Below, piece by piece: positions 1-64,000 of a DNA stretch of 64,000 bases. Source of the stretch: a virus; the IMG/VR virus record IMGVR_UViG_3300043429_000467. One strand, written 5' to 3'. A program made the translations under genes and the position numbers. The notes beneath the pieces are model-generated. The model saw only the letters and a list, made by a program, of their open reading frames with translations, did no database searches and was not told the DNA's origin. Numbering within the stretch: the first letter of the stretch is position 1; the number at the start of each line of letters is the position of its first letter.

Positions 1-3000
1 AAAGTTATCAGTTAAGATACCATACTTAGAACGTTCTAATCCGTTAGCATCTAAAACTTTAGTATCAGTCGCAGATTTTTCTAGTCCAGTTAATGCAACA
101 TAGTATTCCAAACTCTTAATACGATTTTCAAATGCACCAATATCTTTCATCGTGAATCGACGATTGTTTTTAAAGTCTGCACGAACTTCTTTAACTGATT
201 CTGTGTAAGCAGGAATAGTTAATGTGTAAATCAACATATCTTGTTGGTCTACTGGTGGTGCAATAGGTTTAACTGAAGGTTTACCTTTAATTACAGCAAA
301 TTCACGTGAAGGTTTAACTACAAGTTGGTCGATACGAGACAAGTAGTATTCAGCATTTAGTGTAGCAACACTATCAACATCAACGTTAACTGCACCGCTT
401 AAAGTGTCTGAACCAATTGTTCTAGATGGTCTAAAGTCTAATGCTGAACGAAGTGGAGTTACTTTACTATCAGATTTGTTATTGAAGTATGGAACTTCAG
501 CATATGTAAAGTTAGAACCAGATTTCAAATAAGAATCAACAGTAAACAAACCATCAATTTGTGGTGATGGTGCTGATTGGTGTTTCAAGTATTTGTATTG
601 AACATAGATGTTACCACGAGGTGAACTATATCCACGTTTAAGTTTGATTGTAGCATGGTCGTAATGTGTTTTTCTTTGACCATTATCAAACTCATAACTT
701 GATGTAACATCATGTGCATCACTTGTTAACATTGCAGTTGTTAAGTTTGATGAAGTTGATAATGAATCTGTAATACGAACAATTTGATATACATCAGGAA
801 CTTGTAAGCTTACAGTTTTACCTGGTGTTCTTAAATCTAATAATGCCGCAGTCTCATTGAAGAATGTTGCGCCAATATCAGTAAATACAATACCAACGTT
901 AGATACAGCAACTTGATTCACAGAATTAGAAGCATCTAATGTGTCTGTTCCATCTAATTCAACAGGAACTTTATCGTGCATCAATGGTAATAATGGATTT
1001 AATTGTTTGCCACGAATAGCACCAGTTGTTCCGTTTTCTGCATTATTAACTTTAGTTTTAACGATAAAGTCAGCACGAACACCGATAGTGCCCATATCAA
1101 TACTTAATGTCGTAGGACTTACTGCCGTAACAGTGAAGTAATTATTAGCTAAACTTAATATAGTGTTTGCAACAATACCAGAAGTACCGTTTGAAGCTGT
1201 GTTATAGTTTGTGAAACAAATAATGTTATTAATAATTGTTGAATCATCTAATACGCCACCTGCACCTGCAAAGGCGAAAGTATCAGTACCTTCAGTAGAA
1301 AGTGTGATGATACCTGAAGCGTCAGATACTTTAGAAGCGTATAATTTACGAGCATAGAAGTCTAGATTATCAATAGAATCTTCTTTAACCGCATCAAAAG
1401 GTAAATCAAAAATCAAACTTTGTCTATTTGGTTCTGAGATATATGCAAAACCTGTTAGAGTATCTTTAGAATCAGCATCAATATTTGCCGCAAAAGTTTT
1501 TGATAAACCATTACGTGAGATTACAGATTCAGCAACTTTAAAGTCTGAAACGATTGCAAAAGTGTTTGCGCTTGATGGTGTAAATGGTAAACTAGATGAT
1601 AAGAAAATAGTTTTATTTGAACCATTTGACGAAGCGATTTTAATTGGAGAAATAGAAGCACCGCCAGCATCAGTGATGCGGAAGTACATATTAGCATATG
1701 CATTATCTCCAGTAGTACTTGAGAAGCTTGCTGGTAATGTAATAGTCTGTGTGTTTGAAGCACTTGCTATAGTACCAGTAATAGATGAACCATTAACATC
1801 AAATACGTTTGTAGATAATGAGAAGGTTTGTCCGTTAGCAGAATCTGTAGAGTCGTTATATTTAACAGTACTTACACGAAGAGAACCGATTAAAGTTGAA
1901 GTGTACGCTGTATTTGTTGATACGTTTACGTTTGTTACAGGAACACAGTGAATATCAAACTTAGGAAAGTCTGTGATTAATAAACTACCACTAATATCTT
2001 TAAAAACAACAGAACTTCTTACCGCTGTAGGTAAGTCGTAATCTGCAATATTCGAAGTATCTCTACCTCTATCAACAGTGATTGTTGACGGTGCAATTGT
2101 TTGGAATTCATAACCACCAACATATGCTTTACCTGGGTCTAATACAGCAGAAAATTTACCTGTTTGTAAATTATTGTTAGCATCGAAGCTTTCTTCTTGT
2201 AATGAAATTACAAATGGGTCAACTGTATAGTTACCTGATTCATCAAAAGTACGACGAGCAAGTGTTTTTTCAATTTCGCTGTAGATTGGATATTCAATCT
2301 CTTTAGTTTTAACACCATTTACAATACGAATGATTTCAAAGAATGAAGATGTATCAGCAGAATCTAAAGTGCGTTTTGCTAGTGTTGTTGTAATTTTATA
2401 ACGATTTGCACCTGGTGCTTGATAGTTATATGCACCTTGCGCTGGGTCTAATAAAGATGAATCGTCGATATAATCAACAATAGATTCTTCAAACTCGATA
2501 CCAATTTTGTATGATGGTTGTGTAAATACTGTAGCTGATTGGTGACCAATTCTATAAAACGTTTCTAATACTAAGAATTGAGGACTAACTTTAACAAATT
2601 GTCCTTGGAAGTAATATACACCATCTTGGATGTTTGCAACGTAAGAACGACCAACAGCGTTAGCTGAAACTAATTGAGCAAAGTAGTTTTGTCCGTAAAC
2701 TTTAAGTTCATCATTCTCAGCAAATAACTCACCACTTAAATATTTTAAAATAAGAACTGGATATGCACCTGAAGTATCGACAGCGATAACTTTGGCACGA
2801 ATCTGTTTTGTTGAATTATATGATATAATAGTTTTATCTAAGAAATCACTAGCATTAATATCTATACCATTATATTGTGTGTTCAATGTGATATAGTTTG
2901 CTCTATCATCTAAAGAAATTTTACCGCCTACAATAGGACTACCACTTTTGAAAATGTGATTACCAAATTTTTCAATTTGATTAGATAAAATTGTTTGTAG

Positions 3001-3114
3001 TTGTGTTAGTTCACGTGCCTGAACAGAATATCCTGGTTGAAACAGAACTCTTAAAAAGTTCTTGTCTTCATCAAAGTCATCGTAATATGGCTGATAGTTG
3101 AACGTGGTTGTCAT
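1..3114 (-). CDS. Large baseplate/tail-fibre-like structural protein, partial; start codon at 3114, continues beyond window start (>1030 aa in window)
   Basis: Continuous minus-strand reading frame with no stop from 3114 to position 1 (N-term MTTTFNYQPYYDDFDEDKNF...); consistent with no complete minus ORF listed in the track. RBS-like AAGGT upstream. Lies downstream of the gp8 homolog in the baseplate module. Thr/Ser/Asn-rich, as in fibre/wedge proteins. Confidence 0.5.
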   Translation of the reverse strand, partial: MTTTFNYQPYYDDFDEDKNFLRVLFQPGYSVQARELTQLQTILSNQIEKFGNHIFKSGSPIVGGKISLDDRANYITLNTQYNGIDINASDFLDKTIISYNSTKQIRAKVIAVDTSGAYPVLILKYLSGELFAENDELKVYGQNYFAQLVSANAVGRSYVANIQDGVYYFQGQFVKVSPQFLVLETFYRIGHQSATVFTQPSYKIGIEFEESIVDYIDDSSLLDPAQGAYNYQAPGANRYKITTTLAKRTLDSADTSSFFEIIRIVNGVKTKEIEYPIYSEIEKTLARRTFDESGNYTVDPFVISLQEESFDANNNLQTGKFSAVLDPGKAYVGGYEFQTIAPSTITVDRGRDTSNIADYDLPTAVRSSVVFKDISGSLLITDFPKFDIHCVPVTNVNVSTNTAYTSTLIGSLRVSTVKYNDSTDSANGQTFSLSTNVFDVNGSSITGTIASASNTQTITLPASFSSTTGDNAYANMYFRITDAGGASISPIKIASSNGSNKTIFLSSSLPFTPSSANTFAIVSDFKVAESVISRNGLSKTFAANIDADSKDTLTGFAYISEPNRQSLIFDLPFDAVKEDSIDNLDFYARKLYASKVSDASGIITLSTEGTDTFAFAGAGGVLDDSTIINNIICFTNYNTASNGTSGIVANTILSLANNYFTVTAVSPTTLSIDMGTIGVRADFIVKTKVNNAENGTTGAIRGKQLNPLLPLMHDKVPVELDGTDTLDASNSVNQVAVSNVGIVFTDIGATFFNETAALLDLRTPGKTVSLQVPDVYQIVRITDSLSTSSNLTTAMLTSDAHDVTSSYEFDNGQRKTHYDHATIKLKRGYSSPRGNIYVQYKYLKHQSAPSPQIDGLFTVDSYLKSGSNFTYAEVPYFNNKSDSKVTPLRSALDFRPSRTIGSDTLSGAVNVDVDSVATLNAEYYLSRIDQLVVKPSREFAVIKGKPSVKPIAPPVDQQDMLIYTLTIPAYTESVKEVRADFKNNRRFTMKDIGAFENRIKSLEYYVALTGLEKSATDTKVLDANGLERSKYGILTDNF

Positions 3115-3124
3115 TTTTTACCTT

Positions 3125-4453
3125 TTAAAAACTTATTATAAATCGAATTTTATCTATTTGGTTATCGTCTCGACTGATTTTTTCTTTTTCAGAAACGAAT
3201 AGTATTTTACCAGAATACTTTTTCATCTTAGGTTCTGTAACACTTGATGCAATACGAGTAGCACCAGATGTAAATCCTTTAATTGCTTGGTTTACTGCTA
3301 GTGTTCCTTTAAGATTATTTACATATAGTTTATTGTTAACTTCATCAAAAGAAACTACTTCGGCTGAAAATGATGATGAGCCGTATGTTAAACCTTGAAA
3401 CACAATTTCATCGTTACTGAAATCACCAATACCTGGTGAAGTATTTATAGTCGTATATAATGGGTAATATTCGTCTGTACATAATTCACCCGTAGTAGCA
3501 TCAACGGGATTATGTACTAACAATACTTCACGAAAGTCATTGTCTGTTGGATATATTCCATTAGGACCAGGACCTTCAAACTGAATACATGTCATAATAT
3601 TATTAGCACCCAATTCATAAACTGGGTCAAAACCGTGTCCGTTTTGTGGTGAAATTTTAATTACAGCTTCAGCACCTGAACCATTGCCGCCAGAAACATC
3701 TGAGAATCTAACATTCGCACGAGTGTAATTTTCACCTCTATTTTGAATAATGATGTCACTAACTCTACCACTAACAACGTTAGCTTTTAAAATAGCACCA
3801 GTTCCATCACCTTCAACGGTAATAATACTTTGAACAGGACCACTCACATAATTGTTACCTGCATTCGTGATATTAACAACATCAATACTTCCATTGATAG
3901 CGGCATCAGCTACGAATTTGTTTGTTAACGCTGGCATCCAATCTTCATTCATAAACCATTGTTTTTCGAATGATGAAATTGTATATAAGTATTTCCACCT
4001 ATATGAATCAGCAGTAATAATATAAGGTTCTTCAAGTGAAGTTGTTGATAATACTAGTGATGGTTCAGCAGTTGATTGAGCACCATTATTATTAAATAAA
4101 CATTTAAAAACTTGGTCATTAGAATTCTTTACATAAAAATTTGAGCTAGATTCGTATGTGTTATATACTGTATTTGCTCTCCAGTCGATTCTAGGAACAA
4201 CATAGTTAGCATTAACTAAAGAAGCAACACGAGCACCGTAAGCACGTCTCCAATATTCATTCAAATCATCAATAGATTCACCAGGAGTTGGAACAATTTC
4301 TGTACCTGAATTCCATGGAGTTTGTTTACCAATAACAGCGAATACATATGATTTTCTGTCGGCTGGTAAATATGAGTTTGCACCAAGATTAAGCAGATTT
4401 AAAAACTGCGTGGTCATTAGTGTTCTGAAGTTTTTTGTGATTAGATTATTCAT
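3125..4453 (-). CDS. gp8: Baseplate wedge protein, T4 gp8 homolog
   Basis: Motifs FAVIGKQTPWNSGTEIVPTP and VVPRIDW resemble T4 gp8 (FITFGRSEPWSSNENEV, VIPRRDW). Synteny after the gp6/gp7 homologs. Confidence 0.65.
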   Translation of the reverse strand: MNNLITKNFRTLMTTQFLNLLNLGANSYLPADRKSYVFAVIGKQTPWNSGTEIVPTPGESIDDLNEYWRRAYGARVASLVNANYVVPRIDWRANTVYNTYESSSNFYVKNSNDQVFKCLFNNNGAQSTAEPSLVLSTTSLEEPYIITADSYRWKYLYTISSFEKQWFMNEDWMPALTNKFVADAAINGSIDVVNITNAGNNYVSGPVQSIITVEGDGTGAILKANVVSGRVSDIIIQNRGENYTRANVRFSDVSGGNGSGAEAVIKISPQNGHGFDPVYELGANNIMTCIQFEGPGPNGIYPTDNDFREVLLVHNPVDATTGELCTDEYYPLYTTINTSPGIGDFSNDEIVFQGLTYGSSSFSAEVVSFDEVNNKLYVNNLKGTLAVNQAIKGFTSGATRIASSVTEPKMKKYSGKILFVSEKEKISRDDNQIDKIRFIISF

Positions 4454-4465
4454 ATTGTATATTTA

Positions 4466-7225
4466 TTATAGATTTTCTAAAATAGTTATTACAGAATTAG
4501 AATTTGTTCTGAAATTTACGTCTACTGTAATGGTATTACTTGAAACATTTGAAACTGTTCTAACTTCATTGTATATAATTGAAAGATTTATGGTGTTTGC
4601 AGTAATATTAAGTGTGTTTGCAATATACAAATTATTAGCACTAATAACATTAGATACAACAACAGTATTTCCAGATTCTAGATAAATCGTATCACCTTCA
4701 AGAAGGTCATTAATAAAGTTTGTATTTGTTCCGTAAATAACATTACCTGATACATTAATAGTACCATTGATTTGTCGTGATATGTTTGTTAAAATTACAG
4801 TATCACCAACAGTTACTGTATTTGCTAAATCAACAGAAGTGTTAGCAATCATCAAGTTAGAACCATTTGACACATTAAATGTAGGAGATAATGTAGTAAC
4901 AATTTGATGACTAACATTACCTTGACCTAATACTGAAACTTCATGAGTCTCAATTCTAGTAGCAAAAACTTTCATACCTGCCGGATGAATTATATTTGAT
5001 ACTGTATTCTTAAAGAATTTATAATCATAATTAGATTTAATCGCATAAGTGAAGTTGTTATATCTAATAGCATCTTGAAGTTTTTTATCCCAATTCAAGA
5101 AACCTTCAGTATTCAAGTAAATACCAGGATATCTAATTAGACCATTTTCAAATTTAGCAGTCGCTCTAGCTAAACCGTTTCCGTAATATGAAATTGAATT
5201 TGAAACAACGTTAGCTGAAATTAAACCATCGTCTGTAATTAAAGGAAGACTTTCGTTTAAAGTACCTGCATAATCAAAAATTCTTAATGAATTATTAGCT
5301 TCAAAATATCTATCAACATAAGCGGTAAATGTTGAAACTGTGTTTGATGCACCTTGATAAATTTTTGTGTTTGTTGAAAAAACTTGGCCGGATGTGATGT
5401 TACTAACAACTAAATCAGCATTTCTTAAAGAAACTGTAGGTGTTTGAACATAGTCATAACCATAACTAGATACTTTTAATTTTGAAATAGCACCAATTCT
5501 ACTTGTCGCTAAATCTAATTCTTCACCGTCACCTGCAATTTCAGTAACTCGAATAACAGCGTTTGAGCCGTTAGCTGAAACTACTGATACTGAAGGTAAC
5601 AAAGCTTGAGTATAACCTTCACCTGCAATAATATATTCATTATTAGCTGGCGCAACGAACGCCACTTCAATAATTGTATTTGAATTAGAAGCGTCTACTT
5701 GAGTAACAATAGCATTAGCACCATAACCTGTTCCTCCAGTGAATACTAGAACATCGTTTGCTCTATAGTTTTGACCACCAGATTCAATTTTTAATCTACC
5801 TAAAGAACCTAATCTGTCAAGTCTTTTTCTCAAGAAAGAATATACTTGAGCATTCACTAGTTCGTTTTCTAGAGGTGCCTCAAATGTTACTGTGTTTGCA
5901 GTTACTGTTTGTACTGTTCGAACGGCTTCGTATCGTGAAGGAATAACAAATTTAAAAGATTCACCTGGTGCAAATTTTGATGTTAAATCAACAGAAGAGT
6001 TTACAAAATACGATGCTCCGTTAGTTACGTTTACTGTATTTAATAATAAAACTTCGTTTGAAATCAATTCTTCAGCATATAAACTTAATACATTGGTTTC
6101 AGGTTTTCTAATATAACCGACACCTTCACCAGTAACAGTTAAGTGAGATATTGGTTGAACGTCGAAAGATTGTAAGGTTGATAAAGATAAAATACTATTA
6201 CTTTCAACGTTAGCAATCGCAATAACATAAATTGTTTCTAGTGTAGTTCTACTTACGTTCATTTGACGTGCGTTTGCTGTGTCAACCAAATCGATATTAG
6301 CAACGGCTTCAGTAACATCAGATATACTTTGGAAACCGCCTCTAAAAACAACTAGACTTGAATTTGGGTCTGTGATAGGATTTCTAAATCCAAAGCCTTC
6401 TTTTTTTACCCAAATATCTGTTACAGAACCTTGAGTAACTTCACCTACAGTTGCAATAGCACCAATAGGAGTATTTGCGATACCATCAAAACCACCAACA
6501 ATAGAAACAGGGTCACCTACTTTGTAATATAAACCTCTAGCATCAGGGTTAATATTAATTTCAGATAAAGAACCAACTAATCGTCCTGTTACTGTAACCG
6601 GTAAGTTATTATCATCATAATAAGTTGAATATACAGTCTCACCTGTAGAAAATGTTCGGTCAACATTTGAAACATAAACTTCAATGTATTGAATACCTAA
6701 TTGTCTATCAATAGACTTAACAACGTTTTCAACAATAGCTGTAGCTTTTGATGTAACACCAGTTAATTTTGTTTTTGTAATATTAAATATGTTTGTGTCG
6801 GCTGTATCGATACGTAGTGCTAAAGGTAAAGCCCAACGACCATCAGACGCTTTAAAAATATCATCTTTAGGTAAATAGATATCAATATTCTCATTAAATA
6901 GTGTTCTGAACAAGAATTTGATTGCTGGTACAGTACCTTTAGATTTATAAAATTCTGTGGCAAACTTTAAGAATTTTCTTTTATCTAGAGCAATATCTAC
7001 AGGTAAAAAAGGTAATAATTCTTTTTTAAGTTCTTCGATATAAAAATCATCAGCTAAATCAATATTGTTAGCGTTTTGTAAATCACCGGCTTCTTTTGAA
7101 ATGTTTGAATTCTGCTCAGTCCATTCATAGTATTTCTCTAAGAATGTGACGAACATAGGATATTCACTGCGAATGAAATCCGGGATTTGTGATTTGACTA
7201 TACTAGAAACTAAGATGTCGGTCAT
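4466..7225 (-). CDS. gp7: Baseplate wedge protein, gp7-like (919 aa)
   Basis: Size and position between the gp6 and gp8 homologs, as in the T4 order 6-7-8. No motif-level match recalled. Confidence 0.45.
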   Translation of the reverse strand: MTDILVSSIVKSQIPDFIRSEYPMFVTFLEKYYEWTEQNSNISKEAGDLQNANNIDLADDFYIEELKKELLPFLPVDIALDKRKFLKFATEFYKSKGTVPAIKFLFRTLFNENIDIYLPKDDIFKASDGRWALPLALRIDTADTNIFNITKTKLTGVTSKATAIVENVVKSIDRQLGIQYIEVYVSNVDRTFSTGETVYSTYYDDNNLPVTVTGRLVGSLSEININPDARGLYYKVGDPVSIVGGFDGIANTPIGAIATVGEVTQGSVTDIWVKKEGFGFRNPITDPNSSLVVFRGGFQSISDVTEAVANIDLVDTANARQMNVSRTTLETIYVIAIANVESNSILSLSTLQSFDVQPISHLTVTGEGVGYIRKPETNVLSLYAEELISNEVLLLNTVNVTNGASYFVNSSVDLTSKFAPGESFKFVIPSRYEAVRTVQTVTANTVTFEAPLENELVNAQVYSFLRKRLDRLGSLGRLKIESGGQNYRANDVLVFTGGTGYGANAIVTQVDASNSNTIIEVAFVAPANNEYIIAGEGYTQALLPSVSVVSANGSNAVIRVTEIAGDGEELDLATSRIGAISKLKVSSYGYDYVQTPTVSLRNADLVVSNITSGQVFSTNTKIYQGASNTVSTFTAYVDRYFEANNSLRIFDYAGTLNESLPLITDDGLISANVVSNSISYYGNGLARATAKFENGLIRYPGIYLNTEGFLNWDKKLQDAIRYNNFTYAIKSNYDYKFFKNTVSNIIHPAGMKVFATRIETHEVSVLGQGNVSHQIVTTLSPTFNVSNGSNLMIANTSVDLANTVTVGDTVILTNISRQINGTINVSGNVIYGTNTNFINDLLEGDTIYLESGNTVVVSNVISANNLYIANTLNITANTINLSIIYNEVRTVSNVSSNTITVDVNFRTNSNSVITILENL

Positions 7226-9321
7226 TACATTGATTCTATGTTAGAAGCGTATACTGGAACCATTTCAACCACAACCGATGTTGGGTCTTCTTCATCCAAT
7301 ACAAGCATTTTATTTTTTTCTGATTTGATTGTTGTTGCTTTTGGTCTAATATTTATAGACAAATAACCAAACAAATCTGATACCGATATAGGATTAAAAT
7401 CTGTTAAGGTAACTTTACCCATCAAGTAATCAATTGTTCCAGCAACACCATTATTTCTATTCTGATTAATTACAACTTTTGTGTTTTGGCTTGTGACTTC
7501 ATCAGCTTTGTAATAAACAATACGTAATTGGCCATATCTTCCTTGCAATACTGCATTAGCACTTGCTGATTGTCCGCCACCTCCAACAATTCGAATTGAA
7601 GTTGAAGTGTAACCAATACCAGGATTAGTTACTGTGATAGAATTAATTTTACCATTTACAACAGTTGCGAACGCTGAAGCACCAGTACCATCACCAATAA
7701 TTTCAATAGATGGAGTTCCTGTGTAATTAAAACCAGGATTAGATACTGCTATCGATTCAACGCCTGTATATGATGAAGGAATTTCTTCAATTAAACATTC
7801 ACGCAACACACCATCTTCATCTAGCATTGAGAAAGCAGGTGATGAATAGAAGTTATCGAATGTAGTACCTCTTTGTAGTTCTATACCAAAATCTAATTCA
7901 TAACTGTTTGATGTAATTAAATTTGGTCTAAATCTTTTACTAATAAACACTTCTAAGTCGTTAGATAAAATAGAATTACTATATCTATCAACAGTTGTTT
8001 TTAATCCTGAAGATTTAAATATAGTATTAAACTTGTTTAAGTTAGTTGTACAATAATCTTCAACAGCAGATTTTACACCAGCTTGAAGAGTTGTTTGATT
8101 TGTTGTTGTCTTAGCTGGGTCAAAATAAACTTTACTTGTCAATTTTAAATAGTTATAATCAACATCAACAATCTCAGGTGTAACAGTTAACACACTGATT
8201 GGCTTAATAATTTTATTAATTACATAATCTTTTTCAGTTTGAGTTACTTCAAAACCTAATTTAGGTTTAGCTGAGATGAATACTTTACCAAAAATAGGAG
8301 GTATGTTTTCTTCACCACCCCAAACATTTACTGCTTCGAATGCTGGATATTTTTGTTGAATCAATCTAACATAATCGTTTTTAGTAACAGCACGATTTTG
8401 TGAAGTCAAAGATAACGGTGCTGAATATTTAATCTCATCAACAGTTTCTCTAGCGGCTCCTGACGAAGCTTTAACTACTGAGTCGATTGTTACATTAATA
8501 TAGCTTCCGATAGCTGTGGCTAATGTGAAGTTGTTTGCACCATTAGGTACTGGTCCGTTTGTGATTAAGTATGTCAAAGTAACAATAGCACCATCAGGTA
8601 GTTTCTTACCTACAACATCATCACCAAAGAAGATTTGATACTTGCCATCTAATGACTCTTCGATATAATACACTTCATCAGTTTGAGCAACATTGATAAC
8701 ATCGGTTGCTCTATTATAAACAGAAACTTGTGTGTTACTTGCTGAAGGTCGAACAGATACTTTTAATGTAGAGATGTCTACATTAGGGTCATTAATCGTA
8801 AATGTTTGTCTAGGATTAGATGATTGAGTGTGTGTATAGTTGTAAGATACTAATTCACCTTCATAAACTGGTACATTAATAAAGTTAAATTTAGTGTTTG
8901 ATTTTGATACTGAAACTGCATCAAGAACAATAAATCTGTAAGGACGATTATCAATCATATTAGATATGAATGTTTGTCCTGCTTCCATTGTTAGAGTGCC
9001 TGTATTTGAAGAGTTGGTTTCTACAGATACATTAATAATAGCTTTTGATGCTTTAGTTGAACGTGGAGTGTAACCCATCTTTTTAGCATGAGAAACAACA
9101 GAATTTCTTAATAATGCAGTGTCTAAGAATGATTCGTTAGCAATCATGTTTAGATAGTATGCATTATAGTGAGTGTTATAGGCTAATAAATCTAATAAAA
9201 CAGCCATACCAGAACCTTCAAAATCATAGTCTTGAAATTCTGATTGTTGTTTTAAGAAATTCTTTAAGTTAGATTTAATTGTATCAAAATCTAATGCTGT
9301 AACTTGTAAGCGGTCTGCCAT
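7225..9321 (-). CDS. gp6: Baseplate wedge protein, T4 gp6 homolog
   Basis: N-terminal region QDYDFEGSGMAVLLDLLAYNTHYNAYY matches T4 gp6 (LDYDFEGSRLNVLCDLLAYNTLYIQQF). 698 aa versus 660 aa in T4. Confidence 0.8.
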   Translation of the reverse strand: MADRLQVTALDFDTIKSNLKNFLKQQSEFQDYDFEGSGMAVLLDLLAYNTHYNAYYLNMIANESFLDTALLRNSVVSHAKKMGYTPRSTKASKAIINVSVETNSSNTGTLTMEAGQTFISNMIDNRPYRFIVLDAVSVSKSNTKFNFINVPVYEGELVSYNYTHTQSSNPRQTFTINDPNVDISTLKVSVRPSASNTQVSVYNRATDVINVAQTDEVYYIEESLDGKYQIFFGDDVVGKKLPDGAIVTLTYLITNGPVPNGANNFTLATAIGSYINVTIDSVVKASSGAARETVDEIKYSAPLSLTSQNRAVTKNDYVRLIQQKYPAFEAVNVWGGEENIPPIFGKVFISAKPKLGFEVTQTEKDYVINKIIKPISVLTVTPEIVDVDYNYLKLTSKVYFDPAKTTTNQTTLQAGVKSAVEDYCTTNLNKFNTIFKSSGLKTTVDRYSNSILSNDLEVFISKRFRPNLITSNSYELDFGIELQRGTTFDNFYSSPAFSMLDEDGVLRECLIEEIPSSYTGVESIAVSNPGFNYTGTPSIEIIGDGTGASAFATVVNGKINSITVTNPGIGYTSTSIRIVGGGGQSASANAVLQGRYGQLRIVYYKADEVTSQNTKVVINQNRNNGVAGTIDYLMGKVTLTDFNPISVSDLFGYLSINIRPKATTIKSEKNKMLVLDEEDPTSVVVEMVPVYASNIESM

Positions 9322-9322
9322 A

Positions 9323-9727
9323 TTATCTTACTCTGTTTAATGAAAATTGAATTGTTATTGGTTCTGTTCTTGATAGAATGTAAAATTCCATACTAATTCT
9401 ATACGCATTATTATCAAAATCAGGTGATGCTGAGATTCTAGATACTTTTGCTCTTGGTTCATAAGTTGCGATTACTTGACTAATTTCACGCTCGAGTGCG
9501 GCTGAAGTAATCTTGTCCATATTTTCAAACAATAATGAATAGACATTAGAACCAATATCTGGCTGAAAAGGACGCTCATAATGTTTTGTCATAACCAAAT
9601 TCTTAATAGAATTGATTACTGCCATAGCATCGGTGTTTTTATTAATATCTTTCTTAACTGGATGTGGAATAAAGTTTAAATCCAGGTCGATATATGATTT
9701 ATTTGTATTTAGTGTCGTAGTAGCCAT
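9323..9727 (-). CDS. gp25: Baseplate wedge protein, T4 gp25 homolog (lysozyme-like fold)
   Basis: 134 aa; RPFQPDIGSNVYSLLFENM...YEPRAKV parallels T4 gp25 RPFDPEFGCDLSDQLFENM...YEPRIDK. Adjacent to gp6, as in many distant T4-like phages. Confidence 0.8.
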   Translation of the reverse strand: MATTTLNTNKSYIDLDLNFIPHPVKKDINKNTDAMAVINSIKNLVMTKHYERPFQPDIGSNVYSLLFENMDKITSAALEREISQVIATYEPRAKVSRISASPDFDNNAYRISMEFYILSRTEPITIQFSLNRVR

Positions 9728-9734
9728 CTATTAT

Positions 9735-10583
9735 TTATGTGTTGATTCTAGATAAAAGTTTAGGAGTACCAATAAATTCATCAAGTAATTTGTCTGCGGT
9801 CTCACCTCTATTACTAAAAACACGCAAGCTTCGCATTTCTTCTAAGACATCGTTAGAATTTCTAAAGAAATTAATATCATGGTCAGTTCTTTCTTTCAAC
9901 ACAGCATCTATAGTGTTCACAGTCGAATACATGGTTTGTAATGTAGATTCAGATAGATTTGAAGTTAAAATACTATAGGTGTTTGGGAAAATACCACCAA
10001 TCGTAATCGTAATACTATTTTTAATAATCTGAGGATATGTTTGTGCAGTTATAACTAAACTACTTACGTTAGAGTCAACAAACAAACTAGTAAAACTTCC
10101 CATAATTGGTGCATTGTTTTGAATGTTATCAGTCTGATTTGTTAAATACATCACGCCTTGTCCCGTAGACATTGCAGTAACATAGTACGGAAATAAAGCA
10201 TCTTCTTCAACCGAACCTAATGGAGTAACACCTGAAATTTTATCTGTGTGTTCAATAAACAAATCTGCGGCACCATTAGATGATGCTAAGTTTGCTGATT
10301 TCGCATATAATTGATTAATCAATATTGAAGTGGCACTTGATGTACCATTGACATTAAATGTGTTTGAAGCTATTAAACCTGAAACAACAATAACATTATT
10401 TGCGACATTAGATACTGGATTCTTAAAATATCCATTCACATCATCGTTCGCTAAGTCGGTAACTTGCCAAGGCTCTAAAAGCTGAGGCACTGTGTTTAAA
10501 TATTCTAAAACTTTATCAGACAATGCTATGACATTATTTGAATCTGTATAGTTAAAACCTAATCTTTCAAAAACTCCGCTCAT
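9735..10583 (-). CDS. Hypothetical baseplate-associated protein (282 aa)
   Basis: Lies between the hub spike ORFs and gp25. Ser/Thr/Asn-rich. No recognisable motif. Confidence 0.35.
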   Translation of the reverse strand: MSGVFERLGFNYTDSNNVIALSDKVLEYLNTVPQLLEPWQVTDLANDDVNGYFKNPVSNVANNVIVVSGLIASNTFNVNGTSSATSILINQLYAKSANLASSNGAADLFIEHTDKISGVTPLGSVEEDALFPYYVTAMSTGQGVMYLTNQTDNIQNNAPIMGSFTSLFVDSNVSSLVITAQTYPQIIKNSITITIGGIFPNTYSILTSNLSESTLQTMYSTVNTIDAVLKERTDHDINFFRNSNDVLEEMRSLRVFSNRGETADKLLDEFIGTPKLLSRINT

Positions 10584-10592
10584 AATTTTCCC

Positions 10593-11429
10593 TTAAATCA
10601 TTTTCAATATAGGTGGACTTGTCCAGCCTCTTGGTGCTTTGTGAATGTGTGTATTGTAGAAATTCGTGTTTATTGTATCTGTCATTAAAATTGCAGTCAT
10701 TAAACCAAAATTACCCATAGGCGCATTTACTGAAATTGCCGCATTTACAGTTGTAACAGCGTTTACTGAACCTAAAGCATAAACACAGAATGGAACAGCA
10801 ACAGGAATACCTAAAGATAAACCACCTAATACAGACACGAATCCTAAAGGACCTGCACTAACACCAGTTCCTGCATCAACTCTAGTCATCGATGTGATTT
10901 TATCTGCGGTTAATTCACCAGCAATAGCCAAATCAGAATTTAAATATACGTGGTCACCAGTTGAGATTGTGATTGAACCTAGAGCACCAGCATTAGCACC
11001 AATCGTCATATCATCTTCAGATAGAATCTTAGATTTACCTTTAACTACTTGAGTTAAATCGCCTCTAATTTCTTGTTCTAAATTACCATCAATACGTTCA
11101 TATTTGTTACCTTTGACGTGCATTGTGGCATCACCTTCAATAGTGATATTACAATGTCCTTTAATTAGTATATTTTTGTCTTTAGCAACAATTTCATAAC
11201 CTTCACCAACAATCTTAGTAACTTGAGTGCCGTCAGAATGAGTTTCTGTAAATGTTCCTGAACGGTGTTGAAGTCGAACACGTTCTCTACCAGGAGTATC
11301 ATCCATTTCGAATGAGTGTCCTGATTCTGTTTGTGTTACGTTATTATATGGATACTGAGGTGGATTTTCAGCCGTCGCTTGCGACTCTGGTTCGGTCCAT
11401 CCTCTATCAAAATCTGGTTTAACTGCCAT
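10593..11429 (-). CDS. Beta-helix spike protein (gp5 C-terminal needle-like / VgrG-like)
   Basis: Repetitive beta-strand octad-like segments (ILIKGHCNITIEGDATMHVKGNKYERIDGNLEQEIRGDLTQVVKGKSKI). Immediately downstream of the gp5 N-domain ORF, separated by 8 nt. Confidence 0.5.
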   Translation of the reverse strand: MAVKPDFDRGWTEPESQATAENPPQYPYNNVTQTESGHSFEMDDTPGRERVRLQHRSGTFTETHSDGTQVTKIVGEGYEIVAKDKNILIKGHCNITIEGDATMHVKGNKYERIDGNLEQEIRGDLTQVVKGKSKILSEDDMTIGANAGALGSITISTGDHVYLNSDLAIAGELTADKITSMTRVDAGTGVSAGPLGFVSVLGGLSLGIPVAVPFCVYALGSVNAVTTVNAAISVNAPMGNFGLMTAILMTDTINTNFYNTHIHKAPRGWTSPPILKMI

Positions 11430-11437
11430 TTAAATCC

Positions 11438-12532
11438 CTATGGTTGACTCAATAATTCATTAGAATATGTTGGATTAGCTTCAGAAACATCTTTTGCTGA
11501 AGGAACTGTTTCAGATATATATGCCGACAAAATAACGCCAGCCTCGTCGGCTTCTTTTTTAGATGCTGGTGAAGTTAGCACAGAAACAACTTGAGCAGGA
11601 ACATTCAATAATTCAGTTGCGCTCGATACTGTTTGTTTTGATGTTTCTACTATTTGTTCGGCTACATCAAATAATTCGGTTATATCTGAACTATTTCCCA
11701 TACCATCTAATCCAGGTACAGAAATTAAATCTTTAATCGCTGAGACAATAGCACCAGTAAAGTTAGCCAAACAATCTGCTAATAGTTGTAATAATTTTTG
11801 TGGTAAGCTAAGAATATAATCAATCATAGCTTTAACTCTTCTTGCGTAATCAAGTAAAACTTCTTTGAAATCTAAAATCTCTTCTAAAATTCCTTGATAA
11901 TATTTTAATTCTCTTAAAAAGAATTTAGCTAGAGAAACTATTTTTGACACTTCGCCACTAGGGTCTAATCCTAAAGAAGCGATAAAGGCACGAATAGCTT
12001 TTCTAATAGCATCCATTAAATTACTAAATGCCAATCTAACAATCGCAACATCTTTTTTTAATTCGGATGTGATATCACATACGTGGGATTGACTGTTATT
12101 TGATTCGTCAATAGCGGTGTCTTCAATCTTCTCACGAGCCATAGGAGGCAAAGTAGGTTCACCTACTACATCAGCTTTAAGACCTTCAGGCATTTTTGGT
12201 GCTTGAGCATTCTTAGCGATTGCGTTGATACTCTCTTCAGACATCACGCCAGGATAAACACCCATAATCACAGGTTGTTGTCCGTTATTACCGTCTAAGA
12301 AATAACCAGTTACCCATTCACCTTCACGCATTGAAGAGAATGTTCTTGAACCAGTTGTTGGTTGTATAATTTGCGCCCAAGGCAAGCTGTCGTTTGGTAC
12401 TATGTTTTCATCAAAATCATGCCAGCCAATAATTCTAACTCTAGCACGACCAAGCTTAGATGGGTCTTGTCTATCTTCAACGACACCTATCCACCATACA
12501 AATCCATTTAATCCTGCAAAATCGTTTGACAT
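11438..12532 (-). CDS. gp5: Baseplate hub / cell-puncturing protein, gp5 N-terminal OB-fold homolog, without lysozyme domain
   Basis: NGFVWWIGVVEDRQDPSKLGRARVRIIGWHD...DSLPWAQI matches T4 gp5 NWFVGVVEDVMDPKLIGRVRIRVFGIHS...DLPWAIV. No lysozyme catalytic region recognisable in its 364 aa. Confidence 0.75.
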   Translation of the reverse strand: MSNDFAGLNGFVWWIGVVEDRQDPSKLGRARVRIIGWHDFDENIVPNDSLPWAQIIQPTTGSRTFSSMREGEWVTGYFLDGNNGQQPVIMGVYPGVMSEESINAIAKNAQAPKMPEGLKADVVGEPTLPPMAREKIEDTAIDESNNSQSHVCDITSELKKDVAIVRLAFSNLMDAIRKAIRAFIASLGLDPSGEVSKIVSLAKFFLRELKYYQGILEEILDFKEVLLDYARRVKAMIDYILSLPQKLLQLLADCLANFTGAIVSAIKDLISVPGLDGMGNSSDITELFDVAEQIVETSKQTVSSATELLNVPAQVVSVLTSPASKKEADEAGVILSAYISETVPSAKDVSEANPTYSNELLSQP

Positions 12533-13866
12533 TATGTTACCTGCTTAGTTGAACTTTGATAGACACCATCTTTGTTAGTTGAAGACGTTACTGCTTCAAA
12601 AACAACTTCGTGTTTATCAAATTTAATAATATGTCTAGTAGCTACAATCAAATATTTACCGTAAAGTGACTTATCTAATTGGTCAATCAAACTATCAGTC
12701 GGGTCTCTTTCGGCTCTCTTAGGAATATTTAACATAATATTTAAACCTGAAGTAATGTTAAAGTTACCAGGAAGAACTACTTGAACTCGTTGAGAGTATA
12801 AGTTTTCAAACAATGCTTGTCTCTGTAATAAGTATCTGTATGTGTCATCATCATTGTTAAGTGAAGCTGGGTCTGTCTTTTTAAAATGGTCAACATAAGA
12901 CCTATTTGATGTAAAGAAGTAAACAGATTTCTTAGAATTATATGCTTCAGTATTCAGTGTACCATCTTTTCCAACTACTTGAGTTAATTTCTTAGTCTTA
13001 TTACCATGAGTCATAACATCATAGTGGTCTGCATATGTCAGATTCAACTCACCAACATTTCTAGTCATAGGGTCAAATCCCACAAACTTACCAGCATAAA
13101 CTCCAGCTTTTGTGTTTTGAATGAAGTCAAACTGAGATATCACTTTAATATCTCTAGCACCCCAAATCTCGTCGGTGATATTATCAATAATGTTTTTAGG
13201 ATTAAAGTTAACTGTACCAACAACAGCTTGAGACATCAAAGTTGATAGTGTTGCAAAGTTAAAACCTAATTTGTTCTCAAAGAAAATAAAGTTAGGTGAG
13301 CCATAATTGTCAACTGAGCGTCTAGCACACCATTCAATAGCATCAATAGGTTTTAAATTAGGAATGATTAGCTTCTTAATTCCTGAAGACTCTTCAATTA
13401 AACCTAGATTTTGATATGATATTCTTAAATTATTTTGAAGAATTGACTTGACAATTTTAGAATATGGTTCATTATAAGCTTGATTCAGTGTTTGTTGTTC
13501 AGACAAAATGTATTCATCAGATATGAAGTGAAGAACATAAGTTTCACTTGACATATTTGTGATTTGTCTATTAGATTGTTTGTAGATTCTAAATGACTTA
13601 TTGATTTGAGCAATATCACTGTCTTCAGATTTAGTTATCTTAATCTTTAAGACTTCAGAACCATCAAACATTAGTTTTTCTGATAGACCGACAGCATCAC
13701 GAATCAATATTGTTCCTGATAAACATGGATTCAACAAGTTATCAAAAATATTAATCTCTTCAAATAATCCAGACACATCGATTTCACTAAGGCCAACAGA
13801 CTTAGTGATGATTTTCAGTTCTTTAATTACAAACTGGGTGGATTGAACTATGCTAACATCAGCCAT
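12532..13866 (-). CDS. gp27: Baseplate hub protein, gp27-like
   Basis: 444 aa. Segment DGSEVLKIKITKSED..NKSFRIYKQS resembles T4 gp27 DGNEIIQISVANAND..NVKTRIYGCK. Positioned upstream of the gp5 homolog, as in the T4 order 27..5. Confidence 0.5.
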   Translation of the reverse strand: MADVSIVQSTQFVIKELKIITKSVGLSEIDVSGLFEEINIFDNLLNPCLSGTILIRDAVGLSEKLMFDGSEVLKIKITKSEDSDIAQINKSFRIYKQSNRQITNMSSETYVLHFISDEYILSEQQTLNQAYNEPYSKIVKSILQNNLRISYQNLGLIEESSGIKKLIIPNLKPIDAIEWCARRSVDNYGSPNFIFFENKLGFNFATLSTLMSQAVVGTVNFNPKNIIDNITDEIWGARDIKVISQFDFIQNTKAGVYAGKFVGFDPMTRNVGELNLTYADHYDVMTHGNKTKKLTQVVGKDGTLNTEAYNSKKSVYFFTSNRSYVDHFKKTDPASLNNDDDTYRYLLQRQALFENLYSQRVQVVLPGNFNITSGLNIMLNIPKRAERDPTDSLIDQLDKSLYGKYLIVATRHIIKFDKHEVVFEAVTSSTNKDGVYQSSTKQVT

Positions 13867-14513
13867 TATGAAACAACTCTTCTAAGTTCGTTCTCAACTT
13901 CAGCAATGAATTCACTACGTAATATTTTAATTGTTCGTTTCTCTTCGTTTTTATCAACTTCATATTCATAATGAGTTTTAAAATACTTAACAGTTTCGAT
14001 TCTAATACGATTACCATCTTGTAATGTATACGAATTTGTTGATGATGTGGCAGTATTCGCATATGTGTTTGCGTCAATCGCAATATCTTCAACTAAAATT
14101 ACTTTGTTAGTCTTATCATTGATTGTTGTTTTTTTATTATAATATGAATAAACATTCGTCGATGCCCAATCCATACCAGTTTGACCCATTTGTGAGTTTG
14201 CTCTAGGTTCATATTTCTTATCAATATAAAGATATAACGAATTGGTATCCATTAACCAATCAAATTGAGGATGCTGAATATCATTATAGTTTAGAATAAC
14301 CCAATGCTTTTCAGACGAACCATAAATTTTATCTGCAATAATCTCAGGTGTTTCACCATCTTTAATTCTGTAGTCGTAATAGACAGAACTATTTTGCTTA
14401 AATGCAGGGTCAAAATTAAAACGAGTCATAAGATTAGTAACAACTTCAACACTTGTTGAATTGTTCGCTAATGTATATGCTGTCGTTGGAAAGAAGTTAA
14501 AATATTTTGCCAT
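13866..14513 (-). CDS. gp53: Baseplate wedge protein, T4 gp53 homolog
   Basis: ADKIYGSSEKHWVILNYNDIQHPQFDW parallels T4 gp53 ANAIYGNPQLYWVLLMCNDNYDPYYGW. 215 aa versus 196 aa. Confidence 0.7.
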   Translation of the reverse strand: MAKYFNFFPTTAYTLANNSTSVEVVTNLMTRFNFDPAFKQNSSVYYDYRIKDGETPEIIADKIYGSSEKHWVILNYNDIQHPQFDWLMDTNSLYLYIDKKYEPRANSQMGQTGMDWASTNVYSYYNKKTTINDKTNKVILVEDIAIDANTYANTATSSTNSYTLQDGNRIRIETVKYFKTHYEYEVDKNEEKRTIKILRSEFIAEVENELRRVVS

Positions 14514-14521
14514 AGTTATCT

Positions 14522-15751
14522 CTATCTAGTAACCTGACTAGTTTGACCGCCAGGTAAATAAGCGTAATCAAATTTAGTAAGAATTTGAGTTTCTTTAAAT
14601 GTTAATGATAATCTGATACCAACAGGCATACCTGTACCGCCTAATTTAGCGTCTAGTGTATCTGAAGCTTCGTATGCGGCAAACTGTCCGTTAGGTGCAT
14701 AATCGGTATCTATTCCTGCTAACACACAAGTTGATATTTTTGGAATGTTTGGATTAATATCACCGTTATAATAAAAAGATATATCAAATTCAGAAGGAGG
14801 AACTAAAAATAAACCGCCTGTACTTCCAACACTGCCTTGACCTAACACTTCAGGTGCTTGATGAAATCTTAATCTGTTAATAATCTTTTGAATTTCTAAA
14901 GCTTCTTTTTGACTTCTTGGATATAACATGAACTCAAATCTGAATGTTCTAAACTCAGGACTTGAATATAATAATTCTAATTGAGGATTATTGACAGCAC
15001 CAAACTGACCTGCAAAAACAGCATCGCCTGGTCCACCTAACAATGCGCCTGCGGCTCTAGATGCTATGAATGGTGATGCATTTTTTAATGTACTTAATAC
15101 ACTATCCTTTACACCTTTACCACCTTTAAGACCTTCAATCAGTGAATAACCTGCTTCACCACCAACAGCAATTAGAGGTAAAGCACCTTGATTCATACTA
15201 ACATCAGAATAGCCTTGATTATAACTAAACTGTAATGTATCTGGCATGTATAGTGCGATAGTGTCTGTGGTGCGACGAACTGTTCTTAAAAAACTAGGCT
15301 TATTTAATTGTGTTGTTGCTTCTCTATACTTAGCTTCATATGTGTTCGAACTATTTAAATGTAAAGGAGTAATCTTATTAGTTTCGCTACGTAAAGCATT
15401 CACGGCTTCGATACCATAATTGATAGCATCTTCAGTTAAACCTAAAGCTTTACCTACAACATTATTTGTTGCATTAACAACACTAACGGAACCTTTATTT
15501 TCTGTCTGAAGTAAGTTTAGATTTTGTTCTACTGTCATGGCTCCCATATCACCATCAGCAGATTTATATTGTGTTTTTGTTTGTTGACCAATATTAATAA
15601 TCATATAGTGACCTTTGTCGTAATTACCAAGGTCAATAGGATATCTAAATATGTTGTTATGATAACGGAAATCGACACCTAAATTTTGATTGGTGCTCTC
15701 GTTTCTGACTTCTTCTTTAAAGTCGATATCAGTTAGATTAAATAATGACAT
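14522..15751 (-). CDS. Baseplate/tail-tube junction protein (possibly gp48/gp54-class)
   Basis: 409 aa, between gp53 and the divergently transcribed gp4. C-terminal FRTFRFEFMLYPRS segment. A late-promoter TATAAATA (complement of 15774-15781) lies upstream. Confidence 0.35.
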   Translation of the reverse strand: MSLFNLTDIDFKEEVRNESTNQNLGVDFRYHNNIFRYPIDLGNYDKGHYMIINIGQQTKTQYKSADGDMGAMTVEQNLNLLQTENKGSVSVVNATNNVVGKALGLTEDAINYGIEAVNALRSETNKITPLHLNSSNTYEAKYREATTQLNKPSFLRTVRRTTDTIALYMPDTLQFSYNQGYSDVSMNQGALPLIAVGGEAGYSLIEGLKGGKGVKDSVLSTLKNASPFIASRAAGALLGGPGDAVFAGQFGAVNNPQLELLYSSPEFRTFRFEFMLYPRSQKEALEIQKIINRLRFHQAPEVLGQGSVGSTGGLFLVPPSEFDISFYYNGDINPNIPKISTCVLAGIDTDYAPNGQFAAYEASDTLDAKLGGTGMPVGIRLSLTFKETQILTKFDYAYLPGGQTSQVTR

Positions 15752-15773
15752 TTTATTCCTTTAGTTAGCTATA

Positions 15774-15781
15774 TATTTATA
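15774..15781 (-). promoter_or_regulatory. T4-type late promoter TATAAATA (minus strand)
   Basis: Complement reads TATAAATA, in the divergent region between the 14522-15751 gene and gp4. Confidence 0.45.
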
Positions 15782-16230
15782 TGAGTTTCGGACATAAAAC
15801 ATACAAGGGCATTTTCAGTCCCAGTAAACCTGAAAAATATAGAGGTGATGCAACAAACATCATATATCGTTCTTCTTGGGAATTAAGAGTGATGAAATGG
15901 TTTGATTCACATCCTGAAGTTGTATGGTGGTGCTCAGAAGAGTTAGTCATTCCTTATCTTAGTCCAGTTGATAATAAGAGACATCGATACTTTCCAGACT
16001 TTATTGCTAAGATGAAACGTAAAGATGGAACAGTTATGACTTATGTAATCGAAGTTAAACCTGACGCTCAAACTAAGATGCCAACACAAAAGCGTAAAAC
16101 AAAACGTTTTATTGCTGAAGCCGCTACATATGCTATCAATCAAGAAAAATGGAAAGCCGCAGATAGATTCTGCCAAGAACATGGCTGGCAGTTTTTAGTC
16201 TTAACTGAAAAGCATTTAGGTTTGTATTAG
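15781..16230 (+). CDS. gp4: Head completion protein, T4 gp4 homolog
   Basis: YRSSWELRVMKWFDSHPEVVWW...PYLSPVDNKRHRYFPDF...YVIEVKP...FIAEAATYAINQEKWKAA matches T4 gp4 (YRSSWE...PYISPKDNKRHNYHPDF...LVEVKP...YISEMATYAINRAKWNAA). Confidence 0.85.
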   Translation: MSFGHKTYKGIFSPSKPEKYRGDATNIIYRSSWELRVMKWFDSHPEVVWWCSEELVIPYLSPVDNKRHRYFPDFIAKMKRKDGTVMTYVIEVKPDAQTKMPTQKRKTKRFIAEAATYAINQEKWKAADRFCQEHGWQFLVLTEKHLGLY

Positions 16231-16234
16231 TGGT

Positions 16235-16242
16235 ATAAATAG
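16235..16242 (+). promoter_or_regulatory. T4-type late promoter TATAAATA
   Basis: Exact TATAAATA 4 nt upstream of the 16246 start (gp2-like gene). Confidence 0.5.
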
Positions 16243-16245
16243 TTA

Positions 16246-16824
16246 ATGGCATATTTAATTGATAGACTAAAACAACAACTAGGTGAAACTGGAAAACAAT
16301 CTGGTTCTCGTCGTGCTCGTCAATGGATTAGACAAAAAGTAAAAGACTTGGCTAATGCTAGACGAACTATTATGTTAGATAATAAAAGAAAAGTTACATT
16401 ACCATGGATTGGTAAAATGTATTTTTACTTTTACGACCCTAAAACTAAAGATTCTCTTCCGTACTATGATAAGTTTCCTTTAGTTATTCCTATTGAGCAC
16501 TATAAAGATGGCTTTCTAGGTCTAAACTTACACTATATTCATCCTAAACAACGTTTATTGTTATTGGATAGTCTAAGCGAATATGCAACAAATAGCAGAT
16601 ATGATGCATCAACAAAATTAAGATTAAGTTATAGTTTATTAGCGAATGCTTCTAAGCATTACCAATTTGCACCATGTTTAAAAAGATATTTGTATAGTCA
16701 TGTACAAAGTCAGTTTTTAGAAATACAAGCCGACGAGTGGGATATTGCTGTACTATTACCAGCAGAAAACTTTGCAAAAGCTGAAAAATCTCAAGTTTTT
16801 GCTGACTCAAGGAAGAAATTTTAA
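16246..16824 (+). CDS. gp2-like DNA end protector protein (tentative)
   Basis: Follows gp4, as gene 2 does in T4. T4 late promoter TATAAATA at 16235-16242 just upstream. Assignment rests on synteny plus a vaguely remembered FYDPKTKDSLPYYD-type motif. Confidence 0.4.
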   Translation: MAYLIDRLKQQLGETGKQSGSRRARQWIRQKVKDLANARRTIMLDNKRKVTLPWIGKMYFYFYDPKTKDSLPYYDKFPLVIPIEHYKDGFLGLNLHYIHPKQRLLLLDSLSEYATNSRYDASTKLRLSYSLLANASKHYQFAPCLKRYLYSHVQSQFLEIQADEWDIAVLLPAENFAKAEKSQVFADSRKKF

Positions 16825-17582
16825 TGTCATTCAGTCCTAATTTATTTTTGTCAAACGTCAAAGCTAAGGCTGGTTTAGCCAGACCTAATAGATTTGAAGT
16901 TATATTACCTATTCCTACGTATGTTGGTAACTTCGTATCGACTAGTACACTTGAACAGATTGTTAACTTACCGAATACTATATTCACAACAATCACTGAA
17001 GCATTAAATAAAGGTATAGAAGATAGTCCACAATCGATTTCTTCTAGTCCTTCTATCTCTAGATACTTAGCATTACAATGTGAATCAGCAGAATTGCCTG
17101 GTCGTTCTATTCTAACAACCGATGTTAAAATTTATGGACCTACATTTAAAGTTCCATATCAAACACAATATGATGAAATTACATTGACATTCTTGTGTAC
17201 AAACGAATTCTATGAACGCAAGTTGTTTGATAGATGGTTAGAATGCATTATGCCTTCAGATACAAATAACTTAAGATTCCCTAAAGATGATGAAACTCGA
17301 TATATGACTAACATTAAAGTTATTCAGTATGATGATTTCATTAAACAGATTTATGCAGTTGAATTAGTCGATGCGTTTCCTGTTGGAATTGCACCACAAC
17401 AAGTTAGTTGGTCTGACGATGGATTCCATAGAATCTCAATTAGATTTGCGTATCAGAAATATAAAGTAGTATACAAAGGACAATATAATATCAGTCAAGC
17501 AGTTGCGGCTGTATTCGGTTCTTTTGGTGAGCGAGTATTACAATCTTACGGAGATAGATTGGCTCAAGATTTATTTGTTTAA
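16824..17582 (+). CDS. Tail tube family protein (gp19/gp54/gp3-class fold)
   Basis: N-terminal ARPNRFEVIL and C-terminal FHRISIRFAYQKYKV mirror the ARPNLFQV / FEVTLALDYWE ends of T4 gp19 and the QRNNMFSCVF / FDVTFAYRV ends of gp54. 252 aa. Confidence 0.55.
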   Translation: MSFSPNLFLSNVKAKAGLARPNRFEVILPIPTYVGNFVSTSTLEQIVNLPNTIFTTITEALNKGIEDSPQSISSSPSISRYLALQCESAELPGRSILTTDVKIYGPTFKVPYQTQYDEITLTFLCTNEFYERKLFDRWLECIMPSDTNNLRFPKDDETRYMTNIKVIQYDDFIKQIYAVELVDAFPVGIAPQQVSWSDDGFHRISIRFAYQKYKVVYKGQYNISQAVAAVFGSFGERVLQSYGDRLAQDLFV

Positions 17583-17599
17583 TTATTATTGGAGATAAT

Positions 17600-18340
17600 A
17601 TGGCTTTACCCAAAATTGATGTGCCTGAGTATGAATGTATTTTACCTTCTAACAAGAAAAAAGTCAAGTTCAGACCTTTTCTAGTTAAAGAACAGAAATT
17701 ACTATTAATGGCTACCGAAGCTACTGAAGTAAAAGATTCTGTTGATGCGATGAAAAAAGTCGTAAAGAATTGTGTGCTAGGTGACATAAACGTAGACGCT
17801 TTGCCTGTATTTGATTTAGAGTTTTTATTCTTGAATCTAAGAGCAAGGTCAGTTGGCGAAGTTGTTAAAGTTAAATATAAATGTAACAACATCATTCAAC
17901 CTTCTGGTATCGATGAAGAAGAAAAACGATGTGACAACATTGTAGATGTTGATATTAATGTATTGGAAATTAATCCTGATTTTGGACCAAATCACAGTAA
18001 TAAGATTGAGTTGTCTGATAAGTTAGGTATCATGTTCAATTATCCTACATTTGAGATGGTTGAAAACATGACAGGTAAATCTGAGAATGAAGTTATTTTT
18101 GATTTAATCATTAAGAGTATTGATTATATCTATGATGAAGACCAAATTTACTATGCAAAAGATTCATCACAAGAAGAATTGATTGAGTTTATTGATGGAC
18201 TTCAACAAGAACACTTAGAAAAGATTAAAGACTTCTTTGATACTTTACCTAAGATTAAAAAAGATATTCATTTTGAATGTAAGAAATGTGGACATCACGA
18301 AGACATTGTGATTGAGGGTATACAAAATTTTTTCGTATAA
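17600..18340 (+). CDS. Hypothetical virion/assembly protein with C-terminal zinc ribbon (HFECKKCGHHED)
   Basis: 246 aa, acidic, CxxC...C-type terminus. Position compatible with a hub-assembly gene (26/51/28 class); not resolved. Confidence 0.35.
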   Translation: MALPKIDVPEYECILPSNKKKVKFRPFLVKEQKLLLMATEATEVKDSVDAMKKVVKNCVLGDINVDALPVFDLEFLFLNLRARSVGEVVKVKYKCNNIIQPSGIDEEEKRCDNIVDVDINVLEINPDFGPNHSNKIELSDKLGIMFNYPTFEMVENMTGKSENEVIFDLIIKSIDYIYDEDQIYYAKDSSQEELIEFIDGLQQEHLEKIKDFFDTLPKIKKDIHFECKKCGHHEDIVIEGIQNFFV

Positions 18341-18527
18341 GCCTTTCCCATGATTCGTTGAATAATTATTATAAGACTAATTTTGCATTGATACATCATC
18401 ACAAATATAGTCTGACTGAATTAGATGATATGATTCCTTGGGAAAGGGAAATTTATATGACATTGTTGATGCAACACTTAGAACAAGAAAAACAACGGTT
18501 AGAACAACAAAAAATTAGGAAATAAAA

Positions 18528-20567
18528 ATGGCGGCAAAAAGAGGTAGATTCGAAGAGATTTACAGACAGAAGACTCAAGGTGGTGAAAGTACATTTTCAG
18601 CACTGAAGTCTACTGCGGCTGAACGTCGAAAAGAATTGACTGATTTACGTCGTATGTTTCCTACGTCTGGTATCTTGGGTGCCATGCTTGAGTCTGCTTT
18701 CGGTAAAGCTTACAAGTATAAAGGTAAAGGTACACCTGGTGTTGCAGGTAAAGATACCTCGTCTATCGATAACAAAACACTGAATGTTATTAGATTAAAC
18801 ACAGCAATCACCGCTAAAAACTCTATGGTATTGCCTGGTATGGCACGTGACATGAACGTGATGCGCCAAAACATCGTTAAGATGGCTAAACAATCAACAG
18901 GAAGTGCCGCAACAAAAGCGGATGCATTCTTTCTTAAATCTAAAGAGCGTGAAAATGCTTATGAATCCGAAATTGCAGGTAAATCACCTAGTAGAGCAGA
19001 CGGAAAACAATCAGCTAAAGATAAAGAAAAAAGTGGATTCTTTAGTGGCTTATTAGGTAGTATTTTAAGCATGAGTATTAAAGATATATTAGCAGGATTA
19101 TTAAAAGGTGGATTGATTGGAGGACTCTTAGTTGGTATTGGTAAATACTTTACAGACCCTGAATTTAGAAAGTCTGTCAATGACATGCTGAATAATCTTG
19201 GTGAAGCTGTATTTGGTGCTGAATATTGGGAAAAGTTAAAGAAAGACATTCAAGAAAATCTTGTTGATGGTGCTTTAATTGTTGGTGGTTCTTACTTAGC
19301 ATTCAAAGTAGCTTCAAATCTATTATCTACAGCAGTTACTGCATTAGCCACAAACATATCAACCACATTAGCTAGTTTCTTAAGACATCCAGCAGTTTTA
19401 GCTTTTGCGGCAGTTGGTGCCGCTGGTGCGATTGCAGTAAAATCTCAAATGAAAGCAGAAGTTGGTGCGGCTAAGAAAAATCTAAAGTATGCTGAAGAAG
19501 GTGATTTAGAAAAATTGAAATTAGGTGTAGCGGAATCATTCTTAGATGAAAATTATGATAAGAATTTAGGATATAATCCAGGCACAACTAAAGAAGATAA
19601 AAATTTAGATAAAATGGAACGTGCTGAAGTTAGAAAGCTTTTACAGAAAGCTGTTGCAGGTGGTTCTAAGAAAGCACAAAACGCATTGAATAGATTAGAC
19701 GCTTCATATGGCGTTGGTCCTACAATGAATAAAGAACAACAAGAAGTGCAGACTAAGATAGATGCACTTATTGCTGAACGAGAAAACTTAAAGAAAACAA
19801 AACCAGCCGATAGTGAATCTCAAAAACTAAGAATTTCTGAAGAAATTTCTAAGCTTCAAAAACAAAAAAGAGAACTACGAGGTGTATCACCTACTGTTGA
19901 ATCTTCAGTTGATAGTTCTAGTGCGTCACCTACACAATTAACTTCAGACGTTAAATTTAGTGATTTAACTCCTGAACAACAATTAATTGTTATTAGAGAG
20001 CAAAGAAGACAAGAAGGATTCTATCCAGGTTCAGCATCGTATGATTTGAATAATCCTGGCAATATGGTTTATTCAGAACAGACAGCTAAGTTTGGTGCTA
20101 TTAAAGACCCATCAGGTATGAGAGGTACTGGTGATGTTAAAGGTAAACTAGCACAATTTCCTTCACTTGAAGCAGGTGAACAGGCTCAAAGAGATTTACT
20201 TGCGAACGGAGTTAATTACAGAAACCTATCTTTAGATGAAGCATTAAAACGATGGACTGGTTCACAAAAGAATCCACAAGAATCAGCAAACTATAGAAGT
20301 AATATTTTTGCTAAGTTACAGATTGACCATACAGAAGCAGTGAATGAAAACACTGTTGCAGTTAACAATTTGAATAAAAAAATGGATGAAGAAAAAAATG
20401 CTACTATGACTGAGATGTTAGCCGCATTAATTCAAGGCATGAGTGGTTCAGGTACTACAGTTAATAATGTGAATAATACTTCAGTTGCTAGTGCAGGTAG
20501 TGTTGCTTCACCATATAATGAAGATATGCTTGCGCTGTTTAAACAAAGAGCATCAGTAGGACTATAG
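18528..20567 (+). CDS. Tail tape-measure-like protein (gp29-class), 679 aa
   Basis: Long predicted alpha-helical/coiled regions; Gly-rich hydrophobic segments (FFSGLLGSILSMSIKDILAGLLKGGLIGGLLVGIG; LAFAAVGAAGAIAV). Followed by a perfect bidirectional terminator. Confidence 0.4.
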   Translation: MAAKRGRFEEIYRQKTQGGESTFSALKSTAAERRKELTDLRRMFPTSGILGAMLESAFGKAYKYKGKGTPGVAGKDTSSIDNKTLNVIRLNTAITAKNSMVLPGMARDMNVMRQNIVKMAKQSTGSAATKADAFFLKSKERENAYESEIAGKSPSRADGKQSAKDKEKSGFFSGLLGSILSMSIKDILAGLLKGGLIGGLLVGIGKYFTDPEFRKSVNDMLNNLGEAVFGAEYWEKLKKDIQENLVDGALIVGGSYLAFKVASNLLSTAVTALATNISTTLASFLRHPAVLAFAAVGAAGAIAVKSQMKAEVGAAKKNLKYAEEGDLEKLKLGVAESFLDENYDKNLGYNPGTTKEDKNLDKMERAEVRKLLQKAVAGGSKKAQNALNRLDASYGVGPTMNKEQQEVQTKIDALIAERENLKKTKPADSESQKLRISEEISKLQKQKRELRGVSPTVESSVDSSSASPTQLTSDVKFSDLTPEQQLIVIREQRRQEGFYPGSASYDLNNPGNMVYSEQTAKFGAIKDPSGMRGTGDVKGKLAQFPSLEAGEQAQRDLLANGVNYRNLSLDEALKRWTGSQKNPQESANYRSNIFAKLQIDHTEAVNENTVAVNNLNKKMDEEKNATMTEMLAALIQGMSGSGTTVNNVNNTSVASAGSVASPYNEDMLALFKQRASVGL

Positions 20568-20579
20568 ACGTAAAAAAAG

Positions 20580-20608
20580 GGAGACGAATCTCCCTTTTTC
20601 TTTATGCT
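20580..20608. terminator. Bidirectional rho-independent terminator between convergent genes
   Basis: aaaaaaa-AGGGAGA-cgaa-TCTCCCT-tttt: perfect 7-bp stem flanked by an A-run and a T-run, between the tape-measure-like gene (+) and gp32 (-). Confidence 0.75.
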
Positions 20609-20610
20609 AA

Positions 20611-21534
20611 TTAAGCATCAGCTAGATTCTTGAAGTAATCTAAATCATCATTAACAGAATCATTTGTGTTGATTTCTGGAATGTTTGATGCAGATACTTG
20701 AGAAGCTTTCTCTTCAAATTGATGAGTGAAATCATCTTCTTGTTCAGCACGAGACATAGGTGTTGATGGAACATTACCAACAAATCCTAAAGTCTTATCT
20801 AAACGTGCTTTCAATTCATCATATTGCTTGAATTGGTCTTTAGCGATAATCTCATTCAATGAGAATTCTTTCTTCCACAACGCTTCAAGTTTACCGTCAT
20901 CACCATCATACAAAGCTGATTTATCAGCAAAGTCTGATTTATCGTAATTAGGATAACCTTCAACCATACGACGACGTAGTTTGAAGTCTGCGCCTTCCCA
21001 TAAATCAAATGGGTTCACAGGTGTCTCATCACCAAATTCAGGATTCATAGCTTCCGTAAGTTTCTCGAAGATTTTCTTACCGTATTTGAATAGTTTGATT
21101 TGACCTTCATTCTGCGGATTAGCAGGGTCTGAAATAATCAAAACGTTAGACACATAATGCAATCTACGTTTTTGTTTACGTGCGATGTCTTTGTTTGCAT
21201 CGATGCCTGAGTTCCACAATGTTGAATTGTGTTCACATGCGGGACACTTGCCTTCGATTGTTGTTAAGCAGTTTTCAATGTACCAACCGCCTGGTCCTTG
21301 AAAGCCGTGAGAGAATGTTCTTACCCATGGAAGAGCATCATCGCCATCTACAGCAGGTGCTGGAAGAAAACGAATTGTTGCCATACCATTACCTGATTTG
21401 TCAACACTTAGTTGCCAATATCTATCATCATCGTCACGTGACTTTGATTCTGTAGGTTGGTTTGAAGATTCAATTGCTTTGGTTAGTTTATCGAAATCAG
21501 AACGATTGCGTTTTAGACTTGAAAAATCTGACAT
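20611..21534 (-). CDS. gp32: Single-stranded DNA-binding protein, T4 gp32 homolog
   Basis: DKSGNGMATIRFLPAP....PWVRTFSHGFQGPGGWYIENCLTTIEGKCPAC matches the T4 gp32 core (DNAGNGQAVIRFLPS...HGFKKNGKWYIETCSS) including the zinc-binding Cys/His cluster. Start moved to the Met of MSDFSSLKRN (21534), which carries a GAGGT RBS. The track ORF extends in frame to 21630. Confidence 0.85.
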   Translation of the reverse strand: MSDFSSLKRNRSDFDKLTKAIESSNQPTESKSRDDDDRYWQLSVDKSGNGMATIRFLPAPAVDGDDALPWVRTFSHGFQGPGGWYIENCLTTIEGKCPACEHNSTLWNSGIDANKDIARKQKRRLHYVSNVLIISDPANPQNEGQIKLFKYGKKIFEKLTEAMNPEFGDETPVNPFDLWEGADFKLRRRMVEGYPNYDKSDFADKSALYDGDDGKLEALWKKEFSLNEIIAKDQFKQYDELKARLDKTLGFVGNVPSTPMSRAEQEDDFTHQFEEKASQVSASNIPEINTNDSVNDDLDYFKNLADA

Positions 21535-21645
21535 ATATTTACCTCGTATAAAAATAGTATTAAAAATGTATATAAAACTTATCCACAATATACATAACGA
21601 CATTCTAACCATCGGCTCCATAGAGTGCAAGCCGAAAGTTAAAAT

Positions 21646-21909
21646 TTATTTAAGTTGATTGATTAGTTCAGTTAGACGGCTTAGACCGCTTTCTGATAAA
21701 TTATAATCATGCAACTTCTCTACAGGGTCTTCAACAATCTCGATATTGTTTTGTTCCAAGATTGCTCGTAGTTCTTGACCTCGTGCAGAATTATAACTAG
21801 TTACTGCAACAAATCCTAGTTTAGGACTCGCTTCAACATTCTCGTTATAATATTTAATGTAATGGCCTAAGGCCTCATTAAACTGACTCTTAGTAATAGT
21901 TTCTTTCAT
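21646..21909 (-). CDS. Hypothetical protein (87 aa)
   Basis: Intact ORF tightly packed between gp32 and the neighbouring genes; no recognisable motif. Confidence 0.35.
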   Translation of the reverse strand: MKETITKSQFNEALGHYIKYYNENVEASPKLGFVAVTSYNSARGQELRAILEQNNIEIVEDPVEKLHDYNLSESGLSRLTELINQLK

Positions 21910-21919
21910 AATATACTCC

Positions 21920-22447
21920 TTACTTCACTGTTGTAAACGAATGACCGCCTTTTTTCATTTGAGTTCTTCCTGTCTCATGTGAAAGTGGTTTATCATACTT
22001 AACTTTACCTTGATACTCTTTTTCGCCTGATTTAGCAGACGCTTTCAGGTGATGCCAATGTCCTTCTTTTTCTTTATTAACAGATAGAACAGACTCTTGT
22101 TTATGTGTGTTACCAATCTTCTTCAATGCTTTAACCATATGTTCATGATGTTCTGGTTTATCACCGGCCGCATGAACTAGATACGAACCTTCTTTAGCAA
22201 CTTCATCTTTACCGCCATATTGATACTGACCTTTATGTGGACCAGACCAACCACCTATATGACCTGCTTTTCTTGCGGCTTCTAGATGACCTTTAATATC
22301 AGCGTGTGCTTTATCGTGAGATGCTTTATCTTGCGTGTGAGCACCTTCAGGTGATACTGCACCGATACTAACACCTTTAGATAGATGTTTATTAACTCGT
22401 TGTTGAAGTTCGTTACCTTCAGTTAAGAATTGATTGAATGTTAACAT
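21920..22447 (-). CDS. His/Lys-rich hypothetical protein (175 aa)
   Basis: Unusual His-rich composition (HHEHMVKALKK, GHWHHLK); possible metal binding. Confidence 0.35.
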   Translation of the reverse strand: MLTFNQFLTEGNELQQRVNKHLSKGVSIGAVSPEGAHTQDKASHDKAHADIKGHLEAARKAGHIGGWSGPHKGQYQYGGKDEVAKEGSYLVHAAGDKPEHHEHMVKALKKIGNTHKQESVLSVNKEKEGHWHHLKASAKSGEKEYQGKVKYDKPLSHETGRTQMKKGGHSFTTVK

Positions 22448-22487
22448 ATAAATTCCTTGATGTAAATCTTATTTTGTATTTATATGA

Positions 22488-22991
22488 TTAATTGTTTAAC
22501 AATTCTTTCAATCTAGCTATAGTTACGTTCACATCTTTGTGGTAGATACCTTCACCACCTGCTTCAATGAACTGTTTAATGTTATCTTCTGTATCATCAA
22601 TCAACACAGCACCGGCTTCAGCATACAATTTTTTCTTGCTACGACCAGACACAATGTTAGGATGATATGGAATGCCGTGCTCACACAGCCAAATAATTTT
22701 GTCTTGTTCAACAATATTGTGGTATTTCTCACCACCGCTTGAAGACAGAATCTCAATCTCTACATCAAGACCTTGTAGAAACTCAAGCAATTCTAAAGCA
22801 CCTTCATGATAATCTAAACAATTGAAATGATGTCCTTCAACGAACTCAGTCCAATGTTCTGAGAATTGTTTATGTGCTCGAACTAATGCAGGGTCAGTAC
22901 CGAAGATTTCTCGATAACGACGTTCAAAATCAGACAGTACTCCGTCCATATCTAAATAAATTTTATTAATCATATACACACTTTCTCTCAA
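22488..22991 (-). CDS. HAD-superfamily 5'(3')-deoxyribonucleotidase-like protein
   Basis: N-terminal YLDMDGVLSDF (HAD motif I, DxDGV). 167 aa, typical of NT5C-type nucleotidases found in T4-like phages. Confidence 0.6.
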   Translation of the reverse strand: MRESVYMINKIYLDMDGVLSDFERRYREIFGTDPALVRAHKQFSEHWTEFVEGHHFNCLDYHEGALELLEFLQGLDVEIEILSSSGGEKYHNIVEQDKIIWLCEHGIPYHPNIVSGRSKKKLYAEAGAVLIDDTEDNIKQFIEAGGEGIYHKDVNVTIARLKELLNN

Positions 22992-23019
22992 TTACAAATC
23001 ATTATATCAGACTTATTTC

Positions 23020-23604
23020 TTATGTCAAGCACTTTTTAAGTATAAGTCTGAACTTCGTTTCATCAAATCTTAAGAATCCTGAATAGTTTTCTATCTTACT
23101 TTGGAAGTTAGGCCAAACAATCGTATCAGATATCTTTTGTTTCCATGCAGGAACAAAGTCAATAAACTTGTTTAGTATGAAAAATGTTTGTATTGATATC
23201 TCATTCCTCATCACTTTCTTCAATAGAATAGGATGTTCACCTGATGTTTTAAACAACTCATTAGGCTTTTCTACTGAGTTAAACAATTCAGTACATTCAT
23301 TCTCGAAGATATAACTTAGACTTTGATTGACTTTTTGATAGTTAAGATAACGTTCATTAGCTTCTTCATCCATCAACTTACCAATCCAAATGTTTGGCTC
23401 ATGTAAGAAGTTAGACACCAGAAACTCAATGTAATCATCTTTATTGAATTTTCTAGATATTTTGTGAAAGTAATACTTGTCTTTACGATTATCGAACGAA
23501 TCGATTGTGACTTTCAATTTACCGCCATACTTAAAGTAATCATATGAACTGGTAAAATGAAGCTTTAAGCTTGAGTAAAGACAGAAAGCTTCATAACCGG
23601 TCAA
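23020..23604 (-). CDS. gp59: Helicase loader, T4 gp59 homolog
   Basis: RKDKYYFHKISRKF, NIWIGKL and ISIQTFFILNKF parallel T4 gp59 RRDKYFFQKLSEKY, DAWIGDI and ISFETFILLDSF. 194 aa versus 217 aa. Confidence 0.8.
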   Translation of the reverse strand: MTGYEAFCLYSSLKLHFTSSYDYFKYGGKLKVTIDSFDNRKDKYYFHKISRKFNKDDYIEFLVSNFLHEPNIWIGKLMDEEANERYLNYQKVNQSLSYIFENECTELFNSVEKPNELFKTSGEHPILLKKVMRNEISIQTFFILNKFIDFVPAWKQKISDTIVWPNFQSKIENYSGFLRFDETKFRLILKKCLT

Positions 23605-23834
23605 AATGGTAACCTCACAACTTTTTCTTTTAACATGTTATTGCGTTGAGCATCATAGTGTAGTTTACTCTTCAAAGCTGGTGAGATGAGTGATGCGGCA
23701 ACCTCAATCTCGAGTCCAGTCTTATTACAGTATTCAACGATTGCTTCGATGTGATTATAATCTGTTTGATTAACAATCGCTTCGATTTCTCTAGAGAATA
23801 CTGCCATTTCTTCTTTTGATGCTTTTATAGCCAT
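23601..23834 (-). CDS. gp33-like late transcription co-activator (tentative)
   Basis: 77 aa acidic protein between the gp59 and DsbA homologs, matching the T4 order 59-33-dsbA. Weak similarity to the gp33 central helix region. Confidence 0.4.
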   Translation of the reverse strand: MAIKASKEEMAVFSREIEAIVNQTDYNHIEAIVEYCNKTGLEIEVAASLISPALKSKLHYDAQRNNMLKEKVVRLPF

Positions 23835-23835
23835 G

Positions 23836-24108
23836 TTATTTTACCACTGATTCATAAAGAGTTTCAAATTGTTCATGTACCGCAACTTCTTCATCATAGT
23901 TTTGTTTATGATAAACTTTTGCCATCTTAGAAACTAATTTCTTAGGAATCTTTAGTTGGTCGCTAATATCAGCAGATGCTTCTTTCATAAAGCTACGTTC
24001 ACCTTCGATACGTGCCATAGAAGCAGATAATTCTTTTAATACACCTAAAAGCTTATCTCTATCAGCAGGATTAGATAAAATGTTTACTTCTAATTGTTCA
24101 ATACTCAT
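23836..24108 (-). CDS. DsbA-like double-stranded DNA-binding late transcription protein (tentative)
   Basis: 90 aa; position and size match T4 dsbA (89 aa) next to gene 33. Confidence 0.45.
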   Translation of the reverse strand: MSIEQLEVNILSNPADRDKLLGVLKELSASMARIEGERSFMKEASADISDQLKIPKKLVSKMAKVYHKQNYDEEVAVHEQFETLYESVVK

Positions 24109-24124
24109 AATTACTCCATATTAA

Positions 24125-24550
24125 TTAAATACACCAATCAGACTTCTTCTCACCGAAATAAGCACGTGCGTGTCCGTTTTGTATTAGCATTTGTGATAAT
24201 GGTTTACCATCAATCAACACATCACCTAATACACGACCACCATACTTATCCCATTCAACTAATTTTACTTGAATAGTTTTAGCTTTCGCAACTGATTCTT
24301 TAGTAAAAGCAGAAGCCTTTTGGGCCATTACATCTTCTTTATCACACTTGTTTCTAGGTTTCTTCTCAGGCGTATCTACGCCTAATACTCGAACAGATAA
24401 AACAGGTTTTAAAGGTGCTGGCAAGAAAGGTACTTGAAACTTGATAGTATCTCCATCAAGTACTTTCTCGACTTTCCAAGTATATACATTATCTTGCGCT
24501 TGTGCAAGTGTTGATAGTAATAATAAACTTAATAGTACTAGTTTTTTCAT
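24125..24550 (-). CDS. Secreted thermonuclease (SNase-like) with signal peptide
   Basis: Signal peptide MKKLVLLSLLLLSTLAQA, then DGDTIKF...RVLGVDTPE, characteristic of staphylococcal-nuclease-fold proteins. Confidence 0.65.
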   Translation of the reverse strand: MKKLVLLSLLLLSTLAQAQDNVYTWKVEKVLDGDTIKFQVPFLPAPLKPVLSVRVLGVDTPEKKPRNKCDKEDVMAQKASAFTKESVAKAKTIQVKLVEWDKYGGRVLGDVLIDGKPLSQMLIQNGHARAYFGEKKSDWCI

Positions 24551-25035
24551 GCGTTATAATCTTTCTTTTTAGGTTTGTAGAAAACATGATTACCAATTCT
24601 CATAGTTTTCTTTAAGTTAGTCCAACCAGGTTGAACTGTAGAAGCATGAAAGTATAATGCACCTTTAGTGACATCAGGCATATCTTCATGCTCTAGATAT
24701 ATATGCGTTGCTATTTGTAATGCATTCTTATATGTATCAGTCTGTTTAAATTTACTAATACGCTTCGCAGGATTACACACCCACGAAAACTGACAGAATC
24801 CTTTTACTTTTTGTTTGACAACACCACATACAGAATCAGGAAACATACCTGACTTAGTTCGATTCATCGTGACCATGCCTACAGCCAATTGTCCTTTGAC
24901 AGGTTCAGCACCAGATTCAAAGAATATGTTTTCTGCTAGACAAGATATTTGTTTTTGTTCGTATGAACTTAAATCATCAAAAGCAAAAGCATTAGATGAT
25001 AATAGTAAAAATAGAGATAAAATTAATGACCTCAT
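24547..25035 (-). CDS. SleB/CwlJ-like cell wall hydrolase (Hydrolase_2 domain) with signal peptide
   Basis: Signal peptide MRSLILSLFLLLSSNAFA. Motif GQLAVGMVTMNRTKSGMFPDSVCGVVKQ...QFSW typical of the SleB family. Preceded by a TATAAATA late promoter (complement of 25331-25338); candidate secreted endolysin. Confidence 0.6.
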   Translation of the reverse strand: MRSLILSLFLLLSSNAFAFDDLSSYEQKQISCLAENIFFESGAEPVKGQLAVGMVTMNRTKSGMFPDSVCGVVKQKVKGFCQFSWVCNPAKRISKFKQTDTYKNALQIATHIYLEHEDMPDVTKGALYFHASTVQPGWTNLKKTMRIGNHVFYKPKKKDYNA

Positions 25036-25330
25036 AGGTTTTTCCTTTCTTTGGGTTGAGACGATATGCAGTCTCTGACTTACAGTTAGTTGGAACTTAT
25101 TTTGGTATAACTGAAATTGATTGAATGAATAGAATCAATAGACTCTCATAATTATGGCGTACTCATAATACGCACTGTGTAATATTAACATAGATGTATT
25201 TATATGTCAAATGAGGTTTTACTGGTTATCCTCTTCCAGCTTAACGGTCCAAGGCTAAGACAAGTACTTATCGACATGTCATCACTGAATCTACAAACCA
25301 GGTGAGAGAGGTTGATAAGTCGGTGTATGG

Positions 25331-25338
25331 TATTTATA
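25331..25338 (-). promoter_or_regulatory. T4-type late promoter TATAAATA (minus strand)
   Basis: Complement reads TATAAATA immediately downstream (in the minus direction) of the terminator at 25343-25367; ~300 nt upstream of the SleB-like gene. Confidence 0.4.
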
Positions 25339-25342
25339 CAAC

Positions 25343-25367
25343 AAAAAAGCCAGTCTTTTGGACTGGC
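25343..25367 (-). terminator. Rho-independent terminator (minus strand)
   Basis: aaaaaa-GCCAGTC-ttttg-GACTGGC; on the minus strand the hairpin is followed by a U-run. Confidence 0.65.
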
Positions 25368-25780
25368 TTCGATACTACAAACTTCTAATTACTTGTTCAT
25401 TACGTACATAGTAACTTCGAAGCCGAAACGCATTTCAGTTGCAGATGGTTTTGTCCACATGGTAATATCCTTTTTAAAAAGTTAGTAAACAGTACCTAAT
25501 TACCTATTAAGTACTGTATATAATTATATATTAAACTTATCAAAATTTGACATAGAGAAAATCATTAAACAAAGGTACTGATTAAACGCAATCTGATTGA
25601 GACTCTAAAAGCTTATATAATGCTTCTTTAGCTGTCATTGTCTCACCACTGGCGAGAGTTTTATCTTCTACGTGTAAAACTTCTTCACTTAAGTTTTGTG
25701 ATTGTTCTTGCATAATAGTACCTTATTTTGTTAGGTGTTAATCAGTTGAATTTTGTTCGTCTGATTGTTCTATATTTATG

Positions 25781-26053
25781 TTATTTGTCAGCTAAAGCTT
25801 TTCGGTATATTTCATTTTGAGTTTTTGTTGAAGACAGTTCTTTTTCTAACTGATTAATTTTATGAGACATCTCATTATATTGAGTAAGACCCTTAACATT
25901 CAGCAAATCTAGAAATATTTCTGCGCTTTCATCCATATTACCTTCATGAGTCAAAACACCTTTGTCCCATTTTAGTTTTGCAACAATACCATCTTCATTA
26001 GCAAAAGTCATCTCATATGCAGGCAGAATACTGTGTAATTTAAAACCACTCAT
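25781..26053 (-). CDS. Hypothetical protein (90 aa)
   Basis: Intact ORF in the early region; coiled-coil-like C-terminus. Confidence 0.3.
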   Translation of the reverse strand: MSGFKLHSILPAYEMTFANEDGIVAKLKWDKGVLTHEGNMDESAEIFLDLLNVKGLTQYNEMSHKINQLEKELSSTKTQNEIYRKALADK

Positions 26054-26318
26054 CTTTAAAACTTTCTTTATTGTTTATTATTTCATTTTTACATTTTATG
26101 ATATAAATCGCCTGTTTGATTTTATCGATGTCTTCTCTTTGTTCATATGTTCCTATGTAAAATCCATTCACTCGAGACATACCCATTAATGTATAAACAT
26201 CACGCACGAATTTAAAATTCATGATAGTAAGATGAGGAAACTCTTTAAGTTTCTTAGTAACAAAGTCTTGGTACTCTCGAAAAGTACCAGACACAACAAA
26301 ATACATCTTATCTTCCAT
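26040..26318 (-). CDS. Hypothetical protein (92 aa)
   Basis: Intact ORF, overlapping stop/start with neighbours, as in phage early operons. Confidence 0.3.
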   Translation of the reverse strand: MEDKMYFVVSGTFREYQDFVTKKLKEFPHLTIMNFKFVRDVYTLMGMSRVNGFYIGTYEQREDIDKIKQAIYIIKCKNEIINNKESFKDEWF

Positions 26319-26622
26319 AAACTTTATTTAAATTTGTAATTTCTTCATTCAATAACAAAACAGAATGCTCACCACGTTGTTCAGAAACTCGCCATGCTTT
26401 ACCACATTCAGTACATTGATATGTTGAAGTTGTAATGTTACCGTCAGGATTTAAATTGTTTCCATCTTTATCATAGACAGGCGCAAAATACATTGCTGTC
26501 GTTGAAGAAGGACCAGTTTGTCTAAACTTACAATCTCTATCACATCCTTGTGACAATTCTTTGAATATGTTTTTTGGTTGAGGATTGATTATCATTTTAT
26601 TTTTTCCCGAAAGAAGCACCAA
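26308..26622 (-). CDS. Hypothetical zinc-ribbon protein (104 aa)
   Basis: CDRDC and YQCTECGKAW Cys pairs. Confidence 0.3.
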   Translation of the reverse strand: MVLLSGKNKMIINPQPKNIFKELSQGCDRDCKFRQTGPSSTTAMYFAPVYDKDGNNLNPDGNITTSTYQCTECGKAWRVSEQRGEHSVLLLNEEITNLNKVYGR

Positions 26623-26732
26623 ACACCAGTGTCAATACAAACCACCAAGGTGACCAGTCAAATACTTGTACAAGATAGGCTGTTCCAGCAACTAGAATAA
26701 GATTATACACACACGCTGTAATAAAAGTCATA

Positions 26733-27449
26733 CTAATCTCCATTCCAATTTTTATACCAGCGATTAAATGCACTAATCATTGATTCATCTTTTCGCCATT
26801 CACAAGACCAACCCATGCGACCGCCTTTCCATGAACCTGCACGTTCACCTAATTCAATATCAGAATTACAGTCAACAGTACGTTGAATCTTTCTAAACAA
26901 AGGAAGCCAAGTAAACCACTTCATTCTCCATTCACGTTCTTCACCAGCTAATCTAATCTTAGCAACTTGTTTCTTACCTGTTTTAGTATAGTGAATGACA
27001 TCAACAAACTTAGCACATTCTACTTGAGTTCCTGATACTCTAGTTTTCTTCTTAGTTTTCTCAAATACATCAAACCATGTAATATATCTATTCTTTTGTC
27101 CTAGTCTATATTTTGGATAGTTGTTTCTATGATATAAACTACCGTTAGGTAAAAGCAAGTCATGTCTAACAATTGTATATTGCCAAGGCATGTCAAAAGT
27201 AATCCATCTATCACCTTTACCTAAGTAAATCCAAAACATATCACTATGAAATGAAAAGCCATACCTTGGAGAAGACTCTCCAAATTGTCGATAAATCTTA
27301 ACTTTGATGAATTTAATAGGAATATTTACGTACAATCTATACAGCGCAAATGTTAGTTTTAAGTATTTGTCATCAAATTGTTCAGTAGGCCAATCTAAAG
27401 TGATTGAAAAGAATTTAAAATCGGACCAGGCAGTATATATTTTATTCAT
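26733..27449 (-). CDS. Hypothetical protein (238 aa, Trp-rich)
   Basis: Intact ORF; no recognisable motif. Confidence 0.35.
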   Translation of the reverse strand: MNKIYTAWSDFKFFSITLDWPTEQFDDKYLKLTFALYRLYVNIPIKFIKVKIYRQFGESSPRYGFSFHSDMFWIYLGKGDRWITFDMPWQYTIVRHDLLLPNGSLYHRNNYPKYRLGQKNRYITWFDVFEKTKKKTRVSGTQVECAKFVDVIHYTKTGKKQVAKIRLAGEEREWRMKWFTWLPLFRKIQRTVDCNSDIELGERAGSWKGGRMGWSCEWRKDESMISAFNRWYKNWNGD

Positions 27450-27627
27450 TGAAAGATTCAGTTCCTATTGATTGATACACTTCATGAAGTAACATGAAAG
27501 CTTGTGCCACTAAGTCATTATATTTCTTATTCTCAAGAATATATGGATGACCTAATAAATAATTATCGATACTATCCATGATTACATGAGTTCTGTCAAG
27601 TGCTTCGTGTCTATGAAATTTATCCAT
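27442..27627 (-). CDS. Small hypothetical protein (61 aa)
   Basis: Overlapping start/stop with neighbours. Confidence 0.25.
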   Translation of the reverse strand: MDKFHRHEALDRTHVIMDSIDNYLLGHPYILENKKYNDLVAQAFMLLHEVYQSIGTESFNE

Positions 27628-27862
27628 TTAATAATGCCCTATTCAATCTAGTATTATGTTTTTCTTCTACGGCTATCTTTGCTGAAGATAGTTTTATATA
27701 CTCACCAATAAGTAAATCTTTTTGTTCTTCATCTTTTACATAAGCAGAACAAATAGAACTACTGAATGATTCATATACTCTACCAACAATCTTTTCAGAA
27801 TCAGCATCATAGCAATAATGCATCTGACCACTATTTTTAGTTACCCATTTAAGACTCATCAA
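27620..27862 (-). CDS. Small hypothetical protein (80 aa)
   Basis: Intact ORF in an operon-like series. Confidence 0.25.
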   Translation of the reverse strand: MMSLKWVTKNSGQMHYCYDADSEKIVGRVYESFSSSICSAYVKDEEQKDLLIGEYIKLSSAKIAVEEKHNTRLNRALLNG

Positions 27863-28074
27863 ATACTCCCATACTGTGCTAAGATTTTATTATCATAATA
27901 TGCTCGAACACAAACAATAGTTTTCAGTACACCTAGTTGACGTAACTTTTGTAAAGGCATATACAATTCATGCATTAAATCAGAATAGTTTTCTTCGGTT
28001 GTACTTGTGAATACTTCAAGATAACCTTTAGTTGCAGATTCATAACCTATACTAACATCATTATAGTTAATCAT
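27859..28074 (-). CDS. Small hypothetical protein (71 aa)
   Basis: Intact ORF in an operon-like series. Confidence 0.25.
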   Translation of the reverse strand: MINYNDVSIGYESATKGYLEVFTSTTEENYSDLMHELYMPLQKLRQLGVLKTIVCVRAYYDNKILAQYGSI

Positions 28075-28490
28075 TTAGTGGCCTCAGATAGTTCTTTATA
28101 TCCAGCCCAACTAGGATGAATCTTGTCTGCTTGCAATCGTTTAGTTGCAACAACAACATCATTATGCTTTTCAGCAATCTCAGCAACGATTTGTTGAAGG
28201 TCTTCTAACTCAACTCCGCTCTTAGGACTATTACCCATAGGAAGAATCCAGTAAACACGTTCAGCTTTGACTCGTGCTCTCATAGTTTCCAATTCTTTAC
28301 GTGTTTTCACATACTGATGGTCGTTAGTACCTAAACTGATAATAACACTCTTAGCTTTCAAGTCAGCATCTTTGTACTTCTTATTCCATTGCCAACTATT
28401 CAAACCACCTGTAGCATATTGAGAACATTCTGTACGTACCATATGAGTACCTACAGCGATACTATCACCTAATATTAAACAATCAATCAT
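28071..28490 (-). CDS. SGNH/GDSL-family hydrolase (139 aa)
   Basis: Block I ILGDSIAVG (GDS-x), block III SLGTNDH, block V DKIHPS (DxxH). Confidence 0.55.
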   Translation of the reverse strand: MIDCLILGDSIAVGTHMVRTECSQYATGGLNSWQWNKKYKDADLKAKSVIISLGTNDHQYVKTRKELETMRARVKAERVYWILPMGNSPKSGVELEDLQQIVAEIAEKHNDVVVATKRLQADKIHPSWAGYKELSEATK

Positions 28491-28493
28491 ACA

Positions 28494-28706
28494 TCAAACT
28501 CCAAACAAAACATCACCAGCATCTGGTGGAAATGTAGAACCCCATGACGCAATAAAATTAACATCATTCATTTCATCAAGACCTTCTACTGCCGCAATAT
28601 AGTATTTGATACCTTCATAGTCTGTTTCAACTCGAACAATACCTACATTAGTTCTTCCACAAAACCATTTATAATCAAGTACTCTCTTCATAATAAAAAA
28701 CCTCAT
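28494..28706 (-). CDS. Small hypothetical protein (70 aa)
   Basis: Intact ORF. Confidence 0.25.
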   Translation of the reverse strand: MRFFIMKRVLDYKWFCGRTNVGIVRVETDYEGIKYYIAAVEGLDEMNDVNFIASWGSTFPPDAGDVLFGV

Positions 28707-28720
28707 CTATTAAGATGAGG
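28695..28720 (-). terminator. Rho-independent terminator (minus strand)
   Basis: aaaaaa-CCTCATC-tattaa-GATGAGG immediately after the stop of gene 28752-29021. Confidence 0.6.
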
Positions 28721-28751
28721 TCAGTCTATATCAAAACACAATTCTTGTCAA

Positions 28752-29021
28752 CTAGTACCACTTGGCTTCGTCTACACCTTGTTCAACATCTTTAATCATA
28801 ACAAACTGAGCAAGCATCAAGAAAGCCCACCAAAACGTAATCTGCATCAATCCGTGTACGATTCCTTCACTTAAAGTCACTTGAAATGTCTCAAGTAAAC
28901 CTATCGTCCAAAAAGTAACACGATACCAATTACGTTCATTTAACCACTCTTTTACAGTATACCACATTTTAAATCTCCAGTATTTTATCAACAATAAAAC
29001 CATCTTTATTCTCATCACCAT
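28752..29021 (-). CDS. Small membrane protein (89 aa, 2-3 TM segments)
   Basis: Hydrophobic segments. Followed by a hairpin terminator at 28695-28720. Confidence 0.3.
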   Translation of the reverse strand: MVMRIKMVLLLIKYWRFKMWYTVKEWLNERNWYRVTFWTIGLLETFQVTLSEGIVHGLMQITFWWAFLMLAQFVMIKDVEQGVDEAKWY

Positions 29022-29766
29022 AGCCGTATGGATTCGAGACTAATCTTGTACCATCAATCATAAAATCAAAAGATGTGTGAGTATGTCCAAATAACCACAT
29101 ATCTATACCAGGCATATAATGTTCCATATCTTGAATAAAGTATGGATTCAATGCAGACTTTTCAAATTGAGGTGCTAGTGCCTTATATGTAGGCACGAAA
29201 TGACTAACAACAACTCGCTTTTTATGGTCATTCTTTTTCCAATAACCTAACTCTTTACAGAATTTTTGATGTGCTTCACGATGGTCTTCAGTATTCCATC
29301 TAGGATTAAAATTTAAATATTGTTCTTCAGATACTAGATTCTCTAATCTAATTTCTTTATGTATAACTGAAAAATCAGGTATGTATCTAACACACAAACT
29401 ATCAATATCAGCACCTTCAAGATTTGTGTACATGATACCACCGAAGAATGAGACATCATCAATCGTTACACTACTATCATTTAAATAATAGAAGTTGGCA
29501 TGAGTCTCATCAATACTCTTTAGATTCTCATGTACTGCTTGAAAAGAAGCACCGTATGCTTCATGGTTACCAGCAACCATAACCACTTTAGCATCACTTG
29601 CAAGAATTCTATGAATAAGAGAAAGATGTCTGCCTTGCGTGTGTATATCACCAGCAAGAACAACAACATCTTCACCTAGATTTTCATATTCAAAAGGATT
29701 AGCACATATCGGTGCCTTGTTGTAAGGCATCTCAAGGTGCATATCTGATAGTAATCTAATTTTCAT
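28969..29766 (-). CDS. Calcineurin-like metallophosphoesterase
   Basis: Motifs LSDMH, LAGDIHTQG (GDxHG-like) and GNHE. Start overlaps the stop of the upstream ligase gene (operon). Confidence 0.7.
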   Translation of the reverse strand: MKIRLLSDMHLEMPYNKAPICANPFEYENLGEDVVVLAGDIHTQGRHLSLIHRILASDAKVVMVAGNHEAYGASFQAVHENLKSIDETHANFYYLNDSSVTIDDVSFFGGIMYTNLEGADIDSLCVRYIPDFSVIHKEIRLENLVSEEQYLNFNPRWNTEDHREAHQKFCKELGYWKKNDHKKRVVVSHFVPTYKALAPQFEKSALNPYFIQDMEHYMPGIDMWLFGHTHTSFDFMIDGTRLVSNPYGYGDENKDGFIVDKILEI

Positions 29767-30794
29767 TAATCATCATTCTTCAATAAGAATTTATTAGAAA
29801 TTGCTTTGAATGAATTCTTACCATCAACTGATTTGAATACAACACCTTCAGCTTCAGTTTGTTTGTTCAAGTAAGATTTAAACTCAGCATTTGTTAATAC
29901 ATAATCGATAGTCCAGTTATTCTCTTTGAAGTTAATCGAATGAGATATAATAGGAGTATGATTAATACCTAATTCCATAGATAAACATAATCGTTCTTTA
30001 GGATTGTAGTATTCTTGTTTATCGATATCATATATATCAAACAAATAGAAGTCAAGTTCAGAAAGATTGTATTTGTTACCTTGTACTCCTGGTCCTACAA
30101 GTTCACCTTGTAACGCAAGATTCTTACCTGTTGATTTAATCTTATCAATGAAACTTTCACGTAACGCAACTTTCCAGAATGAATTCTCTTCAGTCTCTTT
30201 TAGATTTAGATTACGTGAACAGACACCAGATTCTTCACCGTTAACATATACAGTCATAGATGAACCATCAAGTTTCTCAGTCATTTCCCATTCAACACCT
30301 TCTTCTTGCCACTGAGTATACTCACGTTTCAAGTTTTGAATACGTTCTTGGTCAGTCTTACGGATGAATGAAGGAAAACTACCACGACTAATACCAGCTA
30401 ATTGTGCTGGCATCTCACGTTCCCATTTCTGAATCAGCAGATTATCAGTCAAGTCTAAGTCTTCTTCAACTTGAGAACCTGCACCATCATAAACTGATTG
30501 AGGAATAGGCATCAAAAGACCTTGACTTAATTGTCCTCGTAAACGAATAGTCTTTAGTCTTTGTCCTTCGACACCATTATAAACTTTAGGAAACTGACCA
30601 GGCTTAGTTAAGAATGGAGCAAGTTCATTAGGAATCCATGAGTCAATCTCAAAGTATACTGCTAGGTCACCAGCTTTATACTCATTCTTTTTGACTACAA
30701 CTTTCCATCCACCAACTGTTGCTACTTCAATAGCATCAGCACCAAGGATTGCACTAATCTCATCAATTTTAACTACTCTGGCTAATTTTCTCAT
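29766..30794 (-). CDS. ATP-dependent RNA ligase-like nucleotidyltransferase (N-terminal OB-like domain plus KxDG ligase domain)
   Basis: Motif I MTEKLDGSSM (KxDG). Domain order resembles DraRnl/Rnl5-type ligases. Co-operonic with the metallophosphoesterase. Confidence 0.5.
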   Translation of the reverse strand: MRKLARVVKIDEISAILGADAIEVATVGGWKVVVKKNEYKAGDLAVYFEIDSWIPNELAPFLTKPGQFPKVYNGVEGQRLKTIRLRGQLSQGLLMPIPQSVYDGAGSQVEEDLDLTDNLLIQKWEREMPAQLAGISRGSFPSFIRKTDQERIQNLKREYTQWQEEGVEWEMTEKLDGSSMTVYVNGEESGVCSRNLNLKETEENSFWKVALRESFIDKIKSTGKNLALQGELVGPGVQGNKYNLSELDFYLFDIYDIDKQEYYNPKERLCLSMELGINHTPIISHSINFKENNWTIDYVLTNAEFKSYLNKQTEAEGVVFKSVDGKNSFKAISNKFLLKNDD

Positions 30795-30963
30795 TTTAAG
30801 ATTCTAAAACTCACTATTAATTGAACAATAACAACTAAAGGTAATAGTCCACAAGCTAAAGCAAATAAAGCACCTTGTGTTGTTTTTGTTCTATTTAGAA
30901 CAAAGTCCATAATTTTCATTGCAGAAAACAAATATGCAAAGAAAGCTAAGAAAATTACAATAA

Positions 30964-31335
30964 TCATTTGTTTACCTTTTTAGGTTGTGCTTTCACATAT
31001 TCGACAAACTTTTCTGCTAATCGATTATGTTCTTTTTGTGAACAATAGAATATCCATTGTCCTACTGAAACATTACCGCTATCATCTTTACCTCTTTGAT
31101 AACCAATCACAGTATGTGGTGTACGGTTATCAATAATACGTTCAATTGAGAAAGCATTTAAAGCTTTAAAATCAAATTCAAAAGTAGAACCGTCTAAGTC
31201 TTTTTTGAATTCATATTCTTTAATATCTTTTAGTTTAGTGATTTCTTTTTTTAAGTCTCGCACTTGCGCTTCTAAATCACCAATAAGTTCAACATCTTCT
31301 TTACTTCTAAACATAATCTTACTCCTTTTTACCAT
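30964..31335 (-). CDS. Hypothetical protein (123 aa)
   Basis: Intact ORF. Confidence 0.3.
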   Translation of the reverse strand: MVKRSKIMFRSKEDVELIGDLEAQVRDLKKEITKLKDIKEYEFKKDLDGSTFEFDFKALNAFSIERIIDNRTPHTVIGYQRGKDDSGNVSVGQWIFYCSQKEHNRLAEKFVEYVKAQPKKVNK

Positions 31336-31894
31336 ATAATAACATCATCGCATCATAAACACAATCATCAATAGGATTATGTTTAGTAATATCTAGTGCC
31401 GAATTAAAACCTTCATAATCAACATCACAATAACCATTATCAGAACCTGTCAAAAAGTCAACTGCGGTTCTTACATCTCGCCATTTACTATAATGAAAGA
31501 TAGGTTCAAGACCTAGTTTCTCTTCAATAGAATCAAGTACTAGCTGGTCAAGATTACCTCGTGCCCATACTGTACATGTTTTATGGTTAGGAAAACGCTG
31601 TGCATATTGACGCATTCTTTCATAACCTTCTTCAATCTTAATATCATGTTCAGAAGGTTTAAATGAAGCAATTTTAACGTTCAGACATTGTTTAGCCCAC
31701 CACTCAAGTGAAGACTTTGTGACTGTTCGTTTTAGTCTAGTCATTTGGTCTTCAGCATCAAGCTTCACAAAGAATGCATTATCTCGCAACTCTTTATGTG
31801 AAGGTTTCTTATCAGGGTCAAAGTAAATCAACGACATCGACAAAATCACTGCCGTTGATTCTTTACCTAGCGTTTCTACGTCGAAGATAAACAT
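31319..31894 (-). CDS. DnaQ-like 3'-5' exonuclease (T4 DexA-like)
   Basis: Exo I motif MFIFDVETLG (DxE); ~190 aa, as in exonuclease A of T4-like phages. Confidence 0.6.
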   Translation of the reverse strand: MFIFDVETLGKESTAVILSMSLIYFDPDKKPSHKELRDNAFFVKLDAEDQMTRLKRTVTKSSLEWWAKQCLNVKIASFKPSEHDIKIEEGYERMRQYAQRFPNHKTCTVWARGNLDQLVLDSIEEKLGLEPIFHYSKWRDVRTAVDFLTGSDNGYCDVDYEGFNSALDITKHNPIDDCVYDAMMLLYGKKE

Positions 31895-32703
31895 TATTTA
31901 ACGTTAATCAAAGGTGCTACGTTCATACCTGCTGGAACAACAACTGTGTGAGTACCGTTATTATCAGCAAACTTTTGTAAAGCAATGTTAGCTTCATGCT
32001 GTAGATATTCACGTGTTAATGAACCGTTGATAATCTGGTTAGCTTTTGAAACACCTTCTGCTTTAGTAATTTCAATCTGTGCTTGTTTCTTAGCAATCTC
32101 TTCTTGAACACTCATTTGCTCTAGTTGCTTTTGTGCCGCTACAGCTTTTTGAATTTGTTGTTCGATACTAGGGTCAGTTACAATGCTACGAGCAACAACA
32201 CGAGTAATCGTGAATGTATCAGGGTCATTTGCATTTAGTTCTTTCTGCACGTTTTCTTTGATTGTTGTCTCAAGTTCATCACGTTTTGTGTGAATCACTA
32301 AAGAGTCGTAGCGGCTGATTGTGTCATACACTACGCTTCGTGCAATGTTTTCGACCATCACACTACCTGGATAATAGATACCACTGTTATATCCACTTTG
32401 ATTACTATACTTAACTTTTAAAGAAGGAATCTTTTGACCGTTTGTTTTATAGTAAATCGCAACATCCATATCTTTAAGACTTAGATTGTCTTTAGCTTTA
32501 GGTGTCAAGTTAGATAGTTCTAAGTTAGTTTCTTTAGTTGTATATTCATCAACATTAGAAAAGAAGCTTGTATAGAAACCTGTATCAACTGGCTCCATAT
32601 TCACAGTACCGAATGTTGTTCGAACACCTACGTTACCTTGGTCAACAATACCGCATCCAACCAAAGCCATTGTTAAAGCACTTACTAGCATCACTTTTTT
32701 CAT
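31894..32703 (-). CDS. SPFH/band-7 (prohibitin/HflC-like) lipoprotein
   Basis: Start placed at MKKVMLVSALTMALVGCG (lipobox LVGC), which carries an AGGAAA RBS. C-terminal coiled region EQMSVQEEIAKKQAQIEITKAEG is typical of SPFH domains. The track ORF extends 27 codons further upstream. Confidence 0.55.
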   Translation of the reverse strand: MKKVMLVSALTMALVGCGIVDQGNVGVRTTFGTVNMEPVDTGFYTSFFSNVDEYTTKETNLELSNLTPKAKDNLSLKDMDVAIYYKTNGQKIPSLKVKYSNQSGYNSGIYYPGSVMVENIARSVVYDTISRYDSLVIHTKRDELETTIKENVQKELNANDPDTFTITRVVARSIVTDPSIEQQIQKAVAAQKQLEQMSVQEEIAKKQAQIEITKAEGVSKANQIINGSLTREYLQHEANIALQKFADNNGTHTVVVPAGMNVAPLINVK

Positions 32704-33020
32704 TATAAATTTCCTTCTAAAAACATTAAAAAAGATAGCACAATCGCAACGACTGCACCAATTACAAACACTCGTCTTCCCCATTTCTTAGTTTCTGTTT
32801 TCGATGTTACTGAAAGCAAATAACCAAAACTTACGAAAAAGAATGTAAAAGTTAACCACAAAATAAAAAATTTAGCCATTATACGTTATTCACCAATCTA
32901 TGTTTTTTCCTGTTGCAAACACTGCAAAACGTATATTGTCGTTCTGCATACCCATATGGTTTATCACACATTTCCCATCGATTATAGAAATGCACAAAAG
33001 GAATTAAGTGTAAAATCTTT

Positions 33021-33224
33021 TTAATCATCTTCACCTCTCATAACAACAATTTTCAATACTGCTTCGACTGCGGTTTCTTGAGAAATATATTCACCAATAA
33101 ACTCACCAAAAAAGTAAGCATTAAAGGTACCATCATGTTCTCGTACACCACCTAACACTCGACCATCAGTTTTTCGATAGCATTTATAAGTGTTACCAGT
33201 TAGCATCCATGTAATATTATCCAT
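33021..33224 (-). CDS. Small hypothetical protein (67 aa)
   Basis: Intact ORF. Confidence 0.25.
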   Translation of the reverse strand: MDNITWMLTGNTYKCYRKTDGRVLGGVREHDGTFNAYFFGEFIGEYISQETAVEAVLKIVVMRGEDD

Positions 33225-33228
33225 AATG

Positions 33229-33510
33229 TCACCTAGTATATAAGTTATTCATAATTGAGTCAACTAATTTCTCAGCTTCTTTCATCAAATCTTCATCAGC
33301 ATGTCGTTTAGATACTTCAGAATAAATTTCACCGTCAGTCATTTCATTGATGGGACACCATCTAGGTATCACTTCAATATCTTTGATGATGTTGTCATAG
33401 CCTTCTGGACTTTCAGGATGAGAACAATAATCAAAGTTCTCACCATGTCCATAGTGATTACGTCTGCACAGACAATCTCGACAATCTGTAACGTCTATAG
33501 TTAACTTCAT
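33229..33510 (-). CDS. Cys-rich hypothetical protein (93 aa)
   Basis: CRDCLCRRNHYGH...C...C pattern; possible metal binding. Confidence 0.3.
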   Translation of the reverse strand: MKLTIDVTDCRDCLCRRNHYGHGENFDYCSHPESPEGYDNIIKDIEVIPRWCPINEMTDGEIYSEVSKRHADEDLMKEAEKLVDSIMNNLYTR

Positions 33511-33938
33511 AGAATATTAAAACTACTTTGAATACCGAATTCTTGTTTTTTTCTATCATCTTTATGATAGTTGTAAGGTCGACTGTCAATCAATTTAATA
33601 ACTCGTGCATGAGGTTTAATTGCTTGTTCGTGTTTATATCTTTCATCAAACTCTTTCTGAATCTGCTCTCTAGTTCGAGCAACAAAAGGGTAATCTATGT
33701 TAGCCAAAAAAATATGTACTTTATCTTTTTTATGTAATTTACATTTACCTACAGTAATTTTTACATGCATATTCTCAACAAGATAATTTATGTAATGAGT
33801 AAACTGATTCTTAGTCAATCCCATCATATCAGCACATTCTTTACGTGACATGTTTTTCTTAACAAGTGCTTCATAGATATCTTGTTTAATTTGGTCACCT
33901 TCAACCATTTTTGTAATAAAGTCTTTTTTGTTATTCAT
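33507..33938 (-). CDS. Hypothetical protein, possible DNA-binding regulator (143 aa)
   Basis: Basic protein with a helix-turn-helix-like segment (MSRKECADMMGLTKNQFTHYINYLV). Confidence 0.3.
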   Translation of the reverse strand: MNNKKDFITKMVEGDQIKQDIYEALVKKNMSRKECADMMGLTKNQFTHYINYLVENMHVKITVGKCKLHKKDKVHIFLANIDYPFVARTREQIQKEFDERYKHEQAIKPHARVIKLIDSRPYNYHKDDRKKQEFGIQSSFNIL

Positions 33939-34067
33939 AATAATCCAGAGAATCGTAAGGTTTAATTTCTTGTTTTAATTTAATGCGGCAAATTCTAATA
34001 CGTTCTAATCTTTTTTTCAACCGTTTTTTATTAATCAACGATAAGATAAACACTATTAGTTTCCTTT

Positions 34068-34334
34068 TCATTTAGTATAAAATTTTACTGTTTCTTGAAG
34101 TTCAGGAAAGTCTTGAAGAATAACATTAATTTTAGAAGTTAAATTAAGTAGTTCGTTTGAAGCTTCTTCTTTTATCTTTGTTTGAGATATTTTTTTCAAA
34201 CTTCTTTCATACATTCGATTAAAAACTTCAGCATCTTCTTTTGATATATCACCTAAATCCATAGAACCTAAGATGTATATGATAAAGTCTAATTGGTCTT
34301 CAATACGTTTTAACTTGAATTCTTCGTTAGTCAT
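34068..34334 (-). CDS. Small hypothetical protein (88 aa)
   Basis: Intact ORF. Confidence 0.25.
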   Translation of the reverse strand: MTNEEFKLKRIEDQLDFIIYILGSMDLGDISKEDAEVFNRMYERSLKKISQTKIKEEASNELLNLTSKINVILQDFPELQETVKFYTK

Positions 34335-34336
34335 AA

Positions 34337-34555
34337 TTAACGCTCACATATAACAGTACATTTAGATTTGGTACCATCATACCAACATAATTGTTTCTTA
34401 GCATCTTTTAGTGTTGTATATGTATCTTGAACATATGCATCCCAAGAATTACAACCAACACCAACCCACATCCAACGAAACAACCAGTGCTTTTGTTGAA
34501 TCTGATACCTAACATCACCATTAGGTTTTATAATTTCTACAATTCTAGCTTTCAT
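34337..34555 (-). CDS. Small hypothetical protein (72 aa)
   Basis: Intact ORF. Confidence 0.25.
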   Translation of the reverse strand: MKARIVEIIKPNGDVRYQIQQKHWLFRWMWVGVGCNSWDAYVQDTYTTLKDAKKQLCWYDGTKSKCTVICER

Positions 34556-34968
34556 TATTCAATCTCAACTTTCACGCAAGTTTTATTCTTAAATTTCTGA
34601 TAAGCAAGCGACATGAAGGTTGGTTCTTTTTTAACATATTCAGATTTACGTTCATCTCGATAATCAAGATATTTTACTAAAGCCCAAGCTAATCCTAAAA
34701 CTACTGGTATTGATGTTGATATAATCACTATAGTAATAGCGCCTTCACTCATTTTTACATCATGAAAATACCACATATATAATTCATAATAACCACCACC
34801 TATTAATAAACAGGCAATCAAAATCCCTAATACACACAATAGTATTTTACATATACCAAGAACGACAGACCAAAAGTAACTACAAAAATTGGTCTTCATT
34901 CCTTTGTACATGTAAAGTCCGCTGAATTTGGCAAGCTTATAGTGCCAAGAGTTTTGTTTGATTATCAT
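34555..34968 (-). CDS. Membrane protein (137 aa, 2 TM)
   Basis: Two hydrophobic helices. Confidence 0.3.
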   Translation of the reverse strand: MIIKQNSWHYKLAKFSGLYMYKGMKTNFCSYFWSVVLGICKILLCVLGILIACLLIGGGYYELYMWYFHDVKMSEGAITIVIISTSIPVVLGLAWALVKYLDYRDERKSEYVKKEPTFMSLAYQKFKNKTCVKVEIE

Positions 34969-34969
34969 A

Positions 34970-35269
34970 TTAAAATACTACCCTTTTACCTGTGAATACA
35001 TCGACAACTTCTTCGTCACCGAATGCGGCACGCATCTCAAACTTCTCTTCGTCTGAGTAACCGTATTTTTGACGACGAGCAACATATTGTTCTAAGAATT
35101 TCGCATCTTCGATTTTACGAGCAGACATTGAGCGTAAAACTTGTTCTTGGCAGATTAAGTCTGCTAACAAAAATTCTGTAAGAATATCGTTTGGAGGAAC
35201 GTTATCGCTTGACTTCCAGCGAATCACGTCGTTGTTATCTACATAAAAATCGTTTGCATGTTTTGACAT
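34970..35269 (-). CDS. Hypothetical protein (99 aa)
   Basis: Intact ORF preceded by a sigma70-like promoter at 35301-35330. Confidence 0.3.
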   Translation of the reverse strand: MSKHANDFYVDNNDVIRWKSSDNVPPNDILTEFLLADLICQEQVLRSMSARKIEDAKFLEQYVARRQKYGYSDEEKFEMRAAFGDEEVVDVFTGKRVVF

Positions 35270-35300
35270 ATCAACCTCACATAATTAATGAACTCAATAC

Positions 35301-35330
35301 GATTATACAGAAGTTGGTCTGTATGTCAAC
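35301..35330 (-). promoter_or_regulatory. Sigma70-type promoter P7 (TTGACA-N18-TATAAT)
   Basis: tgtcaa at 35325-30 and attata at 35301-06; upstream of gene 34970-35269. Confidence 0.45.
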
Positions 35331-35336
35331 AACAAT

Positions 35337-35552
35337 TTACAATATTTCTCTAGTTTTCTTTTTAACACATAGCACTTGACTGGTTGGAATCCAAAAAACG
35401 TTGTCTGATAATTTAGTATATTCGAAGTCTTCGTTTACCCAAAAACCTTTTCCAATGTCTAAATCATAAATCGTTTGGATTTCAGTTTCTTTAATAAAGC
35501 GTAGTTCTTTGTCTTCGAAACGATAGACACAAACATAATAGGTCTCTCTCAT
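35337..35552 (-). CDS. Small hypothetical protein (71 aa)
   Basis: Intact ORF. Confidence 0.25.
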   Translation of the reverse strand: MRETYYVCVYRFEDKELRFIKETEIQTIYDLDIGKGFWVNEDFEYTKLSDNVFWIPTSQVLCVKKKTREIL

Positions 35553-35785
35553 TTCTTATCCTTTTGAATCCAGTCGATATACTCATCGATTTTTTTAGAG
35601 ATTAAAATATCCAACATTCTTCCTAAGAAATCAAAGAACACAAAGAAAGTAACGATGGGCCAGATAATTATACCGATAATAAATTCATCAGCATTAATAC
35701 TTCTTTTTGATGCATACTTTGTGAATAGAGAAATAACTGTAAATCCAATCACAAAGTAAGCTAATAAAAATAAGAACTCAATCAT
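35549..35785 (-). CDS. Small membrane protein (78 aa)
   Basis: Two hydrophobic segments. Confidence 0.3.
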   Translation of the reverse strand: MIEFLFLLAYFVIGFTVISLFTKYASKRSINADEFIIGIIIWPIVTFFVFFDFLGRMLDILISKKIDEYIDWIQKDKK

Positions 35786-35816
35786 TTTTCAAACTCCATC
35801 GTTACTTTGTTAATTA

Positions 35817-36044
35817 TTAAACAGCGGCCCATTTACGTTCGAGTAAAGGAACCACAACCATTTCAGCACCAGCTTTTTTAAGTTCAGTTGCTGTATATTC
35901 ATTAGAATTGGTTAGTCCGTATCCAGGACTCACAAACTTATTTTTTTGTGCGTAATGTGGTAGATATGTAATATCGTTTAATTGATAGGTAACTGAATTA
36001 ACTAATTCTGCTTTTTCTTTTGTACTCATATATTTCTCCGTCAT
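35817..36044 (-). CDS. Small hypothetical protein (75 aa)
   Basis: Intact ORF. Confidence 0.25.
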   Translation of the reverse strand: MTEKYMSTKEKAELVNSVTYQLNDITYLPHYAQKNKFVSPGYGLTNSNEYTATELKKAGAEMVVVPLLERKWAAV

Positions 36045-36074
36045 AATAAAATTTAAATAAAACTACTCAACTTA

Positions 36075-36485
36075 CTACTTAACTAATTCGTATGGCTTAT
36101 CCCACTGACCTACGTTGATGTGGTAATAATAAGCAGTATCGAAGTAGTCAATCATTGCATCGCTGTTGTTATAGTAGCCTGCACTTTTTAGTGCATCTAC
36201 AGCTTTAAGCAAGAATTCTTTAGCAACACCGGTGAAGTTATCTTCAATCCAGTACACGTTAACTTGCATATAATTTTTATGTCGACCTTCAACACGTTCA
36301 CCATATGAACGATTTGCGGCAACATGATTTGCATTAGCGATAAAGTCGATGTTACCGGCTTTGATGTTTAGGTTGATAGAACTGTAATTATGTACTGACA
36401 AACTACCTTTGAGTCCGTACTGTTTTAAAAGTGGTTTAATTAAAGCGGCAATCTGTGCTTTCTTTTCTTGATTCATGTAAGCCAT
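36075..36485 (-). CDS. Hypothetical early protein (136 aa)
   Basis: Preceded by repeat-promoter P1. Confidence 0.3.
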   Translation of the reverse strand: MAYMNQEKKAQIAALIKPLLKQYGLKGSLSVHNYSSINLNIKAGNIDFIANANHVAANRSYGERVEGRHKNYMQVNVYWIEDNFTGVAKEFLLKAVDALKSAGYYNNSDAMIDYFDTAYYYHINVGQWDKPYELVK

Positions 36486-36522
36486 CTGAGGCTCCTTTCA
36501 TAACGAATTAATCAATCACTAC

Positions 36523-36550
36523 ATAATTAAGTATACAGCAAAATTACTTT
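36523..36550 (-). promoter_or_regulatory. Sigma70-type early promoter P1 (TTGACA-N16-TATACT on minus strand)
   Basis: Plus strand shows agtata ...16 nt... tgtcaa. One of 6 copies with identical geometry, upstream of gene 36075-36485. Confidence 0.6.
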
Positions 36551-36565
36551 TTGTCAACAACTATT

Positions 36566-36904
36566 TTAGTCTGGACGTGAACCTGCATAAGCACGGAACC
36601 CGTATTTCTGTAACACTTCAGCATATGCACGAGCACCTGCTTCTAACACACTCATACTTTGACCGTAGTACTCACCTGCTTTCCACAGGTTCAGACATTT
36701 CTTTCTCCAACTATTGTTGAAGCCTACTACTTTTAATAATTTTGCTTCTTTAGAATTAGTACGTTCGACATAGACATCAACCCATGCGAAACCGCAGTAA
36801 GCGTCTTCACCGTATTGATTTAGATAATTATTTTCAGCTTGAACAGCCGCTTGTTTTGCTTCGTTGTGGATAGCTACGATATTCATAATATATTTCCTTC
36901 TCAA
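36566..36904 (-). CDS. Hypothetical early protein (112 aa)
   Basis: Preceded by repeat-promoter P2. Confidence 0.3.
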   Translation of the reverse strand: MRRKYIMNIVAIHNEAKQAAVQAENNYLNQYGEDAYCGFAWVDVYVERTNSKEAKLLKVVGFNNSWRKKCLNLWKAGEYYGQSMSVLEAGARAYAEVLQKYGFRAYAGSRPD

Positions 36905-36925
36905 TAATTAATCAGTACATTAGTT

Positions 36926-36953
36926 AGTATACATGAATTACATTCTGTGTCAA
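36926..36953 (-). promoter_or_regulatory. Sigma70-type early promoter P2
   Basis: Same TTGACA-N16-TATACT arrangement, upstream of gene 36566-36904. Confidence 0.6.
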
Positions 36954-36956
36954 CAA

Positions 36957-37292
36957 CTATTTTGCTTCTTTAATCATTCCGATAATTTCATCTAAGAAGT
37001 CATCGTCATCAGCATCAAAGCTACGTGAGATACCTAACTTTTCGTTGTATGCATCATTAATCTTGTCAAAGAAGGCAAGCAAGTCTTCATTCTCACGTTC
37101 AAGGCGATATACATCAGACTCTAGTTCATCAATTTGGTCTTTTAAATCTTCGACATCATTATCAACTACTTCAGTATTCGCTTCAGCTTGTTTTAGTAAG
37201 TCATACAGAACGTTTTCTGCATCAGTTTTAGGTTCGATATACTTTAATGCATCATACGCATTATTGATAATTGAAATGTTTAATCCGCTCAT
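36957..37292 (-). CDS. Acidic coiled-coil hypothetical protein (111 aa)
   Basis: Intact ORF. Confidence 0.3.
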   Translation of the reverse strand: MSGLNISIINNAYDALKYIEPKTDAENVLYDLLKQAEANTEVVDNDVEDLKDQIDELESDVYRLERENEDLLAFFDKINDAYNEKLGISRSFDADDDDFLDEIIGMIKEAK

Positions 37293-37477
37293 TGGTTCAC
37301 CTCTTCATAATCAAGTTTAATTAAAATAGAATCTAGTTCTGGTTGAACATCCTCATACTGAGGCATCTTTACTTTTTGCAACACTAACTCTTTTAAAATC
37401 ATAATTTCAAAAGGAGAGAAATTCATTTTAAACCTCCGCAGGAGCAAAGAATTGTTGCGCTTGTCTAATAAACACAC
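37289..37477 (-). CDS. Small hypothetical protein (62 aa)
   Basis: Intact ORF. Confidence 0.2.
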   Translation of the reverse strand: MCLLDKRNNSLLLRRFKMNFSPFEIMILKELVLQKVKMPQYEDVQPELDSILIKLDYEEVNQ

Positions 37478-37643
37478 GGAACGCTAGATTCTCATTTTCG
37501 TCATAGTAGTTATTAACACCGTCTTCATTACAACCGTTACGATAGTCAATCACAGCTTCTAACAACTGAAGATTTTCATTTCTAGCAATCTCAGCAACAA
37601 CGTTACAGGCTTCAGCAATATTCATCTCAAAACTCCTTCTCAA
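37428..37643 (-). CDS. Small hypothetical protein (71 aa)
   Basis: Preceded by repeat-promoter P3. Confidence 0.25.
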   Translation of the reverse strand: MRRSFEMNIAEACNVVAEIARNENLQLLEAVIDYRNGCNEDGVNNYYDENENLAFRVFIRQAQQFFAPAEV

Positions 37644-37663
37644 TTAATCTCGTCTACATGTTT

Positions 37664-37691
37664 AGTATACATGAACTAGATTATATGTCAA
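37664..37691 (-). promoter_or_regulatory. Sigma70-type early promoter P3
   Basis: tgtcaa at 37686-91 and agtata at 37664-69, 16-nt spacer; upstream of gene 37428-37643. Confidence 0.6.
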
Positions 37692-37951
37692 GCATAATAT
37701 GAGTAATAATTGCGAATTTTTGAAGATTTATTTGTATGATTTTCGACAAACTTAAACTCGATACCTCGGTCTTTCAGTTCTTTAATTAGTACTGAACAAT
37801 CACAATCTTCTTCTAAGAATGCATTGTCACCGTTTCGATATGAGAATGGAGAAATCTTATCTGAGATACCTAACTTTTTTAAGACATCTACTTTGATTTT
37901 AACCCAACCGTGTCCTGGGTCTGTGAAGTAATTTAATGTAATCTTTTTCAT
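37688..37951 (-). CDS. Small hypothetical protein (87 aa)
   Basis: Intact ORF. Confidence 0.25.
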   Translation of the reverse strand: MKKITLNYFTDPGHGWVKIKVDVLKKLGISDKISPFSYRNGDNAFLEEDCDCSVLIKELKDRGIEFKFVENHTNKSSKIRNYYSYYA

Positions 37952-37960
37952 GTCTACTCC

Positions 37961-38179
37961 TTATTGTAAGTTAACTTGAATATTGTTAGGACCGTATTGT
38001 TCACCTAAACTTGATACATTTAGATTAAACATTTTAGCTAGAGCAATTGATAATGCTATTCTATGATTTGCATTACCGATAGTATTGAATGCATTTTTAA
38101 TAGTAGTATTAATAACAACGTCGTTAATAATAACTCGAATTTTCTGATTGTTTTTAAAACCTTCAACTATTGCTGGCAT
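37961..38179 (-). CDS. Small hypothetical protein (72 aa)
   Basis: Preceded by repeat-promoter P4. Confidence 0.25.
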   Translation of the reverse strand: MPAIVEGFKNNQKIRVIINDVVINTTIKNAFNTIGNANHRIALSIALAKMFNLNVSSLGEQYGPNNIQVNLQ

Positions 38180-38215
38180 ATCAATTCCTTCTCATAATTA
38201 ATCACTACAAGATTC

Positions 38216-38243
38216 AGTATACATGAACTAGATTATATGTCAA
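38216..38243 (-). promoter_or_regulatory. Sigma70-type early promoter P4
   Basis: Near-identical to P3 (gtatacatgaactagattatatgtcaagc, shared 29-mer); upstream of gene 37961-38179. Confidence 0.6.
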
Positions 38244-38413
38244 GCACTAATTTAATTCTATTTCATCAAGATAAGTTGGGTCTTGGAATATTCGTTTGAA
38301 ATGGTCTTGAACGTTCTCAGGTAAATCTATCAAATCAACTTGGATATCACTACCGTCGGCTTCGTAACCGTAGTCCCACATTCTTGCGTGTTGTTTTTGT
38401 TTTGTTGTCATAA

Positions 38414-38713
38414 TTACATAGCTCTTTCATTCCATTTTTGTGCTATTTTATAATTTTCTTGTGATATAATTTCACGACATATTGCTCTTAACCTCATCAC
38501 TTCACAATATAAATCGGTCACTAAACGATTAATCTCAAGATTATCATCTTTTAATTCATCATGGATTATTTTATAATAAATTCCCTCTAGGTTCGCATTT
38601 GTTATTTTTGCTAAAGCAGAAGAGGGATATTTTTCCGCTCTCTTTAACTTATAGAGTGCTGATTCTCTATCTCGTTGAGTTGCATAATCAATATCTGAAA
38701 CTTCTTCAATCAT
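38414..38713 (-). CDS. Hypothetical protein (99 aa)
   Basis: Intact ORF. Confidence 0.25.
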   Translation of the reverse strand: MIEEVSDIDYATQRDRESALYKLKRAEKYPSSALAKITNANLEGIYYKIIHDELKDDNLEINRLVTDLYCEVMRLRAICREIISQENYKIAQKWNERAM

Positions 38714-38724
38714 AATATATCTCC

Positions 38725-39153
38725 TTATGCGGCTTTATTAAACACCGCTTCACCGTTTGAAAAATGTCCGACTTTATTCAAGCGAACTCCGAATGCATCA
38801 TTTACAATCTGATTTAGTTTTGCTTCGATTTTGTTTGCGAATGCAACACCGAAGGCATAGTGTTCGTCTTCTTTAGGCACTACCCACACTGATACTAGAC
38901 CGCAGTATTCTGATAGACCTATGTACACGAGTTGGTTTTCTAAGATGGCATGGTCTTCTCGACCTAACCACTCATCACATAAACTTAGTGAAGGGAATGC
39001 TTCGATTGAAGCGTCTTTTAGATAATCTACGGCGAAATCAAAATTATCTTGAGTTGCGTATTCACAAAAGTTACCGTCATCGTCATAGATATTATCTGCA
39101 TGACTATAGATAACTACTTCAGAACCGTTTGCGTAGCTTACTGAGCGTCCCAT
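38725..39153 (-). CDS. Hypothetical protein (142 aa)
   Basis: Preceded by repeat-promoter P5. Confidence 0.3.
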   Translation of the reverse strand: MGRSVSYANGSEVVIYSHADNIYDDDGNFCEYATQDNFDFAVDYLKDASIEAFPSLSLCDEWLGREDHAILENQLVYIGLSEYCGLVSVWVVPKEDEHYAFGVAFANKIEAKLNQIVNDAFGVRLNKVGHFSNGEAVFNKAA

Positions 39154-39298
39154 TATAGAACCTCCTCAATACCTAATACTACGTTGTTTTGAGCGAAATA
39201 TGCATTAGCATATTCGATTGCGGCATTCAAAGAATTGAAAACTACTTCATTACAAATAAACATCTCATTCCTTTCAATAATTAATCACTACAGGATTA

Positions 39299-39326
39299 AG
39301 TATACACGAAAGGAACTTAATGTCAA
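39299..39326 (-). promoter_or_regulatory. Sigma70-type early promoter P5
   Basis: tgtcaa at 39321-26 and agtata at 39299-304; upstream of gene 38725-39153. Confidence 0.6.
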
Positions 39327-39334
39327 CAACTATT

Positions 39335-40213
39335 TTATGTCCAAAGAGAATCTCTTACTTTAATTAAACGAATCATCATTTCTTCGTCTTCTTTTGCATA
39401 ATCGTCTTCCATCTTATGCATTTCTTTGAGCATCTTAGATACTTCTTTTTGCTCTTCTTTTGTTTTCTTACCAGAGAATACCCAATTATCAGGTTCGGCT
39501 TCACGTTTACGTTCACAGTACGCAGTCCATCCACATACATCATAAACATCAGGTCGTTTCTTGTAGACTTCTTTCCACCAACGATATAGTGCTAAGATTT
39601 CTTTAGCATTAATCGCTTGTGCTGTCGATTCACCATAATGTTTTTGTCCTGGTTCGATACCCATATGTTCATCGTATTTTAAACTTGATGCCCATTCAAG
39701 GTGCGCTACACCAGCTTCAGCATTTCTCCATTGCATGAACCAACGAGTATACCATTGTTTTCTCCACCAAGGAAGATTGTATTGTTCTCTAGACTCATCA
39801 GAAAAACATACATGCATCCATGCAGATTCGATTTCTACGAAGTCAACTAATTCATTAAACATGCAAGGTAAGAATCGACTACCAACATCACACCATTGTC
39901 CTGGTTTAATATCATCTTTATGTGCAGTCAAACTATTTGAACGAATCATATATCGATTGTTTAGATAATAACGAATATCATTTATACGCTCAGGAATGTA
40001 TTTAACGATATCTTCTGTTTTACCTAATACGTTCTCGGCAAGCCAATATCTGATTTTACTCTTCTTAGCTTGCTTTGTCCATTCATTCCATTCTTCAGAC
40101 GATTTAGCACCGCCTGTTGGAGTACCTCTAATCCAATCTGCAACTTTACCACAAGTCCAATAATTTCTCATGTTTTTCCTATAATGCCATCCAAATAAGA
40201 AGTATTGCGCCAA
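39335..40213 (-). CDS. Trp-rich hypothetical protein (292 aa)
   Basis: Intact ORF; no recognisable motif. Confidence 0.35.
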   Translation of the reverse strand: MAQYFLFGWHYRKNMRNYWTCGKVADWIRGTPTGGAKSSEEWNEWTKQAKKSKIRYWLAENVLGKTEDIVKYIPERINDIRYYLNNRYMIRSNSLTAHKDDIKPGQWCDVGSRFLPCMFNELVDFVEIESAWMHVCFSDESREQYNLPWWRKQWYTRWFMQWRNAEAGVAHLEWASSLKYDEHMGIEPGQKHYGESTAQAINAKEILALYRWWKEVYKKRPDVYDVCGWTAYCERKREAEPDNWVFSGKKTKEEQKEVSKMLKEMHKMEDDYAKEDEEMMIRLIKVRDSLWT

Positions 40214-40320
40214 AAATTTGAACGATTTGTAATTCTAGTAAAATCATGTTTATCTCCTTTGTTGTATTTAACAAAGGTCACATGATTGAAACAAATATTT
40301 AATATTACTGTAACATTAAT

Positions 40321-41070
40321 CTATTCGTTGATATCTTCATACTTCATCTTAGCTAGAATATAATCTTTAACTAAACTTGAACGAACGATGTCATCGGCTG
40401 TAAATTCAATTCTAGTGAATGCACCCATATGTTGAGCGATATCAAAGAATTTAAGAATACCACTCATGTCATTCTTTTTCTTATTCAAATCAGTTTGTCT
40501 GTAGTCACCACACCAAATAATCTTTGAACGATAACCAACACGAGTCATTACAGTGTCAATCTCTTCAAAGGTTAAGTTTTGCATTTCATCCACAATAATG
40601 ATTGCATCATCAAAAGACATACCACGAATAAATGATGTACTGATAAACTGTACATGATGTTGTTCTTCTAATCTAGACCATGCATCTTTACGACCAAATA
40701 ATGTTTCGCATATTTGAACATATGGTTGTTGATAGATTTCCATCTTTTCATTTACATCACCAGGTAAGTGTCCGATTTCACGAGATTGAACTGCCGAACG
40801 AACAACAATAATCTTATCGAAAGGATTACCTTTATCAAGTACTTCTTCTAATGCTTTGTACATAGCACAGAATGTTTTACCTGTACCTGCTACACCATGA
40901 AGTGCAATAAAGTAGTCACCAATCTTGTATGCATCAAAGAATTTCTTTTGATTATCTGTTAGTGGTTGAAATGTTTTCAAGTCGTCTATTCTAATTCTTA
41001 ATGAATTATTAACAACTTTAAGTGGTACTTTTTCATCCATTTGGATTTGTGTATTAGCTTTTCTAGCCAT
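40321..41070 (-). CDS. phoH: PhoH-like ATPase
   Basis: Walker A GVAGTGKT, Walker B-like IIVDEMQN; ~250 aa, as in PhoH proteins common in myophages. Confidence 0.75.
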   Translation of the reverse strand: MARKANTQIQMDEKVPLKVVNNSLRIRIDDLKTFQPLTDNQKKFFDAYKIGDYFIALHGVAGTGKTFCAMYKALEEVLDKGNPFDKIIVVRSAVQSREIGHLPGDVNEKMEIYQQPYVQICETLFGRKDAWSRLEEQHHVQFISTSFIRGMSFDDAIIIVDEMQNLTFEEIDTVMTRVGYRSKIIWCGDYRQTDLNKKKNDMSGILKFFDIAQHMGAFTRIEFTADDIVRSSLVKDYILAKMKYEDINE

Positions 41071-41728
41071 TTAAGAGTTCCATGAGAGGGTTAATGTAAT
41101 TATTTTTATATCTCACAAAGATTTGCGGCTTCTTAGATTCTTCAACCGCAATCGCAATAACAATCTTGTCAATTGGTTCACCGACCAATTCTTCATACAT
41201 CAAGGCATATGCTGTACCTTGCATGAAGTAATTCTGAATATTCTCTTCTAACTTTTGTTTTGTTGATGTCTTATAATCGATAACAGCAATCTCATCATCC
41301 CAATCTGCAATCAAGTCAGTACGACCTGCTACTTTTAGTTTGTCTGAATATAATGCTTGCTCAATAGAATATACTGTTCCTACATGTGCATCGATTTCTG
41401 GTCTTAATTGATTGAATAACTCTTTGATGTTTGGCATCATCATTTTAATTTTCATATCGCTTAGTTTGTTTGCGATATAATCTTCAAAGGCCAAATGAAC
41501 GGCTGAACCTCTACGAGAGGCTCGACCCGCAACTTTATTAGCTTCTTCTTCACCAACAGCATTACGCCATTCTTGAAGAGAATCTTTGTTGTATTTTGAT
41601 AAAGCAGTAGTAATAGATTTATACACATTACCGTTTGGTGTTGTGTATGTTCTACCGCTTTCAGTTGTTACCGCTTCTAATTCAAAATCAAGTTGCGGTA
41701 TCTTTACATGATTAAATGTTCTTACCAT
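41063..41728 (-). CDS. PD-(D/E)xK-type nuclease-like protein
   Basis: TDLIADWDDEIAVIDYKTS fits a D...(D/E)xK catalytic arrangement. Overlaps the phoH start. Confidence 0.4.
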   Translation of the reverse strand: MVRTFNHVKIPQLDFELEAVTTESGRTYTTPNGNVYKSITTALSKYNKDSLQEWRNAVGEEEANKVAGRASRRGSAVHLAFEDYIANKLSDMKIKMMMPNIKELFNQLRPEIDAHVGTVYSIEQALYSDKLKVAGRTDLIADWDDEIAVIDYKTSTKQKLEENIQNYFMQGTAYALMYEELVGEPIDKIVIAIAVEESKKPQIFVRYKNNYINPLMELLNG

Positions 41729-41970
41729 TCTCTAGGGGTACTATACTTTCTAGAAGGTGACGCACCAGGATTTCTACGTTGAATACTATCAACCACATAT
41801 TTCTGAAAGTCTGAAGGTGGTTTCTGACCGGGGTCAACAATAGGTGCAACAGTATCATGATGTCTAATAATATTAGTATTATCTTTCATGTATTGTTCAT
41901 ACTCGGCAATTTTCATTACCTTTTCAAAGATTTCATTTGTATCTGTATTTTTAAGTACGTATGTTGGCAT
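41722..41970 (-). CDS. Small hypothetical protein (82 aa)
   Basis: Intact ORF. Confidence 0.25.
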   Translation of the reverse strand: MPTYVLKNTDTNEIFEKVMKIAEYEQYMKDNTNIIRHHDTVAPIVDPGQKPPSDFQKYVVDSIQRRNPGASPSRKYSTPREW

Positions 41971-41982
41971 AATGTTCCTTTA

Positions 41983-42549
41983 TCATATATTTTTATTTAT
42001 AAAGAAAGGAACATCACGTTTCTTCCATGAAAACATTCTAGTCTTTTCACCGTTGTAATAATTGTGATAAGACTGTACAGAATCACCAGACACTTTGTAC
42101 TGGTCAGGCATTGCAGGTGTAGGTTCAGTGAATTCATCGATTGAGATGTTATCTGGACAATTACCTAATACTGATAATAATCCAGACGATTCACACTTAT
42201 GAACTTTACCGTAACGATATGTGTATTCTTTACACAATTCAATCATTAGTCTATACAACCACTGATAATTAAATAAACTTTTTCGACACCATATCGCAGA
42301 AGGATGATTGATGTGTGTTGCTGAGTATAATGTTTTATCTTGTAATGCGTTAGATAAAACTAATACTTTTTTCTTCTTAACTTGACCTGTAGTTTTATTA
42401 GTGAAATCTACAAGATGCTCAGTGCCGTCAAGAACACGATGAGCAGTAGACAATAGTTGAGCAGTCTCAAGAATCATTTTGACACAGTGCTTGTCTACAT
42501 GATACTGAGCGGCTAATTTGGGGTCATTATCTAAGTAAAATATATTCAT
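41983..42549 (-). CDS. Conserved hypothetical protein (188 aa)
   Basis: N-terminus MNIFYLDNDPKLAAQYHVDKHCVKMILETAQLLSTAH; possible weak relation to pyrimidine-dimer glycosylase-like proteins, not resolved. Confidence 0.3.
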   Translation of the reverse strand: MNIFYLDNDPKLAAQYHVDKHCVKMILETAQLLSTAHRVLDGTEHLVDFTNKTTGQVKKKKVLVLSNALQDKTLYSATHINHPSAIWCRKSLFNYQWLYRLMIELCKEYTYRYGKVHKCESSGLLSVLGNCPDNISIDEFTEPTPAMPDQYKVSGDSVQSYHNYYNGEKTRMFSWKKRDVPFFINKNI

Positions 42550-42740
42550 CTTTTATTTAACAATCTACATTGCTGTTTAACTTGTTGAGGAAAGTCAGGA
42601 CTAATCTCAGCTAGTCTACAGTCATATTGAATAGAAATCAAGTGATTATTATTCTTTGTATCTAAAAGTCCATATATGCATATGATGCTTATTAGTAACA
42701 TAATAATAAAGAATATAAGGTCTGGTACATTCATTCGCAT
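42546..42740 (-). CDS. Small membrane protein (64 aa)
   Basis: Single TM helix. Confidence 0.25.
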   Translation of the reverse strand: MRMNVPDLIFFIIMLLISIICIYGLLDTKNNNHLISIQYDCRLAEISPDFPQQVKQQCRLLNKR

Positions 42741-42872
42741 ATTATTCCCAACCGAATAGGTTAGCTAATAACTCACCGACAAGTAGAAGACCTACGAAAA
42801 GAATCAAACCGGCAACAGCATAAATGGCGTTCAACATCATGATTAATACCTCATAGTTAATTAGTACACTAT

Positions 42873-42900
42873 TAGTATACATGAATTAATTAATATGTCA
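42873..42900 (-). promoter_or_regulatory. Sigma70-type early promoter P6
   Basis: tgtcaa at 42895-900 and agtata at 42873-78; upstream of the 42546-42740 small gene. Confidence 0.55.
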
Positions 42901-43275
42901 ATAGTTTCTTATGATATCTATTAAATTCATTAATTCTTGCTCAGACATAACAATAACTTTAGCTTTAACTCTAGTTAAGGGTAATGGTTCATTAATTTTT
43001 ATCTGAGTATATGTTGCTTTTTGTTTGATAGCTAAAGCGATTCTATTAGCTAAATCAGATTTAACATGCTCCTTAAAGCCTTCTTCATTAATTTGAACAG
43101 CATGATTAAGGTCAGCAATTTCTACATGTGCCTGAAACAAACAACCAGAATCTTCAATAATTCTCTTCTTTTGAAATTCAGATAAGTTTCTAGATGTAGA
43201 AGAGACTACAGCATATGAATCCATGTAGTCTTGATATTTTCCTGCTGTAGGAGGGTTCATTATAGAAGAAATCAT
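42898..43275 (-). CDS. Hypothetical protein (125 aa)
   Basis: Intact ORF whose start coincides with the -35 box of repeat-promoter P6 (42873-42900), which is immediately upstream. Confidence 0.3.
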   Translation of the reverse strand: MISSIMNPPTAGKYQDYMDSYAVVSSTSRNLSEFQKKRIIEDSGCLFQAHVEIADLNHAVQINEEGFKEHVKSDLANRIALAIKQKATYTQIKINEPLPLTRVKAKVIVMSEQELMNLIDIIRNY

Positions 43276-43538
43276 TTTATTCCTAATAGATTCTTAACAA
43301 TTTTCTCTTGAATCATGAATGGAATACTTACATAAGGATATTCGATAGCAAAAGGACATCCTTCTGCACCCCAACCACCCTTTACTAGAAACTTTTTATA
43401 TATTGCTAAGTCTTTTTTGTCAGCAACATTAAAGTTACGTTTTGACTTTTGTTTAAGAATAAATGTATGTGTCATAATATAATACTCCTCAATATTTAAT
43501 AAAAGAAATACTCTGGTGTGAAGATTCATTCGTAACAA
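43272..43538 (-). CDS. Hypothetical protein (88 aa)
   Basis: Preceded by sigma70-like promoter P8. Confidence 0.3.
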   Translation of the reverse strand: MLRMNLHTRVFLLLNIEEYYIMTHTFILKQKSKRNFNVADKKDLAIYKKFLVKGGWGAEGCPFAIEYPYVSIPFMIQEKIVKNLLGIK

Positions 43539-43658
43539 CGCAGTATTACATGGGGTATACTACGGATTCTCTGAATGTTAACTACTAAGTAGCATCTTCA
43601 CTCTTTCCCGCATCCAGACACACGAGTAGAAAGGAGAGAATCAACGAAATCAATCTAA

Positions 43659-43685
43659 TATTATAATCTTTTATTTTGTTTGTCA
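43659..43685 (-). promoter_or_regulatory. Sigma70-type promoter P8
   Basis: tgtcaa at 43680-85 with tattataat at 43657-43665; upstream of gene 43272-43538. Confidence 0.4.
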
Positions 43686-43691
43686 ACCACT

Positions 43692-44450
43692 TTATACAAT
43701 AACTATAGATACGCCATCACTGTTTGAGATAACTTCTTGTTTTTTATGCCAAGGAAAGTCGTCATTATAAACATTCTTCATGATTTTATTACCTTTTTCG
43801 AAGAAAGATTTCTGAACAGAACCCTCATTACCACCTAATCTATAGTTAACAGTATGTTGATTTGTACAAGTAAAGTTTGGAAAGTATTGTTTGATAGCAC
43901 CGAAGAATTTTCTATCGGCACCCCATTGACCATACCAAGCATGTCCTATTTGAATTGCTACATCTTTTCTTACAGCAAAACATGAAGTGTCTATATGATA
44001 AACATTCTCATCAAAGAACGTAGGCCATTTACCAAGTGATTCACAGTTATCTAAACAAACGAATTCACCATCTTCATCATATATGTTTCTAAGAGAAAAC
44101 ACCCATTGATTTGTAGAATTCTCTAGCGTGTCAACAATAGTTTGAACATGTGTTGGTTCAATCCAGTTATCTTCGTCAAGATATACAATCACATCAGCAT
44201 TTACTAAGAACGAACAAGCGGCATATACTCGATGACCATACCAACCTTTACCAACATTCTCTTCTAGAGCAATTAGTTTTGTTTTTGTATATTCATCTTT
44301 ATCAGTAACTTCTTGAATGCTATCAAAGTATTGCATACCATCAGCAAAGATATAATGAACAATATCAGTATATGTTTGATTGTTTACGCTCGCAACACAT
44401 TTTTCTAGATGTTTGCTACCAATAGAAGGAGTGACTACCGCTACTTTCAT
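43692..44450 (-). CDS. Family 2 glycosyltransferase (GT-A fold)
   Basis: VVTPSIGSKHLEKCVASVNNQTY...YLDEDNW (DxD motif). Confidence 0.6.
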   Translation of the reverse strand: MKVAVVTPSIGSKHLEKCVASVNNQTYTDIVHYIFADGMQYFDSIQEVTDKDEYTKTKLIALEENVGKGWYGHRVYAACSFLVNADVIVYLDEDNWIEPTHVQTIVDTLENSTNQWVFSLRNIYDEDGEFVCLDNCESLGKWPTFFDENVYHIDTSCFAVRKDVAIQIGHAWYGQWGADRKFFGAIKQYFPNFTCTNQHTVNYRLGGNEGSVQKSFFEKGNKIMKNVYNDDFPWHKKQEVISNSDGVSIVIV

Positions 44451-45211
44451 TCTTTTCTCTCAATATCACTTTCAACGCATTCTTCACCGTATTGAATTTC
44501 AATAATTCTACATGGTTCATCAAAAGGATTAATTAGTTGATGCCATTGTTCTTTTGCTACAAAATGAGAATCGTGTTTATCTAATCTCACTGTTGGTAAC
44601 TTATATTCACCACTAAGTTGCCCTGATACTAATGATTCACCTTCACTGACTAACCAATACTCTGAACGTTTATTATGCTTTTGCATCGATAATTTCTGAC
44701 CAGGATTAATAGTCAACTCTTTAACTTTAACGCCAGGTGCTTCATGAAGTACTCGATAGTAACCCCATGGCCTGATAGTTTTTGGTGCTTTCCATTCTTC
44801 AAGAATCCATGATGATGAATTCATCTTGTTATCACCACCGATACCAAACTTGAATATTAGATTATCATCTTTAACATCCATTTCAGGAATATTAGCTGAA
44901 GTTCTATCGCCACCATTTGCAAAGATGATTTGATTTGTTGGAAATAGTTTTCTGACTTGTGTAATAGCATCTTTTGCTGAACCATCAGAATCATCAAACT
45001 CAACAACACCCATGACATTTTTTAAACTAGAGACAATCTTTTTTCGCTCAGTATAAGGCATAAAAAAAGCACCCTTCTTGCGAATAAGCCATGCATCGGA
45101 GTTTACTCCAACCATAACTCTTCCCAATTCGGATGCTTCTTTAATATATTCAAGATGTCCGGAATGGATTGGGTCAAATCCACCCGTTACAATAACAATT
45201 GAATCACTCAT
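44447..45211 (-). CDS. Bifunctional sugar-nucleotide protein: N-terminal cytidylyltransferase-like nucleotidyltransferase plus C-terminal cupin
   Basis: IVTGGFDPIHSGHLEYI (HxGH motif of the CTP/ADP-heptose transferase superfamily). C-terminal PWGYYRVL...PGQKLSMQKHNKRSEYWLV is a cupin signature, as in type II mannose-6-phosphate isomerase. Overlaps the GT2 gene start. Confidence 0.55.
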   Translation of the reverse strand: MSDSIVIVTGGFDPIHSGHLEYIKEASELGRVMVGVNSDAWLIRKKGAFFMPYTERKKIVSSLKNVMGVVEFDDSDGSAKDAITQVRKLFPTNQIIFANGGDRTSANIPEMDVKDDNLIFKFGIGGDNKMNSSSWILEEWKAPKTIRPWGYYRVLHEAPGVKVKELTINPGQKLSMQKHNKRSEYWLVSEGESLVSGQLSGEYKLPTVRLDKHDSHFVAKEQWHQLINPFDEPCRIIEIQYGEECVESDIERKE

Positions 45212-45213
45212 TA

Positions 45214-45663
45214 TTAATCTTCCAAGTCACCGATATAAATCTCTGGAAATGCCTCGTGTACTAATTTAGGTGTTAAACCTTTAACTTTAATCTTCTTAGT
45301 CAGCAATTCAACTAATAGTTTAGCTTCATCTTTATGTAAAGACTCAAGTACTACTAATAACAATTCTGATTTCTTTTTGTCTGATAGATTTTCAGGACGT
45401 TTAGGATGACCTACAACGAATCGATATAATCTTTGCATCTCAGCATCTAGATATGTCATCGATAAACCAGGTGGGTCAAACGAAGGACGATAATCAGGAA
45501 TAATAACGTCGAATTGAATATTTGGATTAAATGCTCCACTTAAAAATTCAACGAATGGTTTGTTTGCGACTTTTTGTAAGTACGCAATTTTCTCCGCACG
45601 TGACGGAAGTGATTCAAACTTATCAAAAATTTCACTATATAATAACTCAGAACTCATTTGCAA
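45214..45663 (-). CDS. Hypothetical protein (149 aa)
   Basis: Overlaps the rnh stop; no recognisable motif. Confidence 0.3.
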   Translation of the reverse strand: MQMSSELLYSEIFDKFESLPSRAEKIAYLQKVANKPFVEFLSGAFNPNIQFDVIIPDYRPSFDPPGLSMTYLDAEMQRLYRFVVGHPKRPENLSDKKKSELLLVVLESLHKDEAKLLVELLTKKIKVKGLTPKLVHEAFPEIYIGDLED

Positions 45664-46495
45664 CCTCTATTAAGTTTTTAAGACGATTTGCAACTAAGTA
45701 ATTTATAAATTGCATTTTAGTCTTTGGTTTAGTATTCTCATAACTATGTATAACACTTGTTCGAATATCTTCAGGTATTTTACTTAAATCAATCAAACTT
45801 TCATTACGTCTGTAGTTTTTAAGTATCTCTTCATTCTCACAAAACACTTCAGGACTCTGATTCAACCAGACAGCAAGCTTTTCTTCGTAAATGGATTTCT
45901 GTCTAACTCCGTTTACATATGAATCATCGGCTGATAATATGTTTGGAATACCATCACCTTTATCACCACGAATAATTAATTCTTTAAGATGATTAAGTGG
46001 ATTACTATCTTTAATTTCTTTTTTCAGAATAGGTGAATATTGCTCAACATTCTTCATCGCTTGAAGTTGAACAAAGTCTTTATCCGAAGAAAGAATCATA
46101 ATCTTTTCATAGGGTGATTGTCTCACACATAAAGTAGCAATAATATCATCAGCTTCTACAGTATCAATTTCTAATACTTTATAATGAGAATACTTGATAA
46201 GTTCTTCTTTGATTACTTCTAAACACTTGAAAATTTCTTCCCAATTCAATCCAGAAGCCTGTCTAGTTTTCTTACGTGAAGCTTTGTAGTGTGGAAATAA
46301 AGTTTTGCGCCAATACTTTCTATTGTCACATGCAATAATAACCTCTGGTCCGTGAGTAGCTTTATACTTCTTAACATATGTTCTAAGTGTATTAAGTACT
46401 AAATGACGAGCCAAATCAATACTGATATCTTTATCACTTTCAGCTAACTCTTTTAAACTAGAGATAACTACTTGATTGAAATCAAATATAATCAT
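45647..46495 (-). CDS. rnh: RNase H / 5'-3' flap exonuclease, T4 rnh homolog
   Basis: IDTVEADDIIATL, ILSSDKDFVQLQ and IIRGDKGDGIPNI match T4 RNase H (IDKYEADDHIAVL, IISSDGDFTQL, ILKGDKKDNV). Confidence 0.85.
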   Translation of the reverse strand: MIIFDFNQVVISSLKELAESDKDISIDLARHLVLNTLRTYVKKYKATHGPEVIIACDNRKYWRKTLFPHYKASRKKTRQASGLNWEEIFKCLEVIKEELIKYSHYKVLEIDTVEADDIIATLCVRQSPYEKIMILSSDKDFVQLQAMKNVEQYSPILKKEIKDSNPLNHLKELIIRGDKGDGIPNILSADDSYVNGVRQKSIYEEKLAVWLNQSPEVFCENEEILKNYRRNESLIDLSKIPEDIRTSVIHSYENTKPKTKMQFINYLVANRLKNLIEVANEF

Positions 46496-46746
46496 TATTC
46501 TTCCAATACAGCTACAATAAATTCTTCTTTAACGAACCAGTATTTACCTGCTCGTGCTGATTTTGACCAATCAACAATCAATCTATCACCGACAGATACA
46601 TGTTCTACATCAGGTCCAATAGAGATAACTCGACCTTCAGTCTGAGCATCTTTATCCACTGAAGTCAACACGATACCGCTTGATGTTGTTGACTCTTTAG
46701 CAATTTGTTCTACTAATACGTTATTCTTTAATGGTCTAATATTCAT
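46495..46746 (-). CDS. groES: Co-chaperonin GroES (Cpn10) homolog
   Basis: 83 aa beginning MNIRPL, identical to E. coli GroES; conserved GIVL and mobile-loop region. This is a true GroES family member, not a gp31-type analog. Confidence 0.8.
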   Translation of the reverse strand: MNIRPLKNNVLVEQIAKESTTSSGIVLTSVDKDAQTEGRVISIGPDVEHVSVGDRLIVDWSKSARAGKYWFVKEEFIVAVLEE

Positions 46747-46756
46747 TATTTCATCC

Positions 46757-47845
46757 TCATAAAATTCTCAACAGTATCGTATCAGTATTAATACGACCGG
46801 TCAATGTTGCTTCTTTAGTTGTTAAATCGGTAAGTACGTTTCTAAGATAAACTTTGCCTTCTTTGATGACTTTTGGAACAACTTCATCAGGCTTTCTTAG
46901 AGTCTTAGTAATAGATTTTGCTTCTGAAAAGTTTAGTATCGTACTTCCTTTTACTGATAATCCACTTGCATCTTCGGCAACATATACACCTAACTTTTTA
47001 GTTTTAGTGTTATATACCCATAACTGCTGAGAACCAATAATTTTCTTAGGGTCTTCAGACTTCAATCCTGCAGGAGGATATTCTTTTTGATAAAACATTT
47101 TAGCCACTAATTGCTCAGGTGACTTTTGTTTTCTCTTTCTTGGCTTCCTAGACTTAGTAGCAGTCTCTAAGAATTTCATAATATCAACAATAATGTTGTC
47201 GCAAAATGAGACTACTTTCTTTAATTGTGATTTAGTATAACATGACCAAGCTTCAATCAATTGTTCATCTTCAGTGTTTAATGCTTCATCAAACTGTGCT
47301 CTACGTTTCTTGAATGTTTCTAGCAATCTATTTGCATGAATACCTTTGACCTTATCTTGCATAATTGCATAAGGTGAAGGTGTTATCTTGAAGTCGCTGG
47401 AGATATATGTATCAATTGCACCTTCTAGTTCACCTGCAATTTCTGATACTTTTTCATTAATTCTATCTTGAATAGACACCACATTAGTAGGCTCATCAAT
47501 TTGAATTTGTTTTCTTTCAGGTACATAAGACTTTAGAACATTAAGTCTCTCATCAAACCATACTTGATTCTTTGCGTTTAGAATTAAACCTCTGTCTAAC
47601 ATTCGACATATGAAACCAAACGTGGTTGATTGATTGTTGATTGCTTCGGCTGAAGCTTTAATATGATGCTTCTTAGCATAGTCGACGATTGCTTTATAAG
47701 CAAACTTACTATCTCTATTCTGAGTATACCATGTTAATGCTTGTGCTAATTCAATTTTTGAAACTTCAGTTAATTGTGTGAATCTAGGTTCACCGCCATT
47801 CGACTTTATCTCGAGTTCTTCAAGCGTCTGACGTTTTGTTGCCAT
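46757..47845 (-). CDS. Hypothetical protein (362 aa), basic C-terminal half
   Basis: Intact ORF; no recognisable motif. Confidence 0.35.
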   Translation of the reverse strand: MATKRQTLEELEIKSNGGEPRFTQLTEVSKIELAQALTWYTQNRDSKFAYKAIVDYAKKHHIKASAEAINNQSTTFGFICRMLDRGLILNAKNQVWFDERLNVLKSYVPERKQIQIDEPTNVVSIQDRINEKVSEIAGELEGAIDTYISSDFKITPSPYAIMQDKVKGIHANRLLETFKKRRAQFDEALNTEDEQLIEAWSCYTKSQLKKVVSFCDNIIVDIMKFLETATKSRKPRKRKQKSPEQLVAKMFYQKEYPPAGLKSEDPKKIIGSQQLWVYNTKTKKLGVYVAEDASGLSVKGSTILNFSEAKSITKTLRKPDEVVPKVIKEGKVYLRNVLTDLTTKEATLTGRINTDTILLRIL

Positions 47846-48119
47846 TTAATAATTCCTCAAAAGAGTATCTTGCATAATTTAGTAGCATGATACCGTTATC
47901 TGTTTCACCGTGTAATTTACTTATATGGACAGCTTCTGCCATTGCAGGCTCTTCATGCTTGAATATAAAACAATCTCCAAACATTTGCAAGAGTATTTCT
48001 CTATTCATCTCGAAGTTATTTGTTAAATCATCATATCGACCAAACAAGTTGGTATATTGATTTGAGTAAGCAACTCGAAGTCCATCTTTAGTTATTAGTA
48101 TATATATTCCTGTTTCCAT
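47820..48119 (-). CDS. Small GIY-YIG-like domain protein (99 aa)
   Basis: GIYILITKDGLRVAYSNQ...FGRY...E...N fits the GIY-x10-Y(I/V)G...R...E...N spacing. Confidence 0.35.
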   Translation of the reverse strand: METGIYILITKDGLRVAYSNQYTNLFGRYDDLTNNFEMNREILLQMFGDCFIFKHEEPAMAEAVHISKLHGETDNGIMLLNYARYSFEELLNGNKTSDA

Positions 48120-48201
48120 TTGATTTTTCTTAATTTATTCGTATTCGAGAAAATATTAACATAAATAAGTATATTAGTCAACTATAGATTGAGATATTAA
48201 T

Positions 48202-48480
48202 ATGGAACAATTCTTTAAATTAGTCGCAGACGTTGGATTTCCTATAGCGGCCGCATGTGGTGCTGGATACTTTGTATTCTTAACACTTAAGTTTATTCTT
48301 GAAGGTGTTACAGGTGGTGTTAAAAGTATGGCAGGAATTATTATTGCACTTGATAAACGAGTAGCAACTATGAACCACGACGTACTACGTATCGATACTA
48401 AAGTAAGTCATGCATTAGGTATTCCACCTGATTTAGATAGAATATCACGAGCAGAACAATCTGACGCTAGACGAGACTAA
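48202..48480 (+). CDS. Small membrane protein, paralog A (92 aa)
   Basis: N-terminal TM helix FPIAAACGAGYFVFL, shared with the adjacent paralog. Confidence 0.4.
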   Translation: MEQFFKLVADVGFPIAAACGAGYFVFLTLKFILEGVTGGVKSMAGIIIALDKRVATMNHDVLRIDTKVSHALGIPPDLDRISRAEQSDARRD

Positions 48481-48481
48481 T

Positions 48482-48739
48482 ATGGATATAGTAGAATTAA
48501 TTAATAAATACGGGTTCCCAATTGTTGCCGCTGGTGGTCTAGGTTACTTTGTTTACTACGTTTGGAAATGGGTAACTGAAGAAATTGAACCAGTTATTGG
48601 AGATTCTAAAAAAGTTTTGGTTGATTTGATTGACCGTATCAGAATGCTTGATAATGATTTAATCAGATTAACACAGAAAGTTAATACATTCTTAGCCATT
48701 GAAGATGCTAAGAAAAGGGATAGGAATAATAAGCAATAG
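48482..48739 (+). CDS. Small membrane protein, paralog B (85 aa)
   Basis: FPIVAAGGLGYFVYYVW TM helix, paralogous to 48202-48480. Confidence 0.4.
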   Translation: MDIVELINKYGFPIVAAGGLGYFVYYVWKWVTEEIEPVIGDSKKVLVDLIDRIRMLDNDLIRLTQKVNTFLAIEDAKKRDRNNKQ

Positions 48740-48871
48740 AATCTTATCAAGGGGTAACACCGAGATTCTACAAGTTGTCAAGTAGTTTGTCAAGAGAAAT
48801 TTAAAAATATTGTAAATAATTAGTAACATCATGGTTTAGTTGATTGATTTGAATTACGGAACTGAGCCAAA

Positions 48872-49312
48872 ATGAAAATATTAATATTTGCTATATGTCT
48901 ATTACTATGTGGTAGTGCATATGCTACCGAATTAGTGCACGAGTTTTTTTCACCAGCCTTTTCAGGTAATGGTTATTCAACTCATATATTAACCATTGAG
49001 CAAATTGAGTCTCAGCGTAAACAAAAAATTAAAGATGAACAGAAAGCGGCTGAGACTAAAGCTGAATTAGCCGCTAAACAAACAAATCTTGCTAAGTTTT
49101 TAGTGAATGTTGAGTCTAGAATATATGCTCAATTATCTAAGCAACTTGCAGATGAAATGTTTGCCGAAGGTGGTGCTGATTCCGGTGAAATGAATTTTCA
49201 AGGAACTAACATATCATGGTACAAAACAGGAAGTGATGTAACCTTAACTATTCTTGAAGATAACGGTAATAGAACCGAAGTTACTGTGCCGATAGCAGGA
49301 TTCTCATTTTAA
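48872..49312 (+). CDS. csgF: CsgF-like curli assembly protein (secreted)
   Basis: Signal peptide, then ELVHEFFSPAFSGNGYSTHILT, which parallels the E. coli CsgF N-terminus [22 protein letters not shown]. Stop overlaps the csgG start (TAATG). Confidence 0.55.
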   Translation: MKILIFAICLLLCGSAYATELVHEFFSPAFSGNGYSTHILTIEQIESQRKQKIKDEQKAAETKAELAAKQTNLAKFLVNVESRIYAQLSKQLADEMFAEGGADSGEMNFQGTNISWYKTGSDVTLTILEDNGNRTEVTVPIAGFSF

Positions 49313-50091
49313 TGATTCGTTTATTGATACTAATATTCGTTTTGTCAGGATGTGCTAACGTTCATATGAATGCGGCAAAAGAAGAACCTGTCAAGATAGA
49401 AGCTAGAAAAAAGATTGTTGATGCTTTACCTGAATTGGATGGACCACCGATTCCTATCGCAGTGTATTCGTTCGCAGATAAGACAGGTCAAAAGAAGTCA
49501 TCAGATAATCTGGCATTGTTTAGTACCGCAGTAACGCAAGGTGCAGAAGTGTTTCTAATCAAAGCGTTACAAGATAGTAAGAATTGGTTTAAAGTAGTAG
49601 AAAGGGTGGGACTTGATAATCTTATTAAAGAAAGACAGTTGATAAGAAATCAAAGAGAAGTATATGAAGGTAAAGAAGCAAAGCCATTAAAACCAATGAT
49701 GGTTGCTGGTGTAATGATAGAAGGAGGTATCATTGGATATGATACTAACATCAGGTCAGGTGGTAATGGTGCTAGATTATTAGGTATTGGTGTTTCACAG
49801 CAATATAGAGTAGATGAAATTGTAATCTCTATTAGATTGGTGAATGTCAATTCGGGTGAAGTAATGTTAACTAACGCAGTATCCAAAACGATTTACAGTA
49901 CTCAACATAACTTAGGTATCATGAAGTTTGTTGATTCAGGTACTAAGTCGATTGAGTTTGAAAATGGAGTTGCACTTAATGAACCTACTACATTCGCAGT
50001 AAGAGTTGCGATTGAACAAGCGGTTTATGAATTGATAATAGATGGAGAAAAGAAAGGTTATTGGAAATTTAAAAAGGAAAAACAGCAATGA
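49312..50091 (+). CDS. csgG: CsgG curli secretion channel lipoprotein
   Basis: Lipobox LSGC. IPIAVYSFADKTGQ...FSTAVTQGAEVFLIKALQDS...ERVGLDNLIKERQLIR...MIEGGIIGYDTNIRSGGNGARLLGIGVSQQYRVDEIVISIRLVNVNSGEV aligns along its length with E. coli CsgG (FVSVYNIQDETGQ...FSTAVPQSATAMLVTALKDS...ERQGLQNLLNERKIIR...MVEGSIIGYESNVKSGGVGARYFGIGADTQYQLDQIAVNLRVVNVSTGEI). Confidence 0.85.
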   Translation: MIRLLILIFVLSGCANVHMNAAKEEPVKIEARKKIVDALPELDGPPIPIAVYSFADKTGQKKSSDNLALFSTAVTQGAEVFLIKALQDSKNWFKVVERVGLDNLIKERQLIRNQREVYEGKEAKPLKPMMVAGVMIEGGIIGYDTNIRSGGNGARLLGIGVSQQYRVDEIVISIRLVNVNSGEVMLTNAVSKTIYSTQHNLGIMKFVDSGTKSIEFENGVALNEPTTFAVRVAIEQAVYELIIDGEKKGYWKFKKEKQQ

Positions 50092-50675
50092 AAAAAATAG
50101 CATTAATCTTTATGATGATAATGCTTAGTAATGTATATGCCGCAGAAATTTATATTGAACAGTCAGGAAGTAGTTCTACTGTCAATATAAATCAAGAAGG
50201 TATAGGTAATATTGTAGGTGATTCACTGAATCCGCTTTATATTGGCGGTGGTTCGAATAACGTTGATATCGACCAAATCGGTGATAATAACAACCTTCAA
50301 GGTGTTGTAAATGGTGCAGGAACAGCAACCACAGTAACAACTAATGGTTCAGGTAATATTCAAATTATTAATTGTGGTACAACAACATCAGCAGGATGTT
50401 CATCATCAGTAATCAAACAAGTAGTTACTGGAAGTGATAACACTATAACTCAAGATTTAGGTACTGGTGCTAATCATAACAGTGAGATTACGATTACTGG
50501 AAGTGATAACGCAGTGACTCATACTAGCACAAATGCTGGTGCAAGTACTGTAGATATTTCAGTGAGTGGTAATCAAAATACTGTGGGAGTAACACAAAGT
50601 GGACTTACAGCGAAAACTGTATCAGTTAGTTCTACTGGTAATAGCAATAATATTACTATCAACCAGTCAGAATAG
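50088..50675 (+). CDS. Curlin-repeat (CsgA/CsgB-like) secreted amyloid subunit
   Basis: Signal peptide plus at least six imperfect repeats of the S-x5-Q-x-G-x-x-N type (TVNINQEGIGN, NVDIDQIGDNN, NTITQDLGTGAN, NTVGVTQSG, NNITINQS). Start overlaps the csgG stop. Confidence 0.65.
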   Translation: MKKIALIFMMIMLSNVYAAEIYIEQSGSSSTVNINQEGIGNIVGDSLNPLYIGGGSNNVDIDQIGDNNNLQGVVNGAGTATTVTTNGSGNIQIINCGTTTSAGCSSSVIKQVVTGSDNTITQDLGTGANHNSEITITGSDNAVTHTSTNAGASTVDISVSGNQNTVGVTQSGLTAKTVSVSSTGNSNNITINQSE

Positions 50676-51696
50676 TTATTCAGCAATCGGTAAAGTTTCA
50701 GAACAAACAGGTCCTACCGAGATTGTCCGACAAAGCAAATCAATAGAGAGTAAATTAAACTCTTCTATTGAGATGCTTGACACTGTGGTAACCGCAAAGT
50801 CTAAAGTGTTACTAACGTTCGAAGATGATACAACAGTTAAGATTACTGAACAATCTAAATTAATTATCGATGATTTTGTTTATGATAATAAAAAAGGTGC
50901 TGGTAAATTAGCATTAAAAGTTGCTTTGGGTACGGCAAGATATGCTTCAGGACAGATAGCTAAGAGTAACCCACAATCAGTTAACATACAGACACCAACA
51001 GCAACAATTGCAGTTCGTGGTACTGATTTTAGTATGACTGTAGATGAATTAGGTAGAAGTTTGGTGATGCTTTTACCTTCTTGTGATAAGAAAGCGTGTG
51101 TAACAGGTGCTATTGAAGTGAGTACCGATGCAGGTTCTGTTTTTATGAATCAAGCATATCAAACAACTGTAGTTGCTACACGAGACCAAGCACCAACTAA
51201 GCCTGTGATTGTTAATATAGACCAGGCAAATATTAATAACTTGTTGATTGTTGCACCTCCAAAACAAGTAGAAGAACAAAAGATACAGCAAGATAATAAA
51301 ACTGTATTAGATTATAACTTTTTAGATAGAGATTTATTAGAGTATAACAAACTAGATGAAGATGAATTAAAAAGGTTTAGTTTACTTGATATGAATTTTT
51401 TATCTTTTGATTTGTTACCAAATATTTTGGATGAATCGAATAGGTCATTAGCGGCAAGTCAAGAAGCAATGCTAGAAGAAAAAACTTTGCTTCCTGGATA
51501 TAATGAAGCATCAGGATTGAAATATGGTATAGATGAAAATGGTAAGTTGATTTTAACAAAGATTGCTAATCATACTGCACAAGTGACAGTTGATAAAGAG
51601 CATGATGTGATTGTTAGTATTACGCAGGATAGTTCACCACTGATACAAAAAGTGAATGGTGGTGGAACAACAACAATTAACATTAATCAGAAATAG
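50599..51696 (+). CDS. Secreted FecR-domain-like protein (365 aa)
   Basis: Signal peptide MDLQRKLYQLVLLVIAIILLSTSQNSYSA. Central TPTATIAVRGTDFSMTVDE resembles FecR/DUF4974-type beta-sandwich domains. 5' end overlaps the curlin gene by 77 nt in another frame. Confidence 0.4.
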   Translation: MDLQRKLYQLVLLVIAIILLSTSQNSYSAIGKVSEQTGPTEIVRQSKSIESKLNSSIEMLDTVVTAKSKVLLTFEDDTTVKITEQSKLIIDDFVYDNKKGAGKLALKVALGTARYASGQIAKSNPQSVNIQTPTATIAVRGTDFSMTVDELGRSLVMLLPSCDKKACVTGAIEVSTDAGSVFMNQAYQTTVVATRDQAPTKPVIVNIDQANINNLLIVAPPKQVEEQKIQQDNKTVLDYNFLDRDLLEYNKLDEDELKRFSLLDMNFLSFDLLPNILDESNRSLAASQEAMLEEKTLLPGYNEASGLKYGIDENGKLILTKIANHTAQVTVDKEHDVIVSITQDSSPLIQKVNGGGTTTININQK

Positions 51697-51704
51697 GAGT
51701 AAAA

Positions 51705-53699
51705 ATGCTAAAGCAATCTTTATTAACAGTGGCATTAATCGGTGTGTTTGGTACAGTTCAATCAGCACCTTTAGTATTAGAAGGCGATTACATCAAAATT
51801 GGTGTAAACGAAGTAGGTACATTAGGTTCTAATGGTAATACATCACCTGGTGTTCTATATGATAACACCGGCACAGGAACATTCAACACAGCATATGACT
51901 ACTTAACTCCTGGTTCACCATTCGAAGGATGGACTGTTCAATATAATGGAACAGAATCAGTGATGAATAACAATGCTCAATGGTCATCACCACAAATGAC
52001 AGGTACACTAACAAGTTACAATGGTGTTGCTTACAATGGTACAACATTCGACAATCGAGCAGTTTGGGAAGGTACTTCAGTAAACTTTGATTTGTTACAT
52101 GATGTTCGCTTCAATGATAATCAAAAGTTTGTGGATATTACATCAATATTGACAGCTAAAGTTGCAATGACTGATTTATACTTCGCAAGATATACAGACC
52201 CTGACGCACGTGCGGCCGCTGGTGACAGTTCTGCTACAACAAACACATTAGGATTCTCACCTATTCCAGTAACTCAAGTTGTATTTTCTGAAGCTTTAGT
52301 ATCTAGATATGCACTTGGTTTATACTCAGCGGCACCTAACGTAGGCGCAGGTGTTAGTTCAGGTTGGTCAACAGACGCAACAACATATTACACCGGTGCA
52401 AATGATGGTAATGGTGACTATACGATAGGTTTAGGCTTCCACGTACCAACAGTAGCAATTGGTGACATCGTTACCTTTAATTATGCATACATCTTTGGAC
52501 CTAGCACATTATCTGCTGGTTCTACTGCTGTTACTTCAGGTGCTGGTGGTGGCGTTCCTGGTGAAGTTCCTGGTTGTGTGTCTGATTGTACATTACCACC
52601 TGACCCTAGTTCAACTCCTACATTAGTATCAACAGACGTTGAGTTATCTAGTGTATCTGTAGTTCATAGAGGTGATACTGATACTGCAATCGAATACGAC
52701 TATGCAACATCAAAAGGTTCTAAAGTATTAGCTGTAAATCAAACTACAACTACAACTTTAACAACTCCAGTAACAACTACAGTAGCTTCTACTTCAACTA
52801 CAGTTGAAACATATAGTGATTCATCAGTAGTTCGTACAGTTGGTGCAACTACAACGACATCAAGTACAGTTAATGACGTAACAGAATCAGAATATGATAC
52901 TGCATTCTCAACAAGAATTGACCAATTTGATAGATTGTCAGCATCAAATGAAATGTACAATAGACAGTTAAATAGTAATATCATGGATAGATTTGTAGCA
53001 GGTCAAACTGGTGCTTATTTAAACATCGATAGTCAAACTAGCAATACACAAGATACCTATAAACAAAAAGCAAATCGTTTTGGTGTTGGAGTAGACAAGT
53101 CTATTACTGATAATTTGAATGTAGGTTTTCAATACAATAACATTTCATCAAGATTATCTGGAACTAATGCAGGTGGACGTTTAGATAAAAATCATGTTGG
53201 TGCATATGCTGTATACACTAAAAACAATTGGGTGTTTGTAAACGATATTGGTTTCTCATATAACGATTACAAAACAAATCACAGTTTACCTGAATTGAAT
53301 GCAACAAATAGTTCAAGTGCTAATGGATATGACTTATGGGTTAGCGGTAGAGCATATACTCCATCACTAAAAGGATTCAGACCATATGCTGGTATTAGAA
53401 TTGAAAACAACAACTTAGATTCAGCTAAAGATAAAGGTACTGAATTGACTGCTGTTAGTTATAGTAAAATTAATTCAACAAATACAACAGGTGAATATGG
53501 TATCAGATACGATTATCAATACAAAAAAGTTAACTTGTTAGCTGAAGTTGGTTCTAATTCTGATAATATCAAACTATACAAAGCAGGTATTAACTTTATT
53601 CCAAATGAAAAAGTTATTGGTGGTGTATCATTTACGCAACAAGAATATGATAATATCAAGAATGATGTGATTTCAGCTAATATAAAAGTTAATTTCTAA
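51705..53699 (+). CDS. Autotransporter-like outer-membrane protein (passenger, Thr-rich linker, C-terminal beta-barrel)
   Basis: Signal peptide; Thr-rich linker TTTTLTTPVTTTVASTSTT; C-terminal alternating-hydrophobic strands ending ...ISANIKVNF (aromatic terminal residue typical of OMP barrels). Confidence 0.5.
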   Translation: MLKQSLLTVALIGVFGTVQSAPLVLEGDYIKIGVNEVGTLGSNGNTSPGVLYDNTGTGTFNTAYDYLTPGSPFEGWTVQYNGTESVMNNNAQWSSPQMTGTLTSYNGVAYNGTTFDNRAVWEGTSVNFDLLHDVRFNDNQKFVDITSILTAKVAMTDLYFARYTDPDARAAAGDSSATTNTLGFSPIPVTQVVFSEALVSRYALGLYSAAPNVGAGVSSGWSTDATTYYTGANDGNGDYTIGLGFHVPTVAIGDIVTFNYAYIFGPSTLSAGSTAVTSGAGGGVPGEVPGCVSDCTLPPDPSSTPTLVSTDVELSSVSVVHRGDTDTAIEYDYATSKGSKVLAVNQTTTTTLTTPVTTTVASTSTTVETYSDSSVVRTVGATTTTSSTVNDVTESEYDTAFSTRIDQFDRLSASNEMYNRQLNSNIMDRFVAGQTGAYLNIDSQTSNTQDTYKQKANRFGVGVDKSITDNLNVGFQYNNISSRLSGTNAGGRLDKNHVGAYAVYTKNNWVFVNDIGFSYNDYKTNHSLPELNATNSSSANGYDLWVSGRAYTPSLKGFRPYAGIRIENNNLDSAKDKGTELTAVSYSKINSTNTTGEYGIRYDYQYKKVNLLAEVGSNSDNIKLYKAGINFIPNEKVIGGVSFTQQEYDNIKNDVISANIKVNF

Positions 53700-53723
53700 T
53701 TTTTAACGACTAAATAAGTAATC

Positions 53724-55742
53724 ATGAAAAAATTACTTAATCCATGGTTAGCGTTAATAACGTTAACTTTATTAGTAGTAATCAGATTGGCAGACTTCAG
53801 TTTTATCGAGTCTGTCAGATTGCGATATTTTGACACATTAATTACAAGTGAATCTGTAAAGGTTTCTGAACAAATTCACGTTGTAAATATAGATGATAAG
53901 TCCATAGAAAAGTATGGACAATTTCCGTTTCCTAGAGGTGATTATGCGAGCATTATTGATTCTTTGTATGACCGTGGCGCTGGGCTGGTTGTTTTTAACT
54001 TGTTTCTACCTGATAGTGATAGGTTTGGACAAGATGGTAGACTTACTTCTACCCTTAACAAACACCCTGTAGTATTCCCACAAGCTGGTTCTACTGATAA
54101 ACAAAAAGCTATACCATTTAGACCTGGTGTTTCTGAGATTGGAACACCAGCTTCTAATTTTGCAGTATCTTATCCAAGTATTTTAACTAACATAAAACAA
54201 ATTAATGAAAATGCCGCTGGCATTGGAGTAGTGAATGTATTACCTGAAATTGATGGTGTTGTCCGTCGTGTACCTATGGTCGTCTCAAGCAATGGCGTAT
54301 TGTTTCCCTCAATCACACTTGAAACTTTGCGAGTTGCTTCCGGAGACCCAAGTTTCCAAGTCAAGTCAACAGATTACGGTATCGAGGCCGTCAGAATACC
54401 TAGCTTCAGAAAAGTTGAAACTGACTCTTTCGGACGAGTTTGGATTGACTGGTCCACTAAGCCTACCGAACACAGTCTTGTTGATTTACCCAAGTCCTTT
54501 GATGGGACAATCGTCATTGTTGGACTCAGTGCTAAAGGACTCAACAATCCTGTCGCAACAGCAAGAGGAGAGGTCTATCCGCATTATTTACAGGCAAGCG
54601 TTCTAGATACACTTGTATCAGGTAAAAATATTAGTAGACCTGACTGGTCAAATGGTGTAGAATTATTATTGACAGTTATTCTGTCTGTGATATCTATATT
54701 ATTAACTAGGTGGAAATATGGCTTTATTGCTTTTCTTGCTATCATTGCTGGTGTTGTGGGTGCTTCTAAAGGTGCTTTTGTTTACTATTCGTATCTTCTT
54801 GATTGTATTTTTCCTGTGTTTTGCTTGGGTATTGTTTATTTACATGTGTATACAGTTAAGTTCGTAAGCGAATTAAATCAAAAACTTCAAATCAAAAAAC
54901 AATTTGGCACATATCTGTCGCCAGCACTTGTTGAAAAACTTCAAAAGAATCCTGAATTATTAAGACTTGGTGGTGAGTCTCGTGAACTATCTATTATGTT
55001 CACCGATGTTAGAGGCTTCACTACAATCTCAGAACACTATGGTAAAGATGTTCAAGGATTAACTCAAATTATGAATCGCTACATGACAGCGATGACCGCA
55101 AAGATTATTGAGAACAACGGAACACTGGATAAATACATTGGTGATGCTCAGATGGCTTTCTGGAATGCACCACTTGATGAGCCTAACCACGCTAAATTGG
55201 CATTGAAAACGGCTCTAGAAATGATGGAGAGTTTAGATGCGTTTAATAAAGAGATTCAAAAAGAGGGTATTCCGGCGTTTGGTATGGGACTCGGGATTAA
55301 TACTGGCACTGTTGTCGTTGGTAATATGGGTTCTAGCCAACGCTTTGATTACACCTGCTTAGGTGATGCTGTTAACTTAGCGTCACGTTTAGAAGGACAA
55401 TCGAAACCTTATGGTGTTAAAATCATATTAGGTTCGTTAACTGCTGAACAAGTTAAAGATGAATATCCAGTTGTTGAGTTAGATTGTATTGCTGTTAAAG
55501 GTAAAACAGAAGGTGTTAAGATTTATACTCCTTGTGTTTATCAAGAAGAGCATTATAAGTTACACAAAAAATATCTAAAATCATACTATGATGGTATTTG
55601 GGATTCAGCAATTTTCTTTGCTAAAGATTTAGAGATTAATGGTCCTACAGAATTACGTCAATATTATCATAACATGATAGAGAGAATGCTTGAAGGTAAA
55701 CCTGAAGATTGGGATGGTACGTATAGAGCAACTAGCAAGTAA
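53724..55742 (+). CDS. CHASE2 sensor-domain class III adenylate/guanylate cyclase (membrane-bound)
   Basis: N-terminal TM, periplasmic CHASE2-like region, 3-4 TM helices, then a cyclase homology domain (FTDVRGFTTISE...KYIGDAQMAFWNAP...GINTGTVVVGNMGS...YTCLGDAVNLASRLE) with both metal-binding Asp residues. Confidence 0.8.
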   Translation: MKKLLNPWLALITLTLLVVIRLADFSFIESVRLRYFDTLITSESVKVSEQIHVVNIDDKSIEKYGQFPFPRGDYASIIDSLYDRGAGLVVFNLFLPDSDRFGQDGRLTSTLNKHPVVFPQAGSTDKQKAIPFRPGVSEIGTPASNFAVSYPSILTNIKQINENAAGIGVVNVLPEIDGVVRRVPMVVSSNGVLFPSITLETLRVASGDPSFQVKSTDYGIEAVRIPSFRKVETDSFGRVWIDWSTKPTEHSLVDLPKSFDGTIVIVGLSAKGLNNPVATARGEVYPHYLQASVLDTLVSGKNISRPDWSNGVELLLTVILSVISILLTRWKYGFIAFLAIIAGVVGASKGAFVYYSYLLDCIFPVFCLGIVYLHVYTVKFVSELNQKLQIKKQFGTYLSPALVEKLQKNPELLRLGGESRELSIMFTDVRGFTTISEHYGKDVQGLTQIMNRYMTAMTAKIIENNGTLDKYIGDAQMAFWNAPLDEPNHAKLALKTALEMMESLDAFNKEIQKEGIPAFGMGLGINTGTVVVGNMGSSQRFDYTCLGDAVNLASRLEGQSKPYGVKIILGSLTAEQVKDEYPVVELDCIAVKGKTEGVKIYTPCVYQEEHYKLHKKYLKSYYDGIWDSAIFFAKDLEINGPTELRQYYHNMIERMLEGKPEDWDGTYRATSK

Positions 55743-55790
55743 TTTGCATATCACGCAAATTTAAATATGATTTTTTGCGTCAAGTGCAAA

Positions 55791-56042
55791 TTACTTGTCA
55801 TATCTTGAGTTATATATATTATGGTGGTCATCATAATTTTTTCTATATTCAAACTCTTTATCAGTCAAACAAAATTTACCTTGTTTTATTTCAGATAGAT
55901 ATTTTTTTAATCTTTTTTGTCTGTCATCAATTATAAATTTAGCCATACCTTGTTCTTGAAACATATTTATTTGATTAATTGAATTTTTAATATCAAATAG
56001 TATTTCTTCTTTATATCGAAGAGGTTTCTTTCTATATTCCAT
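55791..56042 (-). CDS. Small hypothetical protein (83 aa)
   Basis: Intact ORF. Confidence 0.25.
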   Translation of the reverse strand: MEYRKKPLRYKEEILFDIKNSINQINMFQEQGMAKFIIDDRQKRLKKYLSEIKQGKFCLTDKEFEYRKNYDDHHNIYNSRYDK

Positions 56043-56056
56043 TATAATATCTCACT

Positions 56057-56251
56057 CTATAAAAACTCGTATTTAAAACACTTGACACATAATGCACCAA
56101 ATGCAGGACCACTTATAGCACTGATAGTCTCTTTACAATTAGAACAATGAATGAAAGCTTGAGTATATATCATACCAGATTTAGGTTCAAGTATTTCTGT
56201 ACCGTCAGTATAATATCCTATTACTTTATCTTTTTCAGTATTGACAGACAT
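56057..56251 (-). CDS. Small Cys-containing hypothetical protein (64 aa)
   Basis: CSNC...C..C pattern. Confidence 0.25.
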   Translation of the reverse strand: MSVNTEKDKVIGYYTDGTEILEPKSGMIYTQAFIHCSNCKETISAISGPAFGALCVKCFKYEFL

Positions 56252-56274
56252 ATTAATCTTTCAATTGGTGGGCC

Positions 56275-56352
56275 CCGTGGGATTCGAACCCACTGTCTAT
56301 CGGTTATGAGCCGATTGCTTATACCAGATTTAAGCTTGAGGCCCGAATATGG
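56275..56352 (-). tRNA. tRNA-Met or Ile2 (anticodon CAU)
   Basis: Hand-folded cloverleaf: CCA encoded; T-arm GTGGG/attcgaa/CCCAC on the plus strand; anticodon loop ctCATaa. Confidence 0.6.
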
Positions 56353-56358
56353 AGCGTC

Positions 56359-56433
56359 CTGCGGGAATCGAACCCGCCTCTTCAGCTTGGAAGGCTGTAA
56401 TAATACCACTATACCAAGAACGCATAACGGATG
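56359..56433 (-). tRNA. tRNA-Gly (UCC)
   Basis: Cloverleaf with T-arm GCGGG/aatcgaa/CCCGC; anticodon loop ctTCCaa. Confidence 0.6.
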
Positions 56434-56700
56434 AAAAAGCAAGTAAAAGACGGGACAATGTACATTAGAAGGGCTATGCCACTAAACTCTAAGACAATCA
56501 ACAAACCACAATAATCAAAACCTGCATATTAGTTAGAAACAAAACACAAAGTCGTCGTTTATAATACTAACACACGCAGAACGATTTCAGGTCGTTTTGG
56601 ATTTGGCGTCCATACTGGAGAGAAATTAATCTCATCTTAGTCAATTCTCATCTCTTTTTCATGCCGAGTAGATTTTTTGAAGAAAACCTACCAGAAAAAC

Positions 56701-57267
56701 TTAAAGAATACCTGCTTTAGTTAGTGTTTCCACTACGTTATCAGGTAACTCAATCTCAGTCTTAATATTCAATTCAAGAATCTTATCTTGAATTTTTTGC
56801 TTCTCTTTTTTGAATGTAGAAACATTCTTTTTAGCAATAGAAATATTACCTTCAGTACATACGGTAGTAGTTACTTCATCGGCTCTACCATATACACTTC
56901 TAGTAGTATCTGTATTGTTTTTAATCTTATCAAGCTTACCTTCGACAATATTAATAGCTGTCGCTGGTGCTGAAGTTGCTATGTTTTGATGTAGATGAAT
57001 AGTCTTTTCAATCAATGCAACATCACTTAACAAATCATTAATTTGATTTGCGTTTGCTTTACCAACTAGTTTTCTAATCGTATACAAACTAACATACAAA
57101 TCATTATTTACCTCAAAAGCTGTTAAATAATCTTTGTTTGCTTTATCAAACTTTTCAGATACATTTTCAAACTCATTGAATGTAACCATATTGTTTAGCT
57201 GATTATTCTTAATAGTATCAAGAATAGTTTGTTGTAATGCATTTGCTTTTCTAAGCGTAATTTTCAT
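56701..57267 (-). CDS. Hypothetical protein (188 aa) inside the tRNA region
   Basis: Intact ORF; predicted helical/coiled. Confidence 0.3.
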   Translation of the reverse strand: MKITLRKANALQQTILDTIKNNQLNNMVTFNEFENVSEKFDKANKDYLTAFEVNNDLYVSLYTIRKLVGKANANQINDLLSDVALIEKTIHLHQNIATSAPATAINIVEGKLDKIKNNTDTTRSVYGRADEVTTTVCTEGNISIAKKNVSTFKKEKQKIQDKILELNIKTEIELPDNVVETLTKAGIL

Positions 57268-57275
57268 AATAACTC

Positions 57276-57461
57276 CTAATGTGCTAAAATCTTAAAGCAC
57301 TTAAATTTAATAACTTTTGTTGTACCTGAAGCCATCTTCTTAGCTTCTTCACCTGCGGCAACACATTCTTGTTGTGAAAAGAAACCTGGTACATTAGTTA
57401 ATGCCATCGAATCAGTATCACTCATCATACCTGCATGTGCAAACAATAATAAAACCCACAT
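57276..57461 (-). CDS. Small secreted hypothetical protein (61 aa)
   Basis: Signal-peptide-like N-terminus. Confidence 0.25.
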   Translation of the reverse strand: MWVLLLFAHAGMMSDTDSMALTNVPGFFSQQECVAAGEEAKKMASGTTKVIKFKCFKILAH

Positions 57462-57483
57462 AATAAATCTCCAATAATAAGAA

Positions 57484-57559
57484 TGGTGTCCCCGGAGAGA
57501 ATCGAACTCCCGTATAATGCTTTAGAAGAGCACTGCGTCATCCACTACGCTACGAGGAC
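57484..57559 (-). tRNA. tRNA-Arg (UCU)
   Basis: Cloverleaf folded by hand; anticodon loop ctTCTaa. Confidence 0.55.
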
Positions 57560-57594
57560 ATTTGAAAGCATATTACTATACTTTACTTTAAATG

Positions 57595-58155
57595 TCAAAT
57601 ATATCTACTATGTTTAGGTAGTTTAGACTTTAAGTATTCCATTTGGTCAGCAACTACGTTTCTATTCTGTAGAATAAAGTGTTCCCATCTACAAGGTCTG
57701 TAAGGTAAAAACAACAATAACATATTAGCTTCTTCAGGTGTTCTATCTGCTTTCTTAGAGTTACAGTGCTTACATGAAGACACTGAGTTTTCCCAAGCAT
57801 TAGAACCACCACGACTTCTTGGATGTACGTGGTCTCTAGTCAAATCTTTTGATTCAAAGAATAGTCCACAGTAAGCACATAAGTTATGGTCTCGTCTGAA
57901 TAACAAAAAGTTACCGTGAGCATTCACAGTTTCTTTAGTATGCAATCTTCGAGTTTCACCTCTTACTGAGATGATAGACTTGATACTGATTTGAGATTGT
58001 AAACCATTCTTTTGATAGCCGCCATGAAACACTTGAAACTCAGTACCTAAGTCCCAAACAACTTTATCTGAGGCGTAGTAATGCACCGCTTCTTCGGGCA
58101 TCAGCCACTTGAAGGGATTACCTGCAATATCTAGTCCTAGTATACGTGCTTCCAT
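57595..58155 (-). CDS. HNH homing-type endonuclease
   Basis: CAYCGLFF...DHVHPRSRGGSNAWENSVSSCKHCNSKK (HNH motif with flanking Cys pairs). Inserted between tRNA genes. Confidence 0.75.
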   Translation of the reverse strand: MEARILGLDIAGNPFKWLMPEEAVHYYASDKVVWDLGTEFQVFHGGYQKNGLQSQISIKSIISVRGETRRLHTKETVNAHGNFLLFRRDHNLCAYCGLFFESKDLTRDHVHPRSRGGSNAWENSVSSCKHCNSKKADRTPEEANMLLLFLPYRPCRWEHFILQNRNVVADQMEYLKSKLPKHSRYI

Positions 58156-58204
58156 GATAGTCTCAAAAAAATAATTTAGATGTTATATGTATATATCTTT
58201 AAAA

Positions 58205-58281
58205 TTGGTGCGGAAGGAGGGAGTCGAACCCTCAAAACTCGGATTTTAAGTCCGATACGTATGCCAATTCCGTCACATCCG
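58205..58281 (-). tRNA. tRNA with anticodon UAA (Leu-type anticodon) but short 5-nt variable region
   Basis: Clean T-arm GAGGG/agtcgaa/CCCTC, 5-bp anticodon stem TCGGA/TCCGA, loop ctTAAaa. Total 77 nt, class I architecture. Confidence 0.5.
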
Positions 58282-58361
58282 CTTATTAAATTTAGAACGT
58301 TGCTGTTTCTGAACCCTAGTAGTAACAATAAAGTTAAAAAATTACAGCAACGCTCTAAAAC

Positions 58362-58438
58362 TGGTAGAAGTAGTGAGATTCGAACTCACGATAGGTTGCG
58401 TATGAAGCAACTGCATTAAGCCACTATGCTACACTTCT
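58362..58438 (-). tRNA. tRNA-Met or Ile2 (CAU), second copy
   Basis: T-arm GTGAG/attcgaa/CTCAC; anticodon stem GTTGC/GCAAC; loop ttCATac. Confidence 0.6.
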
Positions 58439-58650
58439 GTTAAAACTTTTTGCTTCATAAATTGGCAGTATGCTTTATAATCTTCATGCATTGCCTTTTG
58501 TATTAACTCATCAGTGCTTTTATAAAAAATATGTCCAACTAGTTTTAATCTAATAGACTCATATAAACAGTCCATCTTCAATTCTTCAGATGGAGGATAT
58601 TCTTTATAAAACTCTTCATAAGTTAACATAATAATCCTTTGGGGTGTCAT
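58429..58650 (-). CDS. Small hypothetical protein (73 aa)
   Basis: Intact ORF between tRNAs. Confidence 0.25.
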   Translation of the reverse strand: MTPQRIIMLTYEEFYKEYPPSEELKMDCLYESIRLKLVGHIFYKSTDELIQKAMHEDYKAYCQFMKQKVLTEV

Positions 58651-58718
58651 ACGAGATTTGAACTCGTGCTATAACATTCACAGTGTTAGGTGCTAACCAC
58701 TACACTAATGACACCATT
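58640..58718 (-). tRNA. tRNA-His (GUG)
   Basis: Anticodon loop ctGTGaa; discriminator C and extra 5' G(-1), consistent with His identity. Confidence 0.65.
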
Positions 58719-58721
58719 AAA

Positions 58722-58795
58722 TGGCTCCGGTGGAGGGAGTCGAACCCCCGCCAAGAGGTTTGGAGTCTCTTGTGCTACCGTAACACTTCACCGGA
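58722..58795 (-). tRNA. tRNA-Trp (CCA)
   Basis: Anticodon loop ctCCAaa; acceptor stem perfectly complementary. Confidence 0.55.
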
Positions 58796-58802
58796 ATAAA
58801 AC

Positions 58803-58879
58803 TGGAGGATAGAGTGAGATTCGAACTCACGAACCACTGCTTTGCAGGCAGGTACCTTAGACCACTCGGTCATCTATCC
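58803..58879 (-). tRNA. tRNA-Cys (GCA)
   Basis: T-arm GTGAG/attcgaa/CTCAC; anticodon loop ctGCAaa. Confidence 0.55.
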
Positions 58880-59101
58880 TTAACAACAACCTGCATCTGG
58901 AAAAATAAATACTTTTTCTTCAGCAGAATCATCAGTATTATATTCAATAAATGTGTTAATTTCTTCTTGTGCAAATGTAACACCTTCATTCTCTGCTAAA
59001 AACGTAGCATCAGCTAGATTATCAGCAACTACAACTAACCCGCCATCTGAATGGTAATTGTCAGTTAGATTAGCAATCCTTGTCCAAATAAAAACTTTCA
59101 T
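58880..59101 (-). CDS. Small hypothetical protein (73 aa)
   Basis: Intact ORF. Confidence 0.25.
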   Translation of the reverse strand: MKVFIWTRIANLTDNYHSDGGLVVVADNLADATFLAENEGVTFAQEEINTFIEYNTDDSAEEKVFIFPDAGCC

Positions 59102-59104
59102 AAT

Positions 59105-59521
59105 CTACTCCAATGGAAATAATTCTTTAAATTTTGCAGTCATTACATCAATTAAAACTGGATGACGATAATCGTAGTCATCTTCAATTTCTAAATTAAT
59201 TACTTGTTTAAAATCAAAATCAAATGTCCAATTATCCATATCATTAAACATTTTGTTTTGCATTGTATTGATATGTAATTGTTGAATACTATCCATCACT
59301 AGAATAACATCAGCCCAAATAATCAAAGCTTCAGTCACAGGAATAATCGCATATTCTGCACTAGTTCCTGCACATCTAGTATTGAAGTTCCATGGTTCTG
59401 AACTAAGAATATGTGCCGCTGTAGGACTTCTTAGACATCCTGCTGAACATACAGTCAATACTTTCTTATGCTTTCCTTGATAAGCATTGAATATCACCCC
59501 AAGTTGGTTTCTTTTTAGCAT
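59105..59521 (-). CDS. Low-molecular-weight phosphotyrosine phosphatase / ArsC-family fold protein (tentative)
   Basis: VLTVCSAGCLRSPTAAHIL resembles the P-loop CX5R(S/T) signature of the LMW-PTP family. Confidence 0.4.
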   Translation of the reverse strand: MLKRNQLGVIFNAYQGKHKKVLTVCSAGCLRSPTAAHILSSEPWNFNTRCAGTSAEYAIIPVTEALIIWADVILVMDSIQQLHINTMQNKMFNDMDNWTFDFDFKQVINLEIEDDYDYRHPVLIDVMTAKFKELFPLE

Positions 59522-59690
59522 TCTTACTTTCCTTAATAAAAATCTTTAGTGTTCTACCTTCATCTTGAAGACTAAACTCTAATGATTCTACATTCCAATT
59601 AGTATAACTACGACCTTTACCATCAATCACTTCAACTCTAGTGACATCATAATAAGGCTCTTCAAATCTATTAATATGCGGATTGGTCAT
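59466..59690 (-). CDS. Small hypothetical protein (74 aa; 5' end overlaps neighbour)
   Basis: ORF overlapping the phosphatase-like gene by 56 nt; true start uncertain. Confidence 0.2.
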   Translation of the reverse strand: MTNPHINRFEEPYYDVTRVEVIDGKGRSYTNWNVESLEFSLQDEGRTLKIFIKESKNAKKKPTWGDIQCLSRKA

Positions 59691-60243
59691 GGAATGTAAA
59701 TCCTTTATTCTTAAATTTTTGTAATCGCCACTCTTTAATAAATTTGATATCAGTATTATAGATTAGCTTCTTATTCATACATGCGTCATACTGTTCTCGT
59801 GAGATAAACAACTTATCTTGCATCAACAAATAGTAAGGTTTGCAATGAACAAAGTCAAAATGATTTCGAACATCATTAGGATGTCCTGCAAACGTGAAGA
59901 TGAATGAGTCATCAGTCTTCATGGTAATCGCATTAGCGGTAATCATTTTACCATTATTATCTGCGTGTTCCATGTAATTGATATTGACTTCTTTAATCTC
60001 ATCATCATAATTCTTTTCTATGTGTTCTTTAAATGTTACGGCAGAATCTTGGTCATAGAAATAAAAGTCCCAATCTTTAGGTATTTCGCCCCTTAATAGA
60101 GAACCGATTGCACCACCTGAAAGATACACGGCATCATTTTCATACAGCATTTTCCACCAATCAAAATTCTTCAATGCTTCCATATGGAATTTAATGGTGT
60201 CTTTTACATCTTTAATTTTATTCTTTTCGTTTTCAGTAAACAT
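59671..60243 (-). CDS. Polymerase-beta-type nucleotidyltransferase-fold protein (tentative)
   Basis: LSGGAIGSLLRGEIPKDWDFYFYD fits a G[SG]-x8-DxD NTase signature. Confidence 0.35.
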   Translation of the reverse strand: MFTENEKNKIKDVKDTIKFHMEALKNFDWWKMLYENDAVYLSGGAIGSLLRGEIPKDWDFYFYDQDSAVTFKEHIEKNYDDEIKEVNINYMEHADNNGKMITANAITMKTDDSFIFTFAGHPNDVRNHFDFVHCKPYYLLMQDKLFISREQYDACMNKKLIYNTDIKFIKEWRLQKFKNKGFTFHDQSAY

Positions 60244-60307
60244 ACAATCACCTAATCATAATATAAAATAATCATACATCAAAATTAATTTAATGTAAAG
60301 CATTATT

Positions 60308-60383
60308 TGGTAGGACCCCTCGGAATCGAACCGAGTCCTCAGCGTCTTCAGCGCCACGTACTGACCACATATACGTGAGTCCT
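60308..60383 (-). tRNA. tRNA-Phe (GAA)
   Basis: T-arm CTCGG/aatcgaa/CCGAG; anticodon loop ctGAAga; stem has two G-U pairs. Confidence 0.55.
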
Positions 60384-60385
60384 AT

Positions 60386-60461
60386 TGGTACTCGAAGAGA
60401 GAATCGAACTCTCATTTGACGATTATCGGTCGTCTGTTCTAAACCGTTGAACTATTCGAGC
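60386..60461 (-). tRNA. tRNA-Ile (GAU)
   Basis: T-arm GAGAG/aatcgaa/CTCTC; anticodon stem GACGA/TCGTC; loop ccGATaa. Confidence 0.6.
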
Positions 60462-60462
60462 A

Positions 60463-60963
60463 TTAATAAACAACATTATAGCAACAATTAAGTACTACTC
60501 TCTCAATATTGCTATTCTTAACTTGTTCTACTTTATGATAATACCAAGGCATCATATTAACAAAAATACATGTTCCATATTTTGGATATACTGTGAACAC
60601 TTCTTCTTGAGCATTCTTGAAACTGATAGAACCACCAGTTTCTTCGTTCATATCATTAAAGTATACTAAAGCAAACAGATTCCAACCTTCTCTTAAATCG
60701 TTGTGCCAATCACAACTAGTTGGTTCTGTACCTTTCCATAATTCTGTTTTTCCAACATCTACAGATTGAAACGACTTGTTTAATATTGTAACAAGCTTTT
60801 CATTAATAGATTTTATAGCGTTATCTAAATTGTCATCATCTTTAGGTTCATATACATTGTTTAAATGTTCGTCTTTCCATATGATTAATTTTAAATCAAC
60901 ATCCGATAACAACTCAGAAATGTCGATTTGATGATAACCTTTTTCTATTAAATCATTTATCAT
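60463..60963 (-). CDS. 2OG-Fe(II) oxygenase-like protein (tentative)
   Basis: WHNDLREG (HxD) and downstream YYHKVE...ERVV, with spacing compatible with a prolyl-hydroxylase-type facial triad. Confidence 0.35.
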   Translation of the reverse strand: MINDLIEKGYHQIDISELLSDVDLKLIIWKDEHLNNVYEPKDDDNLDNAIKSINEKLVTILNKSFQSVDVGKTELWKGTEPTSCDWHNDLREGWNLFALVYFNDMNEETGGSISFKNAQEEVFTVYPKYGTCIFVNMMPWYYHKVEQVKNSNIERVVLNCCYNVVY

Positions 60964-60975
60964 AATCTTCCTTTA

Positions 60976-61051
60976 TTGGACCCCTCTGCAAGAATCGAAC
61001 TTGCATCATAACGTTCGTAGCGTTGTATTCTAATCCATTGAACTAAAAGGG
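60976..61051 (-). tRNA. tRNA-Arg (ACG)
   Basis: T-arm GCAAG/aatcgaa/CTTGC; anticodon loop ctACGaa. Confidence 0.5.
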
Positions 61052-61057
61052 GTAAAA

Positions 61058-61132
61058 CTGGCGACTCGTGGGGGAATCGAACCCCCGTATCCTACTAGAC
61101 AGGCAGGCATAATAACCATTATATCAACGAGT
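61058..61132 (-). tRNA. tRNA-Asp (GUC)
   Basis: T-arm GGGGG/aatcgaa/CCCCC; anticodon loop ctGTCta. Confidence 0.6.
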
Positions 61133-61183
61133 CAAAAAACTTTCAAGCAATTGTTTTCAGCAATCGATGAAAGCCGTGTTACA

Positions 61184-61258
61184 TGGTGCCCCGTGACGGA
61201 TTCGAACCGCCATAACCTGATTACAAAACAGGCATAATAGCCTTTATATGAACAGGGC
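61184..61258 (-). tRNA. tRNA-Thr (UGU)
   Basis: Anticodon loop ttTGTaa; acceptor with one G-U. Confidence 0.55.
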
Positions 61259-61263
61259 AAAAC

Positions 61264-61340
61264 TGGTACTCAGTGAAGGAATCGAACCTTCCTAAGCTAT
61301 CTTGTAAGGATAGTCTCTAGCCAATCGAGTCAACTGAGTA
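61264..61340 (-). tRNA. tRNA-Val (UAC)
   Basis: T-arm GAAGG/aatcgaa/CCTTC; anticodon stem CTATC/GATAG; loop ctTACaa. Confidence 0.55.
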
Positions 61341-61344
61341 TAAT

Positions 61345-61419
61345 TGGTGGAATAGGCGAGACTCGAACTCGCAACAGTCTGCTTGCAAAGCAGGTGAACT
61401 CCCATTGTTCTACTACCCC
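61345..61419 (-). tRNA. tRNA-Ala (UGC)
   Basis: Anticodon loop ttTGCaa; acceptor stem carries a G3-U70 pair, the Ala identity element. Confidence 0.6.
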
Positions 61420-61425
61420 AAAACT

Positions 61426-61500
61426 TGGTCTCTCAGGTAGGACTCGAACCTACATCGTCTACGCCCCAAACGTAGTGACCAACCTCTGGCCCACTGAGAG
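61426..61500 (-). tRNA. tRNA-Pro (UGG)
   Basis: Anticodon stem CTACG/CGTAG; loop ttTGGgg. Confidence 0.6.
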
Positions 61501-61507
61501 TTAAAAC

Positions 61508-61584
61508 TGGCTGTGTACCTAGGATTCGAACCTAGCGCATCTTGATTAACAGTCAAGCCTTCTCACCTAGAGAAGTCGTACACA
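61508..61584 (-). tRNA. tRNA-Asn (GUU)
   Basis: T-arm CTAGG/attcgaa/CCTAG; anticodon stem CTTGA/TCAAG; loop ctGTTaa; perfect acceptor. Confidence 0.65.
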
Positions 61585-61592
61585 ATAAAACT

Positions 61593-61669
61593 TGGTACCC
61601 TTAGAAGGATTCGAACCTTCAAATTTCTGTTTCTAAGACAGACTCCTTTACCAATTTGGACATAAGGGC
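61593..61669 (-). tRNA. tRNA with anticodon UAG (Leu-type anticodon) but short variable region
   Basis: T-arm GAAGG/attcgaa/CCTTC; anticodon stem TCTGT/ACAGA; loop ctTAGaa; 77 nt, class I architecture. Confidence 0.5.
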
Positions 61670-61677
61670 ATTAAACT

Positions 61678-61767
61678 TGGCGGAAGTTTAGGGAATCGAA
61701 CCCTCGACGATTACTCGTTCCTACTGTTTAGCAAACAGTGCTAGTTTCCCTGACTAGATAAACTTCC
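61678..61767 (-). tRNA. tRNA-Ser (GCU), class II with long variable arm
   Basis: 90 nt; anticodon stem ACTGT/ACAGT; loop ttGCTaa; ~17-nt variable arm. Confidence 0.6.
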
Positions 61768-61837
61768 ATATTGAGCGGTTTGCCGTACTCTCCTAACCTC
61801 GAATACATTATGTTACGGCTTTCTCTCAAACTAAAAC

Positions 61838-61928
61838 TGGCGGAGGGATGGCGGAATCGAACCCCTGGCAATCTCTTGCTCGCTCTGCTTTCAAAACAGA
61901 CGCACTATCCCCGAGTGCATAACCCTCC
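61838..61928 (-). tRNA. tRNA-Ser (UGA), class II
   Basis: ~90 nt; anticodon loop ttTGAaa; variable-arm hairpin GCAA/tctc/TTGC. Confidence 0.5.
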
Positions 61929-61935
61929 ATTACTG

Positions 61936-62013
61936 ATTTGTAGTCTAGGGAATCGAACCCTAATAAAATCTAGAATACGGTGTCAATCGACACTTATTAG
62001 TCCAACCCTACAA
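61936..62013 (-). tRNA. tRNA-like element, possibly degenerate (anticodon not resolved)
   Basis: Good T-arm TAGGG/aatcgaa/CCCTA and partial acceptor complementarity (tttgtag / ctacaaa), but no encoded CCA and no canonical anticodon arm; an internal hairpin GTGTC/aatc/GACAC is present. Confidence 0.3.
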
Positions 62014-62016
62014 AAC

Positions 62017-62093
62017 TGGCAGCCGTGGTGAGATTCGAACTCACTATGTACTAGCTTCAAAGACTAGTGCACTTCCTGTCGTGCGTCACGGCA
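62017..62093 (-). tRNA. tRNA-Gln (UUG)
   Basis: T-arm GTGAG/attcgaa/CTCAC; anticodon arm ACTAG(T)/ctTTGaa/(G)CTAGT with a 6th U-G pair closing a 7-nt loop (or a 9-nt loop alternative). Confidence 0.45.
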
Positions 62094-62101
62094 ATAAATC
62101 T

Positions 62102-62176
62102 TGGTGGGAGCACAGGGACTCGAACCCTGAATGATTGATTAAAAGTCAACTGTGATAACCATTTCACCATACTCCC
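62102..62176 (-). tRNA. tRNA-Lys (UUU)
   Basis: T-arm CAGGG/actcgaa/CCCTG; anticodon loop ctTTTaa. Confidence 0.6.
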
Positions 62177-62218
62177 AAAACTTGGCTCGTTTTTATAGAG
62201 GTGAACACTCCTCATGTT

Positions 62219-62304
62219 TGGTGAGTGTTGTAGGATTCGAACCTACTAAGCACGAGGCAACTGGGTTACAGCCAGCCGAGACACTCCAACGTCCCCGAAC
62301 ACTC
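62219..62304 (-). tRNA. tRNA-Tyr (GUA), class II
   Basis: 86 nt; T-arm GTAGG/attcgaa/CCTAC; anticodon loop ctGTAac; 13-nt variable arm; perfect 7-bp acceptor (gagtgtt / aacactc). Confidence 0.6.
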
Positions 62305-62376
62305 ATTAAACCATACAGAAGCATACTGAACGACCCCAGCAACTACGTTGAAGGCGCCGAACAATACGCTTTTGTA

Positions 62377-62452
62377 TGGTACACGGTACGGGAATCGAAC
62401 CCGTCCTACTGACGTGAAAGGCCAGTGTTCTAAACCGATAAACTAACCGTGT
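62377..62452 (-). tRNA. tRNA-Glu (UUC)
   Basis: T-arm ACGGG/aatcgaa/CCCGT; anticodon loop ctTTCac; perfect acceptor. Confidence 0.6.
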
Positions 62453-62501
62453 ATATAACATCTAAATTGTTAATGAACGATAAAACTAAACTACTAAAAA
62501 C

Positions 62502-62530
62502 AAAAAACCCGACTTTTTTAGGGTCGGGTT
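62502..62530 (-). terminator. Hairpin terminator / processing structure upstream of the tRNA array
   Basis: aaaaa-ACCCGAC-tttttta-GGGTCGGGTT; a second perfect complement AACCCGACCC at 62563-62572 allows an alternative long-range pairing. Confidence 0.5.
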
Positions 62531-62970
62531 CTATAAATTTATTATGATACTCTAAACTTACAAACCCGACCCTCGTTTCTCAATCGCATAATCCCATGAG
62601 CGTGAGCCAGCATTCATCGGCTGTGCATTAAACACTGCTAATAAATTGCTCGTACTGAGATGTAAGTTTGTTTTGTTCATACGTTTATTTATACAACTTT
62701 TTTCTAAAAAATTAAAAAATTTAAAAAATACTTTTAAAATGTGTCATCCAGAAGTTTAGCATAATATGAATACAAGTAATCATTTCTACTATTCTCATGA
62801 ACCACCATATTCTATCTCGTTCAGGATGTTTCATAATTGGTTGCGGTCGAACGAATTGCACGTTGTCTCTAGCTTATGAGGCTAGCGAGTTTCTGTTACT
62901 CTACCACCGCAATATTCTTAATCAATCTTATTTATAAAAAATTATATTCTATTTATAACAGTTTGTCAAC

Positions 62971-63228
62971 TTATTTATCTAAATTCTTATAAGTCACTTC
63001 ACCATTTTCATCTTCATAAGAGACACCAGCCCAAAAGAAAGGTTTCTCTTTGAATACTTTAGCTTGCTCTTCAGAGTATTCATTAATATCAATCTTCAAT
63101 AGACCTAGGTATTCTTCCCAATTGTAGTCTGCTTTATCAGCAATCTCAAAAGCTTTCTCTTTAGATTCAGCTTCAATTACATATACATGTCTAAATGTAC
63201 TGAGTGTTTCAACAATATATCTTGGCAT
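62971..63228 (-). CDS. Small acidic hypothetical protein (85 aa)
   Basis: Intact ORF. Confidence 0.3.
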   Translation of the reverse strand: MPRYIVETLSTFRHVYVIEAESKEKAFEIADKADYNWEEYLGLLKIDINEYSEEQAKVFKEKPFFWAGVSYEDENGEVTYKNLDK

Positions 63229-63608
63229 TATTCATCAACTTTCTCTATAATTAAATCACAATCAATAATCATTTCAGTATCTCCTGCAATCCAGCCATGT
63301 TCTTCTAAATCAAATACTGAATTATCTTCTAGAAATTCTTCTAACCATTCTTTAGTTTCGTCATCACACTCGTCGGTGTCGTGTTCTTCCCAACAACCAT
63401 CAGAAGTCTCAACTAATTCGGTTTCATAATCACAACTGTATATATCTACTCCGGCTTCGATGTCTGGAGGATTATCATCTTCAGTCTCAACTAAAAATTC
63501 ACCCCAACGCCAACCAGTTTCTACAATTAATCTTTCATCGCCTTTTATCCACTCTTGACGCTCGACGATAGATTTCTTTATACTAGGTTTTACTGACCAC
63601 GTTGCCAT
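63228..63608 (-). CDS. Acidic hypothetical protein (126 aa)
   Basis: Intact ORF, Glu/Asp-rich, overlapping start/stop with neighbours. Confidence 0.3.
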   Translation of the reverse strand: MATWSVKPSIKKSIVERQEWIKGDERLIVETGWRWGEFLVETEDDNPPDIEAGVDIYSCDYETELVETSDGCWEEHDTDECDDETKEWLEEFLEDNSVFDLEEHGWIAGDTEMIIDCDLIIEKVDE

Positions 63609-63613
63609 TTTAA

Positions 63614-63886
63614 TTACTCCACTGAATATGTGACTTCATAGCCACCTTTACGGTCTGTCCACCAATCATCTTGGTCGAGCCATTCCCAATCTAAATAAAC
63701 ACCGACTTCATCAGCATCAACTAATACCTCATCAAAATCCAATTCGCCGGATTCTAGTTGTTGCAACTTAAGTTTAATCTCAGACTCATCTGAATCTGGA
63801 TAAATTTCTGATAAAACATCTTCATCAATAGCAATACCATAACGTTTTTCGACTTGATGCCATTCAGATTTTACGACTTGAACCAT
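63614..63886 (-). CDS. Acidic hypothetical protein (90 aa)
   Basis: Intact ORF. Confidence 0.3.
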   Translation of the reverse strand: MVQVVKSEWHQVEKRYGIAIDEDVLSEIYPDSDESEIKLKLQQLESGELDFDEVLVDADEVGVYLDWEWLDQDDWWTDRKGGYEVTYSVE

Positions 63887-64000
63887 TTAATTTTCTCCTA
63901 GTCCTTTAATTGACTCAATTCAACTTCAAAATCTACTAGAGAATCCCATCTAAAACTACGCCAGCCTTCATTATCTAAGTCATAAACAGCTTGCACATCT

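Follow-up and report, generated by a model that had tools for sequence, protein, structure and literature searches.

A tRNA gene island covering all 20 amino acids, with an initiator-like 25th tRNA, in a T4-like aquatic phage

The tRNA clusters of T4/T6 and T5 are found in lytic phages and consist of tRNA genes on the same strand, accompanied by small ORFs, a free-standing homing-type endonuclease and structured non-tRNA spacers; T4 has 8 tRNAs. In the T-even cluster, the endonuclease SegB helps the tRNA region to be inherited and amplified (PMC2330249, PMC13096335). The window, i.e. the whole 64,000-nucleotide stretch of viral DNA analysed here (IMG/VR record IMGVR_UViG_3300043429_000467), contains all of these ingredients, and its large tRNA set is a familiar kind of phage feature. 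It differs from the T4/T6 and T5 clusters in that the full set for 20 amino acids and all CCA ends are encoded, and from the T-even cluster in that its endonuclease is of the HNH type while SegB is a GIY-YIG enzyme. No DNA similarity was found between the window and the T4/T6/T5 tRNA clusters.

The genome is that of a T4-like aquatic myophage, kin of the pelagimyophages and of the OM43 phage Melnitz. The T4-like structural genes of pelagimyophages (HTVC008M, Mosig, PMP-MAVGs) and Melnitz are 38-44% identical to those of the window, and the signature cassette of curli (CsgF/CsgG/curlin) and adenylate cyclase genes is common to all. However, those phages have just 0-4 tRNAs (PMC7029224, PMC9004378), and there the tail and baseplate module comes immediately after the cyclase gene, without a tRNA array. 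Metagenomic relatives carry 0-27 tRNAs next to the same cassette, so the tRNA island is variable; since the published relatives have 0-4 tRNAs only, it is an accessory module that members of the clade have acquired and lost, and since some relatives with zero tRNAs do well, it is not essential for the clade. Large uninterrupted arrays of relatives cover 19-20 amino acids. Two relatives, L070 and L003, share the gene order of the window; their cyclase proteins are 61% and 77% identical to that of the window, respectively, and their orthologous tRNAs are 73-79% identical, with the folds kept.

Run on the whole window, ARAGORN called 24 tRNA genes; every one is on the minus strand and lies within 56266-62452. 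Count and strand are those of the original prediction, which was made by hand folding, and its list of anticodons is identical to that of the 24 array genes below; its array end (62452) was correct and its start (56275) was 9 nt too far into the last tRNA. An independent search with Rfam RF00005 at gathering score confirmed 20 of the 24, and tRNA-Val, absent from the first Rfam search because of a filter effect, was added by a short-stretch search (43.9 bits). Automated finders thus upheld the hand-folded tRNAs (ARAGORN 24/24, RF00005 21/24). The three genes without RF00005 support encode the two Ser tRNAs and the Tyr tRNA, all with long arms; they gave sub-threshold tRNA-Sec matches instead. 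Twenty-four tRNAs within 6.2 kb is far beyond chance. A 25th tRNA (X25), overlooked in the original prediction and missing from the ARAGORN calls for the whole window, was found upstream of the array. The tRNA genes are:

62838..62911, minus, X25, anticodon CAU; Rfam RF00005 49.7 bits, homologs, covariation
62377..62452, minus, tRNA-Glu (UUC); ARAGORN, Rfam, cloverleaf
62219..62304, minus, tRNA-Tyr (GUA), long variable arm; ARAGORN, cloverleaf, sub-threshold Sec-model match
62102..62176, minus, tRNA-Lys (UUU); ARAGORN, Rfam
62017..62093, minus, tRNA-Gln (UUG), U1xU72 mismatch, G73; ARAGORN, Rfam, cloverleaf
61838..61928, minus, tRNA-Ser (UGA), long variable arm, G73; ARAGORN, cloverleaf, sub-threshold Sec match
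61678..61767, minus, tRNA-Ser (GCU), long variable arm, G73; ARAGORN, cloverleaf, sub-threshold Sec match
61593..61669, minus, tRNA-Leu (UAG), without long variable arm; ARAGORN, cloverleaf, Rfam 68 bits
61508..61584, minus, tRNA-Asn (GUU); ARAGORN, Rfam
61426..61500, minus, tRNA-Pro (UGG); ARAGORN, Rfam
61345..61419, minus, tRNA-Ala (UGC), G3.U70; ARAGORN, Rfam, cloverleaf
61264..61339, minus, tRNA-Val (UAC); ARAGORN, Rfam (short stretch)
61184..61258, minus, tRNA-Thr (UGU), about 93% identical to tRNA-Thr of Otagovirus and Ounavirinae; ARAGORN, Rfam
61059..61133, minus, tRNA-Asp (GUC); ARAGORN, Rfam
60977..61052, minus, tRNA-Arg (ACG); ARAGORN, Rfam
60386..60461, minus, tRNA-Ile (GAU); ARAGORN, Rfam
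60308..60383, minus, tRNA-Phe (GAA); ARAGORN, Rfam
58803..58879, minus, tRNA-Cys (GCA), U73; ARAGORN, Rfam
58722..58795, minus, tRNA-Trp (CCA); ARAGORN, Rfam
58640..58715, minus, tRNA-His (GUG), C73, templated G-1 (58715); ARAGORN, Rfam
58362..58438, minus, tRNA (CAU) "Met2", anticodon loop UUCAUAC, probably elongator Met; ARAGORN, Rfam
58206..58282, minus, tRNA-Leu (UAA), without long variable arm; ARAGORN, Rfam, cloverleaf
57484..57559, minus, tRNA-Arg (UCU); ARAGORN, Rfam
56350..56423, minus, tRNA-Gly (UCC), U73; ARAGORN, Rfam
56266..56344, minus, tRNA (CAU) "Met1", G1-C72, C4-G69, C5-G68, 11-nt D loop, candidate tRNA-Ile2 (lysidine) for AUA; ARAGORN, Rfam

All 24 array tRNAs have intact cloverleaves with identity elements, and the cloverleaf drawings show a genome-encoded CCA on each. 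The identity features include G-1:C73 in tRNA-His (which is not of the SAR11 type), U1xU72 with G73 in tRNA-Gln, and G3.U70 in tRNA-Ala, visible in the drawing as had been predicted; the discriminator bases of most array tRNAs agree with the bacterial identity rules. The genes stand head to tail on one strand, and many of the spacers are 2-8 nt long and U-rich. The putative regulatory and spacer elements are:

62941..62969, minus, putative sigma-70 promoter with perfect consensus TTGACA-17-TATAAT (12/12 matches), upstream of X25
62950-62957 and 62929-62936, two TATAAATA motifs (T4 late-promoter-like), overlapping or adjoining the sigma-70 promoter
62496..62530, minus, intrinsic-terminator-like hairpin AACCCGAC / GUCGGGUU followed by a U run, read from the sequence
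62305..62376, minus, Glu-Tyr spacer, very stable extended hairpin (MFE -30.3 kcal/mol, z -6.75, 0/200 shuffles)
61929..62016, minus, Gln-Ser spacer, decayed tRNA relic, recognised from its sequence
61134..61183, minus, Thr-Asp spacer, hairpin followed by UUUUUU (attenuator- or terminator-like, z -2.0)
58283..58361, minus, Met2-Leu spacer, very stable long hairpin (MFE -26.9 kcal/mol, z -6.34, 0/200 shuffles)

The terminator-like hairpin stands between the X25 unit and tRNA-Glu, just before the latter, and was overlooked by the terminator scan because its loop is 9 nt long. A promoter scan and inspection of the sequence gave no convincing promoter directly upstream of tRNA-Glu. The Glu-Tyr hairpin is possibly a processing site or a small stable RNA. 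The Gln-Ser relic has a T arm (UAGGG-UUCGAUU-CCCUA) and acceptor-like segments (UUUGUAG/CUACAAA) and no CCA; neither a stable fold (z -1.2) nor an Rfam match was found for it.

In the array each codon box has one decoder and all 20 amino acids are covered, so that the "near-complete anticodon set" of the original prediction was too modest. With conservative wobble 45 of the 61 codons are readable, and 59 if U34 wobbles four-way in family boxes, which depends on tRNA modifications; in the latter case only ATA and CGG are unread. CGG makes up 5 of the 17,612 phage codons, and reading ATA needs one lysidine-modified CAU tRNA. GGU, GUU, GCU and ACU, all very frequent in the phage, are read by wobble only.

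On balance we think it probable that the island is a self-sufficient decoder kit which frees phage translation to a large extent from the host tRNA pool. What we infer about the expression, processing, charging and selective benefit of its tRNAs can be put as follows. The polycistronic island, a complete non-redundant set of 24 canonical tRNAs plus the initiator-like 25th, could be processed by host RNase P and 3' trimming enzymes that release mature tRNAs; since CCA is encoded on every array tRNA, maturation would be possible without CCA addition, and the released tRNAs would be charged by host aminoacyl-tRNA synthetases. The likely effect would be that phage translation is much less tied to the state of the host pool, which may be ill-matched to the AT-rich genome (GC3 0.23), depleted in infection, or hit by tRNA-cleaving defences. 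Phage tRNAs are known to sustain translation and to rescue infection from tRNA nucleases (PMC10264068, PMC13096335).

The original prediction suggested a strong codon-usage mismatch with the host. Codon usage is also the basis of the classical compensation model, according to which each phage tRNA tops up a codon that its host decodes poorly. The third positions of the phage are strongly AT-biased (GC3 about 0.225), the U34 and AGA/UUA-type decoders fit the most used codons in two-codon boxes, and Arg(UCU), Thr(UGU), Gly(UCC), Asn and Tyr tend to be the ones retained by relatives with few tRNAs, which is often taken as a mark of compensation. However, the complete non-redundant set is not aimed at particular codons, as it includes the single-codon decoders of Trp and Met and every two-codon box, whatever its usage. 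In addition, a strong host mismatch is not expected because the hosts of the nearest cultured relatives are AT-rich streamlined bacteria and the 34% GC of the phage is in their range. We therefore regard compensation as an unlikely main purpose.

The array is interrupted by an HNH endonuclease and several enzyme-like ORFs, as had been predicted; the latter are the oxygenase-like, Gad2-domain and phosphatase-like ORFs:

60463..60963, minus, 166 aa, 2OG-Fe(II) oxygenase-like, weak match (Pfam PF13640 29.3 bits, cut-off 27)
59671..60243, minus, 190 aa, PF26128 (Gad2 domain), nucleotidyltransferase-like (phrog_4400 and a weak nucleotidyltransferase PHROG)
59466..59690, minus, 74 aa, phrog_10600
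59105..59521, minus, 138 aa, Cys-phosphatase-like, C25-X5-R31-S motif
58880..59101, minus, 73 aa, nothing detectable in similarity searches
57595..58155, minus, 186 aa, HNH endonuclease (Pfam HNH_5 3e-15, HNH 6e-14)
57276..57461, minus, 61 aa, phrog_20786
56701..57267, minus, 188 aa, weak phrog_25230 match

The phosphatase-like (CX5R) ORF is conserved beside tRNA-Cys in L070 and L003. Elsewhere in the window an RNA ligase gene adjoins a phosphoesterase gene, and there are ORFs resembling Acb3 and a SAM lyase. With the Gad2-domain ORF inside the island, these counter-defence and RNA-repair-like genes fit the decoder kit. They would also fit a dedicated counter-defence, in which the phage tRNAs would be nuclease-resistant substitutes for host tRNAs cleaved by anticodon or variable-loop nucleases (PrrC, VapC, PARIS, retron or Septu type) upon infection sensing. 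Defence against tRNA-targeting systems had been proposed originally and is plausible, with circumstantial support from the Gad2-domain ORF, the other genes just named and published precedent (PMC10264068, PMC13096335). The Leu tRNAs have no long arm, and nucleases are known to target the variable loop of class II tRNA-Tyr; the initiator-like X25 has a remodelled structure, and VapC is known to target initiator tRNA. On the other hand, no resistance-conferring change was identified in the phage tRNAs, viewed without host tRNAs alongside, the Tyr and Ser tRNAs retain their long arms, and the Gad2-domain protein is half as long as the tested Gad2. Because each known nuclease attacks few tRNAs, the full set for 20 amino acids is more than any of them demands, and we consider a dedicated counter-defence quite improbable as the reason for the island.

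The turnover of the island raises the question of whether it is largely selfish, i.e. kept and spread by linked homing endonucleases and by recombination when phages co-infect a cell, while the phage itself gains little. Such a view could draw on the range from 0 to 27 tRNAs beside the same cassette, on the decayed tRNA relics in the spacers, on the sporadic HNH gene (a homolog is present only in L070, at the same position), and on T4, where SegB is known to cause the tRNA region to be inherited preferentially (PMC2330249). However, cloverleaves, identity elements and CCA are intact in 24/24 genes, orthologs show compensatory changes, and purifying selection on stems is partly seen across clade members. 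A complete set without duplicates would not be maintained by drift, and we hold a largely selfish island to be very unlikely. Within the decoder kit, the HNH gene would be a mobile passenger that may aid the spread or retention of the island.

Arrays of comparable size are found in Ounavirinae (Erwinia phage phiEa21-4) and Otagovirus (Pseudomonas phage PE09), which have about 20-27 tRNAs on one strand and tRNA-Thr genes about 91-94% identical to that of the window, although their lineages and hosts are unrelated to those of the window and the gene order is different. The Leu tRNAs of these two cultured phages likewise measure 77-78 nt, carry A73 and lack the long arm, and their Ser and Tyr tRNAs retain it, as in the window. 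The tRNA-Leu (UAG) of the window has 77 nt, a 5-nt variable loop, a 3-bp D stem and A73, and tRNA-Leu (UAA) has 77 nt, the D arm UG-ACG-GAAUUGGCAUA-CGU, A73 and U48. The short Leu tRNAs of phiEa21-4 and PE09 have a class-I-like D arm, whereas those of the window have a tRNA-Leu-like 3-bp D stem.

X25 is an initiator-like CAU tRNA with 8/4 acceptor/T geometry, and it can be compared with two known groups. As in bacterial tRNA-fMet, X25 and its family have the anticodon loop CUCAUAA; G2-C71, C3-G70 and A73 are invariant across the family, G4-C69 is present in 5/7 members, and the 1-72 pair is mismatched in 5/7. These acceptor features are the formyltransferase determinants given in PMC9976931, and the copy in the window, with an acceptor end of U1-A72, G2-C71, C3-G70 and A73-CCA, also has R11:Y24. 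It differs from tRNA-fMet in that its 1-72 position is a U-A pair, the three G-C pairs in a row are missing from the anticodon stem, GG is absent from the D loop, the T loop is UGCAAUU and the geometry is of the 8/4 kind. The 8/4 tRNAs (allo-tRNA, 8/4 tRNA-Ser and tRNA-His; Mukai et al. 2016) also occur in phage tRNA clusters (PMC5389517), and X25 has the same acceptor branch of 12 pairs, 8 of them in the acceptor stem and 4 in the T stem. The examples in print are of the Ser, His, Cys or Sec-like type, and PMC5389517 does not mention any for initiator or Met; X25 differs from them by its CAU anticodon, its 4-nt variable loop and its initiator-type acceptor determinants.

The tRNA island has the make-up of a phage tRNA cluster: 24 genes lie on the minus strand within 6.2 kb, 14 of them packed into 1.5 kb, and T4-like phage genes flank the region. 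ARAGORN, run on the full 64-kb window, finds 24 tRNAs at 56266-62452 and none elsewhere, and its list of anticodons is exactly the one to which hand folding had led in the original prediction; the G3.U70 pair of tRNA-Ala, also predicted, is visible in the ARAGORN cloverleaf drawing. All 24 drawings show a cloverleaf, a 7-nt anticodon loop, a discriminator base and a genome-encoded 3' CCA. Two points have to be amended, however. Firstly, the anticodon set that had been called near-complete is real, but it is actually complete, since all 20 amino acids are covered. Secondly, the count of 24 is borne out by ARAGORN, but a 25th tRNA with a CAU anticodon (X25, 62838-62911, minus strand) had been overlooked.

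Judged by the gathering score of the Rfam model RF00005 (29 bits), which we used as the criterion for a canonical tRNA, 21 of the 24 array tRNAs pass with 42.7-68 bits, as does X25 with 49.7 bits. That tRNA-Val is missing from two whole-region Rfam runs is a filter artefact, as the gene reaches 43.9 bits when a short stretch is searched. Ser(UGA), Ser(GCU) and Tyr, which ARAGORN calls, give only sub-threshold tRNA-Sec matches in Rfam because of their long arms. As expected, nothing could be learnt from MFE folding of single tRNA sequences. The layout of the island is as follows.

Layout of the tRNA island in the order of transcription (minus strand)
62969-62941, minus strand: sigma-70 promoter upstream of X25, perfect consensus TTGACA-17-TATAAT
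62911-62838, minus strand: X25, then two very small ORFs
62530-62496, minus strand: terminator-like hairpin and U run, read from the sequence
Minus strand: run of 14 tRNAs, namely Glu, Tyr, Lys, Gln, Ser, Ser, Leu, Asn, Pro, Ala, Val, Thr, Asp, Arg(ACG)
Minus strand: 2OG-Fe(II) oxygenase-like ORF, then Ile, Phe
Minus strand: Gad2-domain ORF (PF26128), 74-aa ORF, CX5R phosphatase-like ORF, 73-aa ORF
Minus strand: Cys, Trp, His, a short gap, Met2 (CAU tRNA, 58362-58438), Leu(UAA)
Minus strand: HNH endonuclease ORF, Arg(UCU), two ORFs without assigned function
Minus strand: Gly, Met1 (CAU tRNA, 56266-56344); end of the island, convergent with the end of the cyclase gene

An ORF of about 37-46 aa (62721-62834, minus strand) starts directly after X25. 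The small ORF of the X25 unit has copies of 65% identity in two related loci (L030, 9225-9362, and L027, 6885-7022), and the L030 copy comes after, and overlaps, tRNA-Gly(UCC), not X25. Reading the motifs upstream of X25 as a late promoter is weak, as TATAAATA occurs in the window about as often as expected (11 observed vs 10.3 expected). No convincing promoter was found directly upstream of tRNA-Glu.

Many adjacent tRNAs are only 2-8 nt apart and the spacers are U-rich (e.g. GUUUUAU), while several spacers are tRNA-sized. The latter were considered as further overlooked tRNAs, but Rfam at E<=1 finds none, and a search of the related loci gave no spacer homologs. The Gln-Ser(UGA) spacer (61929-62016, minus strand) is a decayed tRNA that has an intact T arm and acceptor-like pairing and is without anticodon arm and CCA; another tRNA-sized spacer is a hairpin followed by UUUUUU. 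The Glu-Tyr and Met2-Leu spacers (62305-62376 and 58283-58361, minus strand) form very stable long hairpins (z -6.75 and -6.34, respectively, 0 of 200 shuffles). They may mark sites of processing or may be small stable RNAs, the latter being known from the T4 tRNA cluster.

The 24 anticodons follow a sparing pattern, i.e. G34 for NNY codons, U34 for NNR codons and every four-codon box, and A34 for Arg CGN, and no elongator anticodon is duplicated. With conservative wobble the set reads 45 of the 61 codons, which make up 78% of the phage codon usage (90 phage ORFs, 17,612 codons, GC3 of 0.225), and with four-way U34 reading in the family boxes it reads 59 of 61. The two codons left are ATA (239 codons) and CGG (5 codons), and ATA can be decoded only if one of the CAU tRNAs is a tRNA-Ile2 with lysidine modification. 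In E. coli tRNA-Ile2 the pairs C4-G69 and C5-G68 are determinants for TilS, and since Met1 carries both, we infer that it is a candidate AUA reader and Met2 a candidate elongator Met. The array is a minimal complete kit and not a choice of a few decoders. This bears on the explanation that the tRNAs compensate purely for codon usage, which does not predict a complete, non-redundant set and which we consider unlikely. We favour a general role in independence from the host, which the array probably has: a complete, CCA-ready decoder kit would allow phage translation to continue irrespective of the condition of the host tRNA pool.

The HNH endonuclease that had been placed within the array is present (Pfam HNH_5 3.2e-15, HNH 6.2e-14; phrog_16726 3e-26), and at sequence level the assignment is solid. 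A homolog was found in only one of 80 related loci (L070, 77% aa identity), where it also lies beside tRNA-Arg(UCU), and this sporadic occurrence at the same position fits the expectation for a mobile endonuclease. The T4 tRNA cluster is likewise home to a homing endonuclease, SegB. The "several enzyme-like ORFs" of the original prediction were also recovered, as oxygenase-like, Gad2-domain and phosphatase-like ORFs. The last of these (138 aa, 59105-59521, minus strand) is a small Cys-phosphatase-like protein with a C-X5-R-S P-loop; its conservation is very high, with more than 300 homologs of 72-85% identity, many of which carry the JGI name "predicted protein tyrosine phosphatase"; it adjoins tRNA-Cys in three arrays, those of the window, L070 and L003. 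For the unannotated array ORFs, searches of NCBIfam, relaxed Pfam and PDB sequences gave nothing usable.

The 190-aa ORF belongs to PF26128 by a precomputed match for the identical protein, and the same holds for all 28 homologs. The family has its name from Gad2, a predicted nucleotidyltransferase of 400 aa and an inhibitor of Gabija (bioRxiv 10.1101/2023.05.01.538930). Unlike Gad2, the window ORF and its homologs (182-235 aa) do not have the full-length architecture, and as the ORF is half the length of Gad2 we term it a Gad2-domain protein only. A 13-bit match of this ORF to the PolyA_pol head domain is under any threshold and was discarded.

The Gad2-domain ORF is one of several features that would suit a different explanation, namely that the array provides dedicated replacement tRNAs against nucleases. 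Elsewhere in the window an RNA ligase (PF09414 and a PHA02142 OB domain) lies directly beside a calcineurin-like metallophosphoesterase (28969-30794, minus strand), a candidate pair for RNA end-healing and sealing (tRNA repair). There is also an Acb3-like ORF (CBASS inhibitor family, 26733-27449, minus strand, 7.9e-26) and an S-adenosylmethionine-lyase-like ORF (21920-22447, minus strand) that is sub-threshold (27.6 bits vs a cut-off of 28); both are candidate counter-defence genes. The reshaped Leu and initiator-like tRNAs described below point in the same direction. This support is circumstantial, and we regard a dedicated function of this kind as quite improbable. An Rv2179c-like 3'-5' exoribonuclease is found at 31319-31894.

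By its proteins the window belongs to a T4-like myophage (baseplate wedge, tail tube cap, gp32, gp59, RNase H, PhoH), and its GC content is 32-39% along its length. At the DNA level, a megablast comparison of the array with 50,697 phage records gave no related genome, only matches of the size of tRNA-Thr, the counterparts of which in Otagovirus and Ounavirinae phages are about 91-94% identical. Among cultured phages, Methylophilales (OM43) phage Melnitz and the Pelagibacter phages Mosig and HTVC008M are closest (38-44% identity at the protein level). Next to the island is a curli cassette (CsgF/CsgG/curlin-like, 48872-55742, plus strand), the last gene of which encodes a 672-aa adenylate/guanylate-cyclase-like protein. 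Melnitz and HTVC008M have this signature curli/cyclase cassette in common with the window, but there the tail and baseplate module follows directly, without a tRNA array. Published pelagimyophage genomes contain 0-3 tRNAs (PMC7029224, Table 1) and Melnitz contains four (PMC9004378).

Using the cyclase protein as query, we collected 80 related loci from IMG/VR (60-77% identity). The number of tRNAs beside the cassette ranges from 0 to 27 (ARAGORN); at least one is present in 46 of the 80 loci and at least 18 in 12, and the island can be located on either side of the cassette. Large uninterrupted arrays of these relatives cover 19-20 amino acids. L070 and L003 share much of the gene order of the window, their orthologous tRNAs being on average 79% and 73% identical, respectively. 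Phage tRNA arrays with embedded endonucleases are textbook knowledge and large phages commonly carry more than 20 tRNAs, so the array alone alters no picture. What is added is that large arrays now extend to the abundant aquatic phages of the pelagimyophage/Melnitz type, whose published members have 0-4 tRNAs. As members of one clade have anything between no island and a complete decoder set, they offer a good natural series for asking why phages carry tRNAs.

Two observations on the related arrays should be noted. One array tRNA (L057, 1080-1156, plus strand) is a candidate ochre suppressor, as its UUA anticodon would pair with the stop codon UAA. In four loci (L054, 20755-20846; L059, 10742-10833; L064, 15661-15752; L096, 8562-8653) ARAGORN also reports a 92-nt "tRNA-Ile(UAU)" whose anticodon lies at position 31; probably a tRNA with a long arm, or one that is non-canonical in another way, has been mis-parsed here.

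The tRNA-His of the window (58640-58715, minus strand) has C73 and a templated G-1. All distinct His tRNAs of the relatives have C73, and G-1 is found in 7 out of 10; those of L003, L035, L039, L049, L054, L064 and L073 are of the C73/G-1 type of the window. In contrast, seven of eight SAR11 genomes, HTCC1062 included, have A73, no G-1 and a HisRS that has co-diverged (PMC3937112), which makes a typical SAR11 host unlikely. As far as the tRNA sequence is a guide, a host with a canonical HisRS fits better, e.g. an OM43-like member of the Methylophilaceae, in line with Melnitz being the closest isolate. The canonical tRNA-His argues against infection of typical SAR11 by this "pelagimyophage-like" phage and its clade, a point of importance when hosts are assigned from metagenomes.

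Both Leu tRNAs of the window (58206-58282 and 61593-61669, minus strand) are 77 nt long and have a variable loop of 5 nt, i.e. they do not have the variable arm stem-loop of more than 10 nt that defines class II. Otherwise they are tRNA-Leu-like: both have A73, U48, a 3-bp D stem and the D arm UG-NNN-(G/A)AAUUGG...-NNN, and by sequence the LeuRS identity elements (A73, A15-U48, G18G19 placement, 3-bp D stem) are present. E. coli LeuRS requires A73, A15-U48, G18G19 and A20a, and the long arm is dispensable (PMC9976931). As these elements are kept and the arm is dispensable for the E. coli enzyme, charging of the arm-less tRNAs by LeuRS is plausible.

We considered whether arm-less Leu tRNAs are special to the clade of the window, and this can be rejected. 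Among the relatives, Leu tRNAs are short in 16 of 31 cases, and in the cultured, unrelated phages phiEa21-4 (6589-6665, 6834-6911 and 7372-7448 of the locus used here) and PE09 (5904-5980 and 8600-8676) all annotated Leu tRNAs are short, while Ser and Tyr are long-armed. The lengths of the arm-less Leu tRNAs are 76-78 nt. The arm-less form is thus a widespread and apparently uncommented property of phage arrays and no peculiarity of the window, and it departs from the textbook rule for tRNA-Leu. A distant blastn search with tRNA-Leu(UAG) gave no match. Two related loci (L040 and L043) have Leu tRNAs of 85 and 77 nt, respectively, at the same array position.

X25 has a CAU anticodon, a D loop without GG, the T loop UGCAAUU and the 3' end ...CGCA-ACCA, and ARAGORN overlooks tRNAs of this type nearly always. 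Homologs are found in L003 (1848-1921), L087 (6838-6913) and L088-L096, and in each of the four stems X25 differs from the L003 homolog by compensatory double changes. Seven distinct members of the family were recovered by pattern scans of IMG/VR. When their alignment is folded with eight base pairs in the acceptor stem and four in the T stem (8/4), 89.7% of the cells are paired, vs about 40% with the partners slid; in 14 of 21 pairs both partners vary, and none of 500 shuffles reached the observed values. One candidate, L090, was rejected as an 8/4 tRNA with a one-nucleotide linker, since comparison with L016 shows that it is better read as 7/5. A purely selfish island is contradicted by such compensatory changes, and also by the intact folds and identity elements of the array, and we consider it very improbable. 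As far as the sequences go, this reading overlaps with the others, i.e. host independence, codon compensation and replacement against nucleases.

A covariance model built from the X25 family scores a canonical 7/5 CAU tRNA of many relatives well above ordinary tRNAs. In the derived members, positions 8 and 65 pair in 6 out of 6 (G-C five times, A-U once) and 49-65 in 0 out of 6, while the canonical relatives show the reverse. The best reading of X25 is that it descends from a phage initiator-type tRNA and was remodelled. An initiator-type acceptor end is found in 16 of the 47 CAU tRNAs of the relatives; these canonical 7/5 tRNAs come from 16 of the 35 related loci with a CAU tRNA. Within the X25 family G2-C71, C3-G70 and A73 are invariant and G4-C69 occurs in 5 of 7 members; all four are among the determinants of methionyl-tRNA formyltransferase (PMC9976931). 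Five of the 7 family members, and also 14 canonical initiator-type homologs from relatives, have a mismatch at position 1-72, while X25 of the window has U1-A72, a weak pair. This pair may count against an initiator role, and the anticodon stem discussed below does so.

For a specialist, the initiator-like 8/4 tRNA and the general arm-less Leu pattern might be the surprising parts; both are unproven leads. They are testable, as they concern how far bacterial translation enzymes tolerate reshaped tRNAs, and they also bear on whether phages reshape tRNAs against tRNA-targeting defences. We speculate, very tentatively, that the X25 family is a phage-specific initiator lineage that went from 7/5 to 8/4, lost the G18G19/T-loop signature and has its own consensus promoter, and that together with the arm-less Leu tRNAs and the full elongator set it would form a structurally "private" kit; host synthetases and formyltransferase could still use such a kit, and nucleases that recognise normal shapes (the initiator anticodon stem-loop, the class II variable arm) would be evaded. 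Taken as a whole, we regard this proposal as doubtful.

It is useful to compare X25 with known tRNAs. Initiator tRNAs have three consecutive G-C pairs at the bottom of the anticodon stem. X25 shares A73, G2-C71, C3-G70 and the R11:Y24 feature (as A11-U24) with the bacterial initiator, but it is without these three G-C pairs, its stem CUAGC/GCUAG having A29-U41, G30-C40 and C31-G39. In phage clusters, 8/4 tRNAs are known for Ser and His (PMC5389517). The 12-pair acceptor branch of the 8/4 tRNAs described by Mukai et al. (eight acceptor and four T pairs) is also present in X25; however, allo-tRNAs have a long variable arm and serine identity, whereas the variable loop of X25 has 4 nt.

Follow-up and report, generated by a model that had tools for sequence, protein, structure and literature searches.

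The tRNA gene array of an uncultured phage contains two genes with leucine anticodons, UAA and UAG, and variable regions of only five nucleotides, which raises the question of what these tRNAs are charged with and whether they take part in translation at all. A preliminary description of this DNA, starting from the premise that bacterial and T4 tRNA-Leu are class II molecules whose long variable arm is a major identity element for leucyl-tRNA synthetase (LeuRS), had left three options: atypical leucine tRNAs, tRNAs charged with another amino acid, or decoys. As set out below, the leucine determinants, helix covariation and codon demand favour the first of these and speak against the other two. 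We infer from the sequence, with a probability of roughly 85%, that both genes encode functional type I (short variable loop) tRNA-Leu molecules that are expressed, leucylated and used on the ribosome. The short-armed phage tRNA-Leu is a new example of a known and conserved form, which is also found in T5-like phages and many Actinobacteria.

Genomic setting of the tRNA array

The window (the whole 64,000-nucleotide stretch of viral DNA analysed here) has a GC content of about 34% and is a piece of an uncultured T4-like myophage of marine type. In its baseplate and other proteins it shows 37-44% identity to the Pelagibacter phages HTVC008M and Mosig and the Methylophilales phage Melnitz, and a JGI metagenome contig (sample 3300047476) encodes an identical copy of one of its proteins. 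Since no close DNA relative was found in the sequenced phage collection, where a tRNA-Thr gave the sole match, the identity of the phage was set from its protein similarity to the Pelagibacter/Methylophilales myophages.

The array (Table 1) comprises 24 tRNAs called by ARAGORN, which between them cover all 20 amino acids, and one degenerate tRNA-like gene with a CAU anticodon. This coverage holds only if the tRNAs with the UAA and UAG anticodons count as leucine: in agreement with the preliminary description, ARAGORN called no class II tRNA-Leu within the window, where leucine is represented by the two class I genes only. In the same array tRNA-Ser (90 and 91 nt) and tRNA-Tyr (86 nt) are class II tRNAs with a long arm. 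The gene order Asn-Leu(UAG)-Ser-Ser-Gln-...-Tyr-Glu is common to two related contigs (L001 and L068), both of which likewise carry a class I Leu(UAG) in this place.

Table 1. Location of the two leucine tRNA genes, the array that holds them and the neighbouring features in the window
Feature	Coordinates	Strand	Evidence	Remarks
Curli-like genes through CHASE2 cyclase gene	48872-55742	plus		just upstream of the array
tRNA gene array holding both Leu genes	56266-62910	minus	ARAGORN, Rfam	
'tRNA-Met' (CAU)	56266-56344	minus		79 nt
HNH homing-type endonuclease ORF	57595-58155	minus	Pfam HNH_5 3.2e-15, HNH 6.2e-14	
tRNA-Leu(UAA), type I (class I)	58206-58282	minus	ARAGORN, Rfam	77 nt; predicted to read UUA/UUG
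2OG-Fe(II) oxygenase-family ORF	60463-60963	minus		inside the array
tRNA-Leu(UAG), type I (class I)	61593-61669	minus	ARAGORN, Rfam	77 nt; predicted to read CUN
25th tRNA-like gene (CAU)	62842-62910	minus	Rfam 49.7 bits; no ARAGORN call	

The genes around the tRNAs encode an HNH endonuclease, a 2OG-Fe(II) oxygenase, curli-like proteins and a CHASE2 cyclase, and no phage-encoded LeuRS or tRNA-modifying enzyme was found near the array within the window. The HNH ORF, which starts 50 nt downstream of tRNA-Leu(UAA), is not part of the tRNA and is possibly an agent of tRNA cassette exchange. The oxygenase-family ORF lies between tRNA-Ile and tRNA-Arg(ACG). On the opposite strand, the curli-like genes, coding for CsgF, CsgG and a curlin-repeat protein, are followed by genes for a FecR-domain protein, an unassigned 664-aa ORF and the CHASE2 adenylate/guanylate cyclase, which is also encoded by Pelagibacter and Methylophilales myophages.

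Two of the CAU-bearing genes of the array are themselves unusual. The 25th, tRNA-like gene has a 4-bp T stem, a T loop UGCAAUU that lacks TTC, a D loop without GG and the 3' end AACCA; it could be a third CAU tRNA, either degenerate or specialised. The gene at the other end of the array, nominally a tRNA-Met, scored best on the Lys profile once its anticodon was masked (42.2 bits versus 29.5 for Met). A lysidine-dependent tRNA-Ile2 is one candidate identity, some other non-Met CAU tRNA another.

Sequence and fold of the two tRNAs

ARAGORN, Rfam and direct reading of the sequence all confirm what had first been reported of the pair, namely two 77-nt tRNAs with the leucine anticodons UAA and UAG and 5-nt variable regions. 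Both lie on the minus strand, which had not been given, and the earlier coordinates stand for the UAG gene and are one base off for the UAA gene (58205-58281 in place of the location in Table 1). The UAA tRNA reads GCGGAUG UG ACG GAAUUGGCAUA CGU A UCGGA CUUAAAA UCCGA in its 5' part and GUUUU GAGGG UUCGACU CCCUC CUUCCGC A CCA in its 3' part; the corresponding parts of the UAG tRNA are GCCCUUA UG UCC AAAUUGGUAAA GGA G UCUGU CUUAGAA ACAGA and AAUUU GAAGG UUCGAAU CCUUC UAAGGGU A CCA. The Rfam model RF00005 (gathering score 29) matched both over its full length, positions 1-71 of 71, with 60.9 bits for the UAA and 68.0 bits for the UAG tRNA, and aligned the variable region as 5 nt. The variable loops, GUUUU in the UAA and AAUUU in the UAG tRNA, accordingly have five nucleotides each and no extra stem-loop.

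The perfect T arms, the 5-bp anticodon stems and the anticodon loops CUUAAAA (UAA tRNA) and CUUAGAA (UAG tRNA) could be read in the sequence just as claimed; the loops are of seven nucleotides with the leucine anticodon at positions 34-36, and both tRNAs have A73 and an encoded CCA. In the acceptor stem of the UAA tRNA there is a U6-U67 mismatch, a small correction to the earlier account. The UAG tRNA carries G1-U72 and C2-G71. In both, the D arm consists of a 3-bp stem and an 11-nt loop (GAAUUGGCAUA and AAAUUGGUAAA, respectively), which is the architecture of tRNA-Leu and not that of a generic class I tRNA.

Single-sequence folding and Rfam gave neither a long-armed fold nor a shift of the anticodon register for either tRNA; one or the other had been named as grounds for refuting the short-armed assignment. 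The minimum-free-energy fold of the UAG tRNA is exactly the cloverleaf. That of the UAA tRNA is not (z-score -0.65), and it keeps the same anticodon hairpin and has no long arm; as this single-sequence fold is uninformative, we relied on comparative evidence. A reading of UAA and UAG as nonsense-suppressor anticodons was rejected, since they pair with the sense codons UUA/UUG and CUN and not with stop codons. A 77-nt array tRNA in a related phage contig (L055 1080-1156, plus strand) has the anticodon UUA and is a putative ochre (UAA) suppressor.

Leucine determinants in tRNAs without a long arm

The premise that the long arm is a major LeuRS identity element proved wrong for bacteria. Variants of E. 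coli tRNA-Leu that lack the arm stay active, the arm being reported as dispensable, and the elements critical for E. coli LeuRS are A73, U8-A14, A15-U48, G18G19, A20a and the D/T elbow (PMC9976931), while in Aquifex deletion of the arm chiefly lowers affinity (PMC2377443). By sequence and alignment both window tRNAs have U8-A14, A15-U48, G18G19, A20a and A73, so that the check that had been proposed, of A73 and the other LeuRS elements, finds all of them present relative to the E. coli list. Alignment with E. coli leuZ and leuW, the tRNA-Leu of T5 and that of a related contig (L038) is colinear from end to end; the window tRNAs depart from these only in the arm, which a single gap of about 10 nt takes out.

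To place the pair among its relatives we fetched 80 related loci by means of the neighbouring CHASE2-cyclase protein, that is, loci not chosen on tRNA sequence, and recovered from them 17 class I and 11 class II Leu tRNAs, all distinct. U8, U48 and A73 are present in all 28, as is the D-loop series A14-A15...G18G19...A20a, which in the Leu tRNA of L001, with its one extra 5' base, is shifted by one position. The class I variable loop is exactly 5 nt in 17/17. The D-loop motif A14A15YYG18G19YA occurs in 23 of the 28 Leu tRNAs versus 2 of 315 non-Leu tRNAs. The long arm is kept in every distinct Ser (21/21) and Tyr (14/14) tRNA of the related arrays.

Bacterial TyrRS uses the variable arm. For tRNA-Ser, arm size is the major identity element (PMC9976931). 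The arm of tRNA-Leu, by contrast, would be free to disappear, LeuRS being reported to do without it, and in keeping with this the Leu tRNAs are the only ones in these arrays that have lost it; tRNA identity rules would in this manner limit structural change. As a separate observation, three related contigs (L052 20755-20846, L057 10742-10833 and L062 15661-15752) keep a 92-nt long-armed tRNA that ARAGORN calls Ile(UAU); its D arm is odd and its anticodon begins at position 31. This is possibly a class II body with a non-Leu/Ser/Tyr anticodon, the reverse anomaly, or else a mis-registered call.

We also scored the tRNA bodies on isotype profiles that ignored the anticodon and were trained without class I Leu; these assigned 18 of 22 control tRNAs correctly. 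The UAA tRNA scored best on the class II Leu profile (40.9 bits, the next being Lys with 30.7) and rose to 51.3 bits on a Leu profile with the arm trimmed from the training set. On that trimmed profile the UAG tRNA reached 29.9 bits, whereas its best non-Leu profile gave 25.2 and a Lys control scored 30.5 on the same Leu profile; nearest-neighbour scoring tied class II Leu with Arg. Only with the arm trimmed, then, does its body come out nearer to class II Leu than to the other isotypes, and weakly so. A profile of other viral class I Leu tRNAs, with the window left out and the anticodon masked, gave 59.6 bits for the UAA and 53.0 bits for the UAG tRNA, the best non-Leu tRNA of the window scoring 31.2 bits. 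Judged by these scores, the UAA tRNA has a Leu-like body, and the UAG tRNA belongs by its body to the class I Leu family.

These results bear on whether another synthetase might charge the tRNAs and so have UUR or CUN codons read as a different amino acid. LeuRS does not use the anticodon as a determinant, so that the anticodon by itself is no proof of identity (PMC9976931), mitochondrial tRNAs with a UAG anticodon are charged with Thr or Ala (PMC7609411), and the isotype profile scores do not mark the UAG tRNA as clearly Leu-like in its body. Yet both tRNAs possess the full set of Leu determinants and have no G3-U70, the Ala identity pair, and chromosomal tRNA-Leu(UAA) genes of Actinobacteria belong to the same family. 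Moreover, with no class II Leu in the array, it is the most frequent amino acid of the phage that would be recoded. We consider such mistranslation exceedingly improbable.

Conservation of the class I fold

A search pattern that combined the D loop of tRNA-Leu with a UAR anticodon, class I spacing and the T loop matched at least 120 viral contigs and, in bacterial genomes, at least 118 class I tRNA-Leu genes, counts that are biased toward class I and are lower bounds. From the matches listed and the related loci we aligned 73 diverse 77-nt viral class I Leu tRNAs, for which no gaps were needed. In this alignment 98.6% of the cloverleaf cells are paired, in a fold whose D stem has 3 bp and whose variable loop has 5 nt, and compensatory changes are seen at 20/20 pairs across all four helices. 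The covariation score was 1.03, compared with 0.24 for shuffled alignments, none of 500 of which reached the observed value, and with at most 0.20 when the partners were slid. U8, U33, A35, U48, A73 and CCA are invariant even though none of them is fixed by the search pattern, and U54, U55 and C56 of the T loop are invariant or nearly so; the conservation of A14, A15, G18, G19 and A20a is partly forced by the pattern. This combination of changing pairs and fixed residues argues that purifying selection acts on the class I fold.

The same alignment is informative regarding the suggestion that the genes are decoys, or more generally tRNA-like RNAs outside translation, be they sponges for nucleases or toxins or decaying pseudogenes. 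Phage tRNAs can indeed neutralise defence systems (PMC12673091), and the window does contain one degenerate tRNA-like gene at the edge of the array. Covariation in every helix combined with a (near-)invariant U33, A35, U48, T loop, A73 and CCA is instead what marks a translating tRNA. The viral members have leucine anticodons only (UAA, UAG, CAA and GAG; 178 distinct members among the matches listed), and, going by its GenBank note, tRNAL1 of phage BF23 works on the ribosome as a suppressor (see below). A role outside translation therefore appears very improbable.

Position 37 of the Leu(UAG) tRNAs shows a further regularity: A37 is present in 78/98 distinct class I and 6/8 distinct class II viral Leu(UAG) tRNAs (L001-L203, among the matches listed), including those of T5 and BF23 as well as the window UAG tRNA, while E. 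coli leuW has G37. The G37 of bacterial CUN-reading tRNA-Leu carries an m1G modification, which would then be absent from the phage Leu(UAG) tRNAs with A37.

Class I tRNA-Leu in bacterial chromosomes

Most of the bacterial matches listed are the only tRNA of a chromosomal locus; they come from Nocardia, Mycobacterium, Gordonia, Rhodococcus, Arthrobacter and Acidimicrobiia. Loci L204-L323, among the matches listed, include single-copy chromosomal tRNA-Leu(UAA) genes of 74-77 nt with the consensus GCCCCCRUAGCCCAAUUGGCAGAGGC..., a form widespread in Actinobacteria and Acidimicrobiia. Hence, the premise that bacterial and T4 tRNA-Leu are class II is right for T4, whose tRNA-Leu is a class II molecule of 87 nt, and does not hold for bacteria, given Streptomyces coelicolor and the class I genes counted above. 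The class I form appears to be commoner than the wording 'rare recognition mechanism' used for S. coelicolor suggests.

In that organism LeuRS leucylates the type I tRNALeu(CAA) in vitro (Fan et al. 2019, PMC6614811). The S. coelicolor enzyme does not use A73 as a determinant, and its leucine-specific domain (LSD) is adapted to the type I tRNA (PMC6614811). E. coli LeuRS, described as acting on type II only, did not charge the S. coelicolor tRNALeu(CAA) transcript (PMC6614811), implying that acceptance of a type I tRNA depends on the particular pair of LeuRS and tRNA.

Both window tRNAs have a variable loop of the subtype NTTYT. Among viral class I Leu tRNAs this subtype recurs in at least 74 distinct members, and in bacteria it occurs at multi-tRNA loci, which are arrays or prophages. 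Among the matches listed it is found in 0/73 single-tRNA bacterial loci, the loops of which are NNAGT or NKGTT. This distribution places the window genes in a phage-associated lineage distinct from the actinobacterial chromosomal one.

Phage relatives and exchange between the two classes

A blastn search of the phage collection with the UAA tRNA recovered 414 records, mostly of T5-like phages, the others including the Vibrio phage Thalassa, Aeromonas phages and the Pseudomonas phage phiPsa347, with the gene annotated as tRNA-Leu; the same search with the UAG tRNA gave no match. Identity to the annotated tRNA-Leu genes of T5-like and Vibrio phages is 80-84%. One of these relatives is tRNAL1 of BF23, a 77-nt tRNA with the anticodon UAG that is about 80% identical to the window UAA tRNA. 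According to the depositor's note in GenBank, swapping CUA in for its anticodon creates an effective amber suppressor. This implies that a class I Leu tRNA of the NTTYT subtype is charged and used in E. coli, the inserted amino acid not being named. The GenBank feature note is the only source for this result, as we found no T5/BF23 suppressor experiments in the literature searched, nor an explicit description there of class I tRNA-Leu in phages. Taken together, a conserved class I Leu in coliphages and the BF23 suppressor are in apparent conflict with the report that E. coli LeuRS is type II only (Fan et al. 2019).

At the array position of the class I gene of BF23, T5 has an 85-nt class II tRNA-Leu(UAG), and in the clade of the window an 85-nt Leu(UAG) of one contig (L038) corresponds to a 77-nt one in a close relative (L041), in both cases between Phe and Arg. 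From their positions, class I and class II Leu genes can thus be seen as replacing each other at the same place in the array, both in T5 versus BF23 and in L038 versus L041. In T5 the HNH gene hegC adjoins the class II Leu gene (L083 11023-11607); BF23 (L081 594-873) has the class I Leu and no hegC at that position. This suggests that homing endonucleases drive the exchange of tRNA cassettes.

Loss of the arm might, in addition, serve counter-defence, with the armless tRNAs escaping host or rival-phage nucleases that recognise or cut class II arms, so that leucine decoding goes on once the tRNA-Leu of the host has been destroyed, a proposal that would add to the main explanation and not replace it. 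Nucleases directed against class II variable loops do exist: Septu cleaves the variable loop of tRNA-Tyr (PMC13096335), and Retron-Eco7 likewise cuts that loop. The phage association of NTTYT, with at least 74 viral tRNAs against none of the 73 single-tRNA bacterial loci among the matches listed, would also fit. However, we found no nuclease against the tRNA-Leu arm in the literature consulted, many related phages retain class II Leu tRNAs or have both forms, and in the chromosomal tRNA-Leu of Actinobacteria the class I form exists without phage conflict. Neutral loss, tolerated as LeuRS ignores the arm, fits the same data, and selection by defence seems unlikely.

The wider proposal that joins these threads, in which the NTTYT class I tRNA-Leu is a phage-specific lineage that spreads horizontally and is swapped against class II, its arm loss having been selected by defence nucleases, is in our view just as doubtful. 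T5-like siphoviruses, Vibrio phages and the window myophage share the NTTYT form, and neighbouring homing endonucleases possibly exchange it for class II copies in the arrays. If the proposal were true, an E. coli-type LeuRS, reported to be type II only, would accept this type I design.

Codon demand and proposed function

Leucine is the commonest residue in the ORFs of the window (8.0%), its codons being UUA in 48.7%, UUA and UUG together in 66% and CUN in 34% of cases. The anticodons UAA and UAG are what wobble decoding needs for all six leucine codons. The UAA and UAG tRNAs therefore match the codon demand of the phage.

Returning to our preferred reading, that both genes are functional type I tRNA-Leu, we propose that they are transcribed within the phage tRNA array and that the bacterial-type LeuRS of the host would charge both with leucine. 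Recognition would proceed through A73 and the shape of the D/T elbow, set by U8-A14, A15-U48, the position of G18G19 and A20a, and would make use of neither the anticodon nor the variable arm. The charged tRNAs would then decode all six leucine codons for an AT-rich phage, UAA reading UUA/UUG and UAG reading CUN. As regards annotation, genes of this kind ought to be called tRNA-Leu, and a short variable loop is no ground for rejecting a phage or actinobacterial tRNA-Leu. Both the frequency of class I Leu tRNAs in phage arrays and the apparent conflict over E. coli LeuRS noted above might be of interest to tRNA specialists; neither amounts to a novel type of system.

Comparison with known leucine tRNAs

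The window tRNAs share with the class II tRNA-Leu of E. coli (leuZ and leuW), T4 and T5 the anticodons, A73, the 3-bp D stem, the 11-nt D loop and A15-U48. The D loops of E. coli are GAAUCGGUAGA in leuZ and AAAUUGGUAGA in leuW (GAAUYGGUAGA), to be compared with GAAUUGGCAUA and AAAUUGGUAAA in the window, and the G1-U72/C2-G71 of the window UAG tRNA is also found in leuZ. Unlike the window pair, with 5 nt in this region, the class II molecules are of 85-87 nt and have a variable stem-loop of 13-15 nt, as does the tRNA-Leu of L038. The animal mitochondrial tRNA-Leu(UUR) and tRNA-Leu(CUN), compared here by description, are class I without a long arm and are recognised mainly via A73 and A14 (PMC9976931); they differ in being organellar, in their relaxed and often unstable structures and in having a dedicated mitochondrial LeuRS.

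The type I tRNA-Leu of S. coelicolor and other Actinobacteria are bacterial-type tRNAs with a short variable loop, U48, A73 and the D loop CAAUUGGCAGA; they coexist with class II tRNA-Leu and a single LeuRS. In contrast to the window genes, which lie in an array and have the NTTYT loop, these are cellular genes, usually stand alone and have NNAGT or NKGTT loops. Among phages the counterparts are tRNAL1(UAG) of BF23 and many other T5-like phages (Demerecviridae) and the tRNA-Leu(UAG) of Thalassa. They too measure 77 nt, have GUUUU or AUUUU as their 5-nt variable loop, end in A73 and an encoded CCA, lie in a large tRNA array and possess the D arm xxGGAAUUGGYAUAC. They belong to siphoviruses of enterobacteria and Vibrio, unrelated to the T4-like myophage of the window, and while the T5-like gene has the anticodon UAG, its closest relative in the window has UAA.
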